Below, one piece after another: positions 1-64,000 of a stretch of 64,000 nucleotides of DNA. The notes beneath the pieces were generated by a model. The model made no database searches and was not told the origin of the DNA. It saw only the letters and a list, made by a program, of their open reading frames with translations. This DNA comes from Klebsiella phage vB_KpnP_PW7, in sequence record PQ409239.1; one strand, written 5' to 3'. Each line of letters starts with the position of its first letter. Within the stretch, counting starts at the first letter, position 1. A program made the position numbers and the translations under genes.

Positions 1-1531
1 TGCATCAAAATCAGACTCATAAAAAGCCTGGGCGTTAGTGTGCATGCTGGACTGGAAGATGATGTTCAGGAAGTCCAGCCCCCAACCACCGGCCTGGTTT
101 GACCAGTTTTCCACTCTACTCCTGAACCTGGCATTAAGTCCGCGGACGTTTATAGAGTGGACAACTTCAGTCGATGGAACAGTATTTTTGGATATTCCGT
201 ACCCATCAGCCACGATTTTAATAATACCGGTCTCAGCGATAATACTGTAGTCCTCAAGCCTGACGATATCGTGCCATGACCCGGCACTCATCCACTGAGT
301 AAGCTTAATATCATGGCCGTATACAAGACATTTACCAGCGGCAGTTCCATCGCCAACAACCATGACTTGTGTTGATTTCCCAGGAACACCAGCGTTAAAT
401 GAAAAATCAACTTCTGGTCGGAAAAATGAATCAGTAGCTGTAGTCCCATGCTTGCGAAGAAATGTTAAACCACGCAGTGATTGGCGAACCATTACATTTT
501 TAACAAGAGATCCTTCCGTCCACGCAAATTCGTTATATAGAGAAACCGATGCACCATTAGTATTCCCCGTATACCCGGTAATCCACAAGTCGCAAGCCTC
601 TCCTTGCCACATATCCGACAAGCGAACCGGCGTGGCATCTGTACCAGTATTACCTTGTACAAGGTAAGATGAAGCACCCCAAATGCGGAAACCTTTGATT
701 CCGCCACCGGACCAAGCTTGCTGTGACGTACCATCTTCTTTGAAACGAGAGAATGTGACCCCAACATTATTACCAGTATGCCAAAGGTTTGGTCCTCGTA
801 ACGTACTTAGGGAATAGGAGTGGATATAAAAAGGCTTATCCCCGCAGTAAAACCGCAGACCACCTTGTAATACATACCCTTTATCAAATCCTGGGTTCTC
901 AATTTTTGCTTCATAAATGTTAAATGTACGCGAAGCCTTGTACATGTTAGTGAGGACAGTGTCGATGGTATCACCAGCTTTCAATCCAAAGTCACTTGAA
1001 GTTAATTCTTTAACATCCTTACGGCGGATGACCTGCCCATAATCGTTGATAATCTGGCACCCATTATCATCAACATATGAGCTGTCAGACGTCAGGGAGT
1101 GGCAATACCAAATACCACCGCCAGCATTCTGCCCAGCAGTATGTTCTTTTAGAAAAACTTGCTGATTGAGTTTTGTAAATTTGAGCAGGCGTAATGCTGC
1201 TAAATCAGGACATTGCCCAACCATACTTAGACCATCTGCTTCAGCTAAGTTTGACAAGATGTCAAAAAGTTTTAGAGTAAGAGAACCAGAAGAAGTCGTT
1301 AACTCTAGGGTATTACCTAGAATACTCCAAGAAATTACACTTCCTGAAGCCTCCCCCTTATACCAGCATGTTTGTGTGACTGAGTCATATAAAATCTTAT
1401 ATGCATCTACAATTAAACCAGCACTTAGATAAGCAACATCATTGGCTTTAATGCCAAGTATGCGTGCTATGGTTTGTTTATTAACCTGTTTAGCCACAGG
1501 GCCAGTAGGTTGTGTGAACATCTTATTCATG
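1..1531 (-). CDS. Tail fibre or sheath-like structural protein (N4 gp65-like position). Partial: N-terminus at 1531, C-terminus beyond the window start.
   Basis: Open minus-strand frame from ATG (plus-strand cat at 1529-1531) to the window edge. Translation begins MNKMFTQPTGPVAKQ. It lies directly downstream, in the minus direction, of the tailspike and terminase genes, as in the N4 late-gene order. Confidence 0.45.
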
Positions 1532-1583
1532 GGTTAACCCTCATGTTGTAGTTTTAAGCCCCCTATATGGGGGGCTAGTTTAC

Positions 1584-4490
1584 TTACCAGGTTGCTAGAG
1601 CTGTGCGAACCCAGGTATTTGTTGCAACACACACATAAAGATGCGTGGAAGATATTGCAATGTTTCCAGCAACCCCAGATGCAGTAGCTGAGGCAGGTAC
1701 ATCAACTACACGAGGTAACCTGTACCAACTATTCCATGCTGAAGTATTAGTGTTCCAAGTTCTTCTATAGGTATTACCAGTAGTAGATACAAAGTCTTCG
1801 TATGCCCCAGCACGTAAGTTCTGGTGACCCCCATACAATGCAACAACACCATAAGATTCTGGCCATGTAGCATCGTTATAAACAGGAGAAGTCATCATAG
1901 CATAAGGTGCTATGATAGATGGTGTAGATGAGACTGTGATAAGAGAAACCATGTTATTGGTTACAGTCTTACCCTGCATCTGCCAATCACCATTGGAGTT
2001 ATACACCCATGAATCAATAGACTCATTAGGGGAACCCACACACTTAACAACCATCCCAGGTAACCATGTAATCAAACCATAGTTACTGAATGTACTCGCG
2101 GAAGGTTTACCAAAAGTACTACTTTCATACGTAGTGGCATAGTCTAAAAATTCCCATAACCCAGTGTTTGGGGAGACTCGTACCCGGCCTAAATATCGGT
2201 CAGTACAGTAAATACCTTTAACACGAGGTAAAGAGTGGAAGTTATTAGATGCACGGATTACAGCATCAAAACCATACACATATGGAGCTACCGAACCATT
2301 TGCTATGAATAGGTTAGGGAGGTAAGACGAACCATCTAATGACCTTCTAGCAGGAACACCAGAAAAACTAATCTTAGCTGCCGTACTTGAGTAAGTAACA
2401 GCCCAATACAGAATAAGCTGGGCCTGCGCAATAGTATCACTAGAGGTGCTTGGTGGGTTATGGGTAACACCATTGATACTAACCTGTGCAATCTGACGGT
2501 CCCCAGCACAGTGAATAGCATAGTAAGTATCATCAGCATAGTTACCACGAATGCTAATACTATTGATATCCAGGTTATAAATCGTAGTATACCCAATACC
2601 AATTAGAGTCCGGTTATTCCCAGTAGGCCAGAGTTGAATATTGGATAGAACAAGGGAATTAATAAGGCAGGTATGTGCCTCGCCTGTACTTGCCGCTGTC
2701 AGGGAACCAATACGAATAGGGTTATAAAGGTGTTGGTTAGTAGAGGTACCAGCAACCCTTACGCTAATATCATCAATGATTACACTACCCATAGTATTCC
2801 AGTAGTCTGTAGCAGGAGCTGAACCTACTGGGTCAGAAGCACCTACTCGAACGCCGCTATACTGGGTATACCCCTTAACATTGCTGATATGTACCTTCTC
2901 TACACCAATGCCACCTTGACCGCCAACAACTACACCATTCCACGTATAGACGGTAGTATTCGGGTCAATATCACTGGTTTTATACCAAGGATTAACATTG
3001 CGAATAGTTACTGACTTACAGGTTAGGTAGTCTAAATTCGTTACCATAGCAGAGTCTGCTTCAGTACCTCCCTCAACCCAAAGGATACCAGCAAAGACTG
3101 CTACCATGTCGTCAGTGGTAAAGCCATAAACGTTCTCAATGAGTACGTCTTCTGAGCAACCAGTAATACCATCACCACGGGACCCGCCTTGTGGGAAAGC
3201 CTGGGCAATGTAAGAATTAAATCTCAGATTGGAAGCGTGCAACTTTTTGTTACCAGCGTGGTTCATTGAGTGCCCACGGAAACTATGAACGTACATAGTA
3301 TCTAAACGCACTTCATTGAAGAGGCTTACAATAAACCCATGCGACATGTCATTGAAGGAACCGGAACTGTTTAAGGTTTCTTCGCCTTGTCCAGCCCAGT
3401 TACCATCGAACTCACCGCCAAACCATTCAAAGTTGTGGGTACGGTCCCCAACAAAGACCATCATGTTTTTTCGGACATTATCTGCCAGTTTAAACACAAC
3501 ACCTGGAGCACAGATAACACGCAGGTTTTTAGTTAACGCACACTTTAACTTACGGGTAATTAAGTAGGTTCCTTTGGGTACATGGATAGTTTCATACGTA
3601 GACTTGAATGCTGCGTATAAAGCGTCAGTATCATCTGAGATACCATTACCTTTAGCCCCAAAAGCTTGTGGGGTGGCCCATGATAATAAATCCTGCAAAG
3701 GAATACCCTGTAAAGTACCTATGCCGGATGCCCCAGTATTAGCAACAAGATTTTCTTCTAACTGCTGATGCTCTTCACGTAGAGAAGTAAGTACGTCTTG
3801 TACAGTCTCACCAGTAAGAGTACCTATCTGAGAAGCCCCGTCCTCTTTCTTTAGCAGCGCAAAGATATCAATATCCATATCTGGGTCAGAGATACCAATT
3901 ATAACAGTAACTAAGTTACCAGCATCAAGTTCATCAGCCAGGGTTAAGGTTGCGTCACCTTCGTTATAGACGAAACCCTCACCAACGTCCTGACGACTAC
4001 CTTGTACATAAATGGTTTGTACATCCACAATAGGCATATCAGTTGGTAGCTGAATTACCGTCTCACCGTCAGCAACAGCACGATACTTCCAGATACGCAC
4101 AAAAGATGCATTAGAACCAGTAGCTTTTGTACTAATCCAGGAACCAGTTGCGGATGGGTCATTAGACGGTATGCCTGTTGTATCATCGGCTACATAGAGA
4201 TAATCAGTAAAGTAGTAACCAGACGTATCTGATTTGCTATATATACGAGCAAACTTCCCAATTGATAATGGGATATCCTTGATTGCATCCTCGCTATCTA
4301 CAGTAATAATCAGACCATACTTCTGTAGGTAGTTATAGATGTAGGAGAGGTTACCCAACGCAAGGTAAACCTCTTTTACTACGTGGTAAGCATCCCCAAT
4401 GATGCGGTCTACTAACTGGTCAGCAGAACGAAAATCATTGGTGCACCCACTACCACCTGTGTTAAACGGGTTATGAGAATTCATATCCAC
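1584..4490 (-). CDS. Tailspike or appendage protein with a pectate-lyase-3-like beta-helix depolymerase domain (N4 gp66 position).
   Basis: 968-aa ORF. Contains the motif AFGAKGNGISDDTDALYAAFKST, typical of Pectate_lyase_3 and tailspike depolymerases. Start overlaps the upstream gene (ATGA). Confidence 0.6.
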   Translation of the reverse strand: MDMNSHNPFNTGGSGCTNDFRSADQLVDRIIGDAYHVVKEVYLALGNLSYIYNYLQKYGLIITVDSEDAIKDIPLSIGKFARIYSKSDTSGYYFTDYLYVADDTTGIPSNDPSATGSWISTKATGSNASFVRIWKYRAVADGETVIQLPTDMPIVDVQTIYVQGSRQDVGEGFVYNEGDATLTLADELDAGNLVTVIIGISDPDMDIDIFALLKKEDGASQIGTLTGETVQDVLTSLREEHQQLEENLVANTGASGIGTLQGIPLQDLLSWATPQAFGAKGNGISDDTDALYAAFKSTYETIHVPKGTYLITRKLKCALTKNLRVICAPGVVFKLADNVRKNMMVFVGDRTHNFEWFGGEFDGNWAGQGEETLNSSGSFNDMSHGFIVSLFNEVRLDTMYVHSFRGHSMNHAGNKKLHASNLRFNSYIAQAFPQGGSRGDGITGCSEDVLIENVYGFTTDDMVAVFAGILWVEGGTEADSAMVTNLDYLTCKSVTIRNVNPWYKTSDIDPNTTVYTWNGVVVGGQGGIGVEKVHISNVKGYTQYSGVRVGASDPVGSAPATDYWNTMGSVIIDDISVRVAGTSTNQHLYNPIRIGSLTAASTGEAHTCLINSLVLSNIQLWPTGNNRTLIGIGYTTIYNLDINSISIRGNYADDTYYAIHCAGDRQIAQVSINGVTHNPPSTSSDTIAQAQLILYWAVTYSSTAAKISFSGVPARRSLDGSSYLPNLFIANGSVAPYVYGFDAVIRASNNFHSLPRVKGIYCTDRYLGRVRVSPNTGLWEFLDYATTYESSTFGKPSASTFSNYGLITWLPGMVVKCVGSPNESIDSWVYNSNGDWQMQGKTVTNNMVSLITVSSTPSIIAPYAMMTSPVYNDATWPESYGVVALYGGHQNLRAGAYEDFVSTTGNTYRRTWNTNTSAWNSWYRLPRVVDVPASATASGVAGNIAISSTHLYVCVATNTWVRTALATW

Positions 4491-5188
4491 CCTCTTCTTT
4501 CAAATAATGTATTGGTGTTCGATTCACTGCTGCTACCGAGGTCATAATCCTTAACCTCTCCACAGATTGACTCGTACATTTGCAAATACTCTGCTGCCTT
4601 GCTTGTACTCTCAGCAGTATTGAGTCCAGTGTAATAGCTATACGCTACCCAGTACTTTAATGCAGGCAGTAATGAATCAGGTAAGTCTACTTCCTGGTTC
4701 TCACCATCTACAGTAAGAGTTGGATGCTTCGCCTGATAAGTTACCGTAAGTACCTCACAATGACGAGGGCGAATACACTGTAATGTGTCCGGCCTTGGGG
4801 TAAATAACCCATGCGGGTTGTGGTTGTCGTTAAGTCCTCGACGTTCCCCCAAGGAATCATACACCATCAGTATCTTTATCACATTCTCTTCGAATGGGTT
4901 AGTTACTGAATCCATTATGAAAGGGTATTGGGCCAACTCAGGGTCAAATCCCATGAATGAGTAACGCTTGAGTAGTGGATACTCTGTCCTACCCTCTCTC
5001 ATTTCTACGAATACATTCTCAGTCTTAAGGGGAAACCTGCCATGTAAACGGGTAAGCCCCTCATTAATAAATTCGAGTATATATTCTTTCTTGTCTGACT
5101 CAATGTCCTTCTTATCATCAGTGACAACACTGGTGTTGTTAAGGACACTTAGAGCCAGACTCTTATACAGCTCGGTCAGCTTAATCAT
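4481..5188 (-). CDS. Hypothetical tail-associated protein (N4 gp67-like position).
   Basis: 235-aa ORF translationally coupled to the tailspike gene. Lies between the terminase and the tailspike. Confidence 0.35.
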   Translation of the reverse strand: MIKLTELYKSLALSVLNNTSVVTDDKKDIESDKKEYILEFINEGLTRLHGRFPLKTENVFVEMREGRTEYPLLKRYSFMGFDPELAQYPFIMDSVTNPFEENVIKILMVYDSLGERRGLNDNHNPHGLFTPRPDTLQCIRPRHCEVLTVTYQAKHPTLTVDGENQEVDLPDSLLPALKYWVAYSYYTGLNTAESTSKAAEYLQMYESICGEVKDYDLGSSSESNTNTLFERRGWI

Positions 5189-5194
5189 AATTCC

Positions 5195-6793
5195 TCACAC
5201 AATGTAGGAAGATAGTGGGTTATTATCGTCTCTATCAAAGTCGTCATCCCACATTGGGTCACCGCTCTGATTGACTGGTACCATGCCTGCTTGTGGCTTC
5301 CATGGGTTTAAGTAACCCAGCATAGAGATTGTATCGATGCAGTCGTCCTTTCCTTTGAGACCATTGATGGTAGCCAGCTTAAGCTGCCCCATAAATAGCC
5401 CCATGATGGTAGAGCTACGCATCTCTTCTGGGAAGTACATCTTACCAGTTTTGAACCAAGGAACTACAAGGTTAAAGCGAGCGAGTTTGCTGGTTGCAGG
5501 ACGAATACCAGGTTGCCCACCATTGGAACTAGCAAAGTTAAAGAAGACGTTACGGTTAAGCATCTCTCTTTGTAGCAATGGAATGAATCCACCTTGTTGG
5601 CCGGTAATCTCTACACCTACTTGCTGGAGGTTAGGTTGGTATTCCTGAACCAGTCTGAATAAGTCATCGAATGTCTTATCCATGAGTTGGCGAGCACAGA
5701 CACCATCTACCCAGAACCAGTCACCGTTAGAGCTATAGGCCCATACGGATATTACAGTGTAGTCACTGTTGTTCTTCTCACTCGTAGCAAAGTCAGTAGT
5801 GATATAGAAGTTATAGCAAGACTTCAGACGTAAGAGTTGTTCCCGTGAGTACCACTTAATCTCACTATCCTGAACCAAACGTTCATCTTCAGAACTAATA
5901 CGTAGCATCAGTTCCTGATAGAAACCAGCAAGCTTACCCGTCTTAACTGCCATGTCATATTGGTCGTGGATGTAGTCGTATGTGAAACGGTCATCCCAAG
6001 CACCCTGGAATTCCTCACGAGTACAAGGAAACTTCTCACATACAGGCCATACGTTTACATCCCATGCACCAGATTCAACAGCTTCAATAAGAATGTCTTC
6101 TTTATTAAATGGTGTACCATTGAAAATTACTTTCCTTCTGGTTGGGTCAAGTGCGTGGTTAACTCCCTTATAGACGGTATCCTTAATAGCTTCCATTGCA
6201 GTCTTGGAACGGGAGTCATCATCACTAACCAGGTCATCGAGTACACAGAGGGTAGGACGCTTACCAAATATCTTGGTACCACGAAGACCAGTCTTAGCAC
6301 CAAACATCTTCACACCAAGACGATGCCCCTCTGCATTAATGAACTCTAAGTAGTTATCCGTAAACTTAGCGTTTGGTATCCACTGCTGAAGAAAGGGGCT
6401 GTTGTCGTAACGGAATTCAATGTTCTTACGTGCAGACTTAACACCGTTCTCCATTGAATCGGATACGTAAATCATACCCTCTACTTTACCTAATCCCGGT
6501 AAGTGACCAAACACTGCCAGGAACAAAGTAAAGTATTCCATGAACAAGGTGGTCTTAGCAGCACCACGGAAGCACAGGTTAGCAATGTATTGGTTCTTAC
6601 TTGTAATCTTGTCCAGCATCTTCAAGTGGACTGGTGGTGTTTTGTTGGCCTCGCCCTCTTTACCATTAACCAACTTAATAAAGTTGGCAAAGGTTAAGGC
6701 AAACTGTGTTGGTACATAGTTTGGTGTGTTCAGTACCGAGTAGTCTACTTGGTCAAGCCACTCGTCTAGTTCCTGCTTAATCAGATTAGACAT
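5195..6793 (-). CDS. terL: Terminase large subunit.
   Basis: 532 aa. ATPase-like N-terminus (FRGAAKTTLF, Walker-A-like) and a C-terminal nuclease-like region. Position matches N4 gp68. Confidence 0.7.
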   Translation of the reverse strand: MSNLIKQELDEWLDQVDYSVLNTPNYVPTQFALTFANFIKLVNGKEGEANKTPPVHLKMLDKITSKNQYIANLCFRGAAKTTLFMEYFTLFLAVFGHLPGLGKVEGMIYVSDSMENGVKSARKNIEFRYDNSPFLQQWIPNAKFTDNYLEFINAEGHRLGVKMFGAKTGLRGTKIFGKRPTLCVLDDLVSDDDSRSKTAMEAIKDTVYKGVNHALDPTRRKVIFNGTPFNKEDILIEAVESGAWDVNVWPVCEKFPCTREEFQGAWDDRFTYDYIHDQYDMAVKTGKLAGFYQELMLRISSEDERLVQDSEIKWYSREQLLRLKSCYNFYITTDFATSEKNNSDYTVISVWAYSSNGDWFWVDGVCARQLMDKTFDDLFRLVQEYQPNLQQVGVEITGQQGGFIPLLQREMLNRNVFFNFASSNGGQPGIRPATSKLARFNLVVPWFKTGKMYFPEEMRSSTIMGLFMGQLKLATINGLKGKDDCIDTISMLGYLNPWKPQAGMVPVNQSGDPMWDDDFDRDDNNPLSSYIV

Positions 6794-7478
6794 CCGTTAC
6801 ATCCTCATCATCTCGAACCAGTGAACTGCCAGCAATCACCTTAGTAGGCGTACCCGATTGAATAGCTTCAATCTGAGCTTCTGCCAGCTGGGTCAGTGTG
6901 TTCTTGAGTTCGGATAACCCAGAGTTTTCTCGCAGGTCCAGGTTGATATTGGTAACTGCATCTTTTGGTTTAGCCAAGTGAGTAAGGATAGAGTTAGCTG
7001 CCTGAGTACGAACAAGTTCACTCTGTGCAGTGTCCATTAGTTCTGCTTGGGTGTTAAGTGCCCGTTGGAACAAGTCCTGATTAACAATCCAAACCGGAAT
7101 CAGGGACTGTTCCATAATCAGATTAACAAGCTTACCTCTGTGGTAAGCAGAAGCGTAGGCAGAGATATCCTTCTCACTGGTTCCTCGTGCAACAAGTTCT
7201 GCTTGTCGTTTAGGGAAGGTCTTGAAGTAAGCATCTTTATTGCTATACCCCATATGCTTATAGGTTACGTACTGGACAGCATTCAGGTAATCCTGGGTTT
7301 TGAACTTACCATCCTTCATGACACCAGCATAGGTGATGAAGTTATTACGGATGTTCTCTGCTAGTACCTGGTCCTGTGTAACGTTGTTAACCATATCCAC
7401 CAGCTGGTCAGTAACACTGGACTTAAACTGTGGAGGTAGGGCAGCAACGATATCTTTCTTAGTGAGCATGTCAGTCAT
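6786..7478 (-). CDS. gp69-like protein, possibly a small terminase subunit.
   Basis: 230-aa ORF immediately upstream of, and overlapping, terL on the same strand. Confidence 0.35.
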   Translation of the reverse strand: MTDMLTKKDIVAALPPQFKSSVTDQLVDMVNNVTQDQVLAENIRNNFITYAGVMKDGKFKTQDYLNAVQYVTYKHMGYSNKDAYFKTFPKRQAELVARGTSEKDISAYASAYHRGKLVNLIMEQSLIPVWIVNQDLFQRALNTQAELMDTAQSELVRTQAANSILTHLAKPKDAVTNINLDLRENSGLSELKNTLTQLAEAQIEAIQSGTPTKVIAGSSLVRDDEDVTDV

Positions 7479-7630
7479 AGTCTTCCTACTTATGTCTTCT
7501 ATAAATTTATGTCTATTTACTAAGATTCTTTTCTTGGGTTGAAAGACCTTGAAGAATCCCCCGTATAGGTTTAGACTTTAGACTGTTTTTAGGCTCCTTA
7601 CAATACTAAGTCAGAGTCGCGGGAATCCTA

Positions 7631-7948
7631 TTGCCTAAAGGAAAGAAAGAGATGAGATTATTCTTTACACTGGATAGTGATACATCCCAGTACTCTGAGA
7701 TTGATATTAAAAAGCTTGCACTTATGCAAGGTGACACCATCGTGGTGACCTCCGAAGAATCCCTAGCTTACATGCAAGGTAAAATCCTAATAGATAACCT
7801 TCAGCATGTAAGTGTTAAACTAGTAACTAAAACAGCTACAATTACTAAGCCGGTCTCAGCTATTGTCTTCTACGAAAAGATACCAGAAAGTATCTCTATA
7901 GACAGAAACGTTGGTGCTGGTAACGTAGCAGTTAGTATCGTATATTGA
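7631..7948 (+). CDS. Hypothetical early protein.
   Basis: 105-aa ORF; the first plus-strand ORF after the strand switch. Confidence 0.3.
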   Translation: MPKGKKEMRLFFTLDSDTSQYSEIDIKKLALMQGDTIVVTSEESLAYMQGKILIDNLQHVSVKLVTKTATITKPVSAIVFYEKIPESISIDRNVGAGNVAVSIVY

Positions 7949-8126
7949 TTAATACTCGCCCAGGAGATGGTGGCGGGACTTGGCCATGACTAAGTTAATA
8001 ACCTCTTCAGCTACATTTCGAGCGACTCCTACTAACAGAGTACCGTTAGACTTACGGCAAGCCATCGCCCAGTTTGGATGAGTAGTATCAGAGTGAACTG
8101 ATTTGACAAACGCAAGGTATAGGAGA

Positions 8127-8160
8127 GGGAGGCCCACTGCAATGGGTCTCCCTTTTTCTT
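8127..8160 (+). terminator. Intrinsic terminator.
   Basis: Stem gggaggccc / gggtctccc (9 bp, one G-T pair), 8-nt loop, then TTTTT. Confidence 0.6.
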
Positions 8161-8179
8161 TGAACACAGGAGCTTTAAC

Positions 8180-8512
8180 ATGGTTCGAATAACTGGTGTA
8201 GATTTGGACTGGCAACGTAAGAACGGTAGACTTCCTACCTTTGATGCAGGTTCCCCGTTACTATTCTCTTCCTTCAATAAAGATGCTCAGGTTCACTTAC
8301 CTGACTGTGATGAATCATATGCCATCATGGGTAAGTGGTTACTGGATGGTATAGCACTTAACCCAGTCATACTTACCAAGACTAAGCACATACCCATAAC
8401 TCATAACCCTAATAGCTTTCACTTTGTAGAGGTTCCCGGTTATGAACTGGTGGTTAGTACTGACCCCTTCCTTAAGACATACACGTTATGCTTCGTAACT
8501 AAACACAGATAG
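8180..8512 (+). CDS. Hypothetical early protein.
   Basis: 110-aa ORF with an aggag RBS. Confidence 0.4.
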   Translation: MVRITGVDLDWQRKNGRLPTFDAGSPLLFSSFNKDAQVHLPDCDESYAIMGKWLLDGIALNPVILTKTKHIPITHNPNSFHFVEVPGYELVVSTDPFLKTYTLCFVTKHR

Positions 8513-8520
8513 GTGCCACT

Positions 8521-8853
8521 ATGAAAGTGAACTGTGCTTTACCAAACTACATAGATGGTATTGATTTAGAAGACTACTTCTTTAAGTCATTGAACCATCT
8601 TATCCTGGTTCGGAACCAAGAAGAGAAAGAACTCCTGCTGGGTGAGCTATTCATAAAGAATATCCCGCATGAGCAGCTTCGTATCTGTATCCTCCGTGAT
8701 GATGAAGTGTACCACTACACTCGTGGTACTCGTCGTCCATACTACCTGTCCCATAATGAAGTGAAGGCAGCTGTGCTGGATAATGGGGATAAGCTTATCT
8801 CCTGGGTCTCATCTTCTCCTATTTATAACGTGGTGCCTCATGACGAGAGTTGA
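8521..8853 (+). CDS. Hypothetical early protein.
   Basis: 110-aa ORF. Confidence 0.4.
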   Translation: MKVNCALPNYIDGIDLEDYFFKSLNHLILVRNQEEKELLLGELFIKNIPHEQLRICILRDDEVYHYTRGTRRPYYLSHNEVKAAVLDNGDKLISWVSSSPIYNVVPHDES

Positions 8854-9031
8854 AGCTTACAGGTACATGCTTGAGGGTAAGCAAGTTATTCATGATGGGC
8901 TACCTGGTTCTATATGGAGTTTGAGTCCGGACCGGAAAGTTAGAACAAACAATACAAGTTCTGACTGGAGTCAGGAATTTTTCAATATGGTGTTTCTACA
9001 AGATGGTTGGAAGTTAAATGACAAGAATTGA
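8840..9031 (+). CDS. Small protein, tandem paralogue A. Start adjusted to MTRVEAYRYM.
   Basis: Shares with the next ORF the pattern MTR(V/I)EAY ... LPG(S/D)(I/T)WSL(S/T)(P/S)DR ... DGW(K/S)L. Confidence 0.4.
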   Translation: MTRVEAYRYMLEGKQVIHDGLPGSIWSLSPDRKVRTNNTSSDWSQEFFNMVFLQDGWKLNDKN

Positions 9032-9203
9032 AGCATATGCCCAATTACTTATGGGTAATTTAGTATCCCATTCATCAATACCAGGGGACACCTGGAGCTT
9101 AACTTCAGATAGAGGGATTATCATAGACTTCGGTAACATGGACTTCACCGCTGAGTTTATGAACTTCACTATGTATAAAGACGGGTGGTCATTACATGAA
9201 TGA
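9018..9203 (+). CDS. Small protein, tandem paralogue B.
   Basis: 61 aa beginning MTRIEAYAQLL; paralogous to 8840-9031. Confidence 0.45.
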   Translation: MTRIEAYAQLLMGNLVSHSSIPGDTWSLTSDRGIIIDFGNMDFTAEFMNFTMYKDGWSLHE

Positions 9204-9399
9204 ACCAGTAAGGAAAGGTAATGTGTATCGCAGTCCTGCACCCACTTCTCAAGCTTACCTAGTCATGGAAGCGGGGATTAAGACTACCACCGTCATCAAC
9301 ATACGTTCTGGTAGGGAATACCTTATCAATTGTGCCGCCTTAGCTAACGAGTACGAACTGATAGGCACGCCTTACCCCACCAAAAAGGAAACTATCTAG
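9196..9399 (+). CDS. Hypothetical.
   Basis: 67-aa ORF, translationally coupled to its neighbours. Confidence 0.35.
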   Translation: MNEPVRKGNVYRSPAPTSQAYLVMEAGIKTTTVINIRSGREYLINCAALANEYELIGTPYPTKKETI

Positions 9400-9400
9400 T

Positions 9401-9733
9401 ATGAAACAAGTAAGAATAAACACAGCGCCATATCCAGTTAAACTTAATGTATGTCTGGATGCAGTCTCCTTTACTAAGGCATATCAGAAACTAAAAGGAT
9501 GTGACCCTGACTTAGCAGATACCAATGGTATAACTACCTACAGTGGTAATGTTGCTTTGATAGGAGTGTTCGCCGAGGACTTAGCAACCTTGGTTCATGA
9601 ACTCAATCACTTCTGCTTATGGGCATTTGACTATATAGGTATGCCTGTTAATTCTGCAAATAGTGAAGCTTACTGCTATTACTACGACTACTTACTTAGC
9701 CAAGTACTTGCATCTAAAGGATGGAACCAGTGA
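9401..9733 (+). CDS. Small HExxH-motif protein, possibly an ImmA/IrrE-like mini-metallopeptidase.
   Basis: 110 aa with LVHELNHFCLW (HExxH). Confidence 0.35.
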   Translation: MKQVRINTAPYPVKLNVCLDAVSFTKAYQKLKGCDPDLADTNGITTYSGNVALIGVFAEDLATLVHELNHFCLWAFDYIGMPVNSANSEAYCYYYDYLLSQVLASKGWNQ

Positions 9734-9737
9734 TAGC

Positions 9738-10010
9738 ATGAGATTATATTACTTATCAGGAGAGGGTAACCTATACGTATCCCAGGGTATTAAGTGGACC
9801 TGGCATGTAGGAAACAACCCTAACGTTCCTGTCTATGTTCACCCAGAGTTAGACTTCTACTGGATAGCGGGAGAGTGCTTACTCAGGAATAAATCAGTCA
9901 ACCTTATCAAGCTGGAACCAGGAAGCTTAGTCTCAGATGTATCCGGCCCATGTTACTTCTTAGCAGAGCACGGTCATAAAGCAGAGCAATTGTTATATAG
10001 AACTAAATAG
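9738..10010 (+). CDS. Hypothetical. Start adjusted to MRLYYLSGE.
   Basis: In-frame part of the 9663-10010 ORF after the upstream stop. Confidence 0.35.
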   Translation: MRLYYLSGEGNLYVSQGIKWTWHVGNNPNVPVYVHPELDFYWIAGECLLRNKSVNLIKLEPGSLVSDVSGPCYFLAEHGHKAEQLLYRTK

Positions 10011-10042
10011 GAGGTCTATATGTATAACCTCCTAAATTTTTT
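10009..10042 (+). terminator. Intrinsic terminator.
   Basis: Stem aggagg / cctcct with a 13-nt loop, followed by TTTTTT. Confidence 0.5.
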
Positions 10043-10236
10043 CATTGGGATTATTATCTTATGTATGTACGAGTTAGGGCCTTATAGATAGTTACTCTGC
10101 TAATTTTCTTAACCAAAAAGTAGCTCATGTATGTACGGTTGCAGTGTATTGGTGGGGCTACACCCCCTTACACTATGAGTACCCCCCCGGTACTTAGCTC
10201 TGCTATGTATGACCCTACCCCACCTTACACTGTACA

Positions 10237-10249
10237 CGTTGCTCCGCAA
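10237..10249 (+). promoter_or_regulatory. Candidate vRNAP hairpin early promoter (N4 type).
   Basis: gttgc-TCC-gcaac on the coding strand gives a GGA loop on the template strand. The layout is the same as N4 P2 (gaagc-TCC-gcttc) and sits about 45 nt upstream of the ORF at 10294. Confidence 0.55.
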
Positions 10250-10293
10250 CCTATGGACATGTCGTCCATATCACTCAACCTTGGAGCTATACA

Positions 10294-10617
10294 ATGACTA
10301 CTACTGCATCTGTACGTATGACTGCTGGAACTTTACTCGGTACAGTAAATGAAGCAGCAACTACTGTAGCTGATACCTTTGGTACTGCTACTAAAGCTGT
10401 AGGTATGCTTAACCGTTATGTCACTAAGATGTCTGACAAACAGATTATCCGTGACAAACTGGAAATGCATGAATTCACAGCGAAGCTGGTAGAAGAAACA
10501 GCTATGCAAGAAGCTGTAAGACAGAAAACTATCCTGGAATTCTGCAAAGATGAGCAGAATGGTGAACTCTATGCTTCTGCATATGACCGTTTAACCAAAA
10601 TCCTGTCTAAAGACTAA
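10294..10617 (+). CDS. Hypothetical early protein.
   Basis: 107-aa ORF downstream of the hairpin promoter. Confidence 0.45.
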   Translation: MTTTASVRMTAGTLLGTVNEAATTVADTFGTATKAVGMLNRYVTKMSDKQIIRDKLEMHEFTAKLVEETAMQEAVRQKTILEFCKDEQNGELYASAYDRLTKILSKD

Positions 10618-10624
10618 ATCAAAA

Positions 10625-10653
10625 TTGGCACTCTTCGGGGTGCCAAATTCTTT
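10625..10653 (+). terminator. Intrinsic terminator.
   Basis: Stem ttggcac / gtgccaa, then a T-rich tail. Confidence 0.45.
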
Positions 10654-10730
10654 GAATCAGATAGTTCAACTATTTATTCAAAAAGTAGAAACAAAAACCA
10701 ACTAATCCAACGGATAGTTAAGGAACAAAA

Positions 10731-10907
10731 ATGGCTAAAGCTTCCCTTTATAAACTACAAAGGATTAAAGACGGGAAGTGGATAGATATGGGACCAATCC
10801 CAGGTATATCCACAAACAAAGACCTTACATATCATGAAGCTATATCATTAGCAGCAGATTACAAAGGTTTAACTGGTACTAAAAACTACCGTCACGCTAA
10901 ACAATGA
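10731..10907 (+). CDS. Small hypothetical protein (58 aa), below the ORF-track threshold.
   Basis: ATG preceded by aaggaacaaaa; translation MAKASLYKLQRIKDGKWIDMG... Confidence 0.3.
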   Translation: MAKASLYKLQRIKDGKWIDMGPIPGISTNKDLTYHEAISLAADYKGLTGTKNYRHAKQ

Positions 10908-11038
10908 GGAAAACATAATGCCTGACTTCCGTTGCATCAAGCAATACAAACCTAAGCAGTATAAGAAAGCTAAACCTATCAATGGAGAAACTTCATTGGA
11001 ACGTTTTGTCAAACTATTCAATAACAAAGGTGACAATA

Positions 11039-11251
11039 ATGCCTAAGTATGTGTGTATCAAATCAAAGACTGAAGCTGTACCGGAAGGAACTGTAATCAT
11101 AGCAACACCTACTGGAGCTGGCCGTATTGTATTACTACGTGACAGTGATTTAGTAGTAAGCGAATACAATGACATGCCTTACTTCCAACGTGGTCAGGAA
11201 CTACCACTTACTGGGAGTTTGTGGCACTGGGAAGAATTAAAAACTGCCTAA
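11039..11251 (+). CDS. Hypothetical. Start adjusted to MPKYVCIKSK.
   Basis: In-frame ATG within the 10982-11251 ORF. Confidence 0.35.
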   Translation: MPKYVCIKSKTEAVPEGTVIIATPTGAGRIVLLRDSDLVVSEYNDMPYFQRGQELPLTGSLWHWEELKTA

Positions 11252-11255
11252 AACC

Positions 11256-11272
11256 AAGACGCTCCGCGTCTT
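11256..11272 (+). promoter_or_regulatory. Candidate vRNAP hairpin early promoter.
   Basis: aagacgc-TCC-gcgtctt: 7-bp stem, 3-nt TCC loop, no downstream T-run. Confidence 0.55.
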
Positions 11273-11383
11273 ATGGATGATGTTATGCATCCAATCCTGT
11301 ATGAAATCTTAACCTTTTGTTTGGGTGTTCTCACCGACAGAGGCACTCAGCATAAACTTAATCAATTATCTGGAGAGTACAAA

Positions 11384-11779
11384 ATGGCTATCGAATCCTT
11401 TGCAAAAACCTTTGGTAACAAATCTAACGCAGCTGCTGCAACGGCTGAATCTAAGCCTAAAGCTCAGTATTGGCTGAACATTGGCTATGTTGCTAATGAA
11501 GGCACTGAAGATGAGAAATTCATCTCTCTGCCCACGGGTATTCCACTGGATACCCAGGAGCATCTGCCGACTAACAGCAGCAATGCTGACTTCCGTGCAC
11601 TTCGTTGTGCTCAGAACGACCTGCTGGACCAGCTCATGGACTTTGCTAAAGACCTGGAACCAGGTGCTGAAGGTATCATTCAGCTGCAAGTTCAACTTCG
11701 TCGTGTGAAAGCACCGGAAGCAGATATCCCTGCTGAAGAGAATAAGTATGCACGTACTCTGTCTTTCGTAAGCAAGTAA
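11384..11779 (+). CDS. Hypothetical early protein. Start adjusted to [10 protein letters not shown].
   Basis: ORF downstream of the hairpin promoter and followed by a strong terminator. Confidence 0.4.
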
Positions 11780-11789
11780 ACGTGCATTG

Positions 11790-11819
11790 GGACTCCCTAC
11801 GGGGAGTCCTTTTATTTTT
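11790..11819 (+). terminator. Intrinsic terminator.
   Basis: Stem gggactcc / ggagtccc..., followed by TTTTATTTTT. Confidence 0.65.
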
Positions 11820-11923
11820 AACCGACGATAAACTAAGTTTAACTTTTAAGTCCTTTTCGACGAAGAGGGGATAAAAGCTAACCGTAATTTCGAGCAGCTA
11901 ACTTAGAAGAAGGAGTAAGCAAG

Positions 11924-12226
11924 ATGCGTACATTATGTAACCGTTTTAACCCACAGAAGTTAATCGCTATGACCAGCTTGTATGGTAGTGGTATGGGCTT
12001 TGCCAAACGCTGGCAGGTATCTGTATCAGATGACCGGGGTCGTTGTTATGACCATTACTTTGTAGCTAAGCCTACTCGTAAACAGATTCGTAAACTCCAC
12101 AAAGTGCGTAAGCACTACCTACCTCGTAAATGCTACGAGTGTGGCAAACGAATCAAACTGGGAGATGAGTTTTCCTGGGATGACCTTAACTATGCTCACA
12201 CTAACTGCATTGGAGCCAAGAAATGA
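11924..12226 (+). CDS. Small cysteine-rich, zinc-finger-like protein.
   Basis: 100 aa with CYECGKR ... HTNC. Confidence 0.4.
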   Translation: MRTLCNRFNPQKLIAMTSLYGSGMGFAKRWQVSVSDDRGRCYDHYFVAKPTRKQIRKLHKVRKHYLPRKCYECGKRIKLGDEFSWDDLNYAHTNCIGAKK

Positions 12227-12561
12227 ACTATCAACAAATCATCCTTAACTTCCTTAAAGCATACAAAGCATGGGTAGAGGCAGGTGCACCTAAGCACGAG
12301 ATATTTCATAAAGAGCACGGCTTGTGTACTAACCTGAACAACTATGCTCGTAGCATCTATGCAGATGACGAAGACACTGTATGGTACATCTCAGATGAGC
12401 TAGTAACTATGTTCAGAATGGATGGGTTAAGTGCTTTGATTCCATTTAACCACCCTGAAAAGGGACAGCCTATTTACTCCAATGAAGTACATCATGAAAA
12501 CCCATGGCGTATGCAGTGGGTTGCTAAAACTATCAGCAAACTAGAAGGAGAGACAAAATGA
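12223..12561 (+). CDS. Hypothetical, tandem paralogue 1.
   Basis: 112 aa. Shares FLKAYK.WVEAG.PKH ... EVHHEN.WR..WV ... KLEG with the next ORF. Confidence 0.45.
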   Translation: MNYQQIILNFLKAYKAWVEAGAPKHEIFHKEHGLCTNLNNYARSIYADDEDTVWYISDELVTMFRMDGLSALIPFNHPEKGQPIYSNEVHHENPWRMQWVAKTISKLEGETK

Positions 12562-12896
12562 GCAACATGTACATTATCCTATTGTTCCTGAAAGCCTATA
12601 AAGAATGGGTAGAAGCTGGTGTACCTAAGCATGCATACTTTGACCCTACTCATGGGCTGTGTAGTAACCTGGACCGCTTTGTCTTAAATACCTACCATGT
12701 AGGTGGCAACCGTTTAATATCGATAGGGGACAGTTTATGCTATCTATTTAAAGAAGATGGCTTAAGTGACATATTACCATTTAATAAAACGTCACTTGGT
12801 CAGCCTCGCTACATTCATGAGGTTCACCACGAGAACCTATGGCGTATTAAGTGGGTAAATGACACCATTACCAAACTTGAAGGAAAATTCAAATGA
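12558..12896 (+). CDS. Hypothetical, tandem paralogue 2.
   Basis: 112 aa; paralogue of 12223-12561. Confidence 0.45.
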   Translation: MSNMYIILLFLKAYKEWVEAGVPKHAYFDPTHGLCSNLDRFVLNTYHVGGNRLISIGDSLCYLFKEDGLSDILPFNKTSLGQPRYIHEVHHENLWRIKWVNDTITKLEGKFK

Positions 12897-13084
12897 ATCC
12901 TAATGCTGTTCCACTAGGAACCAAGGTAGTACTTGTAGTATTGGTTGTAGCAGCAATCATTGGTGTATTTGCTGTTACTGGTCCCATTGGTGGACTACTA
13001 TTCTTTGCTTTCCTGACCTACTCAGTATTAAACAAAGCACCACGTAAGGATGTTAACTCACGTGGTGACCAGGGAGACTTCTAA
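12893..13084 (+). CDS. Small membrane protein.
   Basis: 63 aa with a hydrophobic core VVLVVLVVAAIIGVFAVTG. Confidence 0.4.
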   Translation: MNPNAVPLGTKVVLVVLVVAAIIGVFAVTGPIGGLLFFAFLTYSVLNKAPRKDVNSRGDQGDF

Positions 13085-13179
13085 TGGGACCATTGGAATC
13101 ACAGATGTATATCTGGGCAATTATATGGCTAGTAATAGCATTACTGGTAGCACTAGCCTTCTACATTACAGAGGATTAA
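13084..13179 (+). CDS. Possible 31-aa membrane peptide.
   Basis: ATG overlaps the upstream stop (TAATG). Hydrophobic: IWAIIWLVIALLVALAFYI. Confidence 0.25.
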   Translation: MGPLESQMYIWAIIWLVIALLVALAFYITED

Positions 13180-13294
13180 CTAGTGACATACAGTCTTAGA
13201 TGGTGGCTTATATCCTACTGGCAATCAATGCAGATATATAGCACAGGTCTTAACTTCGAACAGAAGTACCGATTCATACAGTATGTAGTCAAAG

Positions 13295-13501
13295 TTGGAG
13301 CTAACAATGCGTAAATCATTAATCATGGGAACCAAAGAAGATGTGCTCACGTCTACTAGACTCCGTAACAAAAATGAACAGAGTAACCGCTATACTAAAC
13401 AAGCTAATACTATGGCAGTGCACAATACTGGTAATACTGTGTCACCTGTTGGTATTAGTAAGCGAACTATTGTGACCTTCAATCACCCGTGCATTAGCTA
13501 A
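13295..13501 (+). CDS. Hypothetical.
   Basis: 68-aa ORF followed by a terminator. Confidence 0.3.
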   Translation: MELTMRKSLIMGTKEDVLTSTRLRNKNEQSNRYTKQANTMAVHNTGNTVSPVGISKRTIVTFNHPCIS

Positions 13502-13506
13502 TATAA

Positions 13507-13535
13507 GAGAGTCCTTCGGGACTCTTTTTATTTTG
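13507..13535 (+). terminator. Intrinsic terminator.
   Basis: agagtcc-ttcg-ggactct followed by a T-run. Confidence 0.65.
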
Positions 13536-13576
13536 TTTTTCAGATAGAGATATTCAGGAGATAGTTATAGATAACC

Positions 13577-13885
13577 ATGAACGAGTTAATTCAAATTGAA
13601 CCAACAAGGTCTGCTATATCTGACCGTAATGTACGCATTCACTATCCTATGCCTTTGCATAATCCCTTTAAATCAAACGAGCGAGTTACAGTAGCTGAAT
13701 CACTATTAGCTTATGAAGCTTGGCTACGTAACCGCCTGATTTCAGGGGATAAACTGATAGTTGCTGAAATGACTCGTATTATCGAGTTATTACAGGATGG
13801 CACAAGTAAACCAGTAGGCTTAATCGGATATGCTGGTGAAATAGACGTAATCCGTAAAATTATCAGTGAGGTGCTTAATCAATGA
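13577..13885 (+). CDS. DUF4326-like protein (NPF motif).
   Basis: 102 aa with PLHNPFK ... AYEAWL. Resembles the paralogue at 15053. Confidence 0.4.
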   Translation: MNELIQIEPTRSAISDRNVRIHYPMPLHNPFKSNERVTVAESLLAYEAWLRNRLISGDKLIVAEMTRIIELLQDGTSKPVGLIGYAGEIDVIRKIISEVLNQ

Positions 13886-14238
13886 AACTAATCGTAGCTG
13901 GTGGAAGAGATTTTGCTAATACTGGGTTAATGATTGAAGCCTTAACTAAATTAGTTGAGGAAAACAAAATAGATTCAAATCCGGAATTAGTATGTGGTAT
14001 GGCTCGTGGTGCTGATATGCTTGCATATAGCCTATGGGCTAACCACAATATGAAAATCTATACATTCCCGGCAGATTGGAAAACTCATACAAGAAGTGCT
14101 GGTTATATTCGCAATGCAGAAATGGGTAATTTTGCAGATGTGCTTGTTGCCTTCTGGGATGGTAAGTCCAGAGGAACCAAGCACATGATTGAATATATGC
14201 AAAAGCTTGGAAAACCTACTCACGTAATAGGATACTAA
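13882..14238 (+). CDS. SLOG / DprA-like Rossmann-fold protein (DUF2493-like).
   Basis: 118 aa with MKLIVAGGRDF ... CGMARGADMLAYSLWA, a DprA/LOG-type glycine-rich motif. Start overlaps the upstream gene. Confidence 0.5.
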   Translation: MKLIVAGGRDFANTGLMIEALTKLVEENKIDSNPELVCGMARGADMLAYSLWANHNMKIYTFPADWKTHTRSAGYIRNAEMGNFADVLVAFWDGKSRGTKHMIEYMQKLGKPTHVIGY

Positions 14239-14239
14239 T

Positions 14240-14464
14240 ATGTCAGCCGAAATCGTAGATAAACGAAATATGGAGTTGGTACCTGCTTCTGTATTAAAGC
14301 AAGGTGACCACATAATTGACCAGTTTAAAAATGTACTGGTTGTTACCAACAACAGTAAAAACTATATGAACTGTACTTCTATTTCTACAGGAGAACCATT
14401 TACATTTTCTTCTGACAAATTAGTACAACAAGTTCATTTAGTAGTCTCGGTGCACTTAATATGA
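14240..14464 (+). CDS. Hypothetical.
   Basis: 74-aa ORF. Confidence 0.35.
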   Translation: MSAEIVDKRNMELVPASVLKQGDHIIDQFKNVLVVTNNSKNYMNCTSISTGEPFTFSSDKLVQQVHLVVSVHLI

Positions 14465-14739
14465 AGATAATTACCTTCCCTACTCATAGAGTTATTTTCT
14501 ATATGGAACAAGAAATTGAAGTTCCATTGTGGGCAAGGTATGTAGCTGCATATCCAGGTAATTATGGCAAGTTAGTATCTTTAATAGGATTTGCCAATAA
14601 GCCTCGTGTAACTAAGAATGGAGTATGGCTCATACCTAAAGTATTCAAAGACCGTCAACAAGAGGAAATAGGCGTTATCAGACACTCTGATATTAACAAA
14701 ACCAACTTTCATAAAACGCTACAAGGCCCATTCAAATGA
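14461..14739 (+). CDS. Hypothetical.
   Basis: 92-aa ORF, coupled. Confidence 0.35.
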   Translation: MKIITFPTHRVIFYMEQEIEVPLWARYVAAYPGNYGKLVSLIGFANKPRVTKNGVWLIPKVFKDRQQEEIGVIRHSDINKTNFHKTLQGPFK

Positions 14740-15056
14740 AACAAATAGCTATTATCCATGACGTAGGGTATGCAGATATTGACAAAATGATGAAGTCCAT
14801 AGATTACGTAAGTAATTACAGTAAAACATTTGATGGAGACTTCTTACTGCATATTCACAAAGACTCAGCATTACTGCCTATTATTGAAGGCTCAGGACTT
14901 CCATATAAAGCAGTGGATGAGTTCATTGAAGAACCAGATGTGATGATTGCATTCTCTACCTGGGATGAGGGTACATTCGCTAAGTCTTCATTAATGAAAC
15001 AATGGATGGCACGTAAGCCCGTATATGCATTTCAATTAGCTAAGGAGGCTCCATGA
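14736..15056 (+). CDS. Hypothetical.
   Basis: 106-aa ORF, coupled. Confidence 0.35.
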   Translation: MKQIAIIHDVGYADIDKMMKSIDYVSNYSKTFDGDFLLHIHKDSALLPIIEGSGLPYKAVDEFIEEPDVMIAFSTWDEGTFAKSSLMKQWMARKPVYAFQLAKEAP

Positions 15057-15454
15057 AAGTAATTAAATTGGGTGATAACACTAATGCTTTACTTGGCGTA
15101 GCAACCTGCCCAATAGTAATTATTAATAAACACCATGGCAAACAAGGTGAATATATTGGGCGAGGTTCCCCATTAGGTAATCCTTACTCACATATGGAGG
15201 GTACCAAAGCCCAATTTAAAACAAAAACCAGAGAGCAAGCAATCGAACTCTACAGAGTATGGCTCAATGAGCAAATAGCTAACAACAATCCTGCTGTATT
15301 AGCTGAACTCAATCGCCTTGGTAATAAAGCCATTGACGACAAAGGGCTGACCTTACAGTGCTTCTGTTACCCGAAACCGTGCCATGGTGAGGTGATTAAA
15401 GAGAAGCTTGTACAGGCTATGTACACTTACTTTGAGGAGCATCCAAATGGCTAA
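15053..15454 (+). CDS. DUF4326-like protein.
   Basis: 133 aa with GRGSPLGNPYSH ... ELYRVWL ... CYPKPCHGEV. Confidence 0.4.
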   Translation: MKVIKLGDNTNALLGVATCPIVIINKHHGKQGEYIGRGSPLGNPYSHMEGTKAQFKTKTREQAIELYRVWLNEQIANNNPAVLAELNRLGNKAIDDKGLTLQCFCYPKPCHGEVIKEKLVQAMYTYFEEHPNG

Positions 15455-15791
15455 TAAAGCTATTAAGCATCCCCAACTGTGGGTTATACGGCATATGCCG
15501 TCAGGTAAATGCATACCTGAACCCAGCTCTGTAGGGGAATCCCGTTATACCTGGGTAGAACCAAGTGATACAGGCATACCTCGACTGTTCCGTAGTGAGG
15601 ACTCAGCCAAACGAGCATTAACTCAATGGCTTAGAGGCAGACACCATCTGGAAACTGATATAGAGGATGCTTGCGAATGGGGCAAATCCTACGAAGTAGT
15701 GGTTGGTACCTACGCAGAGCCTGTATCTACCCGCGAAAGGGCAGAAATGGAAGTAGTACCCGTATCCTTACATACAAGCAATGAGGAGTAA
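15447..15791 (+). CDS. Hypothetical. Start adjusted to MANKAIKH.
   Basis: In-frame ATG of the 15408-15791 ORF next to the upstream stop. Confidence 0.35.
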   Translation: MANKAIKHPQLWVIRHMPSGKCIPEPSSVGESRYTWVEPSDTGIPRLFRSEDSAKRALTQWLRGRHHLETDIEDACEWGKSYEVVVGTYAEPVSTRERAEMEVVPVSLHTSNEE

Positions 15792-15999
15792 TAGTATGTT
15801 AGCTAAAGCAGGTACACGTAAAGACTATGTTCGTAAAGAACTTAAGTTCCAGCACGAAGGTAAGGAGTACGTAGTAGTAATCCAATGTACCAATAGGAAG
15901 CTGAAAGAGGCTGAAAATAACGCAACTTTTAGTTGTGGTGCAAAATTAAATTCATGCGAACTGTTCGATATGACAACTTATAGGAAATCCAATAAATGA
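15781..15999 (+). CDS. Hypothetical.
   Basis: 72-aa ORF. Confidence 0.3.
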   Translation: MRSNSMLAKAGTRKDYVRKELKFQHEGKEYVVVIQCTNRKLKEAENNATFSCGAKLNSCELFDMTTYRKSNK

Positions 16000-16193
16000 G
16001 TAACAAAGTATGTACCTGTGGTAAAGGCTATGTATCCCGCTGGGATAACCAATGTGGTAAATGCCGTACTAATCGTCAGAACAAACAGCACTCTTACATT
16101 CTGAGTCATGACTACCTTTGGGTAGGCGTTGATATGAATGATGAGCAAGCTGTATTGGCTCACTATAAAGAACTCAGAAGGACTCTCAAATGA
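15996..16193 (+). CDS. Zinc-ribbon-like small protein.
   Basis: CTCGKG ... CGKCR. Confidence 0.35.
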   Translation: MSNKVCTCGKGYVSRWDNQCGKCRTNRQNKQHSYILSHDYLWVGVDMNDEQAVLAHYKELRRTLK

Positions 16194-16570
16194 AAGAGGT
16201 ATTTGTATTCGGTAGTAACCTCGCTGGTATCCATGGTGCTGGTGCTGCTAAGACTGCATATAAGAAGCATGGCGCTCGCTGGGGTATGGGCGTTGGTCAC
16301 TATGGTTGCAGCTATGCTATCCCAACCAAAGACCAGCACATCAAGACCATGGCCTTAGAGGACATCAGAACCTTCGTAGAAGGCTTTATCATCTATGCAG
16401 CCTCACACCCAGAATGGGACTTTAAAGTCACCAGAGTGGGTTGTGGCCTAGCAGGATTGGATGATGCTGTTATGGCATCTATGTTCAAACATGCAACTGG
16501 TAACTGTTCATTCGACCTGGCATGGCAAAGCTATCTGGGTGATGAACATACCTACTGGGGAACTTTCTAA
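16190..16570 (+). CDS. Rossmann-like glycine-rich protein, possibly SLOG-like.
   Basis: VFVFGSNLAGIHGAGAAKTA at the N-terminus. Confidence 0.3.
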   Translation: MKEVFVFGSNLAGIHGAGAAKTAYKKHGARWGMGVGHYGCSYAIPTKDQHIKTMALEDIRTFVEGFIIYAASHPEWDFKVTRVGCGLAGLDDAVMASMFKHATGNCSFDLAWQSYLGDEHTYWGTF

Positions 16571-16770
16571 TGACCAAACAAGAAAGGAATTTAAACGCTG
16601 CCTGGGGTGTTTATATTCATGGGCGTCTTCAGTTAATTGAAGAGGCTATTCGTGCAGGCAAACCAGATGCTGAAATAGTAGATGTACTCTTTGGCGAGAG
16701 CAGCATCAATGTAGCCAAACAAACCATTTCAGCAGCAAGAGCATATATTGCGAGGGAAAACGATGAGTAG
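16570..16770 (+). CDS. Hypothetical.
   Basis: 66-aa ORF. Confidence 0.3.
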   Translation: MTKQERNLNAAWGVYIHGRLQLIEEAIRAGKPDAEIVDVLFGESSINVAKQTISAARAYIARENDE

Positions 16771-17041
16771 CTATGAAGAATTATATGGTGCTCACGTAGT
16801 TTACAAGAGCAAGGTATTTGCTGAACTTTATTCAACACTTCAGAGCATGATTAAAGCTCGAACCAAAGCAGGTTACGTTAACGGTATTACCCACATAGTA
16901 GTGCCTGAACAATTTGCTAATGTGCTTTGGATAAGGGATACACCTTGCATCAAAGTAAAAGTATGGCCCTCTAAGGGACGTTATGTAAACACACAGTATA
17001 TCCCTGGCAGACTGTATATCAGTTTTGAAACTAAGCGTTAA
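16748..17041 (+). CDS. Hypothetical.
   Basis: 97-aa ORF. Confidence 0.3.
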   Translation: MRGKTMSSYEELYGAHVVYKSKVFAELYSTLQSMIKARTKAGYVNGITHIVVPEQFANVLWIRDTPCIKVKVWPSKGRYVNTQYIPGRLYISFETKR

Positions 17042-17044
17042 GTA

Positions 17045-17061
17045 AAGCAGCTCCGCTGCTT
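17045..17061 (+). promoter_or_regulatory. Candidate vRNAP hairpin promoter upstream of the RNAPII genes.
   Basis: aagcagc-TCC-gctgctt: 7-bp stem with a TCC loop, about 30 nt upstream of the ATG at 17092. Confidence 0.55.
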
Positions 17062-17091
17062 GTGGTAATTAAACTAATTGAGGAATAAGCG

Positions 17092-17907
17092 ATGACTACC
17101 AAGTTAGAACATCAGATGCAACTCGAACTGTTATTCAGCAAGAACCAACTCATGCCTCGTATGAGGAAAGAGTTCGAAGAATCAGAAGATATCGACTTTG
17201 TCGGTTTCTTCAAAAGCATTGATATCGACCCTAAGTTTGGTATCGATGCAATGGTACAAATGGCTCTGCACAAACGAGCCGACCTACCTACCTTAGTAGG
17301 AAGCCTGTGGCATCACTATGACAATGCACAGGATGTAGCAGACGCCTTATTTAAAATGGCGTCAGAAGACTGCTTTGACTATGACCCTAAGATTGACAAG
17401 TTCATTGTCCGTTACGGGATTAGTCAGGATGTACAGCTGGAACTGGAAGCATTCCAGTATCCACTACCAATGGTAGTTCAGCCTAAAGCTGTTACCTGCA
17501 ACCGAGATACCGGTTACTTAGTAAGTAAGGGCAGCATTATCCTGAAAAAGAACCATACGGAAGATGATGTGTGCTTAGACCACATCAACCGTATGAACTC
17601 TATAAAGCTATCCATCAACTGGGACGTAGCCAAGATGGTTAAGAATAGCTGGAGAAACCTGGATAAATGCAAAGAAGGTGAAACTCGTGAAGAGTATCAG
17701 AAACGAGTAAAAGCCTTTGAGAAGTATGACCGAACAGCTCATGAAGTAATGCAGCTGTTGACCCAAGAAGGAAATGAATTCCATCTGACGCACAAGTATG
17801 ACAAACGTGGTCGTACTTACTCACAGGGCTATCATATCAACTATCAGGGTACTAGCTGGAACAAAGCAGTACTCGAATTTGCAGATAAGGAATATGTAAA
17901 TGAATAG
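17092..17907 (+). CDS. Phage RNA polymerase II small subunit (N4 gp15-like).
   Basis: 271 aa, against 269 aa for N4 p4. Sits upstream of the T7-like RNAP catalytic subunit. Confidence 0.55.
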   Translation: MTTKLEHQMQLELLFSKNQLMPRMRKEFEESEDIDFVGFFKSIDIDPKFGIDAMVQMALHKRADLPTLVGSLWHHYDNAQDVADALFKMASEDCFDYDPKIDKFIVRYGISQDVQLELEAFQYPLPMVVQPKAVTCNRDTGYLVSKGSIILKKNHTEDDVCLDHINRMNSIKLSINWDVAKMVKNSWRNLDKCKEGETREEYQKRVKAFEKYDRTAHEVMQLLTQEGNEFHLTHKYDKRGRTYSQGYHINYQGTSWNKAVLEFADKEYVNE

Positions 17908-18196
17908 CAAACAGAAAATGTTCTACCCACTGGTAGCAAAAGAAGGTGGCATGGGCCTGCTCACTGTAGGCGAGGACGGTACCTTACTCTACTCAGCAAT
18001 TGATACTAAAACGGGTAATCCCGTAACTGTGGTGCTGTACTTCAACGAACAGACCAGCAGTACTCTGCTTAATACCATTGAGGAACTGGCTACTATCCAG
18101 AAGAAGTATGCAGAATCTCGTGTAGACAATGAACCAGCTGAAGAATCATTCCATGCGATGCTGGAAGCATTAAAACCATCCGGTAAACCTAACTAA
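17900..18196 (+). CDS. Hypothetical, inserted between the RNAPII subunits.
   Basis: 98-aa ORF. Confidence 0.35.
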   Translation: MNSKQKMFYPLVAKEGGMGLLTVGEDGTLLYSAIDTKTGNPVTVVLYFNEQTSSTLLNTIEELATIQKKYAESRVDNEPAEESFHAMLEALKPSGKPN

Positions 18197-18206
18197 TTAA
18201 TCCATT

Positions 18207-19457
18207 ATGCAGGGCATAAGCCCAAGAAGCAGGAGAAACAAAATGCAAACTTTTACTGGCCGTGAATACCTGAAAATTGATATTGCTAACAACTATGGCC
18301 TGGACAAGAAAGACTGGGATGAGCGTATTGCATGGTTCGACCGCAACGAGCACAACTTAGGTGCTCTGGTTAAAGAAGCAGATGAACCAGCACTGTTCTA
18401 TGCAGGTGTTAACGCATGGAAGGCTGTACAAGCTGGTGAGCCTATTGGCTATCCTATTGCACTGGATGCTACGTCATCTGGCTTACAGATTCTGGCATGT
18501 CTGACTGGTGACCGTCAGGCTGCTGAACTGTGCAACGTAGTGAATTACTACGAAGACGGTAAGCCTAAACGTCGTGACGGCTATACAGTCATCTATAAGG
18601 CTATGCTGGAAGTACTGGGTGAGTCCGGGCGTATTAAGCGTGACGACTGTAAGCAGGCAATCATGACTGCTCTGTATGGCTCAGAAGCAATGCCTAAACA
18701 GGTATTCGGTGAGGGTATCTTGCTCAAAGTGTTCGAGAACATTATGAGTGAGAAGGCACCAGCAGTATGGGAACTCAACAAGTTCTGGCTGCAATGTGGC
18801 AACCCTGAAGCTACTGAATACCACTGGGTATTGCCAGACGGCTTCAACGTACATATCAAAGTAATGGTACCAGAAGTACAGACAGTACATTTCCTGAATA
18901 AGCCTTACGACGTTGTTCGTATGGTTCAGGGAGTGGAAGAGAAGACACGTATGTTGTCTGCTAACACCACTCACAGTCTGGATGGCATGGTAGTACGTGA
19001 ACTGATTCGTCGTTGTAACTATGACCCAGAGCTGGTGAAGTATGTTAAGCAGCTGTGCTACGGTGTAAACGTAGACCAGGTAACTATAGAGGGCAATGCC
19101 GAGATGGTAGAGCAACTGTGGACTTACTATAAGGACACTGGCTACCTCTCTGCACGTATCTTTGACTACCTGGATGCAGGCACAATTCACTTAGTAGACC
19201 GTACAGCCATTATAGAACTGATTGAGTCACTGCCAGCTAAACCGTTTAAGGTTCTGTCTGTGCATGATTGCTTCCGTTGCCTGCCTCAGTATGGCAATGA
19301 CCTGCGTCGTCAGTACAACATTCAATTAGCTACTATTGCTAAGTCCGACCTGCTGTCATTCATCATGTCTCAAGTACTGGGTGAAAAGGTTACCATTGGT
19401 AAGCTGGACCCAGACCTGTGGAAAGACATTGGAGAAACAGAATATGCACTCTCATAA
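18207..19457 (+). CDS. Phage RNA polymerase II large subunit (T7-like single-subunit RNAP palm; N4 gp16-like).
   Basis: IALDATSSGLQILACLTGD matches T7 motif A (DGSCSGIQH); SVHDCF matches motif C (HDSFG). 416 aa against 404 aa for N4. Confidence 0.75.
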   Translation: MQGISPRSRRNKMQTFTGREYLKIDIANNYGLDKKDWDERIAWFDRNEHNLGALVKEADEPALFYAGVNAWKAVQAGEPIGYPIALDATSSGLQILACLTGDRQAAELCNVVNYYEDGKPKRRDGYTVIYKAMLEVLGESGRIKRDDCKQAIMTALYGSEAMPKQVFGEGILLKVFENIMSEKAPAVWELNKFWLQCGNPEATEYHWVLPDGFNVHIKVMVPEVQTVHFLNKPYDVVRMVQGVEEKTRMLSANTTHSLDGMVVRELIRRCNYDPELVKYVKQLCYGVNVDQVTIEGNAEMVEQLWTYYKDTGYLSARIFDYLDAGTIHLVDRTAIIELIESLPAKPFKVLSVHDCFRCLPQYGNDLRRQYNIQLATIAKSDLLSFIMSQVLGEKVTIGKLDPDLWKDIGETEYALS

Positions 19458-19605
19458 CTTACCAATCCCAAAACTATACGCATACATCAGAGGACAGTAT
19501 CGATTTAAAGCTCCTGGTGTATGCACTAGACTATGGACAGATGAAAATTGGATTGCCTTTATTGATTCATACAAAGGTTGGACTGTAAAAGTATGTTAAA
19601 ACTTA

Positions 19606-19636
19606 GCCACTCCTTCGGGAGTGGCTTATTTTTTTG
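19606..19636 (+). terminator. Intrinsic terminator.
   Basis: gccactcc-ttcg-ggagtggc followed by TTATTTTTTTG. Confidence 0.7.
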
Positions 19637-19653
19637 TTTGAATTCATAATAGC

Positions 19654-19669
19654 TAGGCAATATTGCCTA
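19654..19669 (+). promoter_or_regulatory. Perfect 16-bp palindrome, an operator-like site.
   Basis: taggcaat|attgccta, immediately 5' of the aagagga RBS of the Big_2 gene. Confidence 0.4.
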
Positions 19670-19682
19670 AGAGGATAGATAC

Positions 19683-20198
19683 ATGCCAACTTTATACGCT
19701 AGTTTAAAACAAGAAACCGGTGAAGTAGATGTTAAGTTTACCAATGCAGTAGGCGAGGGATTCGTTGCAATTGGTTCATTTGTTCACCCAGATGCAACCT
19801 ACCCAGATAGCTACGTTATTTATCACGGAGTACGTGACCTGCTTTATAAACGCAAAGCCTCTGACCCAAGTCAGGTAGGATTCTGGCCGGATAACATCAC
19901 GGATATGCAGAGCATTACCATTAAAGCAGAGGAACCAGTAGCGGTTACAGGTGTAACTCTTAATAAGAGCACCAGCACCGGCCAAGTTGGTGGAAACGAA
20001 ACGTTGGTTGTTACTGTAGCACCAACCGACGCTACTGATAAATCAGTAGTATGGAGCACCTCAGATGCTACTAAAGCCACGGTAGACCAAACCGGTAAAG
20101 TAGTACTGACCGGGGTAGGTACTGTAACCATCACTGCAACCACTAAAGATGGTGGCTACACAGCCAGCTGTGAGTACACAGTGACTGAAGCTGCATAA
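19683..20198 (+). CDS. Big_2 (bacterial Ig-like) domain protein, likely a capsid decoration or adhesin (N4 gp17-like position).
   Basis: VTGVTLNKSTSTGQVGGNETLVVTVAPTDATDKSVVWSTSDATKATVDQTGKVVLTGVGTVTITATT is a classic Big_2 repeat. Confidence 0.6.
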   Translation: MPTLYASLKQETGEVDVKFTNAVGEGFVAIGSFVHPDATYPDSYVIYHGVRDLLYKRKASDPSQVGFWPDNITDMQSITIKAEEPVAVTGVTLNKSTSTGQVGGNETLVVTVAPTDATDKSVVWSTSDATKATVDQTGKVVLTGVGTVTITATTKDGGYTASCEYTVTEAA

Positions 20199-20255
20199 GC
20201 TAGTTTTATAGTTTTCTTGGGGTTATTAACCTCGCCATAAACAATCCTTATCTTT

Positions 20256-20285
20256 TGCCCACCCTTGCGGTGGGCATTTTTTTGG
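20256..20285 (+). terminator. Intrinsic terminator.
   Basis: tgcccacc-cttgc-ggtgggca followed by TTTTTTTTT. Confidence 0.7.
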
Positions 20286-20336
20286 CTATTATGTAATTCT
20301 TTATATGACCATCCACCCTTAACTAAGTAGGTATAT

Positions 20337-20606
20337 ATGCGTAAGATTGCTTTAATCGGATGTGGTGCAGTAATTGGCCTGTTGGCTCTGACTGCCCACT
20401 ATGTAGTGGAACGTCTGTTCGGTTTCAACCTGCCGGACTTCACGGTATACATCGCTGCTGCGATTGCAGCCCCTGTATTCGGGGTAGTGCAATTTGACCA
20501 TAAGGCGTTTAGCCGAGCCTTCGCTGAAAAATCTAAGCTGGTCATCGACCGCCTAGGTTTTCGAACGTGTGGGGTCGGTTGTCTAAGCCGACCAGAATAC
20601 ATGTAA
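20337..20606 (+). CDS. Small membrane protein.
   Basis: 89 aa with two hydrophobic segments. Confidence 0.4.
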   Translation: MRKIALIGCGAVIGLLALTAHYVVERLFGFNLPDFTVYIAAAIAAPVFGVVQFDHKAFSRAFAEKSKLVIDRLGFRTCGVGCLSRPEYM

Positions 20607-20632
20607 ACAAACACTACATTCGCAAGTAAAAA

Positions 20633-20667
20633 ACCCCGCCATTGTGCGGGGTTTTTGTTTTTTTGGT
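20633..20667. terminator. Intrinsic terminator, bidirectional by sequence.
   Basis: AAAAAA accccgc-cattgt-gcggggt TTTTTGTTTTTTT. Confidence 0.7.
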
Positions 20668-20891
20668 TTTCATACTTTGGAGCAAAAACGTTGAAACTTA
20701 CTAATTCTCAATCTGTTTTTCTTAAAATGGTTAAGTCTGGTACTGCACCACGTGCACTGTCCAACAAAACAGCCCGTGCTCTTAACAAGATGGGTTTGAT
20801 TAAACCCAACGCTATGTACGGCTGGATTCTTACCACTGCTGGCTTACAAGCCCTCGGAGAGTTAAGCAATGCAGGAGAAAAACAGGCGTAA
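20655..20891 (+). CDS. Hypothetical. The likely start is the internal MVKSGTAPRAL.
   Basis: ORF upstream of, and overlapping, the HNH gene. Confidence 0.3.
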   Translation: MFFWFSYFGAKTLKLTNSQSVFLKMVKSGTAPRALSNKTARALNKMGLIKPNAMYGWILTTAGLQALGELSNAGEKQA

Positions 20892-21219
20892 GACCCTGAT
20901 AGATAGAATCCAGTCAAGAGTTAAGCTGCAAGACTTAGGGCATACCATCAATGGTCAACCCAGCCTGTGCCATATCTGGACTGGTTCTCATTCTGGAAAT
21001 GGTAGAGGTGGGCAATATGGTCGTATTTCCGTAAATGGAATTACTTCTGCTACCCACATCGTAGTGTTTACCCACTATCACGGTTATATACCGTGCAGGA
21101 TGCAGGTAGACCACCTGTGTAATAACCGACTGTGCTGTAACCCTGAACATCTGGAATTGGTAACTCACCAGGAGAACCAGAAGAGAAGGGCTGCACGTAA
21201 GAAAGGAACCAAGAAATGA
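20869..21219 (+). CDS. HNH homing-type endonuclease.
   Basis: VDHLCNNRLCCNPEHLELVTHQENQ is an HNH_3 motif. Confidence 0.75.
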   Translation: MQEKNRRKTLIDRIQSRVKLQDLGHTINGQPSLCHIWTGSHSGNGRGGQYGRISVNGITSATHIVVFTHYHGYIPCRMQVDHLCNNRLCCNPEHLELVTHQENQKRRAARKKGTKK

Positions 21220-21455
21220 TAACTCCTGACCAGAGTGCTATGGTTATGGACGACTTAGACGTACAGTATTTTATTCATGGTTATCACGACAATGTTCAAA
21301 TTAACTGCCAAACTTTGGCAGAAAAAACCAATGCACTAATAAGGTGTGATAGGAAACTGCAACAATTTGAGCAACATAATTGGAATATGTCGTCTACTCA
21401 CAGAAGAGATAGCATACACCTAAAACTACTCAAATTGTGGGGAACCAGAAAATGA
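21216..21455 (+). CDS. Hypothetical.
   Basis: 79-aa ORF. Confidence 0.3.
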   Translation: MITPDQSAMVMDDLDVQYFIHGYHDNVQINCQTLAEKTNALIRCDRKLQQFEQHNWNMSSTHRRDSIHLKLLKLWGTRK

Positions 21456-21643
21456 AAGAAGATTGCTTTTTTGCATTCGTGGCTGGTGGTGTCATTGGTG
21501 TGATAGTCATGGGTTTACTCATGTCCCATGTTGGACCTAACTCCAAAGCCAAAGTTGATGCTCGTAAAGCTGAATGTGAGCTTAATATTCCACGTAACCA
21601 AAACTGCGTAATGCAGTTTGTACCAGAAAAGGTAAAACAATGA
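21437..21643 (+). CDS. Small membrane protein.
   Basis: AFVAGGVIGVIVMGLLM. Confidence 0.35.
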   Translation: MGNQKMKEDCFFAFVAGGVIGVIVMGLLMSHVGPNSKAKVDARKAECELNIPRNQNCVMQFVPEKVKQ

Positions 21644-21825
21644 AATTATTTTTAGCACTCTTTTCAATGCTCGTCATTTCACTCGCCGGTTTGTCTTGGG
21701 TTTTCAGTGAACCTCAAAACATCATGCAGCAAATCTATTTTGCTGTTAAGTGCTCAACTACCATGATTTGGATGTATACCATCCATTCCATCTGGATTCG
21801 TTATACGAATAGTAAAGGCAAATAA
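21640..21825 (+). CDS. Small membrane protein.
   Basis: MKLFLALFSMLVISLAGLSWVF. Confidence 0.35.
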   Translation: MKLFLALFSMLVISLAGLSWVFSEPQNIMQQIYFAVKCSTTMIWMYTIHSIWIRYTNSKGK

Positions 21826-22185
21826 ATGAAAAAGTTAGCTATTGCATCAGCAATCTTGCTTGGTTCATTGGTTGGTTTTGTAGAAGCTAAACCTATGATT
21901 TGCACCATGAACACCGAAGGGCTCAAGAACAATTATGTCGATGAGCCGGTAACCATTATTGACAATGGTAGTAACTGGGAAGCTTACTTCTCAGATGGTG
22001 AACACATGGTGACTACACCCAAGCCAATGCTACCTGGTAAGAAAGATACCACTAACCTGTATTCCCGCACTGAGTCTGAATTATTCAGCAAAGGCCGGGG
22101 TAAATTCAAAGGTTATTACGGTATTCGTTTCTTTGGGGACGATAAAAAAGTAGTAACTATCAAGTGCCCAACTGAAGTTATCTAA
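21826..22185 (+). CDS. Secreted or periplasmic protein with a signal peptide.
   Basis: MKKLAIASAILLGSLVGFVEA is a Sec-type signal. Confidence 0.45.
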   Translation: MKKLAIASAILLGSLVGFVEAKPMICTMNTEGLKNNYVDEPVTIIDNGSNWEAYFSDGEHMVTTPKPMLPGKKDTTNLYSRTESELFSKGRGKFKGYYGIRFFGDDKKVVTIKCPTEVI

Positions 22186-22210
22186 ACAAACAGAAACAGG
22201 AGAAGCAATT

Positions 22211-22564
22211 ATGAGTCACGCAGATAAACGTACTCCAGTAACAGATGCCCTGGAAACCCTCGGTATGATTCACTTCAAGCCAGAAAAGCGTGATGCTATT
22301 CATCTGGCAGTAGAACCAGTGGTGGCCGCTTCTGATTTATTCATTGGTGAGCGTATTGGTATCGTCAACGGTAAGGCTTATCGTACAGGCACCAAAATGT
22401 ACACCAACGGTGTGGAATCCTATGTACCGTATCACGGCATCGTTGACCCGTTTCTGTCACGTGGCCCGAAGGTAGGTGATTCCTTCTGGTTCGTCATGGC
22501 TCCTCGTATGGTTCAGTCCCTGCGTCATGTGTGGGAACACCCAGACTTCCCGGCAGGTGAATAA
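22211..22564 (+). CDS. Hypothetical.
   Basis: 117-aa ORF. Confidence 0.4.
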   Translation: MSHADKRTPVTDALETLGMIHFKPEKRDAIHLAVEPVVAASDLFIGERIGIVNGKAYRTGTKMYTNGVESYVPYHGIVDPFLSRGPKVGDSFWFVMAPRMVQSLRHVWEHPDFPAGE

Positions 22565-22911
22565 TGGAGCGTTACTCACCAGATAGCACCCATGATGCAT
22601 TAGTCATTATGGGTAACCCAAGAGCACTCGCTTATCAGTGGATTGTTGAATACGCCAAGTATATCTCCCCGGAAAAGCGAACTGATGATGACGATGATGG
22701 CGGTTATTACGACACCTCTCCTGTAAGTGCAGAGGAACTCATCGAAGCTGCTCTTAGCCACCAAGATGGTGGTTGGGGCGACTATATCTGTCGTGGTGGA
22801 GAATATGAAGGCTTTCAGCTTGACTCCACTTTCTGGGATAAGTTCGCCATTGTCATGGGTATTGAACGTGAATCTGTAGAAGAACGCAGTTTCTTCACCT
22901 GTTCCTGTTAA
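22564..22911 (+). CDS. Acidic hypothetical protein.
   Basis: 115 aa with a DDDDDGGYYD stretch. Confidence 0.4.
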   Translation: MERYSPDSTHDALVIMGNPRALAYQWIVEYAKYISPEKRTDDDDDGGYYDTSPVSAEELIEAALSHQDGGWGDYICRGGEYEGFQLDSTFWDKFAIVMGIERESVEERSFFTCSC

Positions 22912-22921
22912 GGGGTTTTAG

Positions 22922-23974
22922 ATGTCTATTGAATCATTAGCCCGTTCTACACCTCGACAAACACGTCGTATTGTGGAACGTTGCATCCGTTCTGAAGTTG
23001 TCCCATATATCACCAGCTCGCCTGGTATGGGTAAATCCTCTATCGTTAAGCAGATTGCTGAGGACTATGGCCTTATCCTTATTGACCACCGTCTATCCAC
23101 ATCTGCACCGGAAGACTTATCTGGCCTTCCTCGTTTCCGTGAAGACGGACGAGCAGAGTTTGCCCCGTTTGCGGACCTGTTCCCGTTAGAAGGGGACAAA
23201 ATACCAGAAGGCTACAACGGCTGGTTGCTGCTGCTGGACGAGTTCCCTTCAGCAAGTAAGTCAGTACAGGCTGCTGCCTATAAACTGATTCTGGACCGTA
23301 TGACTGGTCAGAAAAAGCTGCATCCTAACGTAGCTATCGTGTGTGCGGGTAACTTACAGTCTGACCGTGCCATCGTTAACCCAATCGGTACAGCTCTGCA
23401 ATCTCGTATGGTTCATATCGAGATGATGGTTGACTTCGATGAGTGGTTGGAAGACGTAGCAATCCCTGAGAAATGGGATGACCGTCTGATTGCTTACTTG
23501 TCAGCAAATCGCAGCCATTTGATGGACTTTGACCCGAACCACGAAAACAAAACGTTCTGCTGTCCTCGTACTTGGGGCTTCGTTAACTCTCTGCTGAAGA
23601 CCGGTTATAAAGGCCCAATCCCGGCAGAGGACACGCCAATGTATGGTGGAGCTATTACTACGGGTGTAGCGACGTCATTCGTTCAGTTCACTGCTGTCTA
23701 TAAAGAGATGGTATCTCTTAAAGATATTCTCCATGACCCAATGGAAGCAAAGCTGCCTACTAAGCCAGACCTTTGCTGGGCTACCATTACCAGTCTGTGT
23801 ACTCAGATTGATAAAGGTAACTACGTAGAAATCTTTAAGTATATCAGCCGCTTTAAAGAGGTTACTTTCAAGATTCTCTTCTACCGTACTGTTATCAAGA
23901 CGCTGCCTGAGATTGATGATACTCAGGAGTATCGTGATGCAGCCATTCAGTTGGGCAAATACATTCATAGCTAA
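22922..23974 (+). CDS. MoxR-type AAA ATPase (N4 gp24-like).
   Basis: Walker A ITSSPGMGKSSIV; Walker B LLLLDEF. Confidence 0.7.
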   Translation: MSIESLARSTPRQTRRIVERCIRSEVVPYITSSPGMGKSSIVKQIAEDYGLILIDHRLSTSAPEDLSGLPRFREDGRAEFAPFADLFPLEGDKIPEGYNGWLLLLDEFPSASKSVQAAAYKLILDRMTGQKKLHPNVAIVCAGNLQSDRAIVNPIGTALQSRMVHIEMMVDFDEWLEDVAIPEKWDDRLIAYLSANRSHLMDFDPNHENKTFCCPRTWGFVNSLLKTGYKGPIPAEDTPMYGGAITTGVATSFVQFTAVYKEMVSLKDILHDPMEAKLPTKPDLCWATITSLCTQIDKGNYVEIFKYISRFKEVTFKILFYRTVIKTLPEIDDTQEYRDAAIQLGKYIHS

Positions 23975-23984
23975 GAGGTGACCC

Positions 23985-25136
23985 ATGTCGCAAGACCTTC
24001 AAAGGGAGTACGACAAAACTCAGGTTAACGCCTTCATTGGTAGTACTGCTGCTTTCTTTGGGGCTATCCTCTGCACTTTGAAAATGCGTTGGGATAGCAA
24101 TATCCCAACTGCTGCTACTGATGGAGAAACCTTATTCTGGAATCCGGATTGGTTCCTTCAACTGCCGGTTAACACCAGAAAAACTGTGCTTATGCATGAA
24201 CTATGGCACGTAGCATTGCTTCACGGGCCTCGTCTGGGTAGTCGTGACCCTGAAGTATGGAACCAGGCATGTGATATCTACATCAATAACATGCTTTCTG
24301 GGCCAGAATATAAACGAGATAAATACTCGTTTGACGGTACCAAACCCTGGATTGACCCGGACTATGATGGGTGGGTTGAAGAAGATATTTACGACGACCT
24401 GGTTAAGAACCCACAAAAGCAACCTAAAGGTAGCGGTGGTGGTGCATTTGGTCCGGGTGATTGTGGAGACATGCTCAAGCCCGCTTCGGCTGCTGTCAAC
24501 GCAAATGTCGTCAACAACGTAGTTCGTGCAATGCACCAACAGAAGTTGTCAGGTGGAGCTGAACCAGGAAAAATGCCTGGTCGTACTGAAGAGGTAATTA
24601 CCCAGTTCCTCAAACCAGTGGTTAAGTGGGAAGCTTTATTAGAACGCTTCTTCACTGAATTACTGGATGAGGATTATACCTGGGCAAGACCTAACAGACG
24701 TTACCAGGATATCTACCTCCCATCTCGTTTTACTGATGATGGGCGTTTAGAGCATCTGGCTTATTTCCAGGATGTATCCGGTTCAATTCAAACCAAGGAT
24801 TCTTTGCGTTTTAACTCAGAACTTGCGTATGTATGGCGTAAGTATGCCCCAGAGAAAATGTCAATTATCCAGTTTGATACCGTCATTCAACAGACTGACG
24901 AGCTTAGAGAAGGTGATACATTCACTGAAATTAAGATTGTTGGTCGGGGTGGTACTGACCTAAGAGAAGTACGCGAGTGGATTATTAAGCATAAACCCAC
25001 GGCTGCTATTATCTTCTCTGACCTGGAAGTAGCACCTATGGAAGAGCTACCATTCGATATTCCCATTATTTGGGTATGTATCCGTAATCCGAGGGCTACT
25101 GTCCCGTTTGGTAAGCTGATTCATATCAACAACTGA
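23985..25136 (+). CDS. VWA-domain protein with an N-terminal HExxH metallopeptidase-like motif (DUF2201-like; N4 gp25-like).
   Basis: VLMHELWHVALLHGPR (HExxH). Paired with the upstream MoxR ATPase. Confidence 0.5.
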   Translation: MSQDLQREYDKTQVNAFIGSTAAFFGAILCTLKMRWDSNIPTAATDGETLFWNPDWFLQLPVNTRKTVLMHELWHVALLHGPRLGSRDPEVWNQACDIYINNMLSGPEYKRDKYSFDGTKPWIDPDYDGWVEEDIYDDLVKNPQKQPKGSGGGAFGPGDCGDMLKPASAAVNANVVNNVVRAMHQQKLSGGAEPGKMPGRTEEVITQFLKPVVKWEALLERFFTELLDEDYTWARPNRRYQDIYLPSRFTDDGRLEHLAYFQDVSGSIQTKDSLRFNSELAYVWRKYAPEKMSIIQFDTVIQQTDELREGDTFTEIKIVGRGGTDLREVREWIIKHKPTAAIIFSDLEVAPMEELPFDIPIIWVCIRNPRATVPFGKLIHINN

Positions 25137-25143
25137 GGAATTT

Positions 25144-25671
25144 ATGGTACGTAATTCTGGTAAACTGCTGTTTACTGAGATTGGCAAACCAATCGCAGAT
25201 ATGCACGCAGGTAAAAATGTGAACCCTGGTTCTGATACAACCTTTGGTTTAGGCGAAGCTGGCTATGACATCCGTATTAAACAGGATGTGACCTTCTATC
25301 GCTTATTCGGGTTGATACCAATGGTAAAAATCGTTGATGGGTCTTATGTAAGGCACCATTTTGGAAAGTTTGCCTTGGCTTCAGCAATAGAAAGGTTTGA
25401 CATGTCTGATGACCTGGTTGGAATTGTCCATGACAAATCCACCTGGGCAAGACGTGCATTATCAGTGTTCAATACTGTGATAGAACCCGGATGGCAAGGG
25501 TATCTTACCCTTGAACTGGTCTACCACGGACGTAAGAAGTTACATATCCCGGCTGGTTCTGGTATTGCTCAGGTAATCTTTCATGAAACAGCTATGAGAG
25601 CTACCTATCGTGGGCGTTATCAGAACCAAGCCAATCAACCAGTAGCTGCTAAGTCAGCAAATAAGGAATAA
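25144..25671 (+). CDS. dcd: dCTP deaminase.
   Basis: GYDIRI and LELVYHGRKKLHIPAGSGIAQVIF ... RGRYQNQ resemble Dcd. Confidence 0.6.
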   Translation: MVRNSGKLLFTEIGKPIADMHAGKNVNPGSDTTFGLGEAGYDIRIKQDVTFYRLFGLIPMVKIVDGSYVRHHFGKFALASAIERFDMSDDLVGIVHDKSTWARRALSVFNTVIEPGWQGYLTLELVYHGRKKLHIPAGSGIAQVIFHETAMRATYRGRYQNQANQPVAAKSANKE

Positions 25672-25673
25672 CC

Positions 25674-25889
25674 ATGTCTGTATTTCAAGTAACCCGTCTG
25701 GATAACAATGTTCGACTGACCATCAATGCTGCTAATGTTGCATCTGTGGCAGAAGTAGATGATGGCAATCGTGCCCAGATTACTTTCATCAGTAACGAAC
25801 ACTTTACCACTGAAGAAAGCTATCGTTCTGTACGTGGCTATCTGAAGAAAGCACTGGCTCAGGCATCGTCTACTGACGATAAAGAGTAA
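25674..25889 (+). CDS. Hypothetical.
   Basis: 71-aa ORF. Confidence 0.35.
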   Translation: MSVFQVTRLDNNVRLTINAANVASVAEVDDGNRAQITFISNEHFTTEESYRSVRGYLKKALAQASSTDDKE

Positions 25890-25964
25890 GTCCCTTATGC
25901 AGTCTACGCAACGTTGTAGGCTGCATTATGGAGGTTACTCCAACATTGCTTAGTCTCTTATCCA

Positions 25965-25991
25965 AGCCCACTTAACCGTGGGCTTTTTTAT
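25965..25991 (+). terminator. Intrinsic terminator.
   Basis: agcccac-ttaacc-gtgggct followed by TTTTTTATTT. Confidence 0.65.
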
Positions 25992-26393
25992 TTGGAGTAA
26001 CTGTATGACTTCACTAAAAGACCTTGCCACTTACGACCTAAACAAGCTGGAGGCACTCTGGTCTGCTAGAATGTCTGGCAAAAGTACTTTAGTTGCTATA
26101 TATGACTCCCTTGCTGAATTGAGGGTGGATTCTCGTTCACCATTAGAAGCTAAGGTGGATGATATAATCAAAACATACTGGTCTTCAGAAGGGAGTAAAG
26201 CATTCCGTGCTACTTTAGCTGCCCAAAAGTTAAATCCTCGTACTAAGGACATATTCAGAAGTACAAGTACTCCTCATACGTTTCCTTGGTACCACAGAAA
26301 GCGTAAGTACTGATGAATAGAATCCCGTTTTTTAAACCCCGTAAGAAAAAGAAACAGAACCTGTTTCATAAGCAACAAACAAAGGATACCCCG

Positions 26394-27335
26394 ATGATTA
26401 CAGCTACTATCCTTGCTGATAGCGTCTCTCCGCAAGGTGTTCGACTAACTACTATGGAGTTGGTCTATCCTCGTTTTATTCATAGCGAGTTCATGACGCA
26501 TCGTGTGTTTAATCGTAATGCTTCCAGTAGTCGTGCTATTCCTACTACCCGATTCATTGAACAGGTACGTAGCAACCCAGTACGCCCTATTCACTGGGGC
26601 GAGAACCAGAAAGGAATGTCTGCTGAGAAGGAACTGAGTGAAGACGACAAGGTAGTAGCGGAAGTCATGTGGAACAGTGCTGCTGCTAGTGCTGCATTGT
26701 ACGCTGATGAGCTACGCCGTATGCGTGTTCATAAGCAGGTAGTCAATCGTATACTTGAGCCGTTTATGCACATCAAGGTGGTTGTGACTGCTACTCAGTG
26801 GAACAACTTCTTTGGTCTTCGCATTCATCCAGATGCCCAGCCTGAGATTCAGGAACTGGCTCGTAAGATGAAAGAAGCCTACGACAATTCCACAACTATG
26901 GAATTAAAACCAGGAGATTGGCACTTACCTTATGTATCCTCTCATGATACTGCTGCTGCTTACAATTATTGCAAATATCAACGAGTTACTCGTGATGAAC
27001 CAAGTGCTGAAGAAGTTATTGGGTTACTGATTAAAATCAGTGCTGCTCGTTGTGCCCGTGCTTCTTACAATAACTTTGAAGGCAAGCCTTCAAGTATTGA
27101 AGAAGACCTGGGACTGTACGCCAAGTTGGTAGAAGACCAACCTATACATGCAAGCCCTACTGAGCACCAGGCTACCCCAATGAATAGAACTCATCCAAAT
27201 GAGAACAGACCGTTGGAACCATGGACTTGGGAACAAGGTATCACCCATATGACGAAGGAACGTAAATTGTACTCTGGTCCACTGCAAGGTTGGATTCAGT
27301 ATCGTAAGCTGATTCCTGGCGAATGCATTAACTGA
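26394..27335 (+). CDS. thyX: Flavin-dependent thymidylate synthase ThyX. Start adjusted to MITATIL.
   Basis: FMTHRVFNRNASSSRAIP (a ThyX RHR ... S-type motif); aagga RBS before the ATG at 26394. Confidence 0.75.
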   Translation: MITATILADSVSPQGVRLTTMELVYPRFIHSEFMTHRVFNRNASSSRAIPTTRFIEQVRSNPVRPIHWGENQKGMSAEKELSEDDKVVAEVMWNSAAASAALYADELRRMRVHKQVVNRILEPFMHIKVVVTATQWNNFFGLRIHPDAQPEIQELARKMKEAYDNSTTMELKPGDWHLPYVSSHDTAAAYNYCKYQRVTRDEPSAEEVIGLLIKISAARCARASYNNFEGKPSSIEEDLGLYAKLVEDQPIHASPTEHQATPMNRTHPNENRPLEPWTWEQGITHMTKERKLYSGPLQGWIQYRKLIPGECIN

Positions 27336-27382
27336 ACCATTTCTTTGTTTGGTTGGGCATAGACTCAATATACTCCGCTATT

Positions 27383-27408
27383 GACCCACTTAGGTGGGTC
27401 TTTTTTTG
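27383..27408 (+). terminator. Intrinsic terminator.
   Basis: gacccac-ttag-gtgggtc followed by TTTTTTT. Confidence 0.7.
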
Positions 27409-27672
27409 ATTTCATTCTTTTGTTCGGGAGGACAAATGTCATACAAACCTAAGAAGTACCGTATCAAAGACCAACCTGTCATTGGTTCTGCTGCCGGGCA
27501 AGAGCAACAGAAAGGGGATATCGTCTATGAATTCATTGGTTACGATTACGGTCTTTCTCGTGATGACTCTATTGCTACTGGCGCTATACACACCTCCGTA
27601 ACCATAGAAGCTGATGGTAGTGGTCCGTTCTTCACAGTACCGGTTCATAATCTGGAGGAAATCCATGATTAA
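27394..27672 (+). CDS. Hypothetical.
   Basis: 92-aa ORF. Confidence 0.3.
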   Translation: MGLFLISFFCSGGQMSYKPKKYRIKDQPVIGSAAGQEQQKGDIVYEFIGYDYGLSRDDSIATGAIHTSVTIEADGSGPFFTVPVHNLEEIHD

Positions 27673-27982
27673 CCCAAACGTAGTACACGCTAAGACAGGC
27701 GAGTTAGTACCACTATCAGAGGTAAGCTCTGTAGAAGATATAGCCGCCTGTCCAGCTAACATTGCTTCACTGTGTATGAGCATTGTTGAACACAATCGTC
27801 TGTGGACGGAACCAACTGAGGCTATGACTCAAGCAGGTTTGGCAGAAGTGCAACGAATGCTAGATGAATGGGCAGAAAATGGCCTTCTCTACGGTGGTGA
27901 CGCCGAAGAAATTACTGATGACATGGCATCCGATATGGCTGTATTCGTAGTTCAAGCAATGGCAGGTAAATTAAATGGTTAA
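27666..27982 (+). CDS. Hypothetical. Start adjusted to MINPNVVH.
   Basis: In-frame ATG overlapping the upstream stop. Confidence 0.35.
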
Positions 27983-28178
27983 AGGTCAACTATATCGCCA
28001 TAAAAAGAAAGGCTTTTACATACTGCTTAAGCATAAAGCCTGGTTTCTTGGGGAAGTCCTTTGGATAGTTAAAACGAACTCCCCTAAATTAAAAGCAAGT
28101 GCAAGTGATGGCCAAATCTCAAGCCTTTCTATTAAACGGTCTTATGAGCTAATAGCCAACAATTACCAACCCAAATAA
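27975..28178 (+). CDS. Hypothetical.
   Basis: 67-aa ORF. Confidence 0.3.
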   Translation: MVKGQLYRHKKKGFYILLKHKAWFLGEVLWIVKTNSPKLKASASDGQISSLSIKRSYELIANNYQPK

Positions 28179-28196
28179 CATTTACTGGAGAGTAAA

Positions 28197-30716
28197 ATGC
28201 AAGTAGCTGATATTACAGAACTGGCCTCATCTGCAACGTTAGGTGCAGGCAAAGCACAACGTATGAGCATGGCAGAAGACCCAGCTCTGTATCTCACAAT
28301 GATTATTAGCCTTTACCCCAACGTAAAGCTGGCATTCATTCGTGAGACCATCTGCAACCAATGGGATGCTCATATTGCTTCAGGGCGTACCGACACGCCT
28401 ATCAAGATTACTATCGACCGTGACTTGATGCTGACCTTCCGTGACTTCGGTTACGGTATTCCAATTGAGAAGATGGATAGCACCTACAACACGTTGGGTG
28501 GTTCCACTAAGCGCCATAGCACAGCAGAGACTGGTGGTTTTGGCTTAGGCTGTAAATCCCCTATTGCTTACGCTGAGTCGTTCAAAGTAGTAACCATGCA
28601 TAACGGAACCAAGGGAATCTATAACATGGTTCGTTCGTCTGTAGAGACGGATGGGTTCCCTGGACTGGTTCCTATTATGCAGCTTCCTACAGAAGAATCT
28701 GGTCTGGAAGTTAGCATTCAATTGCGTAAAGAAGATGTAGCAGAGATTGTTGGCTACATTCGTTCCGTAGTTTATAACGGTAGTATGAAGTGCCGTTTCA
28801 TCTGTGATGCACCGGAACAGGAGTACGACGGTGTTTTACCAAGACTAGATATGTCATTTGAACCAGGTTCATATAACGTAGATAGTCAAAGCTGGTATCA
28901 GCGTCACATGGGCAACCATGCTGTTTATATCCGTTACGGTAACGTTGTATACCCTGCACTGGAAACTCCTGCTACAGAGCGTGCCATTGGGCTTATTAAC
29001 AACTTCCTGAGCATCATTGGTCATCCTCGTATCCTGGTTCAAGCAAAGCCGTCCAGCCTTGCTGTAGCACCTAGTCGTGAAACCCTGTCATCTCAGCAAA
29101 TGACAGAAAATGGTATCACTGACTTGGTAGTAGGTTTGGTGGATAAGCTGGAAGCTGATATCAAAGCACGTATTCCTGATGCTATTCAGCAAATTATTGA
29201 TGGAATTAAGAATGATAGTCAGGATAACTTCGTAATTAGTGAATATAAGGATTATATTTCTGACTACGTATCCGACAAAATGGTCAGAGGTTACATGAAC
29301 TCCTCCCTTTGGGAAAAGCAGCGTAATCACTGGATTCCTCAATTCCAGAACATGGAATTAGACCGCCATAGTGATATGGATGTTTTTAGTGGTAATCCCA
29401 AGTTACGGGCTAAATTCCGTAAAGTACTTAAGTTGTGTAAGTACAGTGGTACAGGAAGAAAGCTATTGCATAAATTCTGCTATGACTATGGCATTAAGCC
29501 ATTGCTCAAAGAATTAGCTAAGCTGGGTCACCATAAAAATGTACGTATACTGATGCCAACTGGTGGTGGTTATTATACGTATAAGGAATCTTTCAATAGG
29601 GTCTGTTTTTCTCATGGTATAGATGTAATGTACCTAATGAAAAACAAAAAGGCTTTCATTAGTACTCGTGCTAACGATGTAGGATACAGCATTAGCCACT
29701 ATCCTCCTTTTGCTAAAATATTCAGCTATACCGGGGATAACCCAAGTACTGCTATCTGTATTGCTGTTAAGGTGGGAACCAAGAAAGGTGAAGCTGAATC
29801 TGTAGCAGAGCAGTTTATTAAAGCTGGTTGGGATACAGTTAACCTTGCTGAGAAGTTTGACTGGGACCCTGTTGTTAAAAGTAATCGTATGCTTGCTGAA
29901 CACAAGCGTAGAGTTAAAGCTAAACAAGCTGCTTTGACTCCAGAGCAGGCTAAGAAGAAGGATTCTCACCGTCCTAATCGTCTAATCTGCATTCGTGCAA
30001 TTAAAGATGGTAAGTATATCAGTGGCGGTAATGCTCACCCTCATTATGGTGAACGTCACGTGGACGTAGCAAAACCTGACTATTACTGCATGGCTGACCA
30101 TGTTAGCAACTGGAAAAAGTTAGTATCTGGTATTACTCCTTACCACTTAATCCCGGAAGAGATTAAGGATGTTACCATCGTTTGTCGCAACAAAATTGAG
30201 ATGAACAAAGCCATCAAATTAGGTGCTGTTCACATCGATGAGTGGACCAAAGCTAAATTCCTGGAAATAATTAATTCTAAGGACTTTATTAAGTACGCCA
30301 CTAAAGAACGACGGATGATAATCCCGGCCTTAAATATCAGCTCTTCCGATATTAAGCTTATGCGTTTGTTGGGTATTAAGGTACCTGGGTATGACAAGTT
30401 AAAATTTAATCGTGAATACGAGCAGGTTTTGCATGTCATAGACGAGGGTTACTTAAACCCTACCCTTCGTCAGTGGGTTAATGATAGCGTCATCACGGAA
30501 GAGGAAAAGGATGCATTATACAACATGGCTAGAGGCACATCATTCGTTAACCGTAAGGTTTTCCGTACCTACTTTAAATGTACTAATGACCACTTGTTAG
30601 GTGTTGGTTATGTTAATGCCAGTGATTTAATTAGTGACATCAAAAAGCACCCTGAGCTTATCCAAGCTATCCGTACCATCATTAAACTGACCATCAAACA
30701 GAGACTGAACTCATGA
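28197..30716 (+). CDS. rIIA: rIIA-like protein.
   Basis: 839 aa with a GHKL-like N-terminus, immediately followed by rIIB with a coupled start. N4 carries an rIIA/rIIB pair. Confidence 0.65.
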   Translation: MQVADITELASSATLGAGKAQRMSMAEDPALYLTMIISLYPNVKLAFIRETICNQWDAHIASGRTDTPIKITIDRDLMLTFRDFGYGIPIEKMDSTYNTLGGSTKRHSTAETGGFGLGCKSPIAYAESFKVVTMHNGTKGIYNMVRSSVETDGFPGLVPIMQLPTEESGLEVSIQLRKEDVAEIVGYIRSVVYNGSMKCRFICDAPEQEYDGVLPRLDMSFEPGSYNVDSQSWYQRHMGNHAVYIRYGNVVYPALETPATERAIGLINNFLSIIGHPRILVQAKPSSLAVAPSRETLSSQQMTENGITDLVVGLVDKLEADIKARIPDAIQQIIDGIKNDSQDNFVISEYKDYISDYVSDKMVRGYMNSSLWEKQRNHWIPQFQNMELDRHSDMDVFSGNPKLRAKFRKVLKLCKYSGTGRKLLHKFCYDYGIKPLLKELAKLGHHKNVRILMPTGGGYYTYKESFNRVCFSHGIDVMYLMKNKKAFISTRANDVGYSISHYPPFAKIFSYTGDNPSTAICIAVKVGTKKGEAESVAEQFIKAGWDTVNLAEKFDWDPVVKSNRMLAEHKRRVKAKQAALTPEQAKKKDSHRPNRLICIRAIKDGKYISGGNAHPHYGERHVDVAKPDYYCMADHVSNWKKLVSGITPYHLIPEEIKDVTIVCRNKIEMNKAIKLGAVHIDEWTKAKFLEIINSKDFIKYATKERRMIIPALNISSSDIKLMRLLGIKVPGYDKLKFNREYEQVLHVIDEGYLNPTLRQWVNDSVITEEEKDALYNMARGTSFVNRKVFRTYFKCTNDHLLGVGYVNASDLISDIKKHPELIQAIRTIIKLTIKQRLNS

Positions 30717-32749
30717 ACTCAAATATCGTAGTAATCGTGGCTCTATCCGTAGACAGCGAGCGACTCACCCTCTGGAAGACGGATGGCACTACCATCCACA
30801 TTCCACAAGGTGATACTCGCGTAGCAGCTGTTGTTGCTGAGGCTAAGGCTAAAGGATTAGCCCCAGGTAAGCCAGTTAGCGTAGATATCACTATGCACAA
30901 TGCATCTAAGAAGGAATACGCAGATGCAGAACAAGGAACCAATGGACTGGTTCGCTTCTTCCGCGTAGCTAAGAAGAAACTCTCTGAGTTCTTTGCTGAC
31001 GACACGGAAGAAAAGCCTGCTGCCCCAGTGGAAACTATTTTCCTGGGTAGCACTGCCACTATTGGTGCTAAGGCAATGGACACCTTCCTTGCTGTACGTA
31101 ACGCTACTCCTGCTGCCGAATCGGTAGAAGAGGTAGAGCACGTAAAAGGTGGCAGTAAAGCCTTGTGGATTACTGCCCACAACCCAGGAAATCGTGTAGG
31201 TGCCATTAAAGCCCTGCGTGAATTCGCAGGCATTGGTCTGAAAGAAGCTTCTGATAAGCTGAATGAGCCTTTGCCTATTCGCGTATCTATTCATCTGTCT
31301 GAAGACCAGGCTGTTCACTATGCAGGGTTGTTGGCTAAAGAGGGGGTAGTTACTACCATCCTCAACGTTGGTGATAACCCACCAGCATTACCAGTAGCAG
31401 AATCCAATGCGTCTAAACTGGATGCAGCAGAAGAGAAGCTCATGAAGCTTGGTGGTATCTCAACTAATGAGAACAAGTTTCACGAGCCACTGGCTGAAGA
31501 CGAAACCATTGTTGCTGTTGTCAACAACACAGTGGTACCTGGTGTTGAAGGTATTCAGCGTCAGATTCGTCAGTCTGCAAAACTCAAAGACTTCCGTGGC
31601 TTCACCAAGTTCTTAGAGCGACTGGCTCCTGTTATTAAGAACCGCCGTCACTCAGTAGAAGACCTGATGCAGTTTATGGAGACGGGTAACCTGCCTATTG
31701 CAGATGATGGTTCTATCGTCATCTTCAAACGCCTTAACCTAAAAGGTAGCCCTAAGCATGTCAAAGCCGAACGTGTCTATGTTGACGTACACTCCGGTAA
31801 CATTGAACAGGCTGTTGGCTCTAAGGTGCAGGTACGTGAAGACCTGGTAGACCAAAACCGTCGCCAAGACTGTTCACACGGTCTGCATGTGGCTACTCAG
31901 CAGTACATTACTAGCTTCAGTGGTAATGTGACCATCATTGGTAAAGTTGCACCAGAAGACGTTTTTGCTGTACCTGAATACAGTAAAACTAAAATGCGTG
32001 TAGCTGCTTACCATATTGTAGAAGAGCTGCCACCAGTTATCCGTGACCACGTAAATTGCGGTCGTCCTATTGATACCATCCCAGGTGGTGCAGAAATCCT
32101 TAACCGGGTTCTGTCCGGTAAACACCCGCAACCGAACCTGTTAGTTCATGTTGCAGGTCACCGTGGTACTAATCTTACTTACACAGTGCTTAACGCTACT
32201 CTGGCCGAACCAGAAGTAGAAGTGGGTACTTACGTAGAGAAGCCTACCATCGACCTGGAAGAATCACTGGAAGTGACCCCAAACACGGCACCGGTAGTGA
32301 AAGCTACTGATGTTAAACCCATCGAGAAGAAGAAATCCAATATGGAACTTGCTGACGAACTCTGGAATAAATTCCAGAATGCTGAAACCGCTACGGTAGC
32401 AGCAGAAGTAGCTGGCGAACTGATTGCCCTTAAAGGCAAGATGAAGAAACCTTGGTCTGCACTGGGTCTCTCTTCTGACATGGTTCAACAGTTGGCTGAT
32501 GCTCGCACCAAAATGCCAGTAGAACGTAAACCGGAACCAGTGAAGAAAGCGGTAGTTTCTGCACCGGCTAAGGGAAGCAAACATGCAGATACCATTCGTG
32601 GTTATCTGAATGATGCTGGCATGAGTGACTACTCTAAGGCACATGCTATCCATGACCTGAAACGTGCAGCTAAGAAGTCTTATGCAGCACTTGGTTTGAC
32701 AGAAGATGAAGTAAAAGCTATTGACAAGCTGAAGCATCATCTGAAGTAA
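30713..32749 (+). CDS. rIIB: rIIB-like protein.
   Basis: 678-aa ORF overlapping the rIIA stop. Confidence 0.6.
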   Translation: MNSNIVVIVALSVDSERLTLWKTDGTTIHIPQGDTRVAAVVAEAKAKGLAPGKPVSVDITMHNASKKEYADAEQGTNGLVRFFRVAKKKLSEFFADDTEEKPAAPVETIFLGSTATIGAKAMDTFLAVRNATPAAESVEEVEHVKGGSKALWITAHNPGNRVGAIKALREFAGIGLKEASDKLNEPLPIRVSIHLSEDQAVHYAGLLAKEGVVTTILNVGDNPPALPVAESNASKLDAAEEKLMKLGGISTNENKFHEPLAEDETIVAVVNNTVVPGVEGIQRQIRQSAKLKDFRGFTKFLERLAPVIKNRRHSVEDLMQFMETGNLPIADDGSIVIFKRLNLKGSPKHVKAERVYVDVHSGNIEQAVGSKVQVREDLVDQNRRQDCSHGLHVATQQYITSFSGNVTIIGKVAPEDVFAVPEYSKTKMRVAAYHIVEELPPVIRDHVNCGRPIDTIPGGAEILNRVLSGKHPQPNLLVHVAGHRGTNLTYTVLNATLAEPEVEVGTYVEKPTIDLEESLEVTPNTAPVVKATDVKPIEKKKSNMELADELWNKFQNAETATVAAEVAGELIALKGKMKKPWSALGLSSDMVQQLADARTKMPVERKPEPVKKAVVSAPAKGSKHADTIRGYLNDAGMSDYSKAHAIHDLKRAAKKSYAALGLTEDEVKAIDKLKHHLK

Positions 32750-32790
32750 CCTGTTCAAGTAGCCTCAGTTGAAATATACTGAGGCTATCT

Positions 32791-33204
32791 TTGAAGAGGA
32801 AATATACTATGTCTACTGTATACCGTGCTAACCGCAAAGCCCATGACGATGATATTATCCGAATGAACTCCATCGGATTATCACTCGCTACTATTGCCAA
32901 AACTCTTGGCGTACACCCAACCACTGTAACTTTACGATTACGCTCTCTGAACATTGAACCTGCTGACACTCGTCGCACATTCATGGAGAACGTACTTGCA
33001 CCAATGCCTACTCATGTAGCGGATTGGTTGGCAGACCAGTTAGGCCCCAAATACGAGATTCGTCAATATGTGCGAGACTTGTTAATGGAGGCTTACCAGA
33101 ATCGTCATAATCTTAAAGGTACAGCTCATGAGCGATTCCTCAAACGATACGCTGGTACAGACTCAGAATTGGTTTCTGAAGGCAGTGCCGAGTCCAACTC
33201 ATAA
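32791..33204 (+). CDS. Hypothetical.
   Basis: 137-aa ORF. Confidence 0.35.
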   Translation: MKRKYTMSTVYRANRKAHDDDIIRMNSIGLSLATIAKTLGVHPTTVTLRLRSLNIEPADTRRTFMENVLAPMPTHVADWLADQLGPKYEIRQYVRDLLMEAYQNRHNLKGTAHERFLKRYAGTDSELVSEGSAESNS

Positions 33205-33250
33205 AAATGTTACAACCCAGATTGGTTGTCACTTGGAAGAAGTGGCAGAA

Positions 33251-33589
33251 ATGCTGACAGTCTTGAAGAGTGACAACCCATTCCAGTCTATGGTCATTGC
33301 AGATGCCATTGCATCATTAGTTTTACTATCAGACCGTCTTAAATCCTACGGAGAAGATACCTACGTAAGGGAAGAAGACCGTGCAGAACTGCTTGATGCA
33401 CTCTGTGACCAGATTGTAACAGCTACTGGCATCGGTACTTTCCTTGGTATGAACGTACCTGGGGCATTATCCGAAGTAAACCGTTCTAATTACTCAAAGT
33501 TCGTGGATGGCAAGCCCGTCTTCAATGAGAACCAGAAAGTGATGAAAGGTCCAGATTATACTCCCCCAGCCTTAACCCCATTCATTTAA
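33251..33589 (+). CDS. MazG-like nucleotide pyrophosphohydrolase. Start uncertain; the internal ATG MLTVLK was used.
   Basis: EEVAEMLTVLKSDNP ... ELLDALCDQIV is a MazG-like EE-x-E ... D pattern. Confidence 0.35.
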   Translation: MLTVLKSDNPFQSMVIADAIASLVLLSDRLKSYGEDTYVREEDRAELLDALCDQIVTATGIGTFLGMNVPGALSEVNRSNYSKFVDGKPVFNENQKVMKGPDYTPPALTPFI

Positions 33590-33625
33590 CACTGCCCAAA
33601 AGGGTAGTCACATGTAGGAACTTAG

Positions 33626-34933
33626 ATGAGTAACTCTACAAAACTGCCCTTAAACGCTGGGCAGACTGAAGCTGCTGAAGGCTTTTTTGAATTCTTGTTT
33701 GATAAGCACGAGAAGGAACTCAATATCAGTGGTGCAGGCGGCGTAGGTAAGACATTTACCATGGCTCACATGATTGATGAAATCATGCCTCGTTACCACA
33801 AGACCTGTCAGACTCTGGGCATTAAGTCAGAGTATGACGAAGTAGTAATGACAGCTACCACTAACAAGGCTGCTGAGGTACTGGCTCAGGCTACTGGACG
33901 ACCTGCCAGTACATATCATGCTTTCCAGGGGCTAACTGTTAAGAACAACTTCTCTACCGGGGAAGCTGACTTAATCCCAGCTCGCAACTACTCAATCAAG
34001 CACAATAAGGTCATCTTTATTGATGAGGCATCGATGATTGACCGTAAGCTGCGTAAGTTCATTCTGGAAGGTACACACAACAGTAAGATTGTTTACGTTG
34101 GTGACCATGCTCAGTTACTGCCGGTAAAAGAAGTAAGTTCCCCTGTTTATGACAGTGGAATTAAAACCTTTTACTTAACCGAGCAAATGCGTACCACTAT
34201 CCCAGAGCTTCAGGCATTGCATAAACAACTGCGTGACACTGTGGAAGGTAAGACTGGTTTCCTGCCCATTAAGTGTGTGCCAGGTGTTATTGACTGGGTA
34301 GACTCAGACGACATGCAACTGTTGCTGGAACAGCACTTCACTAACAAAACCAATAGTCGTATTGTGGCTTACACCAACGGTCAGGTAGTTAACTACAATA
34401 CCTACGTTCGTGACCTGAATGGTTTAGCTGGTGAGTTTGTTGTTGGTGAGGAACTGGTGAGTAACTCAGCAGTTACTATCGGTAAATCCGACCGTTTGTC
34501 TATTGAGCAAGAAGTACGGATTACTGACCGGGAACCAAGGACTCGCATGGTTCGTATCACTGATGATATCGAGCTTGAAGTACGAGATTGTACGTTAGAC
34601 ACCGGTTACGGTGGCTACATTGAAGAAGTACCAATCCCTGTTGATTATGAGTACTTCAACAACCTGGTTAAGTTCTTTGGTAAACAAAAACGATGGGACA
34701 TTTACTTTAAATTAAAGGAAACGTACCCAGAGTTACGTGCAACACATGCATGTACTGTACATAAATCCCAAGGTTCCACTTACGACACCGTGTTTATTGA
34801 TGCAGGTGATTTATCTACTTGCCGTCAGCCGGATGTAGTAGCTCGTCTGCTTTACGTAGCTGTATCACGTGCTCGTAAGCGTGTTGTATTTTACGGCGAC
34901 CTTGCTAAAAAGTATGGTGGCTTAATTAAGTAG
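33626..34933 (+). CDS. SF1 DNA helicase, Dda/RecD-like.
   Basis: Walker A GAGGVGKTFT; motif VYVGDHAQLLPV. Confidence 0.7.
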   Translation: MSNSTKLPLNAGQTEAAEGFFEFLFDKHEKELNISGAGGVGKTFTMAHMIDEIMPRYHKTCQTLGIKSEYDEVVMTATTNKAAEVLAQATGRPASTYHAFQGLTVKNNFSTGEADLIPARNYSIKHNKVIFIDEASMIDRKLRKFILEGTHNSKIVYVGDHAQLLPVKEVSSPVYDSGIKTFYLTEQMRTTIPELQALHKQLRDTVEGKTGFLPIKCVPGVIDWVDSDDMQLLLEQHFTNKTNSRIVAYTNGQVVNYNTYVRDLNGLAGEFVVGEELVSNSAVTIGKSDRLSIEQEVRITDREPRTRMVRITDDIELEVRDCTLDTGYGGYIEEVPIPVDYEYFNNLVKFFGKQKRWDIYFKLKETYPELRATHACTVHKSQGSTYDTVFIDAGDLSTCRQPDVVARLLYVAVSRARKRVVFYGDLAKKYGGLIK

Positions 34934-34941
34934 GTGGCCCA

Positions 34942-35472
34942 ATGGCTCAGATATCAGAAAAGAACATTCACGAAAATACCAATAGTAGTGCAATCGTTAA
35001 ACACCTATTCCTGGCTGAATTGAAAAGGCTGGATGATACCCTTGCTGAATTAGTACGGGAAAATGAAAACCTTCAAGGCGTGTTTGATACCGTAGGTTTT
35101 CAGTATCAAGGTGAGTTTTACAAAGTTAGTAATGCTAGTCGAATTCCACCATATGGAGAAAGATTGTCATTGCATGACTCACTGATAGAACGTATGCAAC
35201 GTTATCTGGACAGGTCTGGTCGGTTGCTATGGGAATGCACCCAGGTAAACCAGATGGTATTCAGGCTGGTTCAGGGGTGCACAACCAGACAGGATATTCG
35301 TGATGCTTTACCAGAGTGCCTTGTAGCACAAGACAAGGATATGGGACTTCAGACATTTGAGCGTACAAGGCCAGCTGCTTACACACTTGATAATGATAAG
35401 CGAGCTATGAAGCAGTATGAGAAGATTTTACCAATCATCGAATACTACTCAGGAACTCATTTATTGTTCTAG
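34942..35472 (+). CDS. Hypothetical.
   Basis: 176-aa ORF. Confidence 0.4.
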   Translation: MAQISEKNIHENTNSSAIVKHLFLAELKRLDDTLAELVRENENLQGVFDTVGFQYQGEFYKVSNASRIPPYGERLSLHDSLIERMQRYLDRSGRLLWECTQVNQMVFRLVQGCTTRQDIRDALPECLVAQDKDMGLQTFERTRPAAYTLDNDKRAMKQYEKILPIIEYYSGTHLLF

Positions 35473-35474
35473 AG

Positions 35475-38063
35475 GTGTACATGAGACATGTTGTATTTGA
35501 CCAGTCTGGGGAATATCCAGTAGCTGTACTGGTACCCATGATAAGGGCAGATGAAATTGTCAAAGAGTACCTTGAACCATGGGAAATTGATAAAGAGTCG
35601 GTAATTATTCTCGACTTGCACCAAGCACCAGGTAAAAAGAAAACTCCTGTGAAGGAGATTAAGCAGTATATCGAAGACGAACTTCTGCCCGTACTGAAGC
35701 AATCCAAAACTAATTACGTTATCTGTGGCGACAGTGAGTACTTTAAAGTACTTACTAAGTCTGCCAAAGCTGAAGCTTGCTTAGGTTACGTAATGGATTG
35801 TCAGTATGACCCCGATATTAAAGTTGTTTACGTGCCTAACTACAGGCAGGTATTTTATGACCCGCCTAAGATTAAGGCCAAGATTGCTCAGGGCATTTCT
35901 GCATTAGTGGACTATGTAACTGACAACTACGTGGAACCAGGTACAACCATCATTGAGTATGCTGATTATCCTAAAACTCCTGAAGCTATTCAGGCGTGGT
36001 TGGACACACTGCTGGAACAACAAATACCATTGGCAATAGACATCGAAGCCTTTGACCTGAAGCACTATAACGCAGGCATTGGTACCATAACGATGTGCTG
36101 GAGTAAGACCCAGGGGATTGCATTCCCTGTGGACTACAAGCCCATTGAGGGGGCTACAGAGGCCCCATTCGGTGAGTATGTTCCTAACTTACTTGTACGT
36201 ACTATGCTTCGTGAGTTCTTCCAGAAGTATCTGGCGAGAACCATGTACCACAACATCTCATATGACGTTTACGTCATGATTTATGTGTTGTACATGACTG
36301 ACTTGCTTGATACGGATGGTTTGCTTAATGGTATTGATATATTGCTGCGTAATTGGGATGACACCAAGTTAATTACCTACCTAGCTACTAATAGCTGTGC
36401 AGGTAATAAGCTGGGCTTGAAGGAGCAAGCACAGGAATATGCAGGTAACTACGCCCAGGACGATATCAAGGATATTCGCAGAATTCCTTTAGATACTTTG
36501 CTTGAGTATAACCTTGTGGATGGCCTGTCCACTTGGTACACCTATGAAAAGCACTGGGATAATATGGTTGCTGACCAGCAATTGGATATTTACAACAATA
36601 TCTTTAAGCCTGCTACGGTAGACATTATCCAGATGCAACTTACCGGTATGCCCATGAATATGGAAACGGTAAAAAAAGTTGCAAAGGAAATGGAGGATGA
36701 CCGTAGTGCAGCGTTGAAAACCATCAAAAACAGCCCAATCACCAAACAGTTTGACTTGCTGGAAGGACAGGCTTGGGTACTGGAAAAGAATGCTACTCTG
36801 AAGAAGAAGCGAGTAACACTTGCTGATTATAAAGACACATTCAATCCAAACTCAGGGCCACAACTGCAACGACTGCTGTTTGATATGCTGGGCTTGCCTG
36901 TAATTGGTTTAACCAAGAACAAGCAACCGGAGACTGGTGGCGATACACTCAAGGACTTAAAGAACCATACAACCGATAAGGAAGTGCTAGCTTTCCTGGA
37001 TGCTCTTATAGACTACAAGTTAGTGGATAAGATAATCACAGGCTTTATGCCAGCATTCCTTAATGCAAGGCAGGGGCCAGATGGTTGGCATTACCTGTTC
37101 GGAAACCTTAACTTAGGTGGTACCGTATCAGGCAGACTATCTGCATCAGACCCTAACCTGCAAACTATTCCATCTGGTTCTAAGTATGCTAAGAAGATTA
37201 AATCATGCTTCGAGGCACCACCAGGATGGATATTTTGTGGATTAGACTTTGCATCCCTGGAAGACCGCATCTCTGCATTAACGACTAAAGACCCAGAGAA
37301 GCTGAAGGTGTATACCGATGGCTACGACGGTCATAGTCTCCGTGCTTTTGCTTACTTTGGTGAGCAGATGCCGGATATTGTTAATACAGTAGAGTCCATT
37401 AACTCCATCCAAACTAAGTACAAAGCACTACGTGGTGAGTCCAAAGCACCTACGTTCTTGCTCACCTACGGTGGTACTTATATGGGGCTAATGAAGAACT
37501 GTGGTTTCCCTGAAGCTAAGGCCAAGCTAACCGAGAAACGTTATCACGACCTGTACACAGTTAGTGACAATTGGGTTCAGGCAAAACTTGACCAGGCTGC
37601 TAAGGATGGTTATGTTACTGCCGCATTCGGGTTGAGAGTGCGTACCCCTTTACTGTACCAAGTACTACGTGGAACCAGTAAGACCCCTTATGAGGCAGAA
37701 GCCGAAGGCAGAACAGCAGGTAACGCATTAGGTCAGAGTTGGTGTTTGCTAAACAACCGAGCAGGCTCTGAGTTTATGAACAAGGTTCGTAAAAGTGAGT
37801 ATCGCCTAGATATTCGCCCTAGCATCCACATCCACGATGCTCAATACTTCATGATACGTGACAATATGGACACGGTTATGTATGTCAACGAGCACCTGGT
37901 TAAAGCTGTTCAGTGGCAGGACCATCCTGATATTGCTCACCCAGACGTTCATTTGGGTGGGGAACTATCCTTGTTTTATCCAACATGGGCTAACGAGATT
38001 GAAATTCCAAACTATGCTACGCCCGAACAAATCAACGATTTAATTCAAAAGGCATTTTCATGA
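35475..38063 (+). CDS. DNA polymerase, family A, with 3'-5' exonuclease.
   Basis: ExoI DIEAFDL; motif A LDFASLEDRIS; motif B RGESKAPTFLLTYGG; motif C IHIHDAQYF. 862 aa. Confidence 0.85.
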   Translation: MYMRHVVFDQSGEYPVAVLVPMIRADEIVKEYLEPWEIDKESVIILDLHQAPGKKKTPVKEIKQYIEDELLPVLKQSKTNYVICGDSEYFKVLTKSAKAEACLGYVMDCQYDPDIKVVYVPNYRQVFYDPPKIKAKIAQGISALVDYVTDNYVEPGTTIIEYADYPKTPEAIQAWLDTLLEQQIPLAIDIEAFDLKHYNAGIGTITMCWSKTQGIAFPVDYKPIEGATEAPFGEYVPNLLVRTMLREFFQKYLARTMYHNISYDVYVMIYVLYMTDLLDTDGLLNGIDILLRNWDDTKLITYLATNSCAGNKLGLKEQAQEYAGNYAQDDIKDIRRIPLDTLLEYNLVDGLSTWYTYEKHWDNMVADQQLDIYNNIFKPATVDIIQMQLTGMPMNMETVKKVAKEMEDDRSAALKTIKNSPITKQFDLLEGQAWVLEKNATLKKKRVTLADYKDTFNPNSGPQLQRLLFDMLGLPVIGLTKNKQPETGGDTLKDLKNHTTDKEVLAFLDALIDYKLVDKIITGFMPAFLNARQGPDGWHYLFGNLNLGGTVSGRLSASDPNLQTIPSGSKYAKKIKSCFEAPPGWIFCGLDFASLEDRISALTTKDPEKLKVYTDGYDGHSLRAFAYFGEQMPDIVNTVESINSIQTKYKALRGESKAPTFLLTYGGTYMGLMKNCGFPEAKAKLTEKRYHDLYTVSDNWVQAKLDQAAKDGYVTAAFGLRVRTPLLYQVLRGTSKTPYEAEAEGRTAGNALGQSWCLLNNRAGSEFMNKVRKSEYRLDIRPSIHIHDAQYFMIRDNMDTVMYVNEHLVKAVQWQDHPDIAHPDVHLGGELSLFYPTWANEIEIPNYATPEQINDLIQKAFS

Positions 38064-38359
38064 CTGAACAAAAAGCTATGTACCACTGGTTAGTATCAGC
38101 TCAGGTAGTCTTTCAGAACAAAGACGCTTCAGATGGTGGTGTTGTACCCATCAACGCAGTACTGCTGACTGAGAAGCCGGTTGTAAATGCCCAAGCACTT
38201 GCACAAGCCCAACGTACAGTGACGGCTAACATGCAGGAACGTTTCCAAGACCCAGATATGGGTATTGTAGATATCGTGTTCCTCGCTTTTAACAACCTGG
38301 GATTGATGACTCGTGAAGAGTTCAACCCGGACAACGCAGTAAAGCCTGCTAACGGATAA
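38060..38359 (+). CDS. Hypothetical.
   Basis: 99-aa ORF, coupled. Confidence 0.4.
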   Translation: MTEQKAMYHWLVSAQVVFQNKDASDGGVVPINAVLLTEKPVVNAQALAQAQRTVTANMQERFQDPDMGIVDIVFLAFNNLGLMTREEFNPDNAVKPANG

Positions 38360-38362
38360 CTT

Positions 38363-38791
38363 ATGAACCAGGAATTAACTGGAGGTAAGGTTAATTACTA
38401 CCTGGTTCAAGTGGAAGCTCCTCAACGTGAGGAGCAACCTCCTTACCAGGCAGAGTGTGAGGATATCATCCAAGCACTAGGTATGACCTTCGATGAAGGC
38501 TGTCTGTTCAAAGCCCTATGGCGTAATGCCAATGCTCGTAAGAACAATGGTAAACCGGGTCAATCTGCTAAGTACGATGCAGAAAAGATGGTGCATTACG
38601 CTGGGCGTATTCTTAAACAAGAATCCCAGCAAAGCAAAGCTGTTTCTGCTAAGCGTAGCAACCAGCTTGTACCAAACAACACATTAATAGCTGCCGTCTA
38701 TAAAGACGGGAGAGTGGTTACCAACTACTTTGGTTACATCGATTGGGATAAGGTAGTTAAGTGGGAGGTGGTAAGTGAAGATAACCAATAA
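38363..38791 (+). CDS. Hypothetical.
   Basis: 142-aa ORF. Confidence 0.4.
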   Translation: MNQELTGGKVNYYLVQVEAPQREEQPPYQAECEDIIQALGMTFDEGCLFKALWRNANARKNNGKPGQSAKYDAEKMVHYAGRILKQESQQSKAVSAKRSNQLVPNNTLIAAVYKDGRVVTNYFGYIDWDKVVKWEVVSEDNQ

Positions 38792-39746
38792 CCACAACGT
38801 ATCCCTGCCATTGGCAGTATGGCTTATGCATGACGAGTATGACTACGTTAATGAGAAAAAGTACATCTCAGCGACTACTCTGCTTAAACCGCTTAAGCAT
38901 ATTGTAATGGCTCACCGTGTGGATAAATCCAAGCTTTCTATGGATATCATGGACCTGGTATCTACCTCCATGGGTAGTGGTTTGCATGGTTCCATTGAAA
39001 AAGCCTGGTATGAGGGCCACCAGCAAGCACTGACGAAGCTGGGTTATCCCAAGAAGGTTGTCGAATCTGTAGTCATCAACCCAACCGAAGAAGACTTTGC
39101 TAAGAACCCGGATATTATCCCCGTTTACATTGAGCAACGTGCTACCAAGAAGATTGGTGGTTGGACTATTGGTGGTAAATTCGACATTGTCACTGAAGGC
39201 TTACTACAGGATGTTAAGTCCACTTCGACTTACACCTGGACTAATGGTGGACGTGATGATGAACACAAGATGCAGGGTAGTATCTATCGTTGGTTGCATG
39301 ATACCAAGATTACAGAAGATATTATTCGCATTAATTACATCTTCACAGACTGGCAAAAGGCACTAGCTAAGCCAGAGTCAAACTACCCTCAGCATCGTGT
39401 GATGCACAAAGACATCCCACTGCTTTCTTACAAAGCAACGGAAGAGTGGATTAAGCGTAAGCTTGAGCTAATCGACCGTTACTGGGATGCACCGGAATCT
39501 GAGATTCCTGAGTGTACGGACGAAGAGTTGTGGAAGACTGACCCTGTTTATAAGTACTTCTCCGATGTAGAGAAGGCTAAGGAACCAGGGGCAAGAAGTA
39601 CCAAGAATTTTACTGACCTGATTGATGCCAGGACATTCATGGCAAGCAAGGGTAAGGGGACAATTATTGTTGTTCCTGGGGAAGTTAAACGCTGCAACTA
39701 CTGCCCAGTAGCTACAATTTGCAAACAAAGAGAGAGATACATCTAA
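38775..39746 (+). CDS. PD-(D/E)xK nuclease, Cas4/RecB-like, with a C-terminal Cys cluster.
   Basis: FDIVTEGLLQDVKST (D ... E.K) plus C-terminal RCNYCPVATICK. Confidence 0.55.
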   Translation: MKITNNHNVSLPLAVWLMHDEYDYVNEKKYISATTLLKPLKHIVMAHRVDKSKLSMDIMDLVSTSMGSGLHGSIEKAWYEGHQQALTKLGYPKKVVESVVINPTEEDFAKNPDIIPVYIEQRATKKIGGWTIGGKFDIVTEGLLQDVKSTSTYTWTNGGRDDEHKMQGSIYRWLHDTKITEDIIRINYIFTDWQKALAKPESNYPQHRVMHKDIPLLSYKATEEWIKRKLELIDRYWDAPESEIPECTDEELWKTDPVYKYFSDVEKAKEPGARSTKNFTDLIDARTFMASKGKGTIIVVPGEVKRCNYCPVATICKQRERYI

Positions 39747-41893
39747 TGATTGACCTTACTGGAGTCACTCATCATCCGGCTCTTGAAGAAATCGTAGACG
39801 TCCTGTGTAACAAGACACAGAACAATGACCGTGGTTTCTTCAGGGTGGAAGTGGCTTACTTTTTAGCAAAAATGGCATCCTGTATGGGTGCAACTATCGT
39901 CACTAAAGACCGTGGTGATATTCCCGTTAATATCTACGCTATGGCTCTGGCAACTTCTGGCTTCGGTAAGGGTCATTCTGTAAATATCATCGAAGACGGT
40001 TTCATGATGGGCTTCAAGAAGCGTTTCATGGAAGACACTATGCCCACTATCGCAGAGAAGAACCTCTGGAAGATTGCCAATGAGCGAGCAGCTCGTAATG
40101 GTACCGACCAGCAGGAAGAATTCGAAAAGGTAGAGGCAGAGTATCGCAGAGCAGGTGCTTATCCGTATACGTTTGACTCTGGTACACCACCAGCTGTTAA
40201 ACAGTTACGGCACAAGCTGCTGATGGCTAACTGTGGCTCAATCAACCTTCAGATTGATGAAATTGGCTCTAACTTACTTGCAAACCTGGACGTATTAACC
40301 CTGTTCCTTGAGTTGTATGACCAAGGCAAGGTTAAACCTAAGCTGACCAAGAACACGGCTGAAAGCGTCCGTGGTGAAGACCTGGAAGGTAAGACACCTA
40401 CTAACATGCTTTTGTTTGGTACCCCAAGCAAACTGTTGGACGGTGGACAGATTGAAGACATGTACTATGCAATGCTCGACACTGGCTATGCTCGTCGTTG
40501 CTTGTTTGCATTTGGGCATATCGACAAGAAAGCATTTAACATGCTTACGCCAGAAGAAATCTATATCAACCTCACAAAAGCTAACAATAACCAGTTAGTG
40601 AACCAATGGGCTAATCACTTTACGTCCTTGGCAGACCCTACCCATTTCGGGTGGAAGATGGCTGTCGAAGATGATGTGGGTATTGAACTCATTCGTTATA
40701 AGAGTGAGTGTGATAAAGCAGCAGATGCTATGGCTGACCACGAAGAAATTCGTAAAGCCGAGATGATGCACCGTTACTTTAAAGCTCTCAAGCTGGCTGG
40801 TGCATACGCATTTGTTGACCAAAGCCTCATCGTTGAAATGGAACACCTGAAGCAAGCAATTCTGCTTGTAGAAGAATCAGGTAAAGCTTTCCAAAGCATC
40901 CTCAACCGTGAAAAGGCTTATGTAAAACTGGCTAAGTACATTGCTTCAGTTGGTTCAGAAGTAACTCACGCAGACTTACTCGAAGCCTTGCCTTTCTACC
41001 CTAAAGGCAATGCAGCTCGTAACGAGATGGTCACTTTGGCAACAGCCTGGGGCTATAAGCAGCACATCATTATCAAGAAGACCTATAACGAAGGTATTGA
41101 GTTCTATCGTGGGGAAACCCTAAAAGAGACTGATATCAACGAAATGGTTATCTCCTATAGTGATAACTGGGCTTATAACTACTCTGGTGAAAGGGTACCT
41201 TTTGACCAGCTTCACGTATTGACCCAGCACGAAGATATGCACTGGTGTAACCACCATTTCCGTAAGGAGCATCGTGCAGAAGAGAACGTTATTGCTGGCT
41301 TCAACATGATTGTTATTGACGTGGACGGTACGATTAGTCGTGATATCTGTCATGAACTCATGAAAGACTATCGCTTTATGACGTATACCACTAAACGTCA
41401 CACGGAAGAAGCGAACCGCTTCCGTCTCATACTTCCTATGAACTATTACCTGGAGTTAGACGGGGAAGAGTACAAGGAATTTATGAATAACGTTATGGCC
41501 TGGTTACCGTTTGAAACGGATGAATCAGCCAACCAGCGTGCTAAAAAGTGGATGTCTTGCTCTACTGGTACTTACCACTACAACCTCGAAGCCCCACTTC
41601 TGGATGTACGTGACTTCATTCCTCGAACCAGTAAGAACGAAGCTTTCCACAATCACATGCAGCAGGTGCAAAGCCTGGATAATCTCGAAAGATGGTTTGC
41701 TGGACGTATTGCAAATGGTAACCGTAACAACCACATGATTAAGTATGCCCTGGCTCTCGTAGACAGTGGCAAAGACTTCAATGAGGTTAGTACGTTAGTA
41801 CATGCATTCAACAAGAAGCTGAGTAATCCACTCGATGCTGATGAGTTGAATAGCACTGTGTTGGTCACAGCAGCAAAACGTTATAGCTCCTAA
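39719..41893 (+). CDS. DNA primase-like replication protein (N4 gp43 position).
   Basis: 724 aa. The C-terminal region MIVIDVDG ... RFRLILP resembles AEP/prim-pol motifs. Confidence 0.45.
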   Translation: MQTKREIHLMIDLTGVTHHPALEEIVDVLCNKTQNNDRGFFRVEVAYFLAKMASCMGATIVTKDRGDIPVNIYAMALATSGFGKGHSVNIIEDGFMMGFKKRFMEDTMPTIAEKNLWKIANERAARNGTDQQEEFEKVEAEYRRAGAYPYTFDSGTPPAVKQLRHKLLMANCGSINLQIDEIGSNLLANLDVLTLFLELYDQGKVKPKLTKNTAESVRGEDLEGKTPTNMLLFGTPSKLLDGGQIEDMYYAMLDTGYARRCLFAFGHIDKKAFNMLTPEEIYINLTKANNNQLVNQWANHFTSLADPTHFGWKMAVEDDVGIELIRYKSECDKAADAMADHEEIRKAEMMHRYFKALKLAGAYAFVDQSLIVEMEHLKQAILLVEESGKAFQSILNREKAYVKLAKYIASVGSEVTHADLLEALPFYPKGNAARNEMVTLATAWGYKQHIIIKKTYNEGIEFYRGETLKETDINEMVISYSDNWAYNYSGERVPFDQLHVLTQHEDMHWCNHHFRKEHRAEENVIAGFNMIVIDVDGTISRDICHELMKDYRFMTYTTKRHTEEANRFRLILPMNYYLELDGEEYKEFMNNVMAWLPFETDESANQRAKKWMSCSTGTYHYNLEAPLLDVRDFIPRTSKNEAFHNHMQQVQSLDNLERWFAGRIANGNRNNHMIKYALALVDSGKDFNEVSTLVHAFNKKLSNPLDADELNSTVLVTAAKRYSS

Positions 41894-41950
41894 TCAGTAA
41901 AATTGCAGTCCTTTGTTTGGTTTAAGGGACTGCAATCAAATGAGGTAATC

Positions 41951-42709
41951 ATGTCAGAAGAAATCCTTGCCAATGATATGAACACGCAGCTTGTGTTAAT
42001 TGTTGGTTATTCAGCAAGTGGCAAATCTGCCAGTCTGCGTAATATCCGTAACCAGGAACGCTGGTTATATCTGAACACGGAAGCAGGTAAACGCCTACCT
42101 TTCCGCAACAAGTTCAATACCTACAACATCGAAGACCCCTACCAGATTTGGGAAGCATTCGATGTTGCATCTCCGGGTGGTGAAATGGAGAATGACGTCG
42201 ATGGTATTATCATTGACTCAGCTACTTTCATGATGGATATGCTGGAATCTATGTATGTCCTCCCTTCTGCTAACACTCAAAAAGCCTGGGGTGACTTTGC
42301 TCAGTTCTTTAAAGTCCTGCTACAAAACAAAGTGGTTAAGTTTGGCAAGCCTGTTCTTATCCTGGCTCACGTTAAAGATGAGCTAGATGAAGCAGCAGGT
42401 GTCATTAAAGTAAGCGTGCCTGTTAAAGGTTCGCTGAAGAACAATGGCATTGAAGCCTATTTCTCTACTGTGGTAGCAGCGAAACGAGTAGAACTCCGTG
42501 AGCTGGAGAAAATCAGTAATGGGATGTTAGAGATTACTGATGAAGAACGTGAATTAGGCTTTAAGCACGTATTCCAAACTCGTCTTACTAAGAAGACGAT
42601 TGGTGAACGTTTACGCTCCCCTATGGGTATGTTCAGCAAAGAAGAGACTTACATCGATAACGATGCTCAAAAACTGCTGGACCACCTGGCTGAATACTAC
42701 GCCGAGTAA
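41951..42709 (+). CDS. RecA/Sak4-like ATPase. Start adjusted to MSEEILAND.
   Basis: Walker A GYSASGKSA. Confidence 0.45.
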   Translation: MSEEILANDMNTQLVLIVGYSASGKSASLRNIRNQERWLYLNTEAGKRLPFRNKFNTYNIEDPYQIWEAFDVASPGGEMENDVDGIIIDSATFMMDMLESMYVLPSANTQKAWGDFAQFFKVLLQNKVVKFGKPVLILAHVKDELDEAAGVIKVSVPVKGSLKNNGIEAYFSTVVAAKRVELRELEKISNGMLEITDEERELGFKHVFQTRLTKKTIGERLRSPMGMFSKEETYIDNDAQKLLDHLAEYYAE

Positions 42710-42751
42710 TTACTTGGTTGTAAAACACTTTTTAGAAATAAGAGAGAAAAC

Positions 42752-43546
42752 ATGTCTACTTTATTCGGTAAACTGAAAGACAAAGCAAGCAAAGCAGAAG
42801 CACCTGTTGACCGTGTTGGTGGTGGCTTTAAAGCCCAAGATACCGACATTTATATCGGTACCCTGAAAGTGGCCTATGCCGGACAATCCGACAAAGGTGC
42901 AAGCTTCATTCAGGTAATCATCGAAGACCTGGTTAATGCAACCACGGGTGCTTCTGCTGGTACCCACCGTGAACAACTGTACATTACCTCTGGTAATGAC
43001 AAGGGTAACAGCCCAACCTACGAGAAGAACGGTAAAGAGTTCTTCCTGCCTGGTTATACCGTAGCGAACGATATCTTCGTTATGACTGCGGAAACCGAAC
43101 TGCCGGATACGGTATTCGAAGAGAAAGTAGTTAATATCTACGACTTCGAACAAAGCAAAGAGCTGCCTAAATCCGTCATGGTTCCTGTAGACGCTGTAGG
43201 CCAGAAAGTGGCTGTAGCTCTGAAGAAGAGCCAGGAATACAAGCGTGTTAAAGGCAACGACGGTTACTACGATTCTGACGAAATCAAAGAAGTGGTTAAC
43301 ATTGATAAAGTGTTCCACCCGGACCTGAAACTAACCGTTCTGGAAGTTACTGAAGCACTGGCTGCTGACCGTGACCTGTCTGCTGAAGAGCCTGTATTCT
43401 GGAATGCATGGCTGGAAGCGAACCAGGGTAAAGTGGATACCCACAAGCTGAAGAAATCCGGCAATGCCGGTACTGTCGGTGCACCTCCAGCTGCTGGTAA
43501 CCCTACTGCCGGGGCTGCTAAGAAATCCCTTTTCGGTAAGAAATAA
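42752..43546 (+). CDS. Single-stranded DNA-binding protein (N4 gp45-like).
   Basis: 264 aa against 265 aa for N4 SSB. Lies between the ATPase and the resolvase and has a Gly/Pro-rich C-terminus. Confidence 0.45.
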   Translation: MSTLFGKLKDKASKAEAPVDRVGGGFKAQDTDIYIGTLKVAYAGQSDKGASFIQVIIEDLVNATTGASAGTHREQLYITSGNDKGNSPTYEKNGKEFFLPGYTVANDIFVMTAETELPDTVFEEKVVNIYDFEQSKELPKSVMVPVDAVGQKVAVALKKSQEYKRVKGNDGYYDSDEIKEVVNIDKVFHPDLKLTVLEVTEALAADRDLSAEEPVFWNAWLEANQGKVDTHKLKKSGNAGTVGAPPAAGNPTAGAAKKSLFGKK

Positions 43547-44103
43547 TGAAAATACCCGTGCTAGGTTGTGACCCCAGTTTTCGTAACTGGGGATTAGCAC
43601 GGGGAATGCTGGACCTAAACACGGGCATCTTTACAGACGTAGAGTTACTACTTGTAGAAACCAAACCAGATGACACCAAGCAGGTACGCAAGAACAGCAG
43701 AGACATTGCTCGTTGCGTAGATATCACCTCTGGTGTTGTCGACTGGTTCAAGTGGGCAACTGTAGTCTTCGTAGAGGTGCCCGTTGGTTCGCAGAGTGCC
43801 AACGGAATGAAATCATACGGTGTATGTGTTGGTATTCTGGGTGCATTCCGTGCAATGGGTATTCAGCTAATTGAAGTTAATCCCTCCGAAAATAAGCTGG
43901 CCCTTACCGGTTGTAAGACAGCAAGTAAAGACTCAATGATTCAAGCAGCCCAATCGTTTTATCCGGAAGCTAACTGGCTTCGTGATAGTAAAGGAAAGCT
44001 GCTTAATAAGAATGAGCACTTAGCTGATGCAATTGGTTCTATTCATGCAGGTGTAAATACACCAGCATTCCAGACAATTTTAAAGTTATATGAAAAGGTA
44101 TAA
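43546..44103 (+). CDS. RuvC-like Holliday-junction resolvase.
   Basis: MKIPVLGCDPSFRNWGLA is a RuvC-type N-terminal motif. Confidence 0.5.
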   Translation: MKIPVLGCDPSFRNWGLARGMLDLNTGIFTDVELLLVETKPDDTKQVRKNSRDIARCVDITSGVVDWFKWATVVFVEVPVGSQSANGMKSYGVCVGILGAFRAMGIQLIEVNPSENKLALTGCKTASKDSMIQAAQSFYPEANWLRDSKGKLLNKNEHLADAIGSIHAGVNTPAFQTILKLYEKV

Positions 44104-44545
44104 ACAAATGCAGATTACACTGAACCAAGATGAAGTAAAACAGTGCGTGCAAGATTATGTTGATAACAATATCAGTCTTGCTGGTGACCTGGACATTGTT
44201 ATCAACGAAGACGGTACTGTTACTGTTGGTATTAACGAGAAGGTGGGTACCGACCAGGTAGAAGATACTCCACCCGTGGTAGAGAAAAAAACTCGTAAGC
44301 GTCGTGAAGCCAAGCATGTAATGGTAGAGAAAAAGGCAGAAGAGCCTGTTTCTGAGCCAGAAGCCCAGGGTGAAGATGAAGTTGACCCTAACGACGAAAT
44401 CCACGAAGAAGCTGTAGCTCAGGCTGAAGAAGCAGCAGCCGAGGTAGCGTCTAATGCAGCTGCTGTGGCAGAAGAAGTTCAGGAAAAAGAAGTTGAACGC
44501 CCTGCATCTTCGAAGCCGTCTCTGTTCGCAAACCTGAAACGTTAA
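44090..44545 (+). CDS. Acidic hypothetical protein.
   Basis: 151 aa with a Glu/Ala-rich C-terminus. Confidence 0.4.
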   Translation: MKRYKQMQITLNQDEVKQCVQDYVDNNISLAGDLDIVINEDGTVTVGINEKVGTDQVEDTPPVVEKKTRKRREAKHVMVEKKAEEPVSEPEAQGEDEVDPNDEIHEEAVAQAEEAAAEVASNAAAVAEEVQEKEVERPASSKPSLFANLKR

Positions 44546-44781
44546 TAGCTGGTAGGTGGCTCAGAAGCTGCTGCTATTTGTGGTAGTGTTCATAGTCATA
44601 ATGCTATTGCTAATTAGGCTATTGGACGTGTCGGCTCCATACATAGCATTTATCATCACTGTAGTTATCCTCTGGAAACTTAGTGATAAATCCGGTGGTG
44701 ACAAGCCGCCAGACTAATAACAAACTGAACCAGTGCCCTTTACTACTCTCCGAAGGGCATTGGTTAACTTAGGTCAGACTA

Positions 44782-45027
44782 ATGCAACCTGAAGAAAAGT
44801 TTACTGAGTATGTTGATGCTCTTGTAACTGTTGAATTAGCTTTAGCTATGGCACGTAAATACAAGGAACCAGTTAATAAGCCTGTTGCTCAGTGTGCTCG
44901 TTTAGTAGCAATGCGTTGCAAAGATTTAGCAAATCGTCAGCTCTTTCTTGGGGTTAGTAAAAGCGAGTGTCCCGGAGTGATGGTTAATATGATGCGAATC
45001 ACGTTTGACGAAATGATTAGCTCATAG
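44782..45027 (+). CDS. Hypothetical.
   Basis: 81-aa ORF. Confidence 0.35.
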   Translation: MQPEEKFTEYVDALVTVELALAMARKYKEPVNKPVAQCARLVAMRCKDLANRQLFLGVSKSECPGVMVNMMRITFDEMISS

Positions 45028-45031
45028 TATA

Positions 45032-45106
45032 AGTAGCTCATGGTGAGTTAGCTAATTGGTGAAGCGGCTGACTGTTAATCAGTGACAGAGTGGTTCGAGT
45101 CCACTA
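45032..45106 (+). tRNA. tRNA-Asn (GTT).
   Basis: Acceptor ggtgagt/actcacc; anticodon stem gctga/tcagt; loop ctGTTaa; T-arm agtgg-ttcgagt-ccact; CCA encoded. Confidence 0.7.
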
Positions 45107-45110
45107 CTCA

Positions 45111-45190
45111 CCGCCATATAGGGCAGTAGGCGATGTAGGGTTATGCGCCACGACACAGGTCGTGAACATCGGTTCGAGTCCGATACTGTC
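45111..45190 (+). tRNA. tRNA-like element, identity unresolved.
   Basis: Acceptor gggcagt/actgtcc and T-arm atcgg-ttcgagt-ccgat, but the anticodon arm folds with a 6-nt loop. Confidence 0.35.
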
Positions 45191-45200
45191 CACCACTATC

Positions 45201-45277
45201 GGAGTTTAGCTCAGTTTGGCAGAGCACCTGGTTTGGGACCAGGGGGTCGTAGGTTCAAGTCCTACAATTCCGACCAA
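45201..45277 (+). tRNA. tRNA-Pro (TGG).
   Basis: Acceptor cggagtt/aattccg; D gctc/gagc; anticodon stem cctgg/ccagg; loop ttTGGga; T-arm gtagg-ttcaagt-cctac; CCA. Confidence 0.75.
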
Positions 45278-45284
45278 ATTCTAT

Positions 45285-45361
45285 TGGGGTATCGCCAAGT
45301 TGGTTAAGGCATCGGACTTTGATTCCGACATTCGCAAGTTCGAATCTTGCTACCCCTGCCA
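45285..45361 (+). tRNA. tRNA-Gln (TTG).
   Basis: Anticodon stem tcgga/tccga; loop ctTTGat; T-arm gcaag-ttcgaat-cttgc; 1:72 T-T mismatch; CCA. Confidence 0.65.
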
Positions 45362-45373
45362 GTTTTATATAAA

Positions 45374-45449
45374 TTCCCCGTTAGGCTTAGTGGTAAGTGA
45401 CCCATAGCAGGCATGTTATGATACAGGTTCGACTCCTGTACGGGGAGCC
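45374..45449 (+). tRNA. tRNA-like element, anticodon unresolved.
   Basis: Acceptor tccccgt/acgggga and T-arm acagg-ttcgact-cctgt, but the D and anticodon arms are irregular. Confidence 0.35.
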
Positions 45450-45710
45450 AACATCCTATCAATGAGCACCTTTGATTGAGGTCGGAAGCTGAAATGATGC
45501 TTCTGTAAAATGAATCCACAGAGGGTGCTCTTTGATAGTTTTCGTGGGCGATTATGCGGTTTTTTAGAAACGAACCAATAACATAAATGCAAACGATGAT
45601 GTTGTTCTGATGGTTGCTTAATTGCATAACCATTAGTCAGGAGTGAGTCGTCCTGATTATCAAACGACCATGGAGTGTCCCCGTCCGTGTATTAGAAACG
45701 GGGAACCAAT

Positions 45711-45839
45711 ATTACTGGTTGCACGAGATGGCCTGGCATGTTCAGGTCAGGACTAAGTGTGACGCCGCTAGATTGGAGAACTGCTGCGGTAAGCTATAGA
45801 CTCCAACCGGAGGTTCGAATCCTTCACCAGTAACCATCT
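45711..45839 (+). tRNA. Long tRNA-like element (~129 nt); possibly a tRNA with an insertion.
   Basis: Acceptor tactggt/accagta and T-arm ggagg-ttcgaat-ccttc with CCA, but far too long for a standard tRNA. Confidence 0.25.
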
Positions 45840-45980
45840 AAAAGAGTGCTGAATGTCACGTTAGTGAATGGACAAGGTATCCTTGCAGTGCTCTTTTCGA
45901 TGGTGAGCCATCAAGTCCAGACGATATCTGAGTGACTTTAAAAACAGATGGAGCCAGGTGGAATCCCTGGCAATCAATTC

Positions 45981-46047
45981 CGGTGTAGGTACTAGCGTTG
46001 TGCACAAACGTGAATGTGTTGGTTCGAGTCCAACTGCCGGAACCAAT
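45981..46047 (+). tRNA. Short tRNA-like element.
   Basis: T-arm gttgg-ttcgagt-ccaac and acceptor tccggtg/tgccgga with CCA, but only ~67 nt. Confidence 0.25.
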
Positions 46048-46938
46048 TCGAGGTAGTGCTATGTGGTCTATGCCCTTTAACTAGGCGCATTGTAAATACA
46101 ACCCATGTAGTACTACCCCGAATTGGAAGAATTATGGTAGCTAGAAACATGAGTAACCGTTCGAATCCTTGGGATTAGTCGTCGGTGGAAAGTGTATATC
46201 GCTGTGGTGAGATTCCACGAGCTACCTGCAATATTATGGCAAGCATGGTTGAGTAGATGTGGTTCGACTCCACCCGGTGAGGTTCACCTTCACTAGCGTG
46301 ATTGGTTCACGAGAGACTTAGTACCGTAGGTTCAATTCCTACCCTTGCCACCTTACATTTGGGGTAAACGAGTGGTATCACAATACCATATCGAGCGTAA
46401 GTATCCAGGGAAGCTCTGGGACGCCCCCACCTTATTATGAACCAGTAAAGAAACAAGTCTGTTATTTCCCATTAACTAATTAATAGTTGAGAGAGAAATC
46501 GCCCTGGGGAGGGTTGTCGATAACGCTATATCGTAAGACTTGCTGGTAAGAATCCAGCATGGTTCACCTATTTGGGGTCGTAGCAAATCGGTTAAGCAAC
46601 TAGGACAGTAGTGCCTAGTGTGGGTAACACGTAGTCCCACCGACTCCACCATTTAACGCAGCAACATAGCCCTGATTGCATAGCACTCTAAAGACAATAC
46701 TGGTGAGGCAGTCCAGTAGCTGCTATCCTACTACCATACCCCCGACAAGGTGTATGTATGGAGAAGGGAACTCCTTAAATCCCAGCCTGAGCAAGTAGTT
46801 AAACGAGCTATCAACTCAATACTGAGCCAGCTAGTTAGGTATTAAACGGGTTTATGCTCCCGCATCGCAACCAAAACTAGCCTCTGAAAGGCAAGGGTTT
46901 AATGAAAGCAAGCCTCCCAGCTATGGGTAAATAGCACT

Positions 46939-46999
46939 AAGCCCCCTTTAGGAACGGATGGAGCCAATACCATCTCAAGCCGACAAGGGGGCTTTTTTA
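46939..46999 (+). terminator. Structured terminator closing the tRNA island.
   Basis: 10-bp stem aagccccctt / aagggggctt enclosing an inner hairpin (gatgg ... ccatc), then TTTTTT. Confidence 0.55.
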
Positions 47000-47029
47000 T
47001 TTGAAAGCGATAACCCACAGAGGAATACC

Positions 47030-47452
47030 ATGGACTTAGAACAAGAGATTCAAAACAAGGGTGCTAACGTAGCTCCCCGAATTACTCCTTCCCATATTGA
47101 AGACTGTATTGCCAGTGTTCATTTCTTCACAGCAGCAGATGGTGCGACAGCTGTTATGGGTGACAGCGATACCATTAGCAATGACAGCCTACAGTCACTT
47201 AAGCTGCTGACTATCTGCGTGATGGTTCTGAAAAACGGCTTTACTGTTGTTGGTAAGTCTGCCTGTGCATCCCCAGAGAACTACAATGCTGACATCGGTA
47301 AAGACGTTGCCTGGCGTGATGCCAAAGAACAGATTTGGCCACTTGAGGGCTATCTGCTGAAGCAGAATCTGTACGAGCAGAAGCAGAGCCAGGATATGCT
47401 GAAAGGCTTCCTGGAAGATGACAACTGTGATGGTGGGGGTTGTAAGATATGA
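47030..47452 (+). CDS. N4 gp49-family protein (Phage_gp49_66-like). Start adjusted to MDLEQEIQ.
   Basis: ITPSHIEDCIASVHFF ... ICVMVLKNGFTVVGKSACASPENYNADIGKDVAWRDAKEQIWPLEGY. The ORF-track start lies inside the upstream terminator. Confidence 0.5.
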   Translation: MDLEQEIQNKGANVAPRITPSHIEDCIASVHFFTAADGATAVMGDSDTISNDSLQSLKLLTICVMVLKNGFTVVGKSACASPENYNADIGKDVAWRDAKEQIWPLEGYLLKQNLYEQKQSQDMLKGFLEDDNCDGGGCKI

Positions 47453-47607
47453 TGCAAACCACCTATTCCAGCAGGGATGGGTGGGAGTCTTTCATATCCT
47501 ACAGAAATGTTGCTTGTTACAGGATGTGGGGACACGTTAAGCCCACCAAAAAACAAATACGTAAGTTCATGAAAAAACTACGCGTAAAGATTCAAAGGAA
47601 TCAGTAA
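47449..47607 (+). CDS. Small basic protein (52 aa), below the ORF-track threshold.
   Basis: Start ATGA overlaps the upstream stop; the stop TAATG overlaps the downstream start. Translation MMQTTYSSRDGWESFISYRNVACYRMWGHVKPTKKQIRKFMKKLRVKIQRNQ. Confidence 0.35.
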   Translation: MMQTTYSSRDGWESFISYRNVACYRMWGHVKPTKKQIRKFMKKLRVKIQRNQ

Positions 47608-48101
47608 TGGACACTAAGATTAACTTCCGTAACTACATTGGTACCAAAAGCTTATTAGCTTTCCCAATGACCAAAGGTGATTACTGTAAGCTTCGTAACT
47701 GGGACTTACCGTCTAACGAGGAACCAGAAGAGGAAGGATACTTGGTTGAATACCCCGACTCACTGTCCAATCATCCGGACTTCCGTGGCTACATCTCATG
47801 GTCACCAAAAGCTGTTTTTGAAGCAGCATATAATAGCTACACAGAGGGTTGTACCTTTGGTCAAGCTATCGAGTTGCTTAAAGCAGGTCACCGAATGGCC
47901 CGTAAGGGTTGGAATGGAATTGGTATGTACATCACCTATGTACCTGCTGAAGAATGGGCGAGTAGTGCATTAGAACGTCCATGGTCACATGACCTTAAGC
48001 CAATCCCATGGATTGGGATGAAGACAGTAGGTGATACCTTTGTACCGTGGTTAGCCTCTCAGTCTGATATTCTGGCAGAAGACTGGGTATTAGCAGAATA
48101 G
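47607..48101 (+). CDS. DUF2829 (Tad2-like) domain protein with an N-terminal extension; candidate cyclic-nucleotide sponge and anti-defence protein.
   Basis: C-terminal half TFGQAIELLKAGHRMARKGWNGIGMYITYVP ... FVPWLASQSDILAEDWVLAE matches the DUF2829 signature (GWNGxGM ... PWxASQxDxLAEDW). Confidence 0.5.
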   Translation: MDTKINFRNYIGTKSLLAFPMTKGDYCKLRNWDLPSNEEPEEEGYLVEYPDSLSNHPDFRGYISWSPKAVFEAAYNSYTEGCTFGQAIELLKAGHRMARKGWNGIGMYITYVPAEEWASSALERPWSHDLKPIPWIGMKTVGDTFVPWLASQSDILAEDWVLAE

Positions 48102-48109
48102 GAACCATT

Positions 48110-48313
48110 ATGAACAAAGAGTTATTTCCACACCAGCAACGCATTATAGAGGAACTTGAAGAATTGAAGACTAAGATTGAAAAACTTACAGTCTTCATGA
48201 CTACTCCCTTATATGCTGGACTTTCTGCAAGTGACCGTAACCTACTTAATATTCAACTGAGTGCAATGAAGACTTACGGTTACGTTCTTGAACTTCGCAT
48301 TGAGAAGTTTTAG
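48110..48313 (+). CDS. Hypothetical.
   Basis: 67-aa ORF. Confidence 0.35.
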   Translation: MNKELFPHQQRIIEELEELKTKIEKLTVFMTTPLYAGLSASDRNLLNIQLSAMKTYGYVLELRIEKF

Positions 48314-48323
48314 GGAGCCAGTG

Positions 48324-48572
48324 ATGGAAATCAATCCAGTTATTGGTTTTGCTAGTGTAAAGGTAGTGACCAAAGGGGGTAAGTTTATCAGTAAACCTAC
48401 CTACCTGCATCGTTTACCTGTAGGAGAAAGTGAAGACTCAATTGATATCAATAAGATTGAAAATGAGTTGTTAACTGGGCTGCGTAAAGTAGTAGAGCAG
48501 CATCCACCCACAGAGTACGAAAGTAACTTTGGCTACTACCTAGAATACACCAAGGCAAGTTATCCCAAATGA
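48324..48572 (+). CDS. Hypothetical. Start adjusted to MEINPVIGF.
   Basis: In-frame ATG. Confidence 0.3.
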   Translation: MEINPVIGFASVKVVTKGGKFISKPTYLHRLPVGESEDSIDINKIENELLTGLRKVVEQHPPTEYESNFGYYLEYTKASYPK

Positions 48573-48811
48573 GTAGCTTATGGGAGAATTCTTTAAGAAA
48601 GGCTCTATTGTACCGAAGAGACTAGGCTTAGCAGATATACCGAAAAAAGTTAGACATCAATTAATATTTAATTGTAACTGTATAGTAGTAGGCAAGGTAA
48701 TAATGCCACTTAAACGAGATGAACCTGTCTTTTTCTTAAAAGCTGGGGGAGTCAAAAAACTCAGTTACATCAAGTTTAAAAACATCAGTATATCAACAAT
48801 ACTTTGTGTAT

Positions 48812-48846
48812 AAGAAAAGCCCCTCTATTGAGGGGCTTATTTTTTA
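48812..48846. terminator. Bidirectional intrinsic terminator at the convergence of the middle genes and the vRNAP gene.
   Basis: AAAA agcccctc-tatt-gaggggct TTATTTTTT. Confidence 0.7.
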
Positions 48847-51800
48847 ATTTACCAGGTTATGCCATGGGTTAAGGCTAGGTGCTCGTAAGCCCTGACCAAA
48901 CCCGAAGGAATAATCCAGTCTGCCATCTGCCATCAGGCTAAACATGTTGTCCTGAATAGGCAGACCTACATTACCAAACATGGTAGGAGCAGGAACCACG
49001 GTAGCAATCAGCGAGTGCACTGGGTTGTTACGAATCATGGATACTGCAACCTTAGCTGAACGAATCTTAAAGTTGTAGAACCACATAAGACCCATGCTTT
49101 CCATATAACCACGGAAACGACCAGGTAGACGGTCATAGTTAACAAACTCTTCCGTAACACGACCAAGTGCTTCTGCTTTGCCCATCTTCTTACGCTTAGT
49201 CAGGTCATCATAGATGATTGCTTTAGCGATAAAGTCAGAGTACTCAACAGTTTTCTGAATACCTTGGAACAGTGCAGTATCCTTGGTAATGAGTGCGTAA
49301 CGACCAGCAGTACGTAAACCTTTAGGCAGCTTGTTAGCCAGCTGGTCAATGTACTGGTGCAGCTTACCTTCGGTAATGAGAATCTCATCACGACCGATAC
49401 CAGAGTCAGCGATAGAAGAGAACTCACCACGTTCAATCAGAGGCCAAATCGACATACGCTTGTGGCTGTCAGTAATAGACTGAATCTCAGCTTCAAGCTT
49501 ACGTGACTGGTTCGGATTGGTAGAGGCACGTAATTCCGCTTCTGCTTCAATCTGACGAATACGGCTTTTAAGATACTGGTTAATCTCACTGGTTTTACGA
49601 GGAAGGTTAACAGCAATATCCTTAACCGGTACACCACGACCAATCATCTGATAGATGTTAGCCAGGAAGTTAACAGCAGGAACCACCATAGACTTAACAA
49701 CAATCAGAGTCTTGGCATCCTTAACAGCACTCTGAATAGTATTCTCAGCATTCATCATGTAACGGTAAGCTTTGTTACCGAATGCACCAATGAACATCTT
49801 CTTAACGGTGTCCAGAGTTTCATCATTCCAACGACTATTACCAGTCCATGCATCACCTACAGAAGCAGAGCGATAACCGAATGCATCATTTAGCATGTCA
49901 CGGCGTACCCACAACTGATTCTCACCAAAGAGACTTTCAGCCTTTTTACGAGTCTCAAGGTTCATCAGCTTAACAGCATCAGACAATACAGCATCGTTAG
50001 TCTGGCCAAATACATTGACGTACTGAGACTGGTTAGAAGAAGACTCTTTCAGGTCAGCTTCATACATGTCATGCAGACGTTCAATGAGTGCATCGTTGTA
50101 AGCCTGTGCTTTAGCCTCTTCTACCTGACGACCACGCCATACGCCAACCATCTTAGCGAAGTGGTTATCCTGGTTCAGATGCTTAAGCATATCCGGGTTA
50201 ACAGAACGCTCATACGCTACCACCATGCCCTTATCATCGTAGATTGGTAACAGAGGCTCATCACCACGCTCACCACGTGCCATAGCCTTCTGGATGCGTT
50301 TTACAGTGTGCATATCTGTAATACGCCCAGCTACCATAGTGTTCATGGTGAAGCCAGTTCCTACGTCTACTCCATTAGCAGTGTCACGAACGTTTTGCAG
50401 GATACCCTGACTAAACGGAGCACGTGCAGCCACAGGACTGAAGTAGTAACCACGGCTGGCTTTATTAGTGTCAGCTGAGGAACCAGTGTAAGTACCTACA
50501 CGAACGTAGGAACGCTCATTGAGTAACCCAAAGTCACCATCTTCAGCTACGATGAGGTTAACGCCCTGTTGCTGCATAGTAGGGATGTAACCTTTGTAGC
50601 TGTTCAGTTTGGTACGTGGGTCACTGTTAGCCTTACGTACTTCTTCCACACGCTGGCCTACCATGTAAGACAGAGAGAAATCCATACCTTCAACTTCGCT
50701 TTGAGCCAGGGAAGAGAGAATATCCCGGTCAGCCTTGTTCATGGTTTCCAGTGCATAGAGAGTAATCAGCTTATCCAGTGCAGCTACATCTACAGTTGAT
50801 TTAGCAGCAGTACGTTCACCGAGCAAACGACTAATAGCGTATGCGTTACGGAGTAAGTTATTACCTACCACACCGGTAATCATGTACTTAGCTAACTGCT
50901 TAGACTTACGTTCAATGAGTCCCCAGTTACGACCAGCTTGGGCAGACAAGCTTGCTTCCAGCTTATTGATTTCTGCATCAACAAGTTTGCTGTCAGACAG
51001 CAGGTCACGGATATCACCCATGCTCATGGTTTCACGCAAAACAGCAAGGTCAGTTTTACCCAAACCAGTGTGCATTGCTCCCCACTCTTCTTTGCTGAGT
51101 TCACGGGTAAACTTCTCAGCAATAATAGTTGGAAGGTTTTCACGGAACTGCTGACGGTCTTGTTGAATCTGAGAACGAACAGCTTTAATCATGTCGTAGA
51201 CATTAGCGTTAGTCTTAGTACGACCAACAATATCGTTAACCAGGTCATGGAAAGGTTTCCATACTTTACCCTGGTTCATAGCAGCCATCACACCCTGTGC
51301 AACCTTCTCCCCGTTCTTCTCTGTGGCAACAGCAGCAACAAGCTGTGCAGCATGTGCAGTAGCTTTGACCAGTGGATTACTGGTATTAGCTGCCACATCA
51401 CGAGCACGGTCCAGAGTAGCATCAGCCAGACGCTCTACCCCATCAATCACATACTGATTAGCACGGTCAATCATACTGCCAGTAGGGTTAGCTACTGAGT
51501 CATAGAACGACTCACGGTTAAGAGAAGCTTCCGTTATACGGTTAGTCAGTGCATCAATGCTTTCTTGTACATTCTGAGACTTATTATCACCAGCCAGACG
51601 AGTATTAAGGGATTCCATTGCCTGAGTACCAGCATTGGTCAGGATATTGTCCAGAGTGTTATTCAGTTTAAGGTCAGCTTTAGGTACAGGCATCTTTTCC
51701 AATACAGCACGGAATTCATCGTTAACCATAGCCAGCCCCATGAACACAGGCAGCAGAGTAGAACGACCTTGTTTATCAGTACCAGCAATATTGGTACCAA

Positions 51801-54800
51801 GTACAGTGTTGAACTTCTCCTGTGCATAGTAACGGTCAGCCGGGTCAGTGCTATCTGGATTACTCATAAAGTCTTCCACCTTCAGGTTTTTAGACACATG
51901 AGCAAACAGCTCCTGAGCACGTGACATAGCTAATGAGTCAATCTGTGCTTCAGTAGCCATAGCAGCTACAACCATCTGGAACACTGACTGTTCTTGCATG
52001 GTCATAGGGAAACCATGAGCCTGTACAGAACGAGTCATACTGGTAGCCAGCATCAGTGCATCTTGCACCTTACCTTTACGCTCAATCTGGTCAACTGGGC
52101 TAACACGCAAGTAGTTAGTAACCAGGTTATCAAACGTTTTGTTCAGCTCAGTAAGACGGTCATTGTTACCGTAGGTAGTGTTATGGAACAGGGTACCATC
52201 GGTAGCAGTAGCCTGAGTTGTAGGCTGACTACGCATAAGTACAGCACTGTTAAACAGCAGATTGCTAAACATGTCATCTGCTACTTTCGGTGCAACCTTA
52301 CGCCCCCAAATCAGTTTCTTAATTGCTGCATAAACGTCTTTAGCAATTCGAACCACGGAAAGGGTTGTCTTCTGTTTCATAGTCAGAGCACGGTTAGTCA
52401 AACCCCATGCCATGAACTCGTTAACAGCAGCAGCCTTAGCTAAACCTGGTTCTACAAAACCGTTATTAAGATGTCCGTCAATGGTATACAAGGCATCTTC
52501 ATAGGCATCACGCATTGCTGGATTTTCCCGTGACATATCCAGATTACGGAATTGCTCCATAAGTTGCTCAATGTTTTCCACAGCATCTTTAACAGTTGGG
52601 TCAGAATTCTCGTTGCTATAATGAGCAAGCACTTTTTCAAACGTAGCAGCGTGAACCAACTCATGAACAAGAGTTTCCATTGATGGACTAACCAGATAAA
52701 TAGTCTGGTCATCAAAGTTAGTCCAACCATGGATATCACCTTCTTGAGCAGCTTCCATTTCCTGAGAAGACAATTCAGTCAGGTTCTTCTCTTTGGCGTA
52801 TGCAGACAACTGAGCAGGTGTACCGTAGATAACCTTATAGTCTTTAGCTGATAGAGACTTTTGAATCTCGTTAAGGACAGCAGACTGTTCAGCAGTCATC
52901 TTCATAGCTTTAGCCAAATTGCTAATAGCTGTGTTAGATAGAATACGTACACCAGTCTTATGAGCACGGCCTACAGTATCAAAGCCTACCTCTGGTTTAG
53001 CCTTAACAGGTTTGGTAGCAGATTTGCGAGACTGAAGCTCTTCGTCAAACAGACGGTTGAGTTCAGCTACTTGCTCATCAACAGTCATGTTACTCAGGTC
53101 AATCTTCCCTTGGTTCACATAAGGAGCACCAACAGCAGCCATCTGGTCAACAGTGGTCTGTACCTTATCCATTATCTTGTGGCGAATATCTACACCCAGG
53201 GCAATATTACGAAGGTTACGTTCGATTTGTGCACTAGCAGCCTGAATATCATCAATGGTTGCTTTTTCACGTTCTGTGAATTCCAGAGCAGACGCTTTAA
53301 TTGCATCAATTGCTTCTGGAGACAGCTCGTTAAAGTCAACGTTCTTCATGAACTTAGCGAAAGAGTCATAAACGTTTTTAATTGGGTTGCCTTGCCAAGA
53401 GGTGTATACAGCCTCGTTAGCTTTACGGGAAGCATCCTCAATATCGTTCAGACCAATGTTCATACCATCAAAGATTTTCAGAGTGTTCTTTGGTGCACCC
53501 TTCATAGTAGACAGGGTCTGCATCATCATCCCATCACCAGTACCAATGGTCATGAATGGGATACCAGCAACGCCAGCCTGAGAAGGTGCGTAGATGCTCA
53601 TAGGAACACGCATACGGTCATCGAGATTAGTAGCCAAAACTTGGTTAGCCACTTCACTGTTTTCTGAACCAGCAATATAGAAAGTCTGGGAACCAGTCTC
53701 AATCATTGGGGCCAGATTGTTCAGTGATGCCTGAATGTCGTTAAGTTCTTTCTGAGTAAGGAAATCACCCTTCTTCCATGTTGGGTCTTTTTCTTTTTCC
53801 AGAAGCTTTGCTTGAACACGCTGTTTGAACAGGTCTTCCAGTACCACAGACTGAATCTGAGTAGCCTTCTGAAGTTGTTCAGTAGAGAACATCAGACCTT
53901 GCCCAACAGTCTGGCTAATACCTTCTCTCATTGGTTCAACGAAGAAGTGCAGCATGTTTTCCTGCAAGGCTTTAAGTTGCTCACCCTGTACAGTGAATTT
54001 TTGTGGGTTCAGTTTACCCTTCATGCCTGGACCTGCTTCTTCAATCTGAAGAACGTTCTTACGCTTAACAGGGATAGCAGAAGTAAGTGCATCCATATCA
54101 GCAAGAAAACGCTTAAGCATTTGTTCAGCATGCTCTTCAGAAGCAGCCTGTTTACCGAACATTGCCATAGCAGCAGATACATTAGGATTGTTGGCACGTG
54201 CCTGGAGAACGTCAGACATACGCTCATAGATAGCATCAGTAATTGCACTAACCATCTTCCCTGCAATACCACGAGCACCGGAACCATAGATGGTAATGGT
54301 CAGTGGATTCTTAGCAATACCACGCTTAAGCTCAAGGGTACCGTCCTCACGCAAAGTAAGGTCAGGCAGGAACAAATCCATCAGTGAAGTCAGATGATTC
54401 ATCTGAGTACTGATAGAAGGGTTACTAGCATAGCTATTACGCAGAGCAGTAAGAGATGCTTTCAGTGCATTAGTAGAGGCTTCATAAAGGTCTACGCTGT
54501 CATCAATAGAACGATGTTCGTTCATTGTCTTACCAGCTTTACCGAAGAATAAACCACCCTTAGCAACGTTAGTCAGCCACTCTTTAGAAAACTTACCACC
54601 AGTCATCAATACCATTGCGTTGATAGGGCCGTTAGTAACACCGTCAGCTTCTACATACAGTGGAGTATTGAATGCTGATTTATCCTCTGCATTCAAATAA
54701 CGGGCATATTCCATCAGAGCCATGAGGGCTACGAAAGACTTATCACCACCCAGTGCAGTATTCAGGATTTCAACGGAGTTATCTGGTAAGGAACCAGTCT

Positions 54801-57800
54801 TGTTGAAATCAACCATCATATCTACAGCAGGTTTCAGTTTAACCTCCAGAGCAGCAGTCAGCTTCTGTGCCATGGCATCCCGACTCATGTTATGAACCTT
54901 AATACCAAGTGCCTGAGCCAGCCCTAACTGGAATGCTGAGAAGTCAGCAGAGTTCTGAGAAGACAAGTCCAGAGTAGCTTTAGTAGGCAGAATAGCCTCA
55001 CGAACCAGTTTGGCTGATTGTGGGTTGTACTTACCTAACATCTGCATACGCCCAACACGGGTCATGTTGTAACCGTAGTGGATTGGAACCTCTGAGATAT
55101 TCTCAGACTGAGCACGTACCTGGTTAATAACGTTAAACAGATGGTCATAAGATGCAGCTACGGAAAGGTTTTTACCTTCCATAGAACGAGCAGTGTTTAC
55201 GTTAAGCAGTTCAGGATTAACGGTACCAGCACCTAACAGAGCAAGGATGTTGTCACGTCCCATGGCTTCATAGAAGTTAACCATTGGCTCATGTACAAAG
55301 AACTCAGTCTCTTGTTCTGCTTTAAGGGCTTTACGCTGTTCGGGAGTATTCTGCACAGCTGGGTTACGTAACTGATTACGAGGCACAGCAGGTATATCAT
55401 CACCAAAGTAAATCTTCTCTTCTGGTTCTACCAATACAGCTTCTTCAATAGCAGTAGGGAACTTATTGATTGGGTCGGCTTCATCCAGTTTAGAGATAGA
55501 GTACAGACCAACAGTCTTATTGTTGTCCGGGTCAAACTCATTCATGTTGATGATGGTTTCTGTAACGTCACCAGACTCAACAAAAGCAGCCAGCATTTCA
55601 GCAGCCATAGCAGCAGGAATACCTTTAGTGTAACCCAGTGGTGCATTAGGGTTACGCTCTAATCCCCAGTAAGACTCAATCTTTTGAGCCAAGGAGTTAG
55701 TAGCTTCAACCAGAGTCATACCATTTTCAAAGGTTTCAACGAGGCCATCCGGTAACAGGGATTGGTCCATACCGGTAATAGCAGCTACGTCTTTAGCATC
55801 TTTGATGGCAGAGTTCTGTACAGCAGTGAGTCGCCATTGCAGACCAGCAAGTACAGCAGTCTGTAGCAGTTCCTCATTGTATTTGAAGGTATCACCATCT
55901 TGCTCAACGATGTTAAGCAGCTTACCACCTACCCAACGGTTAGCTTCTGTACCCTCAGCAAAACGCTTACCAACGTTCTTGTTAGAGAGGAATTTCTCCA
56001 TACGATTACGCAGTAAATCAGCAATACCCTCACCATGTTTCATCAGGTCACTGTAGCGTTTAGCCACATCACTGGTGAATGCTGGGTTAGCTTCGTCCTG
56101 ATTTACGTATACTTCGTAACGAGCACGAGAAGACAGTGCCTTAGTCAGGTCACTCAGTGGGGACTCAGAGCCTACGGTACGAGACTTAGGTTCTGCTGGT
56201 ACGTTGAAAGACTTAACAAAGTAGTTGGTAACCTTCTCTGAGGAATACAGATTAGGGTACACAGCAGCAGTACCTTCTTTATTTTCAGTAGGTTGAGTGG
56301 TGGTATCCTCATTAGCGAGGGTAGCATCAGATTCAGCAGGTTCTACCTTTTCAGGTGTAGTCTTAGTTACTTTCTCTTCTTGTACGCTAACCTCTTTAAC
56401 AGGAGTAGTATTTTCTACCACTGGTTCTGTTACAGTAGGTTTGGCCTCCTGAGTTTGTGCAGGAGATTCTTTAACCTGATTCACCGGTTGGGCAGTCTGT
56501 TGAGATGAGGCAGCGTCACGATTGCTTTGACGGAAAGCCTTAACCACCTGAGCAGCTGTATCGTTCAGACGTGAATCCAAAGAGGTAACTTCGATATGAG
56601 GAACTTTCAGCTCCGGGTAAGCCGAGGCGAGAGCATTGGCAATATCGCCTACGGTTTTAGCTTCAAGCCCTACCTGTTGGGCAAACTTAACAGACTTGGT
56701 ATCGTAGGGATTGACACCAAGACCGGTACGACTACGAACCCATTCACGGGAGGGCGTGAGAGCCTGATAATGGACAGACTTATTCTTATCCGCATTCCCA
56801 GAAACAAGATGCTCGTTCAACGCTCCAACCTTATTGCTCATGTGCTGGGCGAATTGCATAAAGTCGTTGAGGTAAGCGGCGGCGAGGTCGAGGTTACCAG
56901 AGTTATACGCAGACCGAATACGCTGAGCATGCTGCAACGCAGAGTACTGACCTTCCTCCGTTCTACTCTCATCGGTTTTAATCTGCTTACCCACAATGTC
57001 TTGAGGGCGAAGACCTAAGCGTTCAGCTTCGGTATCGAACTCACGAGCACCTTTCAAGAGGGCAGCAGCAGTAGTTAATGCAGCCCTCTGACGGTTATTC
57101 AGCTGAATACGACCTTCACTAGCATGTTTAAGAACCATGTCCACTGATTCAGGGGAAAGTTTTTCAGGAGCAACCTGTGCAGCCATTGCTACGTTATTAA
57201 CTTCCTGCTGAGTAGGATTCTCACCAACTTCCAGTTTGCCTTGTTCTGCTGCCTCAGTAACCATACGGTTAATAGCACGGAAAGCACGAGCAACCTTTGG
57301 AGTATTCTGAATGTTGGCGATAAGGCCAGAGTACTGGTCAAGTACAGCATTAGCTGGTGAGTCGCTAGGCAGGTTATTCAGAGCAGCCGGGTCACGGTTT
57401 ACAAACTCTTCAAAGCCCATTACCCCATCATACAGATAAGAGGCAGCAGTCATCAGTGCCTGTGGGTCAGTCTCTTCTGTAGAGTTAACCAGGTCTGCTA
57501 ATTTCTGAATAGCTTCTACACGGTTAGTGGAACCAGTGACAGCAGCTTTAACTGCATCTGGTGCATCAGCATATTCAGCTTCATCAAAACGAGTAGCATT
57601 AACCAGGTCAGAAGCATAACGGTAAGCAGCTTCTTTCTGTTCCGGGGTAGCATCAGTTTCGTTAACAGCAGTGTACAGTGTCTCTTCTGCATTAGCAGCC
57701 TGTGCTGTGGCTTCCTGTGCAGCAGCCTGAACGGTTTCGTCAGCTACAGGGGATGCTTGTTCGTTCTGTTGCATTACTCGCTCACCACGGGCTACCAGAG

Positions 57801-59256
57801 CGTCACGCAGTGGTTTAGTAGCAGCAGACCCAACATTACCTACAGCACGCAAACCAGCCATAGTAGTACGAATGGCAGGAGACAGAGCAGCACCCACAGC
57901 CTTACCAGCAGCACCAGGAGCTTGTACAACCCCAGCAGCACCAAAGCCATAGAGAGCACCCAAGCCAAGCTGTTCACCAACACCTTTAGCCAGGTCTTGG
58001 TTTTTATCGATGTTCTGCTTTTGTGCAATGTTTTGAGACAGTTGACCAGTGGCACCTTGAATACCCTCTTCAATAGTCTCACGACCCATGTTGCTAACTG
58101 CTGAACCAAGGGAACCTACACGCATTGGAGCCGTCTCAAAACGAGATACCAATGGGCCAGTAGCAGCAGCAATAGGGAATTGAATAGCAGCAGCATCAAT
58201 ACCAGTTTCAGATGCAGTCTGACGACGTGCTTCATCAGGAGACATACCATCAGCAATGTGCTGTTGGTATACAGGAGATTTAACTAGCAGTTCCTGGTGA
58301 GGCATCTTAAGGATGTCACTGGCAGTCTGTTGGTAGACACCACCAGCTTCCATTGCACCAATACCTAGCATGCCAGGTGCAACACGACCCGCTTTATCCA
58401 GAGCAGCAACACCAATACGAGCCAGTGAGTTAGTACCACTAGCAGCATCGATTGCAGCAGCTACACGAGCACCCTGTACAGCACGAGTACCAGTAACTAC
58501 TTTACCAAGGGCATTGATACCTTTAATGATTGGGCCAGCAGCAAACAGGGAACCTACACCTTCAGCCAGACCATCAGTTAAAGCAGTACCGTCTTGCATG
58601 ACGTTACCAACAGAATCCAGTGCATCACGCCCAACAAGAGACAGTGCAGCAATGGTAGGGTTAGTACCATCTTTAATATCTTGTTTGTACTGGTTCTCGT
58701 TTTCCAGTGCAGTAATCTGACCCTGAGAAGCAACGACCTTACGGCGAGCATTCAAAGCATCACTCTGTGTAGAGTGTACCCAATCACCCAGGTTACCTAG
58801 TTGCTCGGATGCCCAAGCACCAGCATTATCGTTGACCAAGCCTGCCCCAAGAGCAGCAATACCCCCAAGGGTATTACCAAGACCAAGAGCAACACCAGAA
58901 GCAGTGTCAATGGCTCCACGCCCCGGAGTACGTTCAATAGTCTTATCACGGTATACCTGGTCAGCAGCATTAGCCCTCTGATTAATAAGTTGAGTACCTT
59001 GTTCGATACCATACTTATTAATGAGTTCTAATGGGGAAAGGTTAGTAAAGTCGGATGCAATAGAACCTTGCTCAAAGGCACCAGTTCCTAGATTTCCAAC
59101 GCGTCCAGCCTGAAGCTGGTAGGCGTTATCTTGAGAGATAGGAGTAGGGATGATACCTTGCTCTGCCTTCTTCTGGTCGGTTGCAGTAGAGACGCTAACT
59201 TGCTTGGCATTGGTTACGCTGTCTGCAAACCCAGCCAGTCTGTCAAATGTTGACAT
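48844..59256 (-). CDS. Virion-encapsidated RNA polymerase (N4 gp50-like), about 3470 aa.
   Basis: N4 vRNAP is 3500 aa. T7-like motifs sit in the central region (TIYGSGARGIAGKM motif-B-like; DGVTNG and FDGMNIG Asp motifs). It is the last gene of the minus-strand late block. The ORF-track start is a TTG; the start was moved to ATG (MSTFDRLAGF) with an aggaaa RBS. Confidence 0.8.
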   Translation of the reverse strand: MSTFDRLAGFADSVTNAKQVSVSTATDQKKAEQGIIPTPISQDNAYQLQAGRVGNLGTGAFEQGSIASDFTNLSPLELINKYGIEQGTQLINQRANAADQVYRDKTIERTPGRGAIDTASGVALGLGNTLGGIAALGAGLVNDNAGAWASEQLGNLGDWVHSTQSDALNARRKVVASQGQITALENENQYKQDIKDGTNPTIAALSLVGRDALDSVGNVMQDGTALTDGLAEGVGSLFAAGPIIKGINALGKVVTGTRAVQGARVAAAIDAASGTNSLARIGVAALDKAGRVAPGMLGIGAMEAGGVYQQTASDILKMPHQELLVKSPVYQQHIADGMSPDEARRQTASETGIDAAAIQFPIAAATGPLVSRFETAPMRVGSLGSAVSNMGRETIEEGIQGATGQLSQNIAQKQNIDKNQDLAKGVGEQLGLGALYGFGAAGVVQAPGAAGKAVGAALSPAIRTTMAGLRAVGNVGSAATKPLRDALVARGERVMQQNEQASPVADETVQAAAQEATAQAANAEETLYTAVNETDATPEQKEAAYRYASDLVNATRFDEAEYADAPDAVKAAVTGSTNRVEAIQKLADLVNSTEETDPQALMTAASYLYDGVMGFEEFVNRDPAALNNLPSDSPANAVLDQYSGLIANIQNTPKVARAFRAINRMVTEAAEQGKLEVGENPTQQEVNNVAMAAQVAPEKLSPESVDMVLKHASEGRIQLNNRQRAALTTAAALLKGAREFDTEAERLGLRPQDIVGKQIKTDESRTEEGQYSALQHAQRIRSAYNSGNLDLAAAYLNDFMQFAQHMSNKVGALNEHLVSGNADKNKSVHYQALTPSREWVRSRTGLGVNPYDTKSVKFAQQVGLEAKTVGDIANALASAYPELKVPHIEVTSLDSRLNDTAAQVVKAFRQSNRDAASSQQTAQPVNQVKESPAQTQEAKPTVTEPVVENTTPVKEVSVQEEKVTKTTPEKVEPAESDATLANEDTTTQPTENKEGTAAVYPNLYSSEKVTNYFVKSFNVPAEPKSRTVGSESPLSDLTKALSSRARYEVYVNQDEANPAFTSDVAKRYSDLMKHGEGIADLLRNRMEKFLSNKNVGKRFAEGTEANRWVGGKLLNIVEQDGDTFKYNEELLQTAVLAGLQWRLTAVQNSAIKDAKDVAAITGMDQSLLPDGLVETFENGMTLVEATNSLAQKIESYWGLERNPNAPLGYTKGIPAAMAAEMLAAFVESGDVTETIINMNEFDPDNNKTVGLYSISKLDEADPINKFPTAIEEAVLVEPEEKIYFGDDIPAVPRNQLRNPAVQNTPEQRKALKAEQETEFFVHEPMVNFYEAMGRDNILALLGAGTVNPELLNVNTARSMEGKNLSVAASYDHLFNVINQVRAQSENISEVPIHYGYNMTRVGRMQMLGKYNPQSAKLVREAILPTKATLDLSSQNSADFSAFQLGLAQALGIKVHNMSRDAMAQKLTAALEVKLKPAVDMMVDFNKTGSLPDNSVEILNTALGGDKSFVALMALMEYARYLNAEDKSAFNTPLYVEADGVTNGPINAMVLMTGGKFSKEWLTNVAKGGLFFGKAGKTMNEHRSIDDSVDLYEASTNALKASLTALRNSYASNPSISTQMNHLTSLMDLFLPDLTLREDGTLELKRGIAKNPLTITIYGSGARGIAGKMVSAITDAIYERMSDVLQARANNPNVSAAMAMFGKQAASEEHAEQMLKRFLADMDALTSAIPVKRKNVLQIEEAGPGMKGKLNPQKFTVQGEQLKALQENMLHFFVEPMREGISQTVGQGLMFSTEQLQKATQIQSVVLEDLFKQRVQAKLLEKEKDPTWKKGDFLTQKELNDIQASLNNLAPMIETGSQTFYIAGSENSEVANQVLATNLDDRMRVPMSIYAPSQAGVAGIPFMTIGTGDGMMMQTLSTMKGAPKNTLKIFDGMNIGLNDIEDASRKANEAVYTSWQGNPIKNVYDSFAKFMKNVDFNELSPEAIDAIKASALEFTEREKATIDDIQAASAQIERNLRNIALGVDIRHKIMDKVQTTVDQMAAVGAPYVNQGKIDLSNMTVDEQVAELNRLFDEELQSRKSATKPVKAKPEVGFDTVGRAHKTGVRILSNTAISNLAKAMKMTAEQSAVLNEIQKSLSAKDYKVIYGTPAQLSAYAKEKNLTELSSQEMEAAQEGDIHGWTNFDDQTIYLVSPSMETLVHELVHAATFEKVLAHYSNENSDPTVKDAVENIEQLMEQFRNLDMSRENPAMRDAYEDALYTIDGHLNNGFVEPGLAKAAAVNEFMAWGLTNRALTMKQKTTLSVVRIAKDVYAAIKKLIWGRKVAPKVADDMFSNLLFNSAVLMRSQPTTQATATDGTLFHNTTYGNNDRLTELNKTFDNLVTNYLRVSPVDQIERKGKVQDALMLATSMTRSVQAHGFPMTMQEQSVFQMVVAAMATEAQIDSLAMSRAQELFAHVSKNLKVEDFMSNPDSTDPADRYYAQEKFNTVLGTNIAGTDKQGRSTLLPVFMGLAMVNDEFRAVLEKMPVPKADLKLNNTLDNILTNAGTQAMESLNTRLAGDNKSQNVQESIDALTNRITEASLNRESFYDSVANPTGSMIDRANQYVIDGVERLADATLDRARDVAANTSNPLVKATAHAAQLVAAVATEKNGEKVAQGVMAAMNQGKVWKPFHDLVNDIVGRTKTNANVYDMIKAVRSQIQQDRQQFRENLPTIIAEKFTRELSKEEWGAMHTGLGKTDLAVLRETMSMGDIRDLLSDSKLVDAEINKLEASLSAQAGRNWGLIERKSKQLAKYMITGVVGNNLLRNAYAISRLLGERTAAKSTVDVAALDKLITLYALETMNKADRDILSSLAQSEVEGMDFSLSYMVGQRVEEVRKANSDPRTKLNSYKGYIPTMQQQGVNLIVAEDGDFGLLNERSYVRVGTYTGSSADTNKASRGYYFSPVAARAPFSQGILQNVRDTANGVDVGTGFTMNTMVAGRITDMHTVKRIQKAMARGERGDEPLLPIYDDKGMVVAYERSVNPDMLKHLNQDNHFAKMVGVWRGRQVEEAKAQAYNDALIERLHDMYEADLKESSSNQSQYVNVFGQTNDAVLSDAVKLMNLETRKKAESLFGENQLWVRRDMLNDAFGYRSASVGDAWTGNSRWNDETLDTVKKMFIGAFGNKAYRYMMNAENTIQSAVKDAKTLIVVKSMVVPAVNFLANIYQMIGRGVPVKDIAVNLPRKTSEINQYLKSRIRQIEAEAELRASTNPNQSRKLEAEIQSITDSHKRMSIWPLIERGEFSSIADSGIGRDEILITEGKLHQYIDQLANKLPKGLRTAGRYALITKDTALFQGIQKTVEYSDFIAKAIIYDDLTKRKKMGKAEALGRVTEEFVNYDRLPGRFRGYMESMGLMWFYNFKIRSAKVAVSMIRNNPVHSLIATVVPAPTMFGNVGLPIQDNMFSLMADGRLDYSFGFGQGLRAPSLNPWHNLVN

Positions 59257-59321
59257 GGTAGGTTTCCTATTCAAACTTATATCTATTAGAGAACACACTA
59301 TATACAAAGTGTGAGCGAGAA

Positions 59322-59345
59322 AAAAGCCCCGAAGGGCTTTAGTTA
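59322..59345 (-). terminator. Intrinsic terminator between the upstream virion gene and the vRNAP gene.
   Basis: On the minus strand: gccc-ttcg-gggc followed by TTTTTT. Confidence 0.5.
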
Positions 59346-59357
59346 GTATGAGGGAAT

Positions 59358-61307
59358 TTAGCGAGTTTGCATATAGCCAGGAATCTGGTTGGCCTGTCGC
59401 AAATAGCGTTCTGCCCTTGCATCATTCTCCCGTTTTACAGCCCGGTCAGTAGTAGCCTGAGACTGGAAGGTACGAGGAGCCAGGTTCTGTGGGTCAGCAG
59501 TTACTTGTTGCTGTGCTGCCTGAAGCATCATCTGTGCACGTTCTACAGCAGCTTGGCGAGAAGGTAACAGAGCAGTCAGTGCAGTTTGACCAGTACTGAT
59601 TTTGTTCTGTGTATTCTGCAATTGAGCCAATGCAGCATCGTAAGCTTGCTGTGCAGCTTGTACGTTCTGTGCAGCCTGAGCTGTAGACAGGTTACGTACA
59701 GATTGCTCCAGAGGTTCCCCACGTTGCAGTGCACCAACCATTTGGTCTACAGCATCGTCATTAAGACGGGTACCGTTACCAGCTTCATTGGAGATGAACG
59801 GGTTAAGTCCTTGCAGCCCACGCCAAATCATGTTTTCAGGTACGTTAGTCTGTGCACGTTGCATGACGGTTGCAGCCATAGCAGGTGACACACCAGCACG
59901 TTGAGCAATTTCATTAACACGAGCCAGTACCCAGTTACGGTCAGCACCCTTGAAATCATTCTCTAGCAGACGGTTAACAACTTCACCAGGGGTAGCAGTA
60001 TCACCCAGAGTACGGAGGTAATCTGGTACGTTACCCACTGCATTGTTTTCCATCAAACGAGTACCAATCATACCAGTAGCCAGATTACTTACTGCCTGAT
60101 TGCCTTGTACAGCTTGCTGTACTGCAAGAGGGTTTGACCCTACTTCAGCTTGTGCAATAAGACCCTTCATCTCATTCCAAGTTCTGTTCTTATAAGCACC
60201 TACGGTAGAGTCTGGTAATGCAGCCCAAGTATCTTTAAGGTTGCCGTTTTTGCGTGCATTAAAAATAGCTTCCCCAATCTTGTCCTGGTTCTCAGGAGAA
60301 AGTGGCATGTTACGCCAGTTTTCACCTAATACTTTAGGAGCAAAATCTTCAAGGGTAGCCTTGTTAATCTGATAAGCACCAACAGGGGAAGCACCCTGGG
60401 AGCTAATCATATTAGCCTGGTGGTTGGTTACTTCACCAATACTCATCTGAGTGATTGGCTTGCTGGTTCCCTGGAATTGGTAGGTCACGTCAAACGGACT
60501 ACCACTACGAGTGCCAGCAGTGCCTGGAGCAGAAGTAACGTTGTTACCATAAGTGCCTGGGTATTGCTGGGCCAGTAACCCCTGGAGTCGAGCTTGAGCC
60601 GTTGGCGAAAGACCTCTGCTATATGCTTCTGCAAGGATACGAGCATCGTTAGGGTTCTCCGCACCTCGTACAATTTGGGACAGTGCACCAATAGCAGCTT
60701 GGCTATCTGCATCGTCACGCATGTTAGTACCAAGGTTGAACAGGTCACGACGCTGACCAATGGCATTGCTACCTTGGTTCTGAAGTCGGCCCATAATCTC
60801 TTGAACCTGGTCAGCAGGCAGAGCATCTAATGCACCACCATATTGCTGTTGTGCTCGTGCAATAGTATTGGGGTCACCACTTTGGTAAGCCAGAGCCAGT
60901 TGACGTAAAGCAGGAGAGGCTGCATCACCACGGGCATCCAAGTCTTGCATACGACCGGTACGATAAGTGTTGTAATCCAAAGCTTGTTGCTGAGTAGCTT
61001 GGTTCAACAGATTACCTGTACGGTTATCAAGATTTTCCAAAGTACGGTTAGAAATCAAAGAGGGGTCTACCCCCTGAAACAGAGCACCACTTGCCAGAGC
61101 ATTACGGTACTCAGTAGGGTCTTGATATTGCAGAGCATTCTGCATTACTTGGTTACCCACCTCTTGTCTTGCAGCAGTCTGAAAATTACCCAGTGCATCG
61201 CTAAGACCAGCAGTAGCATTACCAAGCAGACCACTGAATGAACGAATGCTATCACCAACTCCAGAGAAGTTAGGTGCATCAACATTTCGCCAAGTAATCT
61301 GAGCCAT
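59358..61307 (-). CDS. Virion internal protein (N4 gp51-53-like); possible lysozyme or transglycosylase-like segment.
   Basis: 649 aa, Q/A-rich. Segment SSQGASPVGAYQINKATLEDFA resembles SLT/GEWL catalytic motifs. Confidence 0.4.
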   Translation of the reverse strand: MAQITWRNVDAPNFSGVGDSIRSFSGLLGNATAGLSDALGNFQTAARQEVGNQVMQNALQYQDPTEYRNALASGALFQGVDPSLISNRTLENLDNRTGNLLNQATQQQALDYNTYRTGRMQDLDARGDAASPALRQLALAYQSGDPNTIARAQQQYGGALDALPADQVQEIMGRLQNQGSNAIGQRRDLFNLGTNMRDDADSQAAIGALSQIVRGAENPNDARILAEAYSRGLSPTAQARLQGLLAQQYPGTYGNNVTSAPGTAGTRSGSPFDVTYQFQGTSKPITQMSIGEVTNHQANMISSQGASPVGAYQINKATLEDFAPKVLGENWRNMPLSPENQDKIGEAIFNARKNGNLKDTWAALPDSTVGAYKNRTWNEMKGLIAQAEVGSNPLAVQQAVQGNQAVSNLATGMIGTRLMENNAVGNVPDYLRTLGDTATPGEVVNRLLENDFKGADRNWVLARVNEIAQRAGVSPAMAATVMQRAQTNVPENMIWRGLQGLNPFISNEAGNGTRLNDDAVDQMVGALQRGEPLEQSVRNLSTAQAAQNVQAAQQAYDAALAQLQNTQNKISTGQTALTALLPSRQAAVERAQMMLQAAQQQVTADPQNLAPRTFQSQATTDRAVKRENDARAERYLRQANQIPGYMQTR

Positions 61308-61316
61308 AATTACCCC

Positions 61317-61757
61317 TTAACGAGTAAGCTTGTTACGTTCGATATAAGCATCTGCTGAGGCAGAATCACGGTTCTCTGCTACAGCACGGCTACGAGCACG
61401 GTCTTCTAACGCAGTGTTATAAGACTTAATCTGGTTGTTCAGGTTGGTATTCGCAATGCCTTTAGCAAAGTTAAACTGGTCCTTAGCGAGTTTATTGGAT
61501 TGGAATGCACCATAAAGATTACCCAATGAACCAAGGGCACCAAGCCCCAATTGAAAGGTTGGGATATTCATACCCAGTTGGTCAGACAGCCCAGTAAGGG
61601 GAGTGCTGTTAGAGCCTCCTAGAGAACCAGCCAAGGACGTATCAGGTTGGTAGGTCATAGCAGGGGTATTAAAACCCATGTTACTATTACCATTATTAGC
61701 CCACTGGAAGGCACCAACTGAAGGTTGCGAGTTACCAGTTAAGAAGCTTAAATCCAT
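61317..61757 (-). CDS. Small virion protein.
   Basis: 146 aa, Gly/Ser/Leu-rich, between two virion genes. Confidence 0.35.
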   Translation of the reverse strand: MDLSFLTGNSQPSVGAFQWANNGNSNMGFNTPAMTYQPDTSLAGSLGGSNSTPLTGLSDQLGMNIPTFQLGLGALGSLGNLYGAFQSNKLAKDQFNFAKGIANTNLNNQIKSYNTALEDRARSRAVAENRDSASADAYIERNKLTR

Positions 61758-61768
61758 CAGGACTTACC

Positions 61769-63976
61769 TCACGTTAAATCAATATTAGTGGTTATATCAG
61801 CAAAGTTTGTAATCATGTCCATGGACATACTTGCGATATCTGAACCAGTCATGAGAGTACGGTTAGTGAAGCAATCAAGTGACTCAATCCCAATAAAGGA
61901 TAGTGGGTCGATTATGCCTGAACCGTCAGTACCAAACATTTCCTGGTACTTACTCTGAATAGCTTTAGAGTCAGTATTGTACTGCTGTAACACTTCCTCC
62001 GTCTTACGAATAGTATCAGCAGTACTTGCATTAATATACTGACTAATGCCGTTGCCTACCGATGAGGTGAGCATAGTTAAGTTTTGAGCACTAGCCATGT
62101 TAGCAATCATGGTGGACATAGAGGTACCCGTAGAAAGTGCAGTACCCACGTTCATTGCTATAAAGGAGGCAATAGCAGTAACGATAAGACCAAGTTTATC
62201 ACCAAACAATGCAGTAGAAACTTTACCAATAATGGACATAACAACCATAGCAGCTACTGCATTAGCAATAGCTCCTACGATAATGGCAGCAATACCAGCA
62301 AAACCTAATGCAGCACCAACCGAACCGTATGCACCAAGGATACCTGCACCAGCAGCTGCACCAGTACCCATAGATACAACTGATATAACAATAGCTACAA
62401 CAATGACTGCTATCTTAAATGCCCCAGATTGATACCACTTCTGCTTAACCTTTTTATAGCTATTGAGGACTAAGTAAGTACAAGCAGTAGATAGCTGAGT
62501 ACTGCGAACCAGTGACATGGAACGGTAAATGTTGGTATGCAGTGGAATAAGGAATCCTGACTCATCTGCATCATCTAAGGCTTCCTTAGCAGTAGAGTCA
62601 ACACTCTTATCCTTATAGACCATGTTACGGTGCCGTAAACCGTACACGGTTAATTTTTTATACGTACCGTTGCCAGTTTGCCAGAGCATCTCAAATGCAG
62701 GCATAGTCTTGGAACTGGTGTACTCAACAAGGTCACCCTGAGTATTAGTACGATATGACTTACGAGTTAGGGTAATAGTCTCCCCCATCTGAGTTTTAAG
62801 TTCACCTTTCTTAGCACCTTCCCATGCAACACCAGTATGACTAGTCTCAAAAATGTAGTTCCACTCTACGGTCATATCAAACTTGTAACCCTTGGTACTA
62901 CGTACTCTGTATTCTCTTTTTGGGATAACAGGATACTCAGGAGGGTTTGGTGGAGTACTGACAACTACAGAACCACTGGTGTTATCTGCCCACCATTGGG
63001 AATATTCCTCTGCATCCATATTAGCCAACTCATACGCCTGTATGATGGATTCCATAGTTGGGTAGTTTGGGTCAGTAGGAAAAGCTTCAGCAGCCATCTC
63101 AAAGAAACGGAATATGTACTCTTTAGCTGTATCTTCCGGGGTATTGAGTGCACAGCCAAAAGCACCATAGATGTATTGAATGTCATCAATGTCATCGTTG
63201 TCTTTAAGTGTATCCAATACTTTATTAAGTTTGCCCCCAGTAGCCTTACGCAAAGCAGTCTTACAAAATGGATACATTTCCTCATCTTGGTCTACCCAAG
63301 TCTTATCCGCCCTCATTGGAATAAAGGGGTAAAACCTGCTGTCATCAGAGTAAGTATTAAACAACGAATCCAGTTCAGCATTACCATCCCCCTCTTTATA
63401 GATAAAGAGGTGTGGTTCGCCAGCAGCATCAGTAATGGTTTTGGTCGATACAGTCTGGGATGTATACTCAATATCTATGTACTCACTGGTAGTAGTCGTA
63501 ACTCGTGTTTCAATAACACCCCCACCAAGGTCAATCTCCTCAGTGACTGTATTAGTACTGGTTTTCTTGGTTCCCAGCTTAGTATGGGTCATAACACGGT
63601 TATCTATGATTACCTGAGCAGTAGTAAGAGACAGGTTAAAACCTCTCTTATACACCTTAATGTAATCATTCCAGGTTTCAGTATCTATATCAGTTGTAGA
63701 GGTTTCCTCATCTGGTCTTCCATCAGAAAAACTTGAGTGAACCACTACAGTAGTGTTAAGGGTTTCACTTCTTGGAGTAAAGTCCTCAGACACGGTGGAC
63801 CAGAATAAAGTAGACGGTAATTCACTTTCATTACTGAAAGTAAGCAAAGGACCAACTACAGGTGGGTCTTCTTTAGGGTCAGAATAATACGTGTAATCTA
63901 CGTAGAGATAACGGGAACCCTGTTCAAAATTGACAGGAGTAAACTGAATAGTAGAACCACCTTCCTGGGATTCCAT
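61769..63976 (-). CDS. Virion internal protein with a C-terminal cluster of transmembrane-like Gly/Ala-rich helices.
   Basis: 735 aa. C-terminus has repeated hydrophobic segments: IAVIVVAIVISVVSMGTGAAAGAGILGAYGSVGAALGFAGIAAIIVGAIANAVAAMVVMSIIG. Confidence 0.45.
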   Translation of the reverse strand: MESQEGGSTIQFTPVNFEQGSRYLYVDYTYYSDPKEDPPVVGPLLTFSNESELPSTLFWSTVSEDFTPRSETLNTTVVVHSSFSDGRPDEETSTTDIDTETWNDYIKVYKRGFNLSLTTAQVIIDNRVMTHTKLGTKKTSTNTVTEEIDLGGGVIETRVTTTTSEYIDIEYTSQTVSTKTITDAAGEPHLFIYKEGDGNAELDSLFNTYSDDSRFYPFIPMRADKTWVDQDEEMYPFCKTALRKATGGKLNKVLDTLKDNDDIDDIQYIYGAFGCALNTPEDTAKEYIFRFFEMAAEAFPTDPNYPTMESIIQAYELANMDAEEYSQWWADNTSGSVVVSTPPNPPEYPVIPKREYRVRSTKGYKFDMTVEWNYIFETSHTGVAWEGAKKGELKTQMGETITLTRKSYRTNTQGDLVEYTSSKTMPAFEMLWQTGNGTYKKLTVYGLRHRNMVYKDKSVDSTAKEALDDADESGFLIPLHTNIYRSMSLVRSTQLSTACTYLVLNSYKKVKQKWYQSGAFKIAVIVVAIVISVVSMGTGAAAGAGILGAYGSVGAALGFAGIAAIIVGAIANAVAAMVVMSIIGKVSTALFGDKLGLIVTAIASFIAMNVGTALSTGTSMSTMIANMASAQNLTMLTSSVGNGISQYINASTADTIRKTEEVLQQYNTDSKAIQSKYQEMFGTDGSGIIDPLSFIGIESLDCFTNRTLMTGSDIASMSMDMITNFADITTNIDLT

Positions 63977-64000
63977 AGTGATAACGCCAGTCTCGTCATC

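Follow-up and report, generated by a model that had tools for sequence, protein, structure and literature searches.

In coliphage N4, P1, P2 and P3 are hairpin promoters of the virion RNA polymerase (vRNAP) (Haynes & Rothman-Denes 1985, Glucksmann 1992, Dai 1998, Davydova 2007 and Gleghorn 2008; summarised in PMC4496689). These promoters require a GC-rich heptamer that is centred at -11 and lies between inverted repeats, and the template bases recognised by the polymerase are A or G at -11, G at -10, G at -8 and C at +1 (PMC4496689). Their extrusion depends on a G:C loop-closing pair (-13G:-9C) and on a loop that begins with a 5' G and ends with a 3' A (PMC4496689). The N4 hairpins occupy positions 90-102, 557-573 and 4546-4562, in front of gp1, gp2 and RNAP1, respectively.

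Putative early promoters P1 to P4 have been published for Klebsiella phage KP8 (Morozova et al. 2019, PMC6950046, Table 1) and are annotated in NC_048700; they were called solely through similarity to N4 (PMC6950046). In Pseudomonas phage LUZ7, ONT-cappable-seq places early transcription starts at a G located 3' of hairpins with 3-nt loops (PMC9163698), and early hairpin promoters have also been predicted for LIT1 and PEV2 (PMC3715699). Like those of LUZ7, LIT1 and PEV2, the sites described below have stems of 4 bp or more, loops of 3 nt and a preference for starting at G, and they presumably depend on an injected vRNAP. However, LUZ7 is a member of another subfamily, and its nine early starts are located 13-14 nt away from the centre of the hairpin and are associated with another core sequence.

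The window, meaning the whole 64,000-nucleotide stretch of DNA analysed here, derives from a Klebsiella N4-like phage (Kaypoctavirus) with about 92% identity to KP8 and phi1_146050. There are three hairpins on its plus strand that very probably represent the early promoters P1, P2 and P3 of this phage. P1 (10233-10260, -22 to +6) carries the hairpin GTTGC-TCC-GCAAC at 10238-10250, with its loop centre (-11) at 10244 and a predicted +1 at G 10255. P2, the gp2 promoter (11253-11280), carries AAGACGC-TCC-GCGTCTT at 11256-11272, with its loop centre at 11264 and a predicted +1 at G 11275. P3, the promoter of the RNAPII operon (17042-17069), carries AAGCAGC-TCC-GCTGCTT at 17045-17061, with its loop centre at 17053 and a predicted +1 at G 17064. 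The initial annotation had given the same coordinates for the second and third hairpins, whereas the first is real but had been placed 1 nt off, at 10237-10249. Its description of an identical TCC loop with G-C closure in a GC-TCC-GC core fits all three sites, and each lies, as described, in a short intergenic gap upstream of plus-strand ORFs. The second hairpin begins 4 nt past the stop of the ORF at 10982-11251 and is located 13 nt ahead of the gp2 ATG, and the third begins 3 nt past the stop of the ORF at 16748-17041 and 31 nt ahead of the RNAP1 ATG. A 56-codon ORF (10127-10297) overlaps the first site, but it is probably spurious and spans the inferred genome terminus discussed below.

The stems comprise 5, 7 and 7 bp for P1 to P3, each with a 3-nt loop as in the N4 type. 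A scan for perfect TCC hairpins with stems of at least 5 bp, as proposed in the initial annotation, recovers only these three sites in the 64 kb. Likewise, there are exactly three copies of the heptamer GCTCCGC in the window (10241, 11261 and 17050), all on the plus strand and all forming hairpin cores. If these were chance inverted repeats without function, one might point to the fact that the heptamer itself is not over-represented (3 observed versus 2.7 expected on both strands). Yet among 300 dinucleotide-preserving shuffles, searched on both strands for the GC-TCC-GC core in stems of 5 bp or more, such hairpins average 0.047 per sequence and none of the shuffles contains three or more. 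Moreover, no shuffle has a 7-bp hairpin of this type, whereas two are observed. Given also that all three sites are intergenic, share one strand and are conserved at orthologous positions, the probability that they arose by chance is practically negligible. Folding of the template strand with DNA parameters gives the expected hairpin at all three sites, with -6.9 kcal/mol for P2 (z = -3.6) and -6.4 kcal/mol for P3 (z = -4.6), while P1, at -3.6 kcal/mol (z = -1.6), is by itself only marginally better than shuffled sequences. There are also plus-strand hairpins with a GGA loop at 18158, 29242 and 32264, equivalent to minus-strand TCC hairpins. These were rejected, as they are located within coding regions, lack G-C closure and are not matched by the covariance model described below.

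All of the determinants established for N4 are present. At each of the three sites, a GC-rich heptamer centred at -11 is flanked by inverted repeats, and the template reads 5'-CC-N4-(G)NNGC-GGA-GC..., which provides -8G, -9C, -10G, -11G and +1C. The template loop is 5'-GGA-3' at every site and is closed by C(-9):G(-13). This numbering was verified against the P2 template oligonucleotide in PMC13492108, and both the N4 P2 sequence quoted in the initial annotation and its distance of 11 nt from the loop centre to +1 are correct. The hairpins occupy the same three positions as those of N4, and the two phages have in common a stem of 5-7 bp, a 3-nt loop, template -8G/-9C/-10G/-11G/-12A, a T at -1 and GG at +1/+2. 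The GC-TCC-GC core is shared at P2 and P3. The P1 loop is TTC in N4 but TCC in the window, and both are allowed because the base at -11 may be A or G. Changes in the stems between N4 and the window are compensatory, with A:T replaced by C:G in P2 and T:A replaced by A:T in P3.

A covariance model was built from 34 sites in 10 genomes and used to scan the whole window unfiltered. Exactly these three sites are found, with scores of 38.2 bits for P1, 39.1 bits for P2 and 35.5 bits for P3. A fourth match at 11618-11643 (12.8 bits, E 0.2) falls inside the coding region of gp2, has no core and was therefore rejected. Among the 34 sites, no variation is seen in G9, C10, T11, C13, G14 and C15 of the core or in the GG at +1/+2, while stem pairs 7-17 and 8-16 each occur as 3-4 kinds of Watson-Crick pair. 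Covariation scores 0.457 in this set, compared with 0.106 after shuffling and at most 0.076 when pairing partners are slid, although these sites were chosen as hairpins and come from related genomes, such that their independence is overstated. In this set of preselected hairpins, paired cells amount to 92.5%, versus 22-48% with partners slid, which fits outer stem bases that may vary provided that they still pair. N4, Kaypoctavirus and Gamaleyavirus genomes retain the hairpins at orthologous positions despite 25-30% protein divergence.

Other functions for these structures were weighed against this evidence. The second and third sites follow directly after the stop codons of the upstream ORFs noted above, which is where transcription terminators or hairpins stabilising the 3' ends of upstream RNAs might be expected. 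However, the bases after the stems are CTATGG, ATGGAT and GTGGTA rather than a T-run, and therefore they lack the combination of a GC-rich stem and T-run that characterises an intrinsic terminator, as the initial annotation had rightly argued. The three sites are also missing from a terminator scan in which canonical sites do appear close by, at 10625, 11789, 13505 and 19605, where N4 has collinear counterparts. A terminator function would also leave the asymmetric, invariant TCC loop and the fixed T-GG located 8-10 nt downstream unexplained, and we regard it as very improbable. Covariation by itself is not decisive when palindromic operators are considered, in which a dimeric repressor or activator would bind double-stranded DNA that is not extruded, since the half-sites of 13-17 bp palindromes covary as well. 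The sequences nevertheless fit such a protein poorly: the outer stem differs among the three sites of a single genome (GTTGC, AAGACGC, AAGCAGC) with pairing kept, unlike what is expected for one sequence-specific dimer. In addition, the TCC centre is asymmetric and has the same strand orientation at every site, the T-GG occurs on one flank only, and the orthologous N4 sequences have been demonstrated to act as template-strand hairpins (PMC4496689). The operator explanation is consequently also given very little credence.

The possibility that the hairpins are promoters for the second phage polymerase, RNAPII, derives from LUZ7, where the middle promoters, proposed to depend on RNAPII, are GC-rich hairpins whose loop is 3-4 nt long (PMC9163698). 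This assignment is scarcely plausible here, as P3 would drive the RNAPII genes and P2 the cofactor gp2, both of which are needed before RNAPII exists. Furthermore, the orthologous N4 sites are vRNAP promoters, N4 RNAPII promoters are different and initiate with T, and the residues through which vRNAP contacts its promoters are conserved. No sigma-70 promoter with -35 and -10 hexamers separated by 16-18 nt is present on the plus strand at or beside the three hairpins, and sigma-70-like sites are rarer than expected across 7.4-23 kb (22 versus 36.9).

The assignment as hairpin promoters for an injected N4-type vRNAP, which was the central proposal of the initial annotation, is thus supported by N4 orthology, by the full set of N4 determinants, by the KP8 annotation and by the conserved polymerase. 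The vRNAP gene (48844-59307, minus strand) encodes 3487 amino acids, matches N4 vRNAP structures and would specify the enzyme that reads the three promoters. Its product is 72% identical to N4 gp50 overall and 77% identical in the polymerase domain, and it possesses the -11 recognition element, the specificity loop and the intercalating hairpin. The catalytic aspartates are kept, and eight of the nine promoter-contact residues are identical to those of N4 vRNAP (K114, R119, W129, K268, K849, K850, D901 and R904). The only contact residue that differs is 267, which is K in N4 and N in the window; it belongs to the element responsible for melting 7-bp stems at their base, and its replacement counts against the assignment.

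By analogy with N4 experiments, the left end of the DNA would enter the cell and the inverted repeats would be extruded into small cruciforms by negative supercoiling driven by gyrase. The non-template hairpin would be melted by host SSB, whereas the template-strand hairpin, with its stem of 5-7 bp and 5'-GGA-3' loop, would remain folded and be bound by the injected 3487-aa vRNAP. The polymerase would then read -11G, -10G, -9C and -8G and initiate in a rifampicin-resistant manner, and the RNA is predicted to begin with GG at 10255, 11275 and 17064. Transcription from P1 would serve gp1, an orthologue (10294-10617, plus strand) with 85% amino acid identity to N4 gp1 that is the first early gene past this promoter. 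P2 would serve gp2 and the small genes that follow. The gp2 orthologue (11285-11779, plus strand), an RNAPII cofactor in N4, is 75% identical to N4 gp2 and has a homologous ATG start, which corresponds to +11 of the predicted transcript; an in-frame ATG at 11273 precedes the predicted start site. P3 would drive the two RNAPII subunits, and the third site indeed lies in front of the RNAPII genes, as had been described. This plus-strand operon (17092-19457) consists of RNAP1 (17092-17907), a small ORF (17900-18196) and RNAP2 (18207-19457); RNAP1 and RNAP2 are 74% and 72% identical to their N4 counterparts, respectively.

Position 1 of N4 (TGGTGGGGCTACA...) and position 3 of KP8 align with 10150, which we infer to be the physical left terminus of the virion DNA and the start of the terminal repeat. 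Homology to the left end of N4 ceases upstream of this position, and the sequence just before it weakly resembles the final ~100 nt of the N4 record. There is no second copy of the left-end repeat in the window or in the N4 record; each record contains one copy. The three hairpins would accordingly lie 0.09, 1.1 and 6.9 kb from the homology-inferred left end, in the linear genome's leftmost ~10% and upstream of early genes. P1 is ~89 nt from this end, compared with ~90 nt in N4, but the early region is longer in the window, where the distance between the left end and P3 is 6.9 kb rather than the 4.5 kb seen in N4.

An early region of ~7.6-19.5 kb had been proposed initially. Its right boundary is reasonable, since a terminator-like hairpin with a T-run is located after RNAP2 (19605-19626, plus strand; collinear with N4 6680-6705) and likely marks the end of the region. 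Three more terminator-like sites on the plus strand (10625-10646, 11789-11810 and 13505-13528) have collinear counterparts at N4 493, 1079 and 2522. In contrast, the left boundary is wrong. The ORFs at 7631-8512, upstream of P1 and beyond the inferred terminus, match gp70/gp71 from the right end of N4, and the covariance-model scan finds no hairpin promoter in 7.6-10.1 kb. Because the N4 left terminus aligns with 10150 and the block at 7.6-10.1 kb is a right-end cluster resembling gp70/71, the early region extends from ~10.15 to 19.6 kb and not from 7.6 kb.

The promoters themselves are not new. The early promoters of KP8, the closest relative, were already published, and thus the finding of three hairpins is correct but ordinary. 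The KP8 P1 string ACGTTGCTCCGCAACCTATGGA is identical to window 10236-10257, the KP8 P2 string is identical to 11256-11277, and KP8 P4 matches P3 of the window (17045-17066) at 21 of 22 bases. KP8 differs in having a fourth promoter and a gene for 71 amino acids (KP8 962-1241) just ahead of the gp2 promoter. This unit of promoter and gene, absent from the window, is also missing from phi1_146050 and N4, and the junction of the indel falls within the promoter hairpin. A promoter-bounded gene cassette is present in some relatives and missing from the window, and hairpin promoters may be recombination joints for such promoter-plus-gene cassettes.

Another feature is found at the predicted 5' ends of two transcripts. 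The predicted P1 transcript opens with a stem-loop at +1 (10255-10267, GGAC..GTCC), as does the predicted gp2 transcript from P2 (11275-11292, GGATG..CATCC), in which the gp2 AUG, lacking an SD, is located in the loop. N4, Gamaleyavirus, Zuri, Ea9-2 and SP-058 keep a +1 stem-loop with a different sequence; P3 has no such structure. We tentatively raise the possibility, which we consider less probable than its opposite, that this structure is a functional part of the P1 and gp2-promoter early units. It might, for instance, strip the newly made RNA from its single-stranded template, shield the 5' end or control whether gp2 is translated. No earlier description of the stem-loop was found in the accessible papers.

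Although the three hairpins amount to little as a discovery, they indicate that this genome relies on the classical N4 scheme, in which an injected polymerase reads extruded DNA hairpins, and its annotation gains accurate coordinates for the promoters, start sites, terminus and early region. The GC-GGA-GC core and the polymerase contacts are tightly held across Enquatrovirinae, whereas other schitovirus lineages have moved to other loops, such as TGC in Zuri and C-TTC-G in SP-058. This contrast could guide specificity-swap experiments.

The stretch comes from a Klebsiella N4-like podovirus (Schitoviridae, Enquatrovirinae, Kaypoctavirus), and in megablast searches with its 9-20 kb portion it shows approximately 92% identity to phi1_146050, K60PH164C1, VLCpiP4b and KP8. 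There are three hairpins that the initial annotation had proposed to be promoters for the injected virion RNA polymerase (vRNAP), and all three are present on the + strand: P1 at 10238-10250 (GTTGC-TCC-GCAAC), which had been placed 1 nt too low, P2 at 11256-11272 (AAGACGC-TCC-GCGTCTT) and P3 at 17045-17061 (AAGCAGC-TCC-GCTGCTT). No other perfect hairpin in the 64 kb of the window combines a TCC loop with a stem of 5 bp or more. Likewise, the heptamer GCTCCGC occurs just three times, always on the + strand and always within these hairpins. As had been claimed, every site is located in a short gap separating + strand ORFs. A 56-codon ORF (10127-10297) overlaps P1 and spans the inferred terminus at 10150, and it would be intact only where the right end joins the terminal repeat. 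This ORF is probably spurious; small ORFs are annotated at the matching place in phi1_146050 and Zuri.

The closest counterparts of these sites are in N4 itself, where hairpins are found at 90-102 (GTTGC-TTC-GCAAC) before gp1, at 557-573 (AAGAAGC-TCC-GCTTCTT) before gp2 and at 4546-4562 (AAGCTGC-TCC-GCAGCTT) before RNAP1. The window carries + strand orthologues of gp1 (10294-10617, 85% identity), gp2 (11285-11779, 75%), RNAP1 (17092-17907, 74%) and RNAP2 (18207-19457, 72%), and the sequences flanking its hairpins align base for base with N4. Thus, the matching hairpins, orthologous downstream genes and aligned flanks establish the three sites as orthologues of N4 P1, P2 and P3. The P1 loop is TCC rather than the TTC of N4, whereas the P3 stem reads AAGCAGC instead of AAGCTGC with pairing preserved.

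N4 early promoters are conserved from -17 to +1, with inverted repeats flanking a GC-rich heptamer centred at -11, and the template bases recognized by vRNAP are -11A/G, -10G, -8G and +1C (PMC4496689). Hairpin extrusion additionally needs a G:C closing pair and a loop with 5'G and 3'A (PMC4496689). When numbering is fixed by the N4 P2 template oligonucleotide, CC(+2,+1)-AAAA-GAAGC-GGA-GCTTC (PMC13492108), all three window sites carry template -8G, -9C, -10G, -11G, -12A, -13G and +1C, and their RNAs are predicted to start with GG at 10255, 11275 and 17064. As single-stranded DNA, the template strands fold into the expected hairpins at -3.6 (P1), -6.9 (P2) and -6.4 (P3) kcal/mol, with z-scores of -1.6, -3.6 and -4.6, respectively. 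The introduction of a 2026 cryo-EM paper gives the number of N4 early promoters as three, whereas its discussion mentions 'four early promoters (P1-P4)' (PMC13492108); scanning the initial 12 kb of N4, we found three sites of this class and no fourth.

Comparison of the early regions of KP8, phi1_146050, VLCpiP4a, VLCpiP4b, Kpn16-P2, the Gamaleyavirus phages PE007 and SP5M and the more distant Zuri revealed three to four hairpins with the GC-TCC-GC core per Enquatrovirinae genome compared, with T-GG at equal distance. In an alignment of 34 sites, neither the core nor the GG at +1/+2 varies, and stem pairs three and four each exhibit 3-4 Watson-Crick pair types. Paired cells amount to 92.5%, compared with 22-48% when partners are slid, and the covariation score is 0.457 versus 0.106 in shuffles, although the choice of sites as hairpins and the relatedness among the genomes bias this count. 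Position-anchored compensatory cases, such as P3 in the window versus N4, are independent of that choice. A covariance model from this alignment, run unfiltered over the whole window, found nothing above 12.8 bits beyond the three sites (35-39 bits); since these sites were in its training set, the scan shows that there are no further sites without lending the three any independent support.

The likely polymerase is encoded by a 3487-codon ORF on the - strand (48844-59307), which matches solved N4 vRNAP structures across the polymerase domain and is 72% identical to N4 gp50 overall and 77% in that domain. The catalytic aspartates are retained, as are eight of the nine residues that contact the promoter in crystal structures (K114, R119, W129, K268, K849, K850, D901 and R904), the ninth, K267, being asparagine. 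By homology to N4 (PMC4496689), supercoiling would extrude the inverted repeat and host SSB would melt the non-template arm. The injected polymerase would then bind the template hairpin via its -11 recognition element and specificity loop, and would begin transcription at a distance of 11 nt from the centre of the loop, using GTP as the first nucleotide.

Hairpins in intergenic gaps might instead be terminators, duplex operators, promoters for the second phage polymerase (RNAPII) or chance occurrences. None of the three is followed by a T-run, as originally noted. Moreover, 300 dinucleotide-preserving shuffles searched on both strands yielded on average 0.047 GC-TCC-GC hairpins with stems of 5 bp or longer, and none of the 300 held three such hairpins or a 7-bp example. 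Each of these alternatives is disfavoured by the evidence, and even taken jointly we consider them very improbable. The interpretation of the three sites as vRNAP hairpin promoters is supported, save for the left boundary assigned to the early region.

That region had been thought to begin at 7.6 kb. However, position 1 of the N4 record, its left terminus, aligns to 10150 and the KP8 record start to 10148, and homology to the N4 left end ceases upstream of 10150. The right end of N4 carries a small + strand cluster, gp70-72, beyond the leftward late genes. In the window, gp70 and gp71 have matching ORFs at 7631-7948 and 8180-8512, and ten rightward ORFs lie at the KP8 3' end (PMC6950046). Together, these observations assign the 7.6-10.1 kb block to the right-hand end of the linear genome, and the covariance-model scan found no hairpin promoter in this block upstream of P1. 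The early region extends from about 10.15 kb to a terminator-like hairpin at 19605-19626. Terminator-like hairpins at 10625, 11789, 13505 and 19605 are collinear with those of N4 at 493, 1079, 2522 and 6680, and such hairpins are enriched about threefold (31 versus 10.1 in window 7400-23000; 14 versus 5.1 in N4 1-9000). A block of small + strand ORFs (7631-10149) separates the leftward terminase genes from the inferred terminus, and a sigma-70-like site (7577-7604) occupies the divergent gap before this block. Matches of this type are rarer than in shuffles, both in window 7400-23000 (22 versus 36.9, sd 7.2) and in N4 1-9000 (13 versus 27.8, sd 5.1).

The three hairpin promoters are an already known feature. 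The KP8 RefSeq record annotates four 'early promoter' features, listed in Table 1 of the KP8 paper and called by similarity to N4 (PMC6950046). The KP8 P1 and P2 strings occur verbatim at 10236 and 11256, and 17045-17066 shares 21 of its 22 bases with KP8 P4. KP8, VLCpiP4a/b, Kpn16-P2 and the Gamaleyavirus phages compared carry a fourth hairpin promoter and a gene of about 70 amino acids directly before the gp2 promoter, a unit that is absent from the window, phi1_146050 and N4 (window 11256-11280 versus KP8 962-1246). The resulting 263-bp indel relative to KP8 is bordered by two promoter hairpins with its junction inside a hairpin, such that the window P2 site has the stem of KP8-P2 followed by the sequence found downstream of KP8-P3. 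This arrangement suggests that promoter copies have recombined, or that promoter and gene form a mobile cassette.

Two predicted transcripts open with a stem-loop at +1, namely those from P1 (GGAC-atgtc-GTCC; window 10253-10269, N4 105-121) and from the gp2 promoter (GGATG-atgttatg-CATCC; window 11275-11292, N4 576-593). The gp2 AUG lies at +11 within the latter loop and lacks a Shine-Dalgarno sequence. P3 and the extra KP8-type promoter have no +1 stem-loop. The element is kept despite differing sequence in N4, Gamaleyavirus, Zuri (GGGCA..TGCCC, ~106-118 and ~753-766), Ea9-2 (TGGCA..TGCCA) and SP-058 (GAGCA..TGCTC), each case being just modestly above shuffles (z of -2.2 to -4.4).

N4-like phages of Pseudomonas also have hairpin early promoters, either predicted or mapped (PMC3715699; PMC9163698), and analogous hairpins with other cores occur in other schitovirus lineages. 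Zuri has GC-TGC-GC cores (89-101 and 736-748), Salmonella phage SP-058 carries C-TTC-G hairpins at five places, with GG after every one (28-40, 657-669, 2885-2901, 2938-2952 and 5793-5805), and Erwinia phage Ea9-2 has CCATGC-TTAC-GCATGG (~72-87), seemingly with a 4-nt loop. Promoter specificity appears to have drifted between subfamilies.

Follow-up and report, generated by a model that had tools for sequence, protein, structure and literature searches.

A tmRNA-like tag template within the stable-RNA island of a KP8-like, N4-type Klebsiella phage

To our knowledge, tmRNA (ssrA; RF00023) has so far been treated as an indivisible tRNA-plus-mRNA molecule, and copies carried by phages have been thought rare. 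Two-piece permuted tmRNAs (RF04321, RF01850), in which separate coding and acceptor pieces are cut from one precursor, occur in alpha- and beta-proteobacteria, cyanobacteria, and marine phages; in the permuted genes known so far, the acceptor piece is followed by an intervening segment and then by the coding piece, which opens with the 5' acceptor strand that pairs with the acceptor piece's 3' end. The tRNA cluster of phage T4 also yields a pair of stable RNAs, species 1 and 2, that are neither tRNAs nor tmRNA-like, and the early RNA of phage T7 has RNase III processing hairpins. Phages are known to carry ssrA-type genes, some of them partial, including mycobacteriophages such as Bxz1, Bacillus phage G, and DS6A (PMC4131195, PMC9004378). 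An exhaustive 2014 census of RefSeq viruses recorded ssrA in mycobacteriophages and one Bacillus phage (PMC4131195), and a 2021 survey counted 402 ARAGORN-positive phages, or 2.3% of phage genomes (PMC4131195, PMC9004378). These catalogued phage tmRNAs are complete or consist of the tRNA domain only, and are seen by standard tools; in contrast, the module family described here has the messenger and pseudoknot part only, and evades the default thresholds of ARAGORN and Rfam.

The window analyzed here is the whole 64,000-nt stretch of Klebsiella phage vB_KpnP_PW7 (PQ409239.1), to which all coordinates refer (Table 1). Positions 45030-47000 form a 2 kb gene-free RNA island of this KP8-like N4-type phage; Klebsiella phage KP8 (Schitoviridae) covers 88% of it at 93.7% identity. 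The island contains three canonical tRNAs, at least seven units that are tRNA-shaped but abnormal in the middle, three long hairpins, and a closing terminator. No open reading frame lying wholly inside 45030-46950 exceeds 63 aa, and the longest one overlapping this interval (109 aa, minus strand, 45304-45633) crosses tRNAs and the module. The island is a stable-RNA operon, and it appears to be read as a single plus-strand transcript that has no internal sigma-70-type promoter and ends at the terminator. It resembles the T4 cluster and mitochondrial "tRNA punctuation" in that one transcript would hold tRNAs and stable RNAs with tRNA-like ends, to be freed by tRNA-processing enzymes, although no sequence relationship was found. 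The first-pass annotation had described a tRNA island with canonical and aberrant elements, hairpins, and a terminator, and all of these are present, with small coordinate corrections. It had read the stretch between the first two hairpins as a spacer plus an odd tRNA; instead, the stretch contains a tmRNA-like tag template and its three predicted pseudoknots, and the likeliest identity of the segment made up of hairpin, spacer, and "129-nt tRNA" therefore changes.

Table 1. Features of the RNA island, in coordinates of the 64,000-nt window.
Feature	Position	Strand	Description
tRNA-Asn (GTT)	45042..45116	+	canonical; ARAGORN; Rfam tRNA 58.5 bits
E2, tRNA-shaped	45121..45195	+	acceptor GGGCAGU/ACUGUCC, G3:U70, A73, encoded CCA; 6-nt anticodon loop CACAGG
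tRNA-Pro (TGG)	45200..45276	+	canonical; ARAGORN; Rfam tRNA 66.1 bits
tRNA-Gln (TTG)	45285..45361	+	canonical, U1.U72 mismatch, G73; ARAGORN; Rfam tRNA 61.5 bits
E5, tRNA-shaped	45375..45450	+	acceptor UCCCCGU/ACGGGGA, G73-CCA, normal T arm; 6-nt loop AGGCAU (relaxed ARAGORN)
Long hairpin 1	45456..45538	+	arms 45456-45470/45524-45538, 15 nt, 93% complementary, then UUUU; repeat I4
tmRNA-type messenger module	45537..45703	+	~170 nt, between hairpin 1 and the 124-nt unit
PK1-like pseudoknot (module part 1)	45537..45586	+	stem AGUUU(U)C 45537-45543 / GAAAC 45567-45571 (RNAalifold)
Tag frame	45589..45621	+	GCA AAC GAU GAU GUU GUU CUG AUG GUU GCU UAA = ANDDVVLMVA*
Helix-5-like hairpin	45607..45636	+	CUGAUGGUU 45607-45615 / AACCAUUAG 45628-45636; UAA 45619-45621 in loop
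PK2	45637..45668	+	stem UCAGGA/UCCUGA; loop GUCG 45647-45650 with CGAC 45665-45668
PK3	45669..45703	+	stem CCCCGU/ACGGGG; upstream CAUGG 45669-45673 with loop CCGUG 45685-45689
124-nt tRNA-like RNA	45713..45836	+	acceptor UACUGGU/ACCAGUA, A73-CCA, normal T arm, inner hairpin, motif GGACUAAGUGUGAC
Long hairpin 2	45833..45905	+	arms 45833-45851/45886-45904, 19 nt, 84% complementary; repeat I2
Leader module and Cys-like tRNA shape	45906..46045	+	leader (72 nt) 45906-45977; D-arm-less Cys-like tRNA shape ~45978-46045
Long hairpin 3	46043..46126	+	arms 46043-46066/46103-46126, 24 nt; repeat I1
E8, extra tRNA-shaped unit	46136..46229	+	GGUAGCU/AGCUACC; indel relative to KP8 (absent there); read from sequence
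Two more T-arm units	46238..46352	+	46276-46350 is a D-arm-less tRNA shape ending ACC
E13, tRNA-shaped	46574..46652	+	acceptor GGGGUCG/CGACUCC, G3:U70, A73-CCA; 9-nt anticodon-type loop, 11-nt T-type loop
Intrinsic terminator closing the island	46939..46999	+	stem 46939-46948/46985-46994, 10/10 pairs, T-run; repeat I18; terminator scan

The module is organized as a pseudoknot, the junction AUAAAU|GCA, a ten-codon frame, a stop within a helix-5-like hairpin, and two further pseudoknots. In the second stem of PK1, the loop 12-mer GCGAUUAUGCGG (45548-45559) probably pairs with CC..AUAA/CAUAA immediately before the resume codon, in a register that we infer for this phage, and PK1 ends 6 nt ahead of the alanine codon. 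The bases AUAAAU stand ahead of the putative tag frame and place U at -5 and A at -4. The frame opens on a GCA (Ala) resume codon without a start codon or Shine-Dalgarno sequence, and has the kind of end seen in degradation tags (hydrophobic residues or Ala-Ala), followed by a stop. The module thus shares with bacterial tmRNA the GCA resume codon, U/A at -5/-4, the stop in helix 5, pseudoknots flanking the frame (one ahead of it, others behind), a 10-residue tag that starts with AND or ANE and has a small hydrophobic end (the host tag is ANDENYALAA), and an 8-nt identity with E. coli ssrA, GCAAACGA. The U85/A86 pair of E. coli tmRNA, which corresponds to -5/-4, sets the reading frame (PMC2481249). 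The helix-5-like arrangement (outer CUGA/UCAG, inner GGC/GCC) recurs in other phage families. Unlike ssrA, the module lacks a 5' acceptor strand and a P2 helix and has neither T arm, acceptor, nor CCA attached to it, and no PK4 was found in it; its adjacent tRNA-like unit does not carry G3:U70, and the module itself scores 20 bits against a threshold of 47. Furthermore, it occurs on phages and phage-plasmids rather than on chromosomes.

A permissive Rfam scan placed tmRNA_permuted (28.9 bits) and tmRNA (20 bits) at 45534-45826, and five unrelated phage loci have sub-threshold matches to tmRNA_permuted or beta_tmRNA at the corresponding position. The two-piece permuted families (RF04321, RF01850) score best for the module, at 22.8-31.9 bits, and all tmRNA-family scores, from 20 to 31.9 bits, miss the gathering threshold of 47. 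At relaxed settings ARAGORN recovers the tag ANDDVVLMVA and a "resume consensus"; at default settings it calls no tmRNA in any of 127 loci. When a covariance model was derived from these phage modules, its best outside match was the collinear region of host ssrA (nt 80-151). The module matches 279 phage records, nearly all of which have no annotated feature there and none a tmRNA. It is found in unrelated families of enterobacterial phages, both lytic and temperate: N4-like phages, P1, Ackermannviridae, phage 7-11, and T1-sized siphophages. In P1 itself the module adjoins an annotated "dicF-like region" and lies in the leader of the repressor-controlled ban operon, and P1-type phage-plasmids bearing it were found in 561 of 5,426 E. 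coli genomes. The module is almost absent from bacterial chromosomes, its core being present in only 4 of 185,579 species genomes.

Comparison among phages shows the predicted anatomy of the module to be conserved, with a codon-like constraint on its frame and covariation in its helices. We collected 106 homologous loci, representing 77 distinct modules, 30 nucleotide variants of the frame, and 19 tags. The frame has ten codons plus a stop in 106/106 loci, and all tags conform to AN[D/E]xxxxx[A/V][A/P]. Its variable sites number 6, 5, and 10 at the first, second, and third codon positions (a third-position bias), the final codon is GCU, GCC, or GCG, and the other two frames are not preserved. 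UA at -5/-4 (AUAAAU|GCA or GUAAAU|GCA) is present in 76 of the 77 distinct modules. Among 35 diverse modules, helices 1 and 2 of PK1 are 92% and 85% paired, and in PK2 both sides have changed at 4/6 pairs of helix 3 and 4/4 of helix 4. In this sample, cells pair in 85.8% of cases (78.0% in shuffles), and the covariation score is 0.220, compared with 0.108 in shuffles (0/500 as high) and 0.04-0.09, at most 0.086, in slid controls. Explicit compensatory sets among the variants include GUCG/CGAC, CCGA/UCGG, CCAG/CUGG, and CCAA/UUGG, and in PK3 (helices 5 and 6) the upstream strand and loop vary as CGCAC/GUGUG, CGCAG/CUGUG, CAUGG/CCGUG, and CGUGG/CCAUG. This covariation supports the predicted pseudoknots, with PK1 before the frame and the others after it, as in tmRNA.

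A tRNA-like domain made by the two RNA ends (7-bp acceptor stem, T arm, 3' CCA) and joined to the module via helix P2, in either the standard or the known permuted arrangement, was not found, and in 16 loci there is no CCA-ending strand complementary to the 5' end of the module. In three siphophages, a sigma-70-like promoter puts the RNA start at AGAUAG|UUUUCG, too close to the module for a 5' acceptor strand to fit. The tRNA-like units downstream are self-contained, each with both acceptor strands of its own, and such a domain would be expected to be cut off the module by RNase P, which counts against linkage. The 124-nt unit has C3:G70 or U3:A70 rather than G3:U70, and in ECBP1 two other units separate it from the module; nothing links the G3:U70 units E2 and E13 to the module. 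The motif GGACUAAGUGUGAC of the 124-nt unit resembles the tmRNA consensus GACUAAGCAUGUAG, and in other families a self-contained 3' domain follows the module, which in two of them includes GACUGACUAAG, identical to host tmRNA. A canonical tRNA lies within 2 kb of only about half of the module loci. When the pieces were re-ordered in silico, a tmRNA was called only at a relaxed threshold. The permuted two-piece order was likewise not found: E5, upstream, has its own two acceptor strands; the 5' strand of hairpin 1 has no T arm before it and no CCA after it; and the "permuted" calls of relaxed ARAGORN have unconvincing domains.

We lean, by a modest measure, toward the module being a rearranged or split phage tmRNA that is released from a tRNA-punctuated transcript. 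The tRNA-shaped units would punctuate one plus-strand transcript, which host tRNA-maturation enzymes may cut at these units, with RNase P acting at the 5' ends and 3' trimming proceeding to the encoded CCA, while the long hairpins would serve as duplex processing or end-protecting signals. The predicted products are the three tRNAs that decode, several conserved tRNA-like RNAs that do not, and a ~170-nt messenger-half RNA. The latter may act as a phage-borne trans-translation template, onto which stalled ribosomes would switch, so that a phage-specified tag would be added instead of the host ANDENYALAA. Together with a separate CCA-ending tRNA-like RNA, for which the adjacent 124-nt unit is the candidate in vB_KpnP_PW7, the module would constitute a split, rearranged tmRNA. 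As in the two-piece tmRNAs, separate coding and acceptor pieces would be cut from one precursor, but the order here is reversed, with the coding module leading and carrying no acceptor strand. The spread of the module family would mean that phages commonly interfere with ribosome rescue or protein tagging in Enterobacterales and that annotation has overlooked this. The module also accounts for some of the long "tRNA islands" that lack annotation in N4-like phages.

Alternatively, the module may be untranslated and act as a mimic or antagonist of host tmRNA that has no tRNA domain, binding tmRNA itself or factors that recognize its messenger and pseudoknot part, such as ribosomal protein S1 or RNase R, and blocking or diverting host trans-translation during infection, a reading that we consider rather unlikely. 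It agrees with the lack of an attached tRNA-like domain, and has a precedent in the tRNA-domain-only copy of mycobacteriophage DS6A, which is thought to be inhibitory (PMC4131195). Additionally, the near-invariant 12-mer GCGACUUUGCGG (GCGAUUAUGCGG here) complements CCGCAA[AAAAU]AGUCGC of host tmRNA, a segment that takes in the 3' strand of host PK1 and reaches into the resume codon, and the C of UGCGG, mismatched to its own partner strand in every variant, could pair with a host G. However, PK1 of the module itself and common descent with host PK1 explain the 12-mer just as well, and the overall energy of the duplex with host tmRNA is no better than that of shuffled modules. Antagonism would also leave unexplained the fixed ten-codon frame, the synonymous variation of the last alanine codon, the retained stop, and the retained U-5/A-4.

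The same complementarity to the host resume region enters a further reading, in which the tag is made by a non-classical route. Here the messenger half would capture host alanyl-tmRNA/SmpB by means of the 12-mer and piggy-back on it, or PK1 would set the GCA directly in a vacant ribosome, for which the pseudoknot of the dicistrovirus intergenic IRES offers an analog; the phage would then rewrite the tag or stop tagging. The outcome would be tagging that the phage specifies while supplying no tRNA domain, or else a free ssrA-like decapeptide. That the module alone is the only part common to all families is in keeping with such a route, as is the 6-nt distance of PK1 from the alanine codon. However, the pairing statistic is post hoc, and we know of no natural bacterial RNA with such a piggy-back or IRES-like mechanism; we hold this route to be quite improbable. 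If true, capture or direct placement would put trans-translation to use in a new way. Beyond any one reading, the module family consists of a messenger and pseudoknot part under coding-type selection without an attached alanine-type tRNA domain, even in the textbook phage P1, and it bears on the extent to which the tRNA domain is needed for choosing the reading frame and loading the template. P1 offers a directly testable handle.

The tRNA-shaped units around the module include few that could decode. The criteria for an elongator tRNA were a cloverleaf, a 7-nt anticodon loop, a D arm, a standard T loop, and 29 bits or more against the Rfam tRNA model; all of these apply to Asn, Pro, and Gln alone, and not to E2, E5, the 124-nt unit, E7, or E13. 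The first-pass annotation had likewise recognized clean cloverleafs only in Asn-GTT, Pro-TGG, and Gln-TTG, and these are the sole standard calls of ARAGORN and of an Rfam scan at gathering score; the 1:72 mismatch it noticed in Gln-TTG is a U.U in the Rfam alignment, where the first pair is flagged as non-standard. Its view that the aberrant elements are not standard tRNAs also holds, as covariance models fail to rescue them. At the anticodon position, E2 and E5 have 6-nt loops, the 124-nt unit a predicted pseudoknot, E7 a 7-nt loop without a D arm, and E13 a 9-nt loop. A T-arm motif, consisting of GGTTCGANTCC followed by the acceptor strand and CCA, occurs in six copies (repeat family D1).

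E2, the unit earlier singled out for its 6-nt anticodon loop, receives a 2-base anticodon from ARAGORN (tRNA-???), has a cloverleaf as its minimum-energy fold, and has an identical copy in KP8 under the annotation tRNA-OTHER. E5 is a second unit with such a loop; AGGCAU recurs on a different stem in ECBP1 and phage 7-11, and KP8 annotates E5 as tRNA-Leu. E13, found like E2 by a scan for G3:U70, has a cloverleaf-like minimum-energy fold (z = -2.3); at its position KP8 has an unrelated sequence, again with G3:U70. Both E2 and E13 carry the alanine-acceptor signature G3:U70/A73/CCA, and both are absent from other phage families. The aberrant "129-nt tRNA" exists, but its length is 124 nt. It is confined to KP8-like and G7C-like phages, and the Rfam scan of this unit alone gave no match. 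Among its seven variants, compensatory changes affect three positions of the acceptor stem as well as the T stem and the inner hairpin, while both stems of its predicted H-type pseudoknot (CCGC/GCGG and UUGGAG/CUCCAA) are invariant. The "67-nt tRNA" corresponds to the Cys-like shape, which has a hairpin loop GUGCAC, ends in ACCA, and is annotated as tRNA-OTHER in KP8; the whole 45906-46045 unit is found in N4, G7C-like, and KP8-like phages, across which its T stem and anticodon-like stem both change compensatorily. The unit at 46276-46350, detected by the intron mode of ARAGORN, scores 21.6 bits in Rfam (tRNA threshold 29), and its hairpin CGUGA/UCACG becomes CGUGC/GCACG in G7C-like phages. 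The proposal that such elements are degenerate tRNAs is unsuited to the comparable units, because their helices are kept by compensatory changes in other phages. These conserved non-decoding shapes, two of which have the alanine-acceptor signature, are candidate decoys in, or regulators of, tRNA-directed host functions.

A reading with no tmRNA component, in which the hairpins are RNase sites or small RNAs, the odd units are interrupted or decaying tRNAs, and the frame is a coincidence or a dead ssrA relic, could draw on the gain, loss, and swapping of units among close relatives (E8 is missing in KP8, E13 is replaced, and hairpin interiors are replaced), on the absence of a tmRNA call by Rfam and default ARAGORN, and on known prophage ssrA fragments that arise from imprecise excision (PMC9004378), but it is disfavored as highly improbable by the intact frame and covarying pseudoknots in unrelated lytic and temperate phages, by the compensatory changes in the comparable aberrant units, by the rarity of the module on chromosomes, and by its match to the tag region of ssrA rather than to the 3' end used as an attachment site.

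Of the long hairpins, the two reported between the tRNA elements were both recovered with refined coordinates and with folding energies far beyond those of shuffles, whereas the third, larger than either, was missing from the first-pass annotation. Relative to dinucleotide shuffles, hairpins 1, 2, and 3 and the terminator have z scores of -5.1, -6.1, -8.25, and -4.7, and for each 0/200 shuffles fold as stably; the 10-bp stem earlier proposed for the terminator is fully paired. Hairpin 1 has a conserved stem, CUAUCAAUGAGCACC/GGUGCUCUUUGAUAG, and a variable interior, and its 3' strand abuts the module. In KP8 and ECBP1, GAGCAC/GUGCUC in this stem is replaced by GAGUAC/GUACUC, so that pairing is kept while the interior is swapped, and members of the same stem family precede or follow the module in other phage families. 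Hairpin 2 begins with its 5' strand in the ACCA of the 124-nt RNA and has a stem core, AAGAGUGCUG/CAGUGCUCUU, with one conserved mismatch, in which the KP8 changes preserve pairing; the 5' strand of hairpin 3 begins in the CCA of the preceding unit. The earlier suggestion of RNase processing sites thus retains its plausibility for these structured RNAs, since beginning at or just after CCA ends, with a conserved stem and a free interior, fits a processing role. They resemble the T7 RNase III hairpins in being long imperfect duplexes between functional units, with a conserved internal mismatch and a sequence-conserved stem, although here such a role is predicted from sequence. The recurring short motifs and shared core noticed earlier are present, but by counts alone they are weak: ATAGCACT has 7 copies in the window against 3.0 expected (7/100 shuffles reach 7), and GTGCTCTTT, with at most one mismatch, has 24 against 18.7. 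The shared hairpin core gains meaning only when other phages are compared. In such phages, some relatives of the long hairpins enclose T-arm-like hairpins and resemble tRNA shapes with very long acceptor stems.

The best-supported explanation for the island at 45030-47000 of this N4-type podophage is a tRNA-punctuated operon of stable RNAs with a rearranged or split phage tmRNA among its cargo, which would consist of a tag-template module and separate tRNA-like RNAs. The island lies between small plus-strand genes (the preceding one ends at 45027 and the following one starts at ~47030) and ends with a strong intrinsic terminator; no sigma-70-like promoter was found on its plus strand. ORFs fully within the island are all ≤63 aa, and a 109-aa minus-strand ORF crosses tRNAs as well as the module. 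Close downstream is a 3,487-aa ORF, by position and size a putative N4-type virion RNA polymerase. Klebsiella phage KP8 (Schitoviridae, Kaypoctavirus) covers 88% of the island at 93.7% identity, and parts of it are found again in G7C-like coliphages (Gamaleyavirus) and in N4. The KP8 publication reports six tRNA genes, four of them identified, and nothing further on them (PMC6950046).

Features of the island and its downstream flank, in order of position
Feature	Position	Description
E2	45121-45195	tRNA-shaped unit, 6-nt anticodon loop
109-aa ORF	45304-45633	minus strand
E5	45375-45450	tRNA-shaped unit, 6-nt anticodon loop
Hairpin 1	45456-45538	
PK1	45537-45586	single pseudoknot 5' of frame
Tag frame	45589-45621	
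Helix-5-like hairpin	45607-45636	
PK2	45637-45668	H-type pseudoknot 3' of frame
PK3	45669-45703	H-type pseudoknot 3' of frame
124-nt unit	45713-45836	tRNA shape
Hairpin 2	45833-45905	
72-nt module	45906-45977	
Cys-like unit	~45978-46045	D-arm-less tRNA shape with GCA 'anticodon'
GUGCAC hairpin	~45995-46012	anticodon-like, within Cys-like unit
Hairpin 3	46043-46126	
E8	46136-46229	additional T-arm unit
T-arm unit	46238-46352	additional T-arm unit
Compact element	46360-46432	
E13	46574-46652	additional T-arm unit
Tail module	46653-46760	
3,487-aa ORF	48844-59307	minus strand

A permissive Rfam scan gave sub-threshold matches to tmRNA_permuted (28.9 bits, 45534-45621) and tmRNA (20 bits, 45535-45826). 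Following AUAAAU, the frame GCA AAC GAU GAU GUU GUU CUG AUG GUU GCU UAA encodes ANDDVVLMVA, whereas the tag of E. coli tmRNA is ANDENYALAA. The helix-5-like hairpin (CUGAUGGUU/AACCAUUAG) holds the stop codon in its loop, a position shared with helix 5 of tmRNA, and the frame is flanked by three pseudoknots, as listed in the table. A degenerate pattern scan of IMG/VR, together with the BLAST-matched records, yielded 106 loci homologous to the module. Across 77 distinct modules, the frame occurs in 30 nucleotide versions encoding 19 peptides, all with 10 codons and UAA (UAG once) and the pattern A-N-[D/E]-x-x-x-x-x-[A/V]-[A/P]. Variable sites fall at codon positions 1, 2, and 3 in 6, 5, and 10 cases, respectively, the final tag codon is GCU, GCC, or GCG, and neither of the remaining two frames is conserved. 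An AUG-initiated alternative (AUG CAA ACG AUG...) was rejected as the true frame, given that it varies in length and that 3M and VLCpiS13a lack the AUG. The dinucleotide UA is present at -5/-4 in 76 of the 77 modules; in E. coli tmRNA, U85/A86 at these positions choose the frame (PMC2481249).

The pseudoknots also show covariation. Pairing across the six helices of PK1, PK2, and PK3 amounts to 85.8% in 35 diverse modules (78.0% in column shuffles), with both-side changes in 90 cells (31 in shuffles). The covariation score of 0.220 (0.108 in shuffles) was reached by 0/500 shuffles, and sliding the partners by 1-3 columns lowers it to 0.04-0.09. Compensatory series occur in PK2 stem 1 (ACGGGG/CCCCGU, GCAAGG/CCUUGU, GUGAGG/CCUCAU, UCAGGA/UCCUGA), PK2 stem 2 (GUCG/CGAC, CCGA/UCGG, CCAG/CUGG, CCAA/UUGG), and PK3 stem 2 (CGCAC/GUGUG, CGCAG/CUGUG, CAUGG/CCGUG, CGUGG/CCAUG), while PK1, which shares its topology with E. 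coli PK1, rests mainly on invariant pairs. Five unrelated loci have a sub-threshold Rfam match to tmRNA_permuted or beta_tmRNA at the equivalent place. On P1, Pantoea, Pseudocitrobacter, and Escherichia loci, a covariance model of the phage modules reaches 153-182 bits. Outside the family it matches host ssrA best, at nt 80-151; this stretch is collinear, and the match is weak (9.7 bits, E = 0.24 in 97 kb).

In the main rival explanation, the module is not translated and would instead antagonize host trans-translation. A nearly invariant 12-mer in the PK1 loop (GCGACUUUGCGG; GCGAUUAUGCGG in this phage, 45548-45559) is complementary to host tmRNA CCGCAA[AAAAU]AGUCGC, a complementarity observed post hoc; this host segment (E. 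coli ssrA nt 74-91) forms the 3' strand of host PK1, reaching into the resume codon. However, computed globally, the duplex of the module with host tmRNA has an energy no better than that of shuffled modules, and the coding-type constraint on the frame speaks for translation.

A translated tag as part of a split tmRNA raises the matter of the chargeable tRNA-like domain, which tmRNA requires. A 5' acceptor strand is lacking in the module, and a search of the 2.5 kb flanking it on each side in 16 loci yielded no CCA-ending acceptor partner for its 5' end. A TTGACA-17-TAnnnT promoter sets the start at the boundary AGAUAG/UUUUCG in HC6, VLCpiS13a, and a related contig. Default ARAGORN called a tmRNA in 0/127 loci, the 2014 tmRNA census lists phage ssrA in mycobacteriophages and Bacillus phage G only (PMC4131195), and a 2021 ARAGORN survey reported tmRNAs in 402 phage genomes (PMC9004378); the module family is therefore invisible to standard tools. 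The element is not described in the literature searched on phage tmRNAs, N4-like phages, and P1, a set excluding the P1 genome paper. Three candidates were rejected: a permuted tmRNA formed from E5 and hairpin 1 was called by ARAGORN at -ps80/-ps90 only, with implausible domains and plainly spurious calls beside it; a standard-order construct (acceptor strand, module, and 3' part of the 124-nt unit) was called at -ps85 only; and a recurrent G3:U70 shape near the P1 module was judged spurious, as it overlaps the dicF-like region's terminator and contains three G.U pairs.

Among candidate partners, the 124-nt unit starts 9 nt after the module in this phage. Its acceptor is compensatory at three positions (UACUGGU/ACCAGUA, UACCAGU/ACUGGUA, UAUCAGU/ACUGAUA), its T stem (GGAGG/CCUUC vs. 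GGGGG/CCCUC) and inner hairpin covary, and ACCA is encoded in 6/7 variants. It also contains GGACUAAGUGUGAC, near the tmRNA consensus GACUAAGCAUGUAG, and a predicted pseudoknot 5' of the T arm; only the T arm of the unit alone matches Rfam. Against its candidacy, the unit lacks G3:U70, is restricted to KP8-like and G7C-like phages, and in ECBP1 has two other units between it and the module. Other phage families have differing self-contained domains 3' of the module (e.g., GUUGUGGUG-hairpin-variable-GCCGGAGAUCAGCACCGGC-CACCACAAC), two variants of which contain GACUGACUAAG, identical to host tmRNA. E2 and E13, each with G3:U70, A73, and CCA, are predicted to accept alanine because G3:U70 suffices for AlaRS; nothing connects either to the module, and among all loci searched, convincing G3:U70/NCCA tRNA shapes near modules occur in this window and KP8 only. 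Several of the compared loci (L005, L012, L019, L023, L057, and others) share a conserved domain downstream of the module, GUUGUGGUG-AAUGCGCAGGCUGAUGCGC-variable-GCCGGAG(A/U)UCAGCACCGGC-C(A/G)CCACAA(C/U), with ...R-CCA-CAA invariably after it; this may be a tRNA-like domain, or else a microhelix with a CCA end.

Distant BLAST of 45536-45712 matched 279 phage records, including Schitoviridae, Ackermannviridae, phage 7-11 (Grimontviridae), Sashavirus, and others, as well as ~47 kb siphophages of E. coli, Salmonella, and Klebsiella. Beneath these matches there is mostly no annotated feature, a hypothetical protein overlaps in a few, and a tmRNA is annotated in none. N4 has the island and lacks the module, and a canonical tRNA neighbor is not a constant feature of the module (42-47/86 loci). 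The subgroup with the ANDDLMMVAA tag comprises P1-type phage-plasmids and is present in 561/5,426 complete E. coli genomes. P1 itself (NC_005856; locus L181, 806-1099) carries the module from the end of the annotated 'dicF-like region' (68791-68892) onward; the terminator of this region is immediately 5' of UUUUCGU. In P1, the C1-controlled ban promoters precede the module, and trnA and trnT follow it; the whole stretch belongs to the C1-repressed ban operon leader, so that early expression after induction is expected. The core occurs in just 4/185,579 species-representative bacterial genomes, which marks it as belonging to phages and phage-plasmids and not as a host gene. One of these four occurrences (L179, 1-116) is on a 5.9-kb contig of a MAG labelled Bacillota; since the module there belongs to the enterobacterial type, this contig probably represents phage DNA binned in error.

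The first-pass annotation had recognized three clean tRNAs in the island, and Asn-GTT, Pro-TGG, and Gln-TTG alone pass ARAGORN and the Rfam gathering-score scan. The remaining units with a T arm listed in the table are real, yet aberrant, by ARAGORN, permissive Rfam, and folding. Structural selection acts on those non-decoding tRNA shapes for which a comparison between phages was possible, and these are therefore products in their own right. The 1:72 mismatch noted in Gln-TTG was borne out as U1.U72 in the Rfam alignment, and is not alarming because a weak 1:72 pair and G73 are GlnRS identity elements. Both long hairpins reported earlier strongly beat shuffled sequence (z = -5.1 and -6.1), as does a further one, hairpin 3 (z = -8.25). 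The short motifs ATAGCACT and GTGCTCTTT, tested as window-wide signals, are not significant taken alone.

Hairpins 2 and 3 start within the CCA of the unit before, and hairpin 1 starts 5 nt past a CCA, its last base being the module's first. Among relatives, the stems are retained via compensatory or wobble changes and the interiors are swapped wholesale. The stem family GGUAAGAGCAUUG/CAGUGCUCUUUCC, with one fixed mismatch, also flanks the module in distant phages, and at times encloses a T-arm-like hairpin, which gives it the look of a tRNA shape whose acceptor stem is very long. The simplest reading, which we infer from this arrangement, is that tRNA-like units and hairpins punctuate one long transcript, and would do so for RNase P, 3' trimming, and possibly RNase III.

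Entire tRNA-shaped units are gained or swapped among close relatives: KP8 is without E8, and in place of E13 it has an unrelated sequence, once more with G3:U70, that has the GGCAUGUUAU motif in common with E5. The palindromic GUGCAC loop within the Cys-like unit is constant while its stem shifts from CGUU/AACG to UGUC/GGCA, and, being self-complementary, could form kissing dimers. The 72-nt module ahead of this unit (GUCCAGACGAUAUCUGAGUGACUUUAAAAACAGAUGGAGCCAGGUGGAAUCCCUGGC) has no Rfam match and is kept in N4, G7C-like, and KP8-like phages; its first ~60-70 nt (~45909-45975) also occur in unrelated phages, namely Shigella pSb-1 and DS8, Salmonella 9NA, Klebsiella SopranoGao, and several ~40-kb Klebsiella phages. 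The tail module (AACAUAGYCCUGAUUGCAUAGCACUCUAAAGACAAYACUGGURAGRCAGUCCAGU...), common to N4, G7C-like, and KP8-like phages, includes one of the ATAGCACT copies pointed out in the first-pass annotation. The compact element, GGGGU-AA-[hairpin]-GCGU-AAGUA-[hairpin]-ACGCCCCC-ACC, is also present in ECBP1, there with a UACCA end, and looks like another CCA-type structured RNA.
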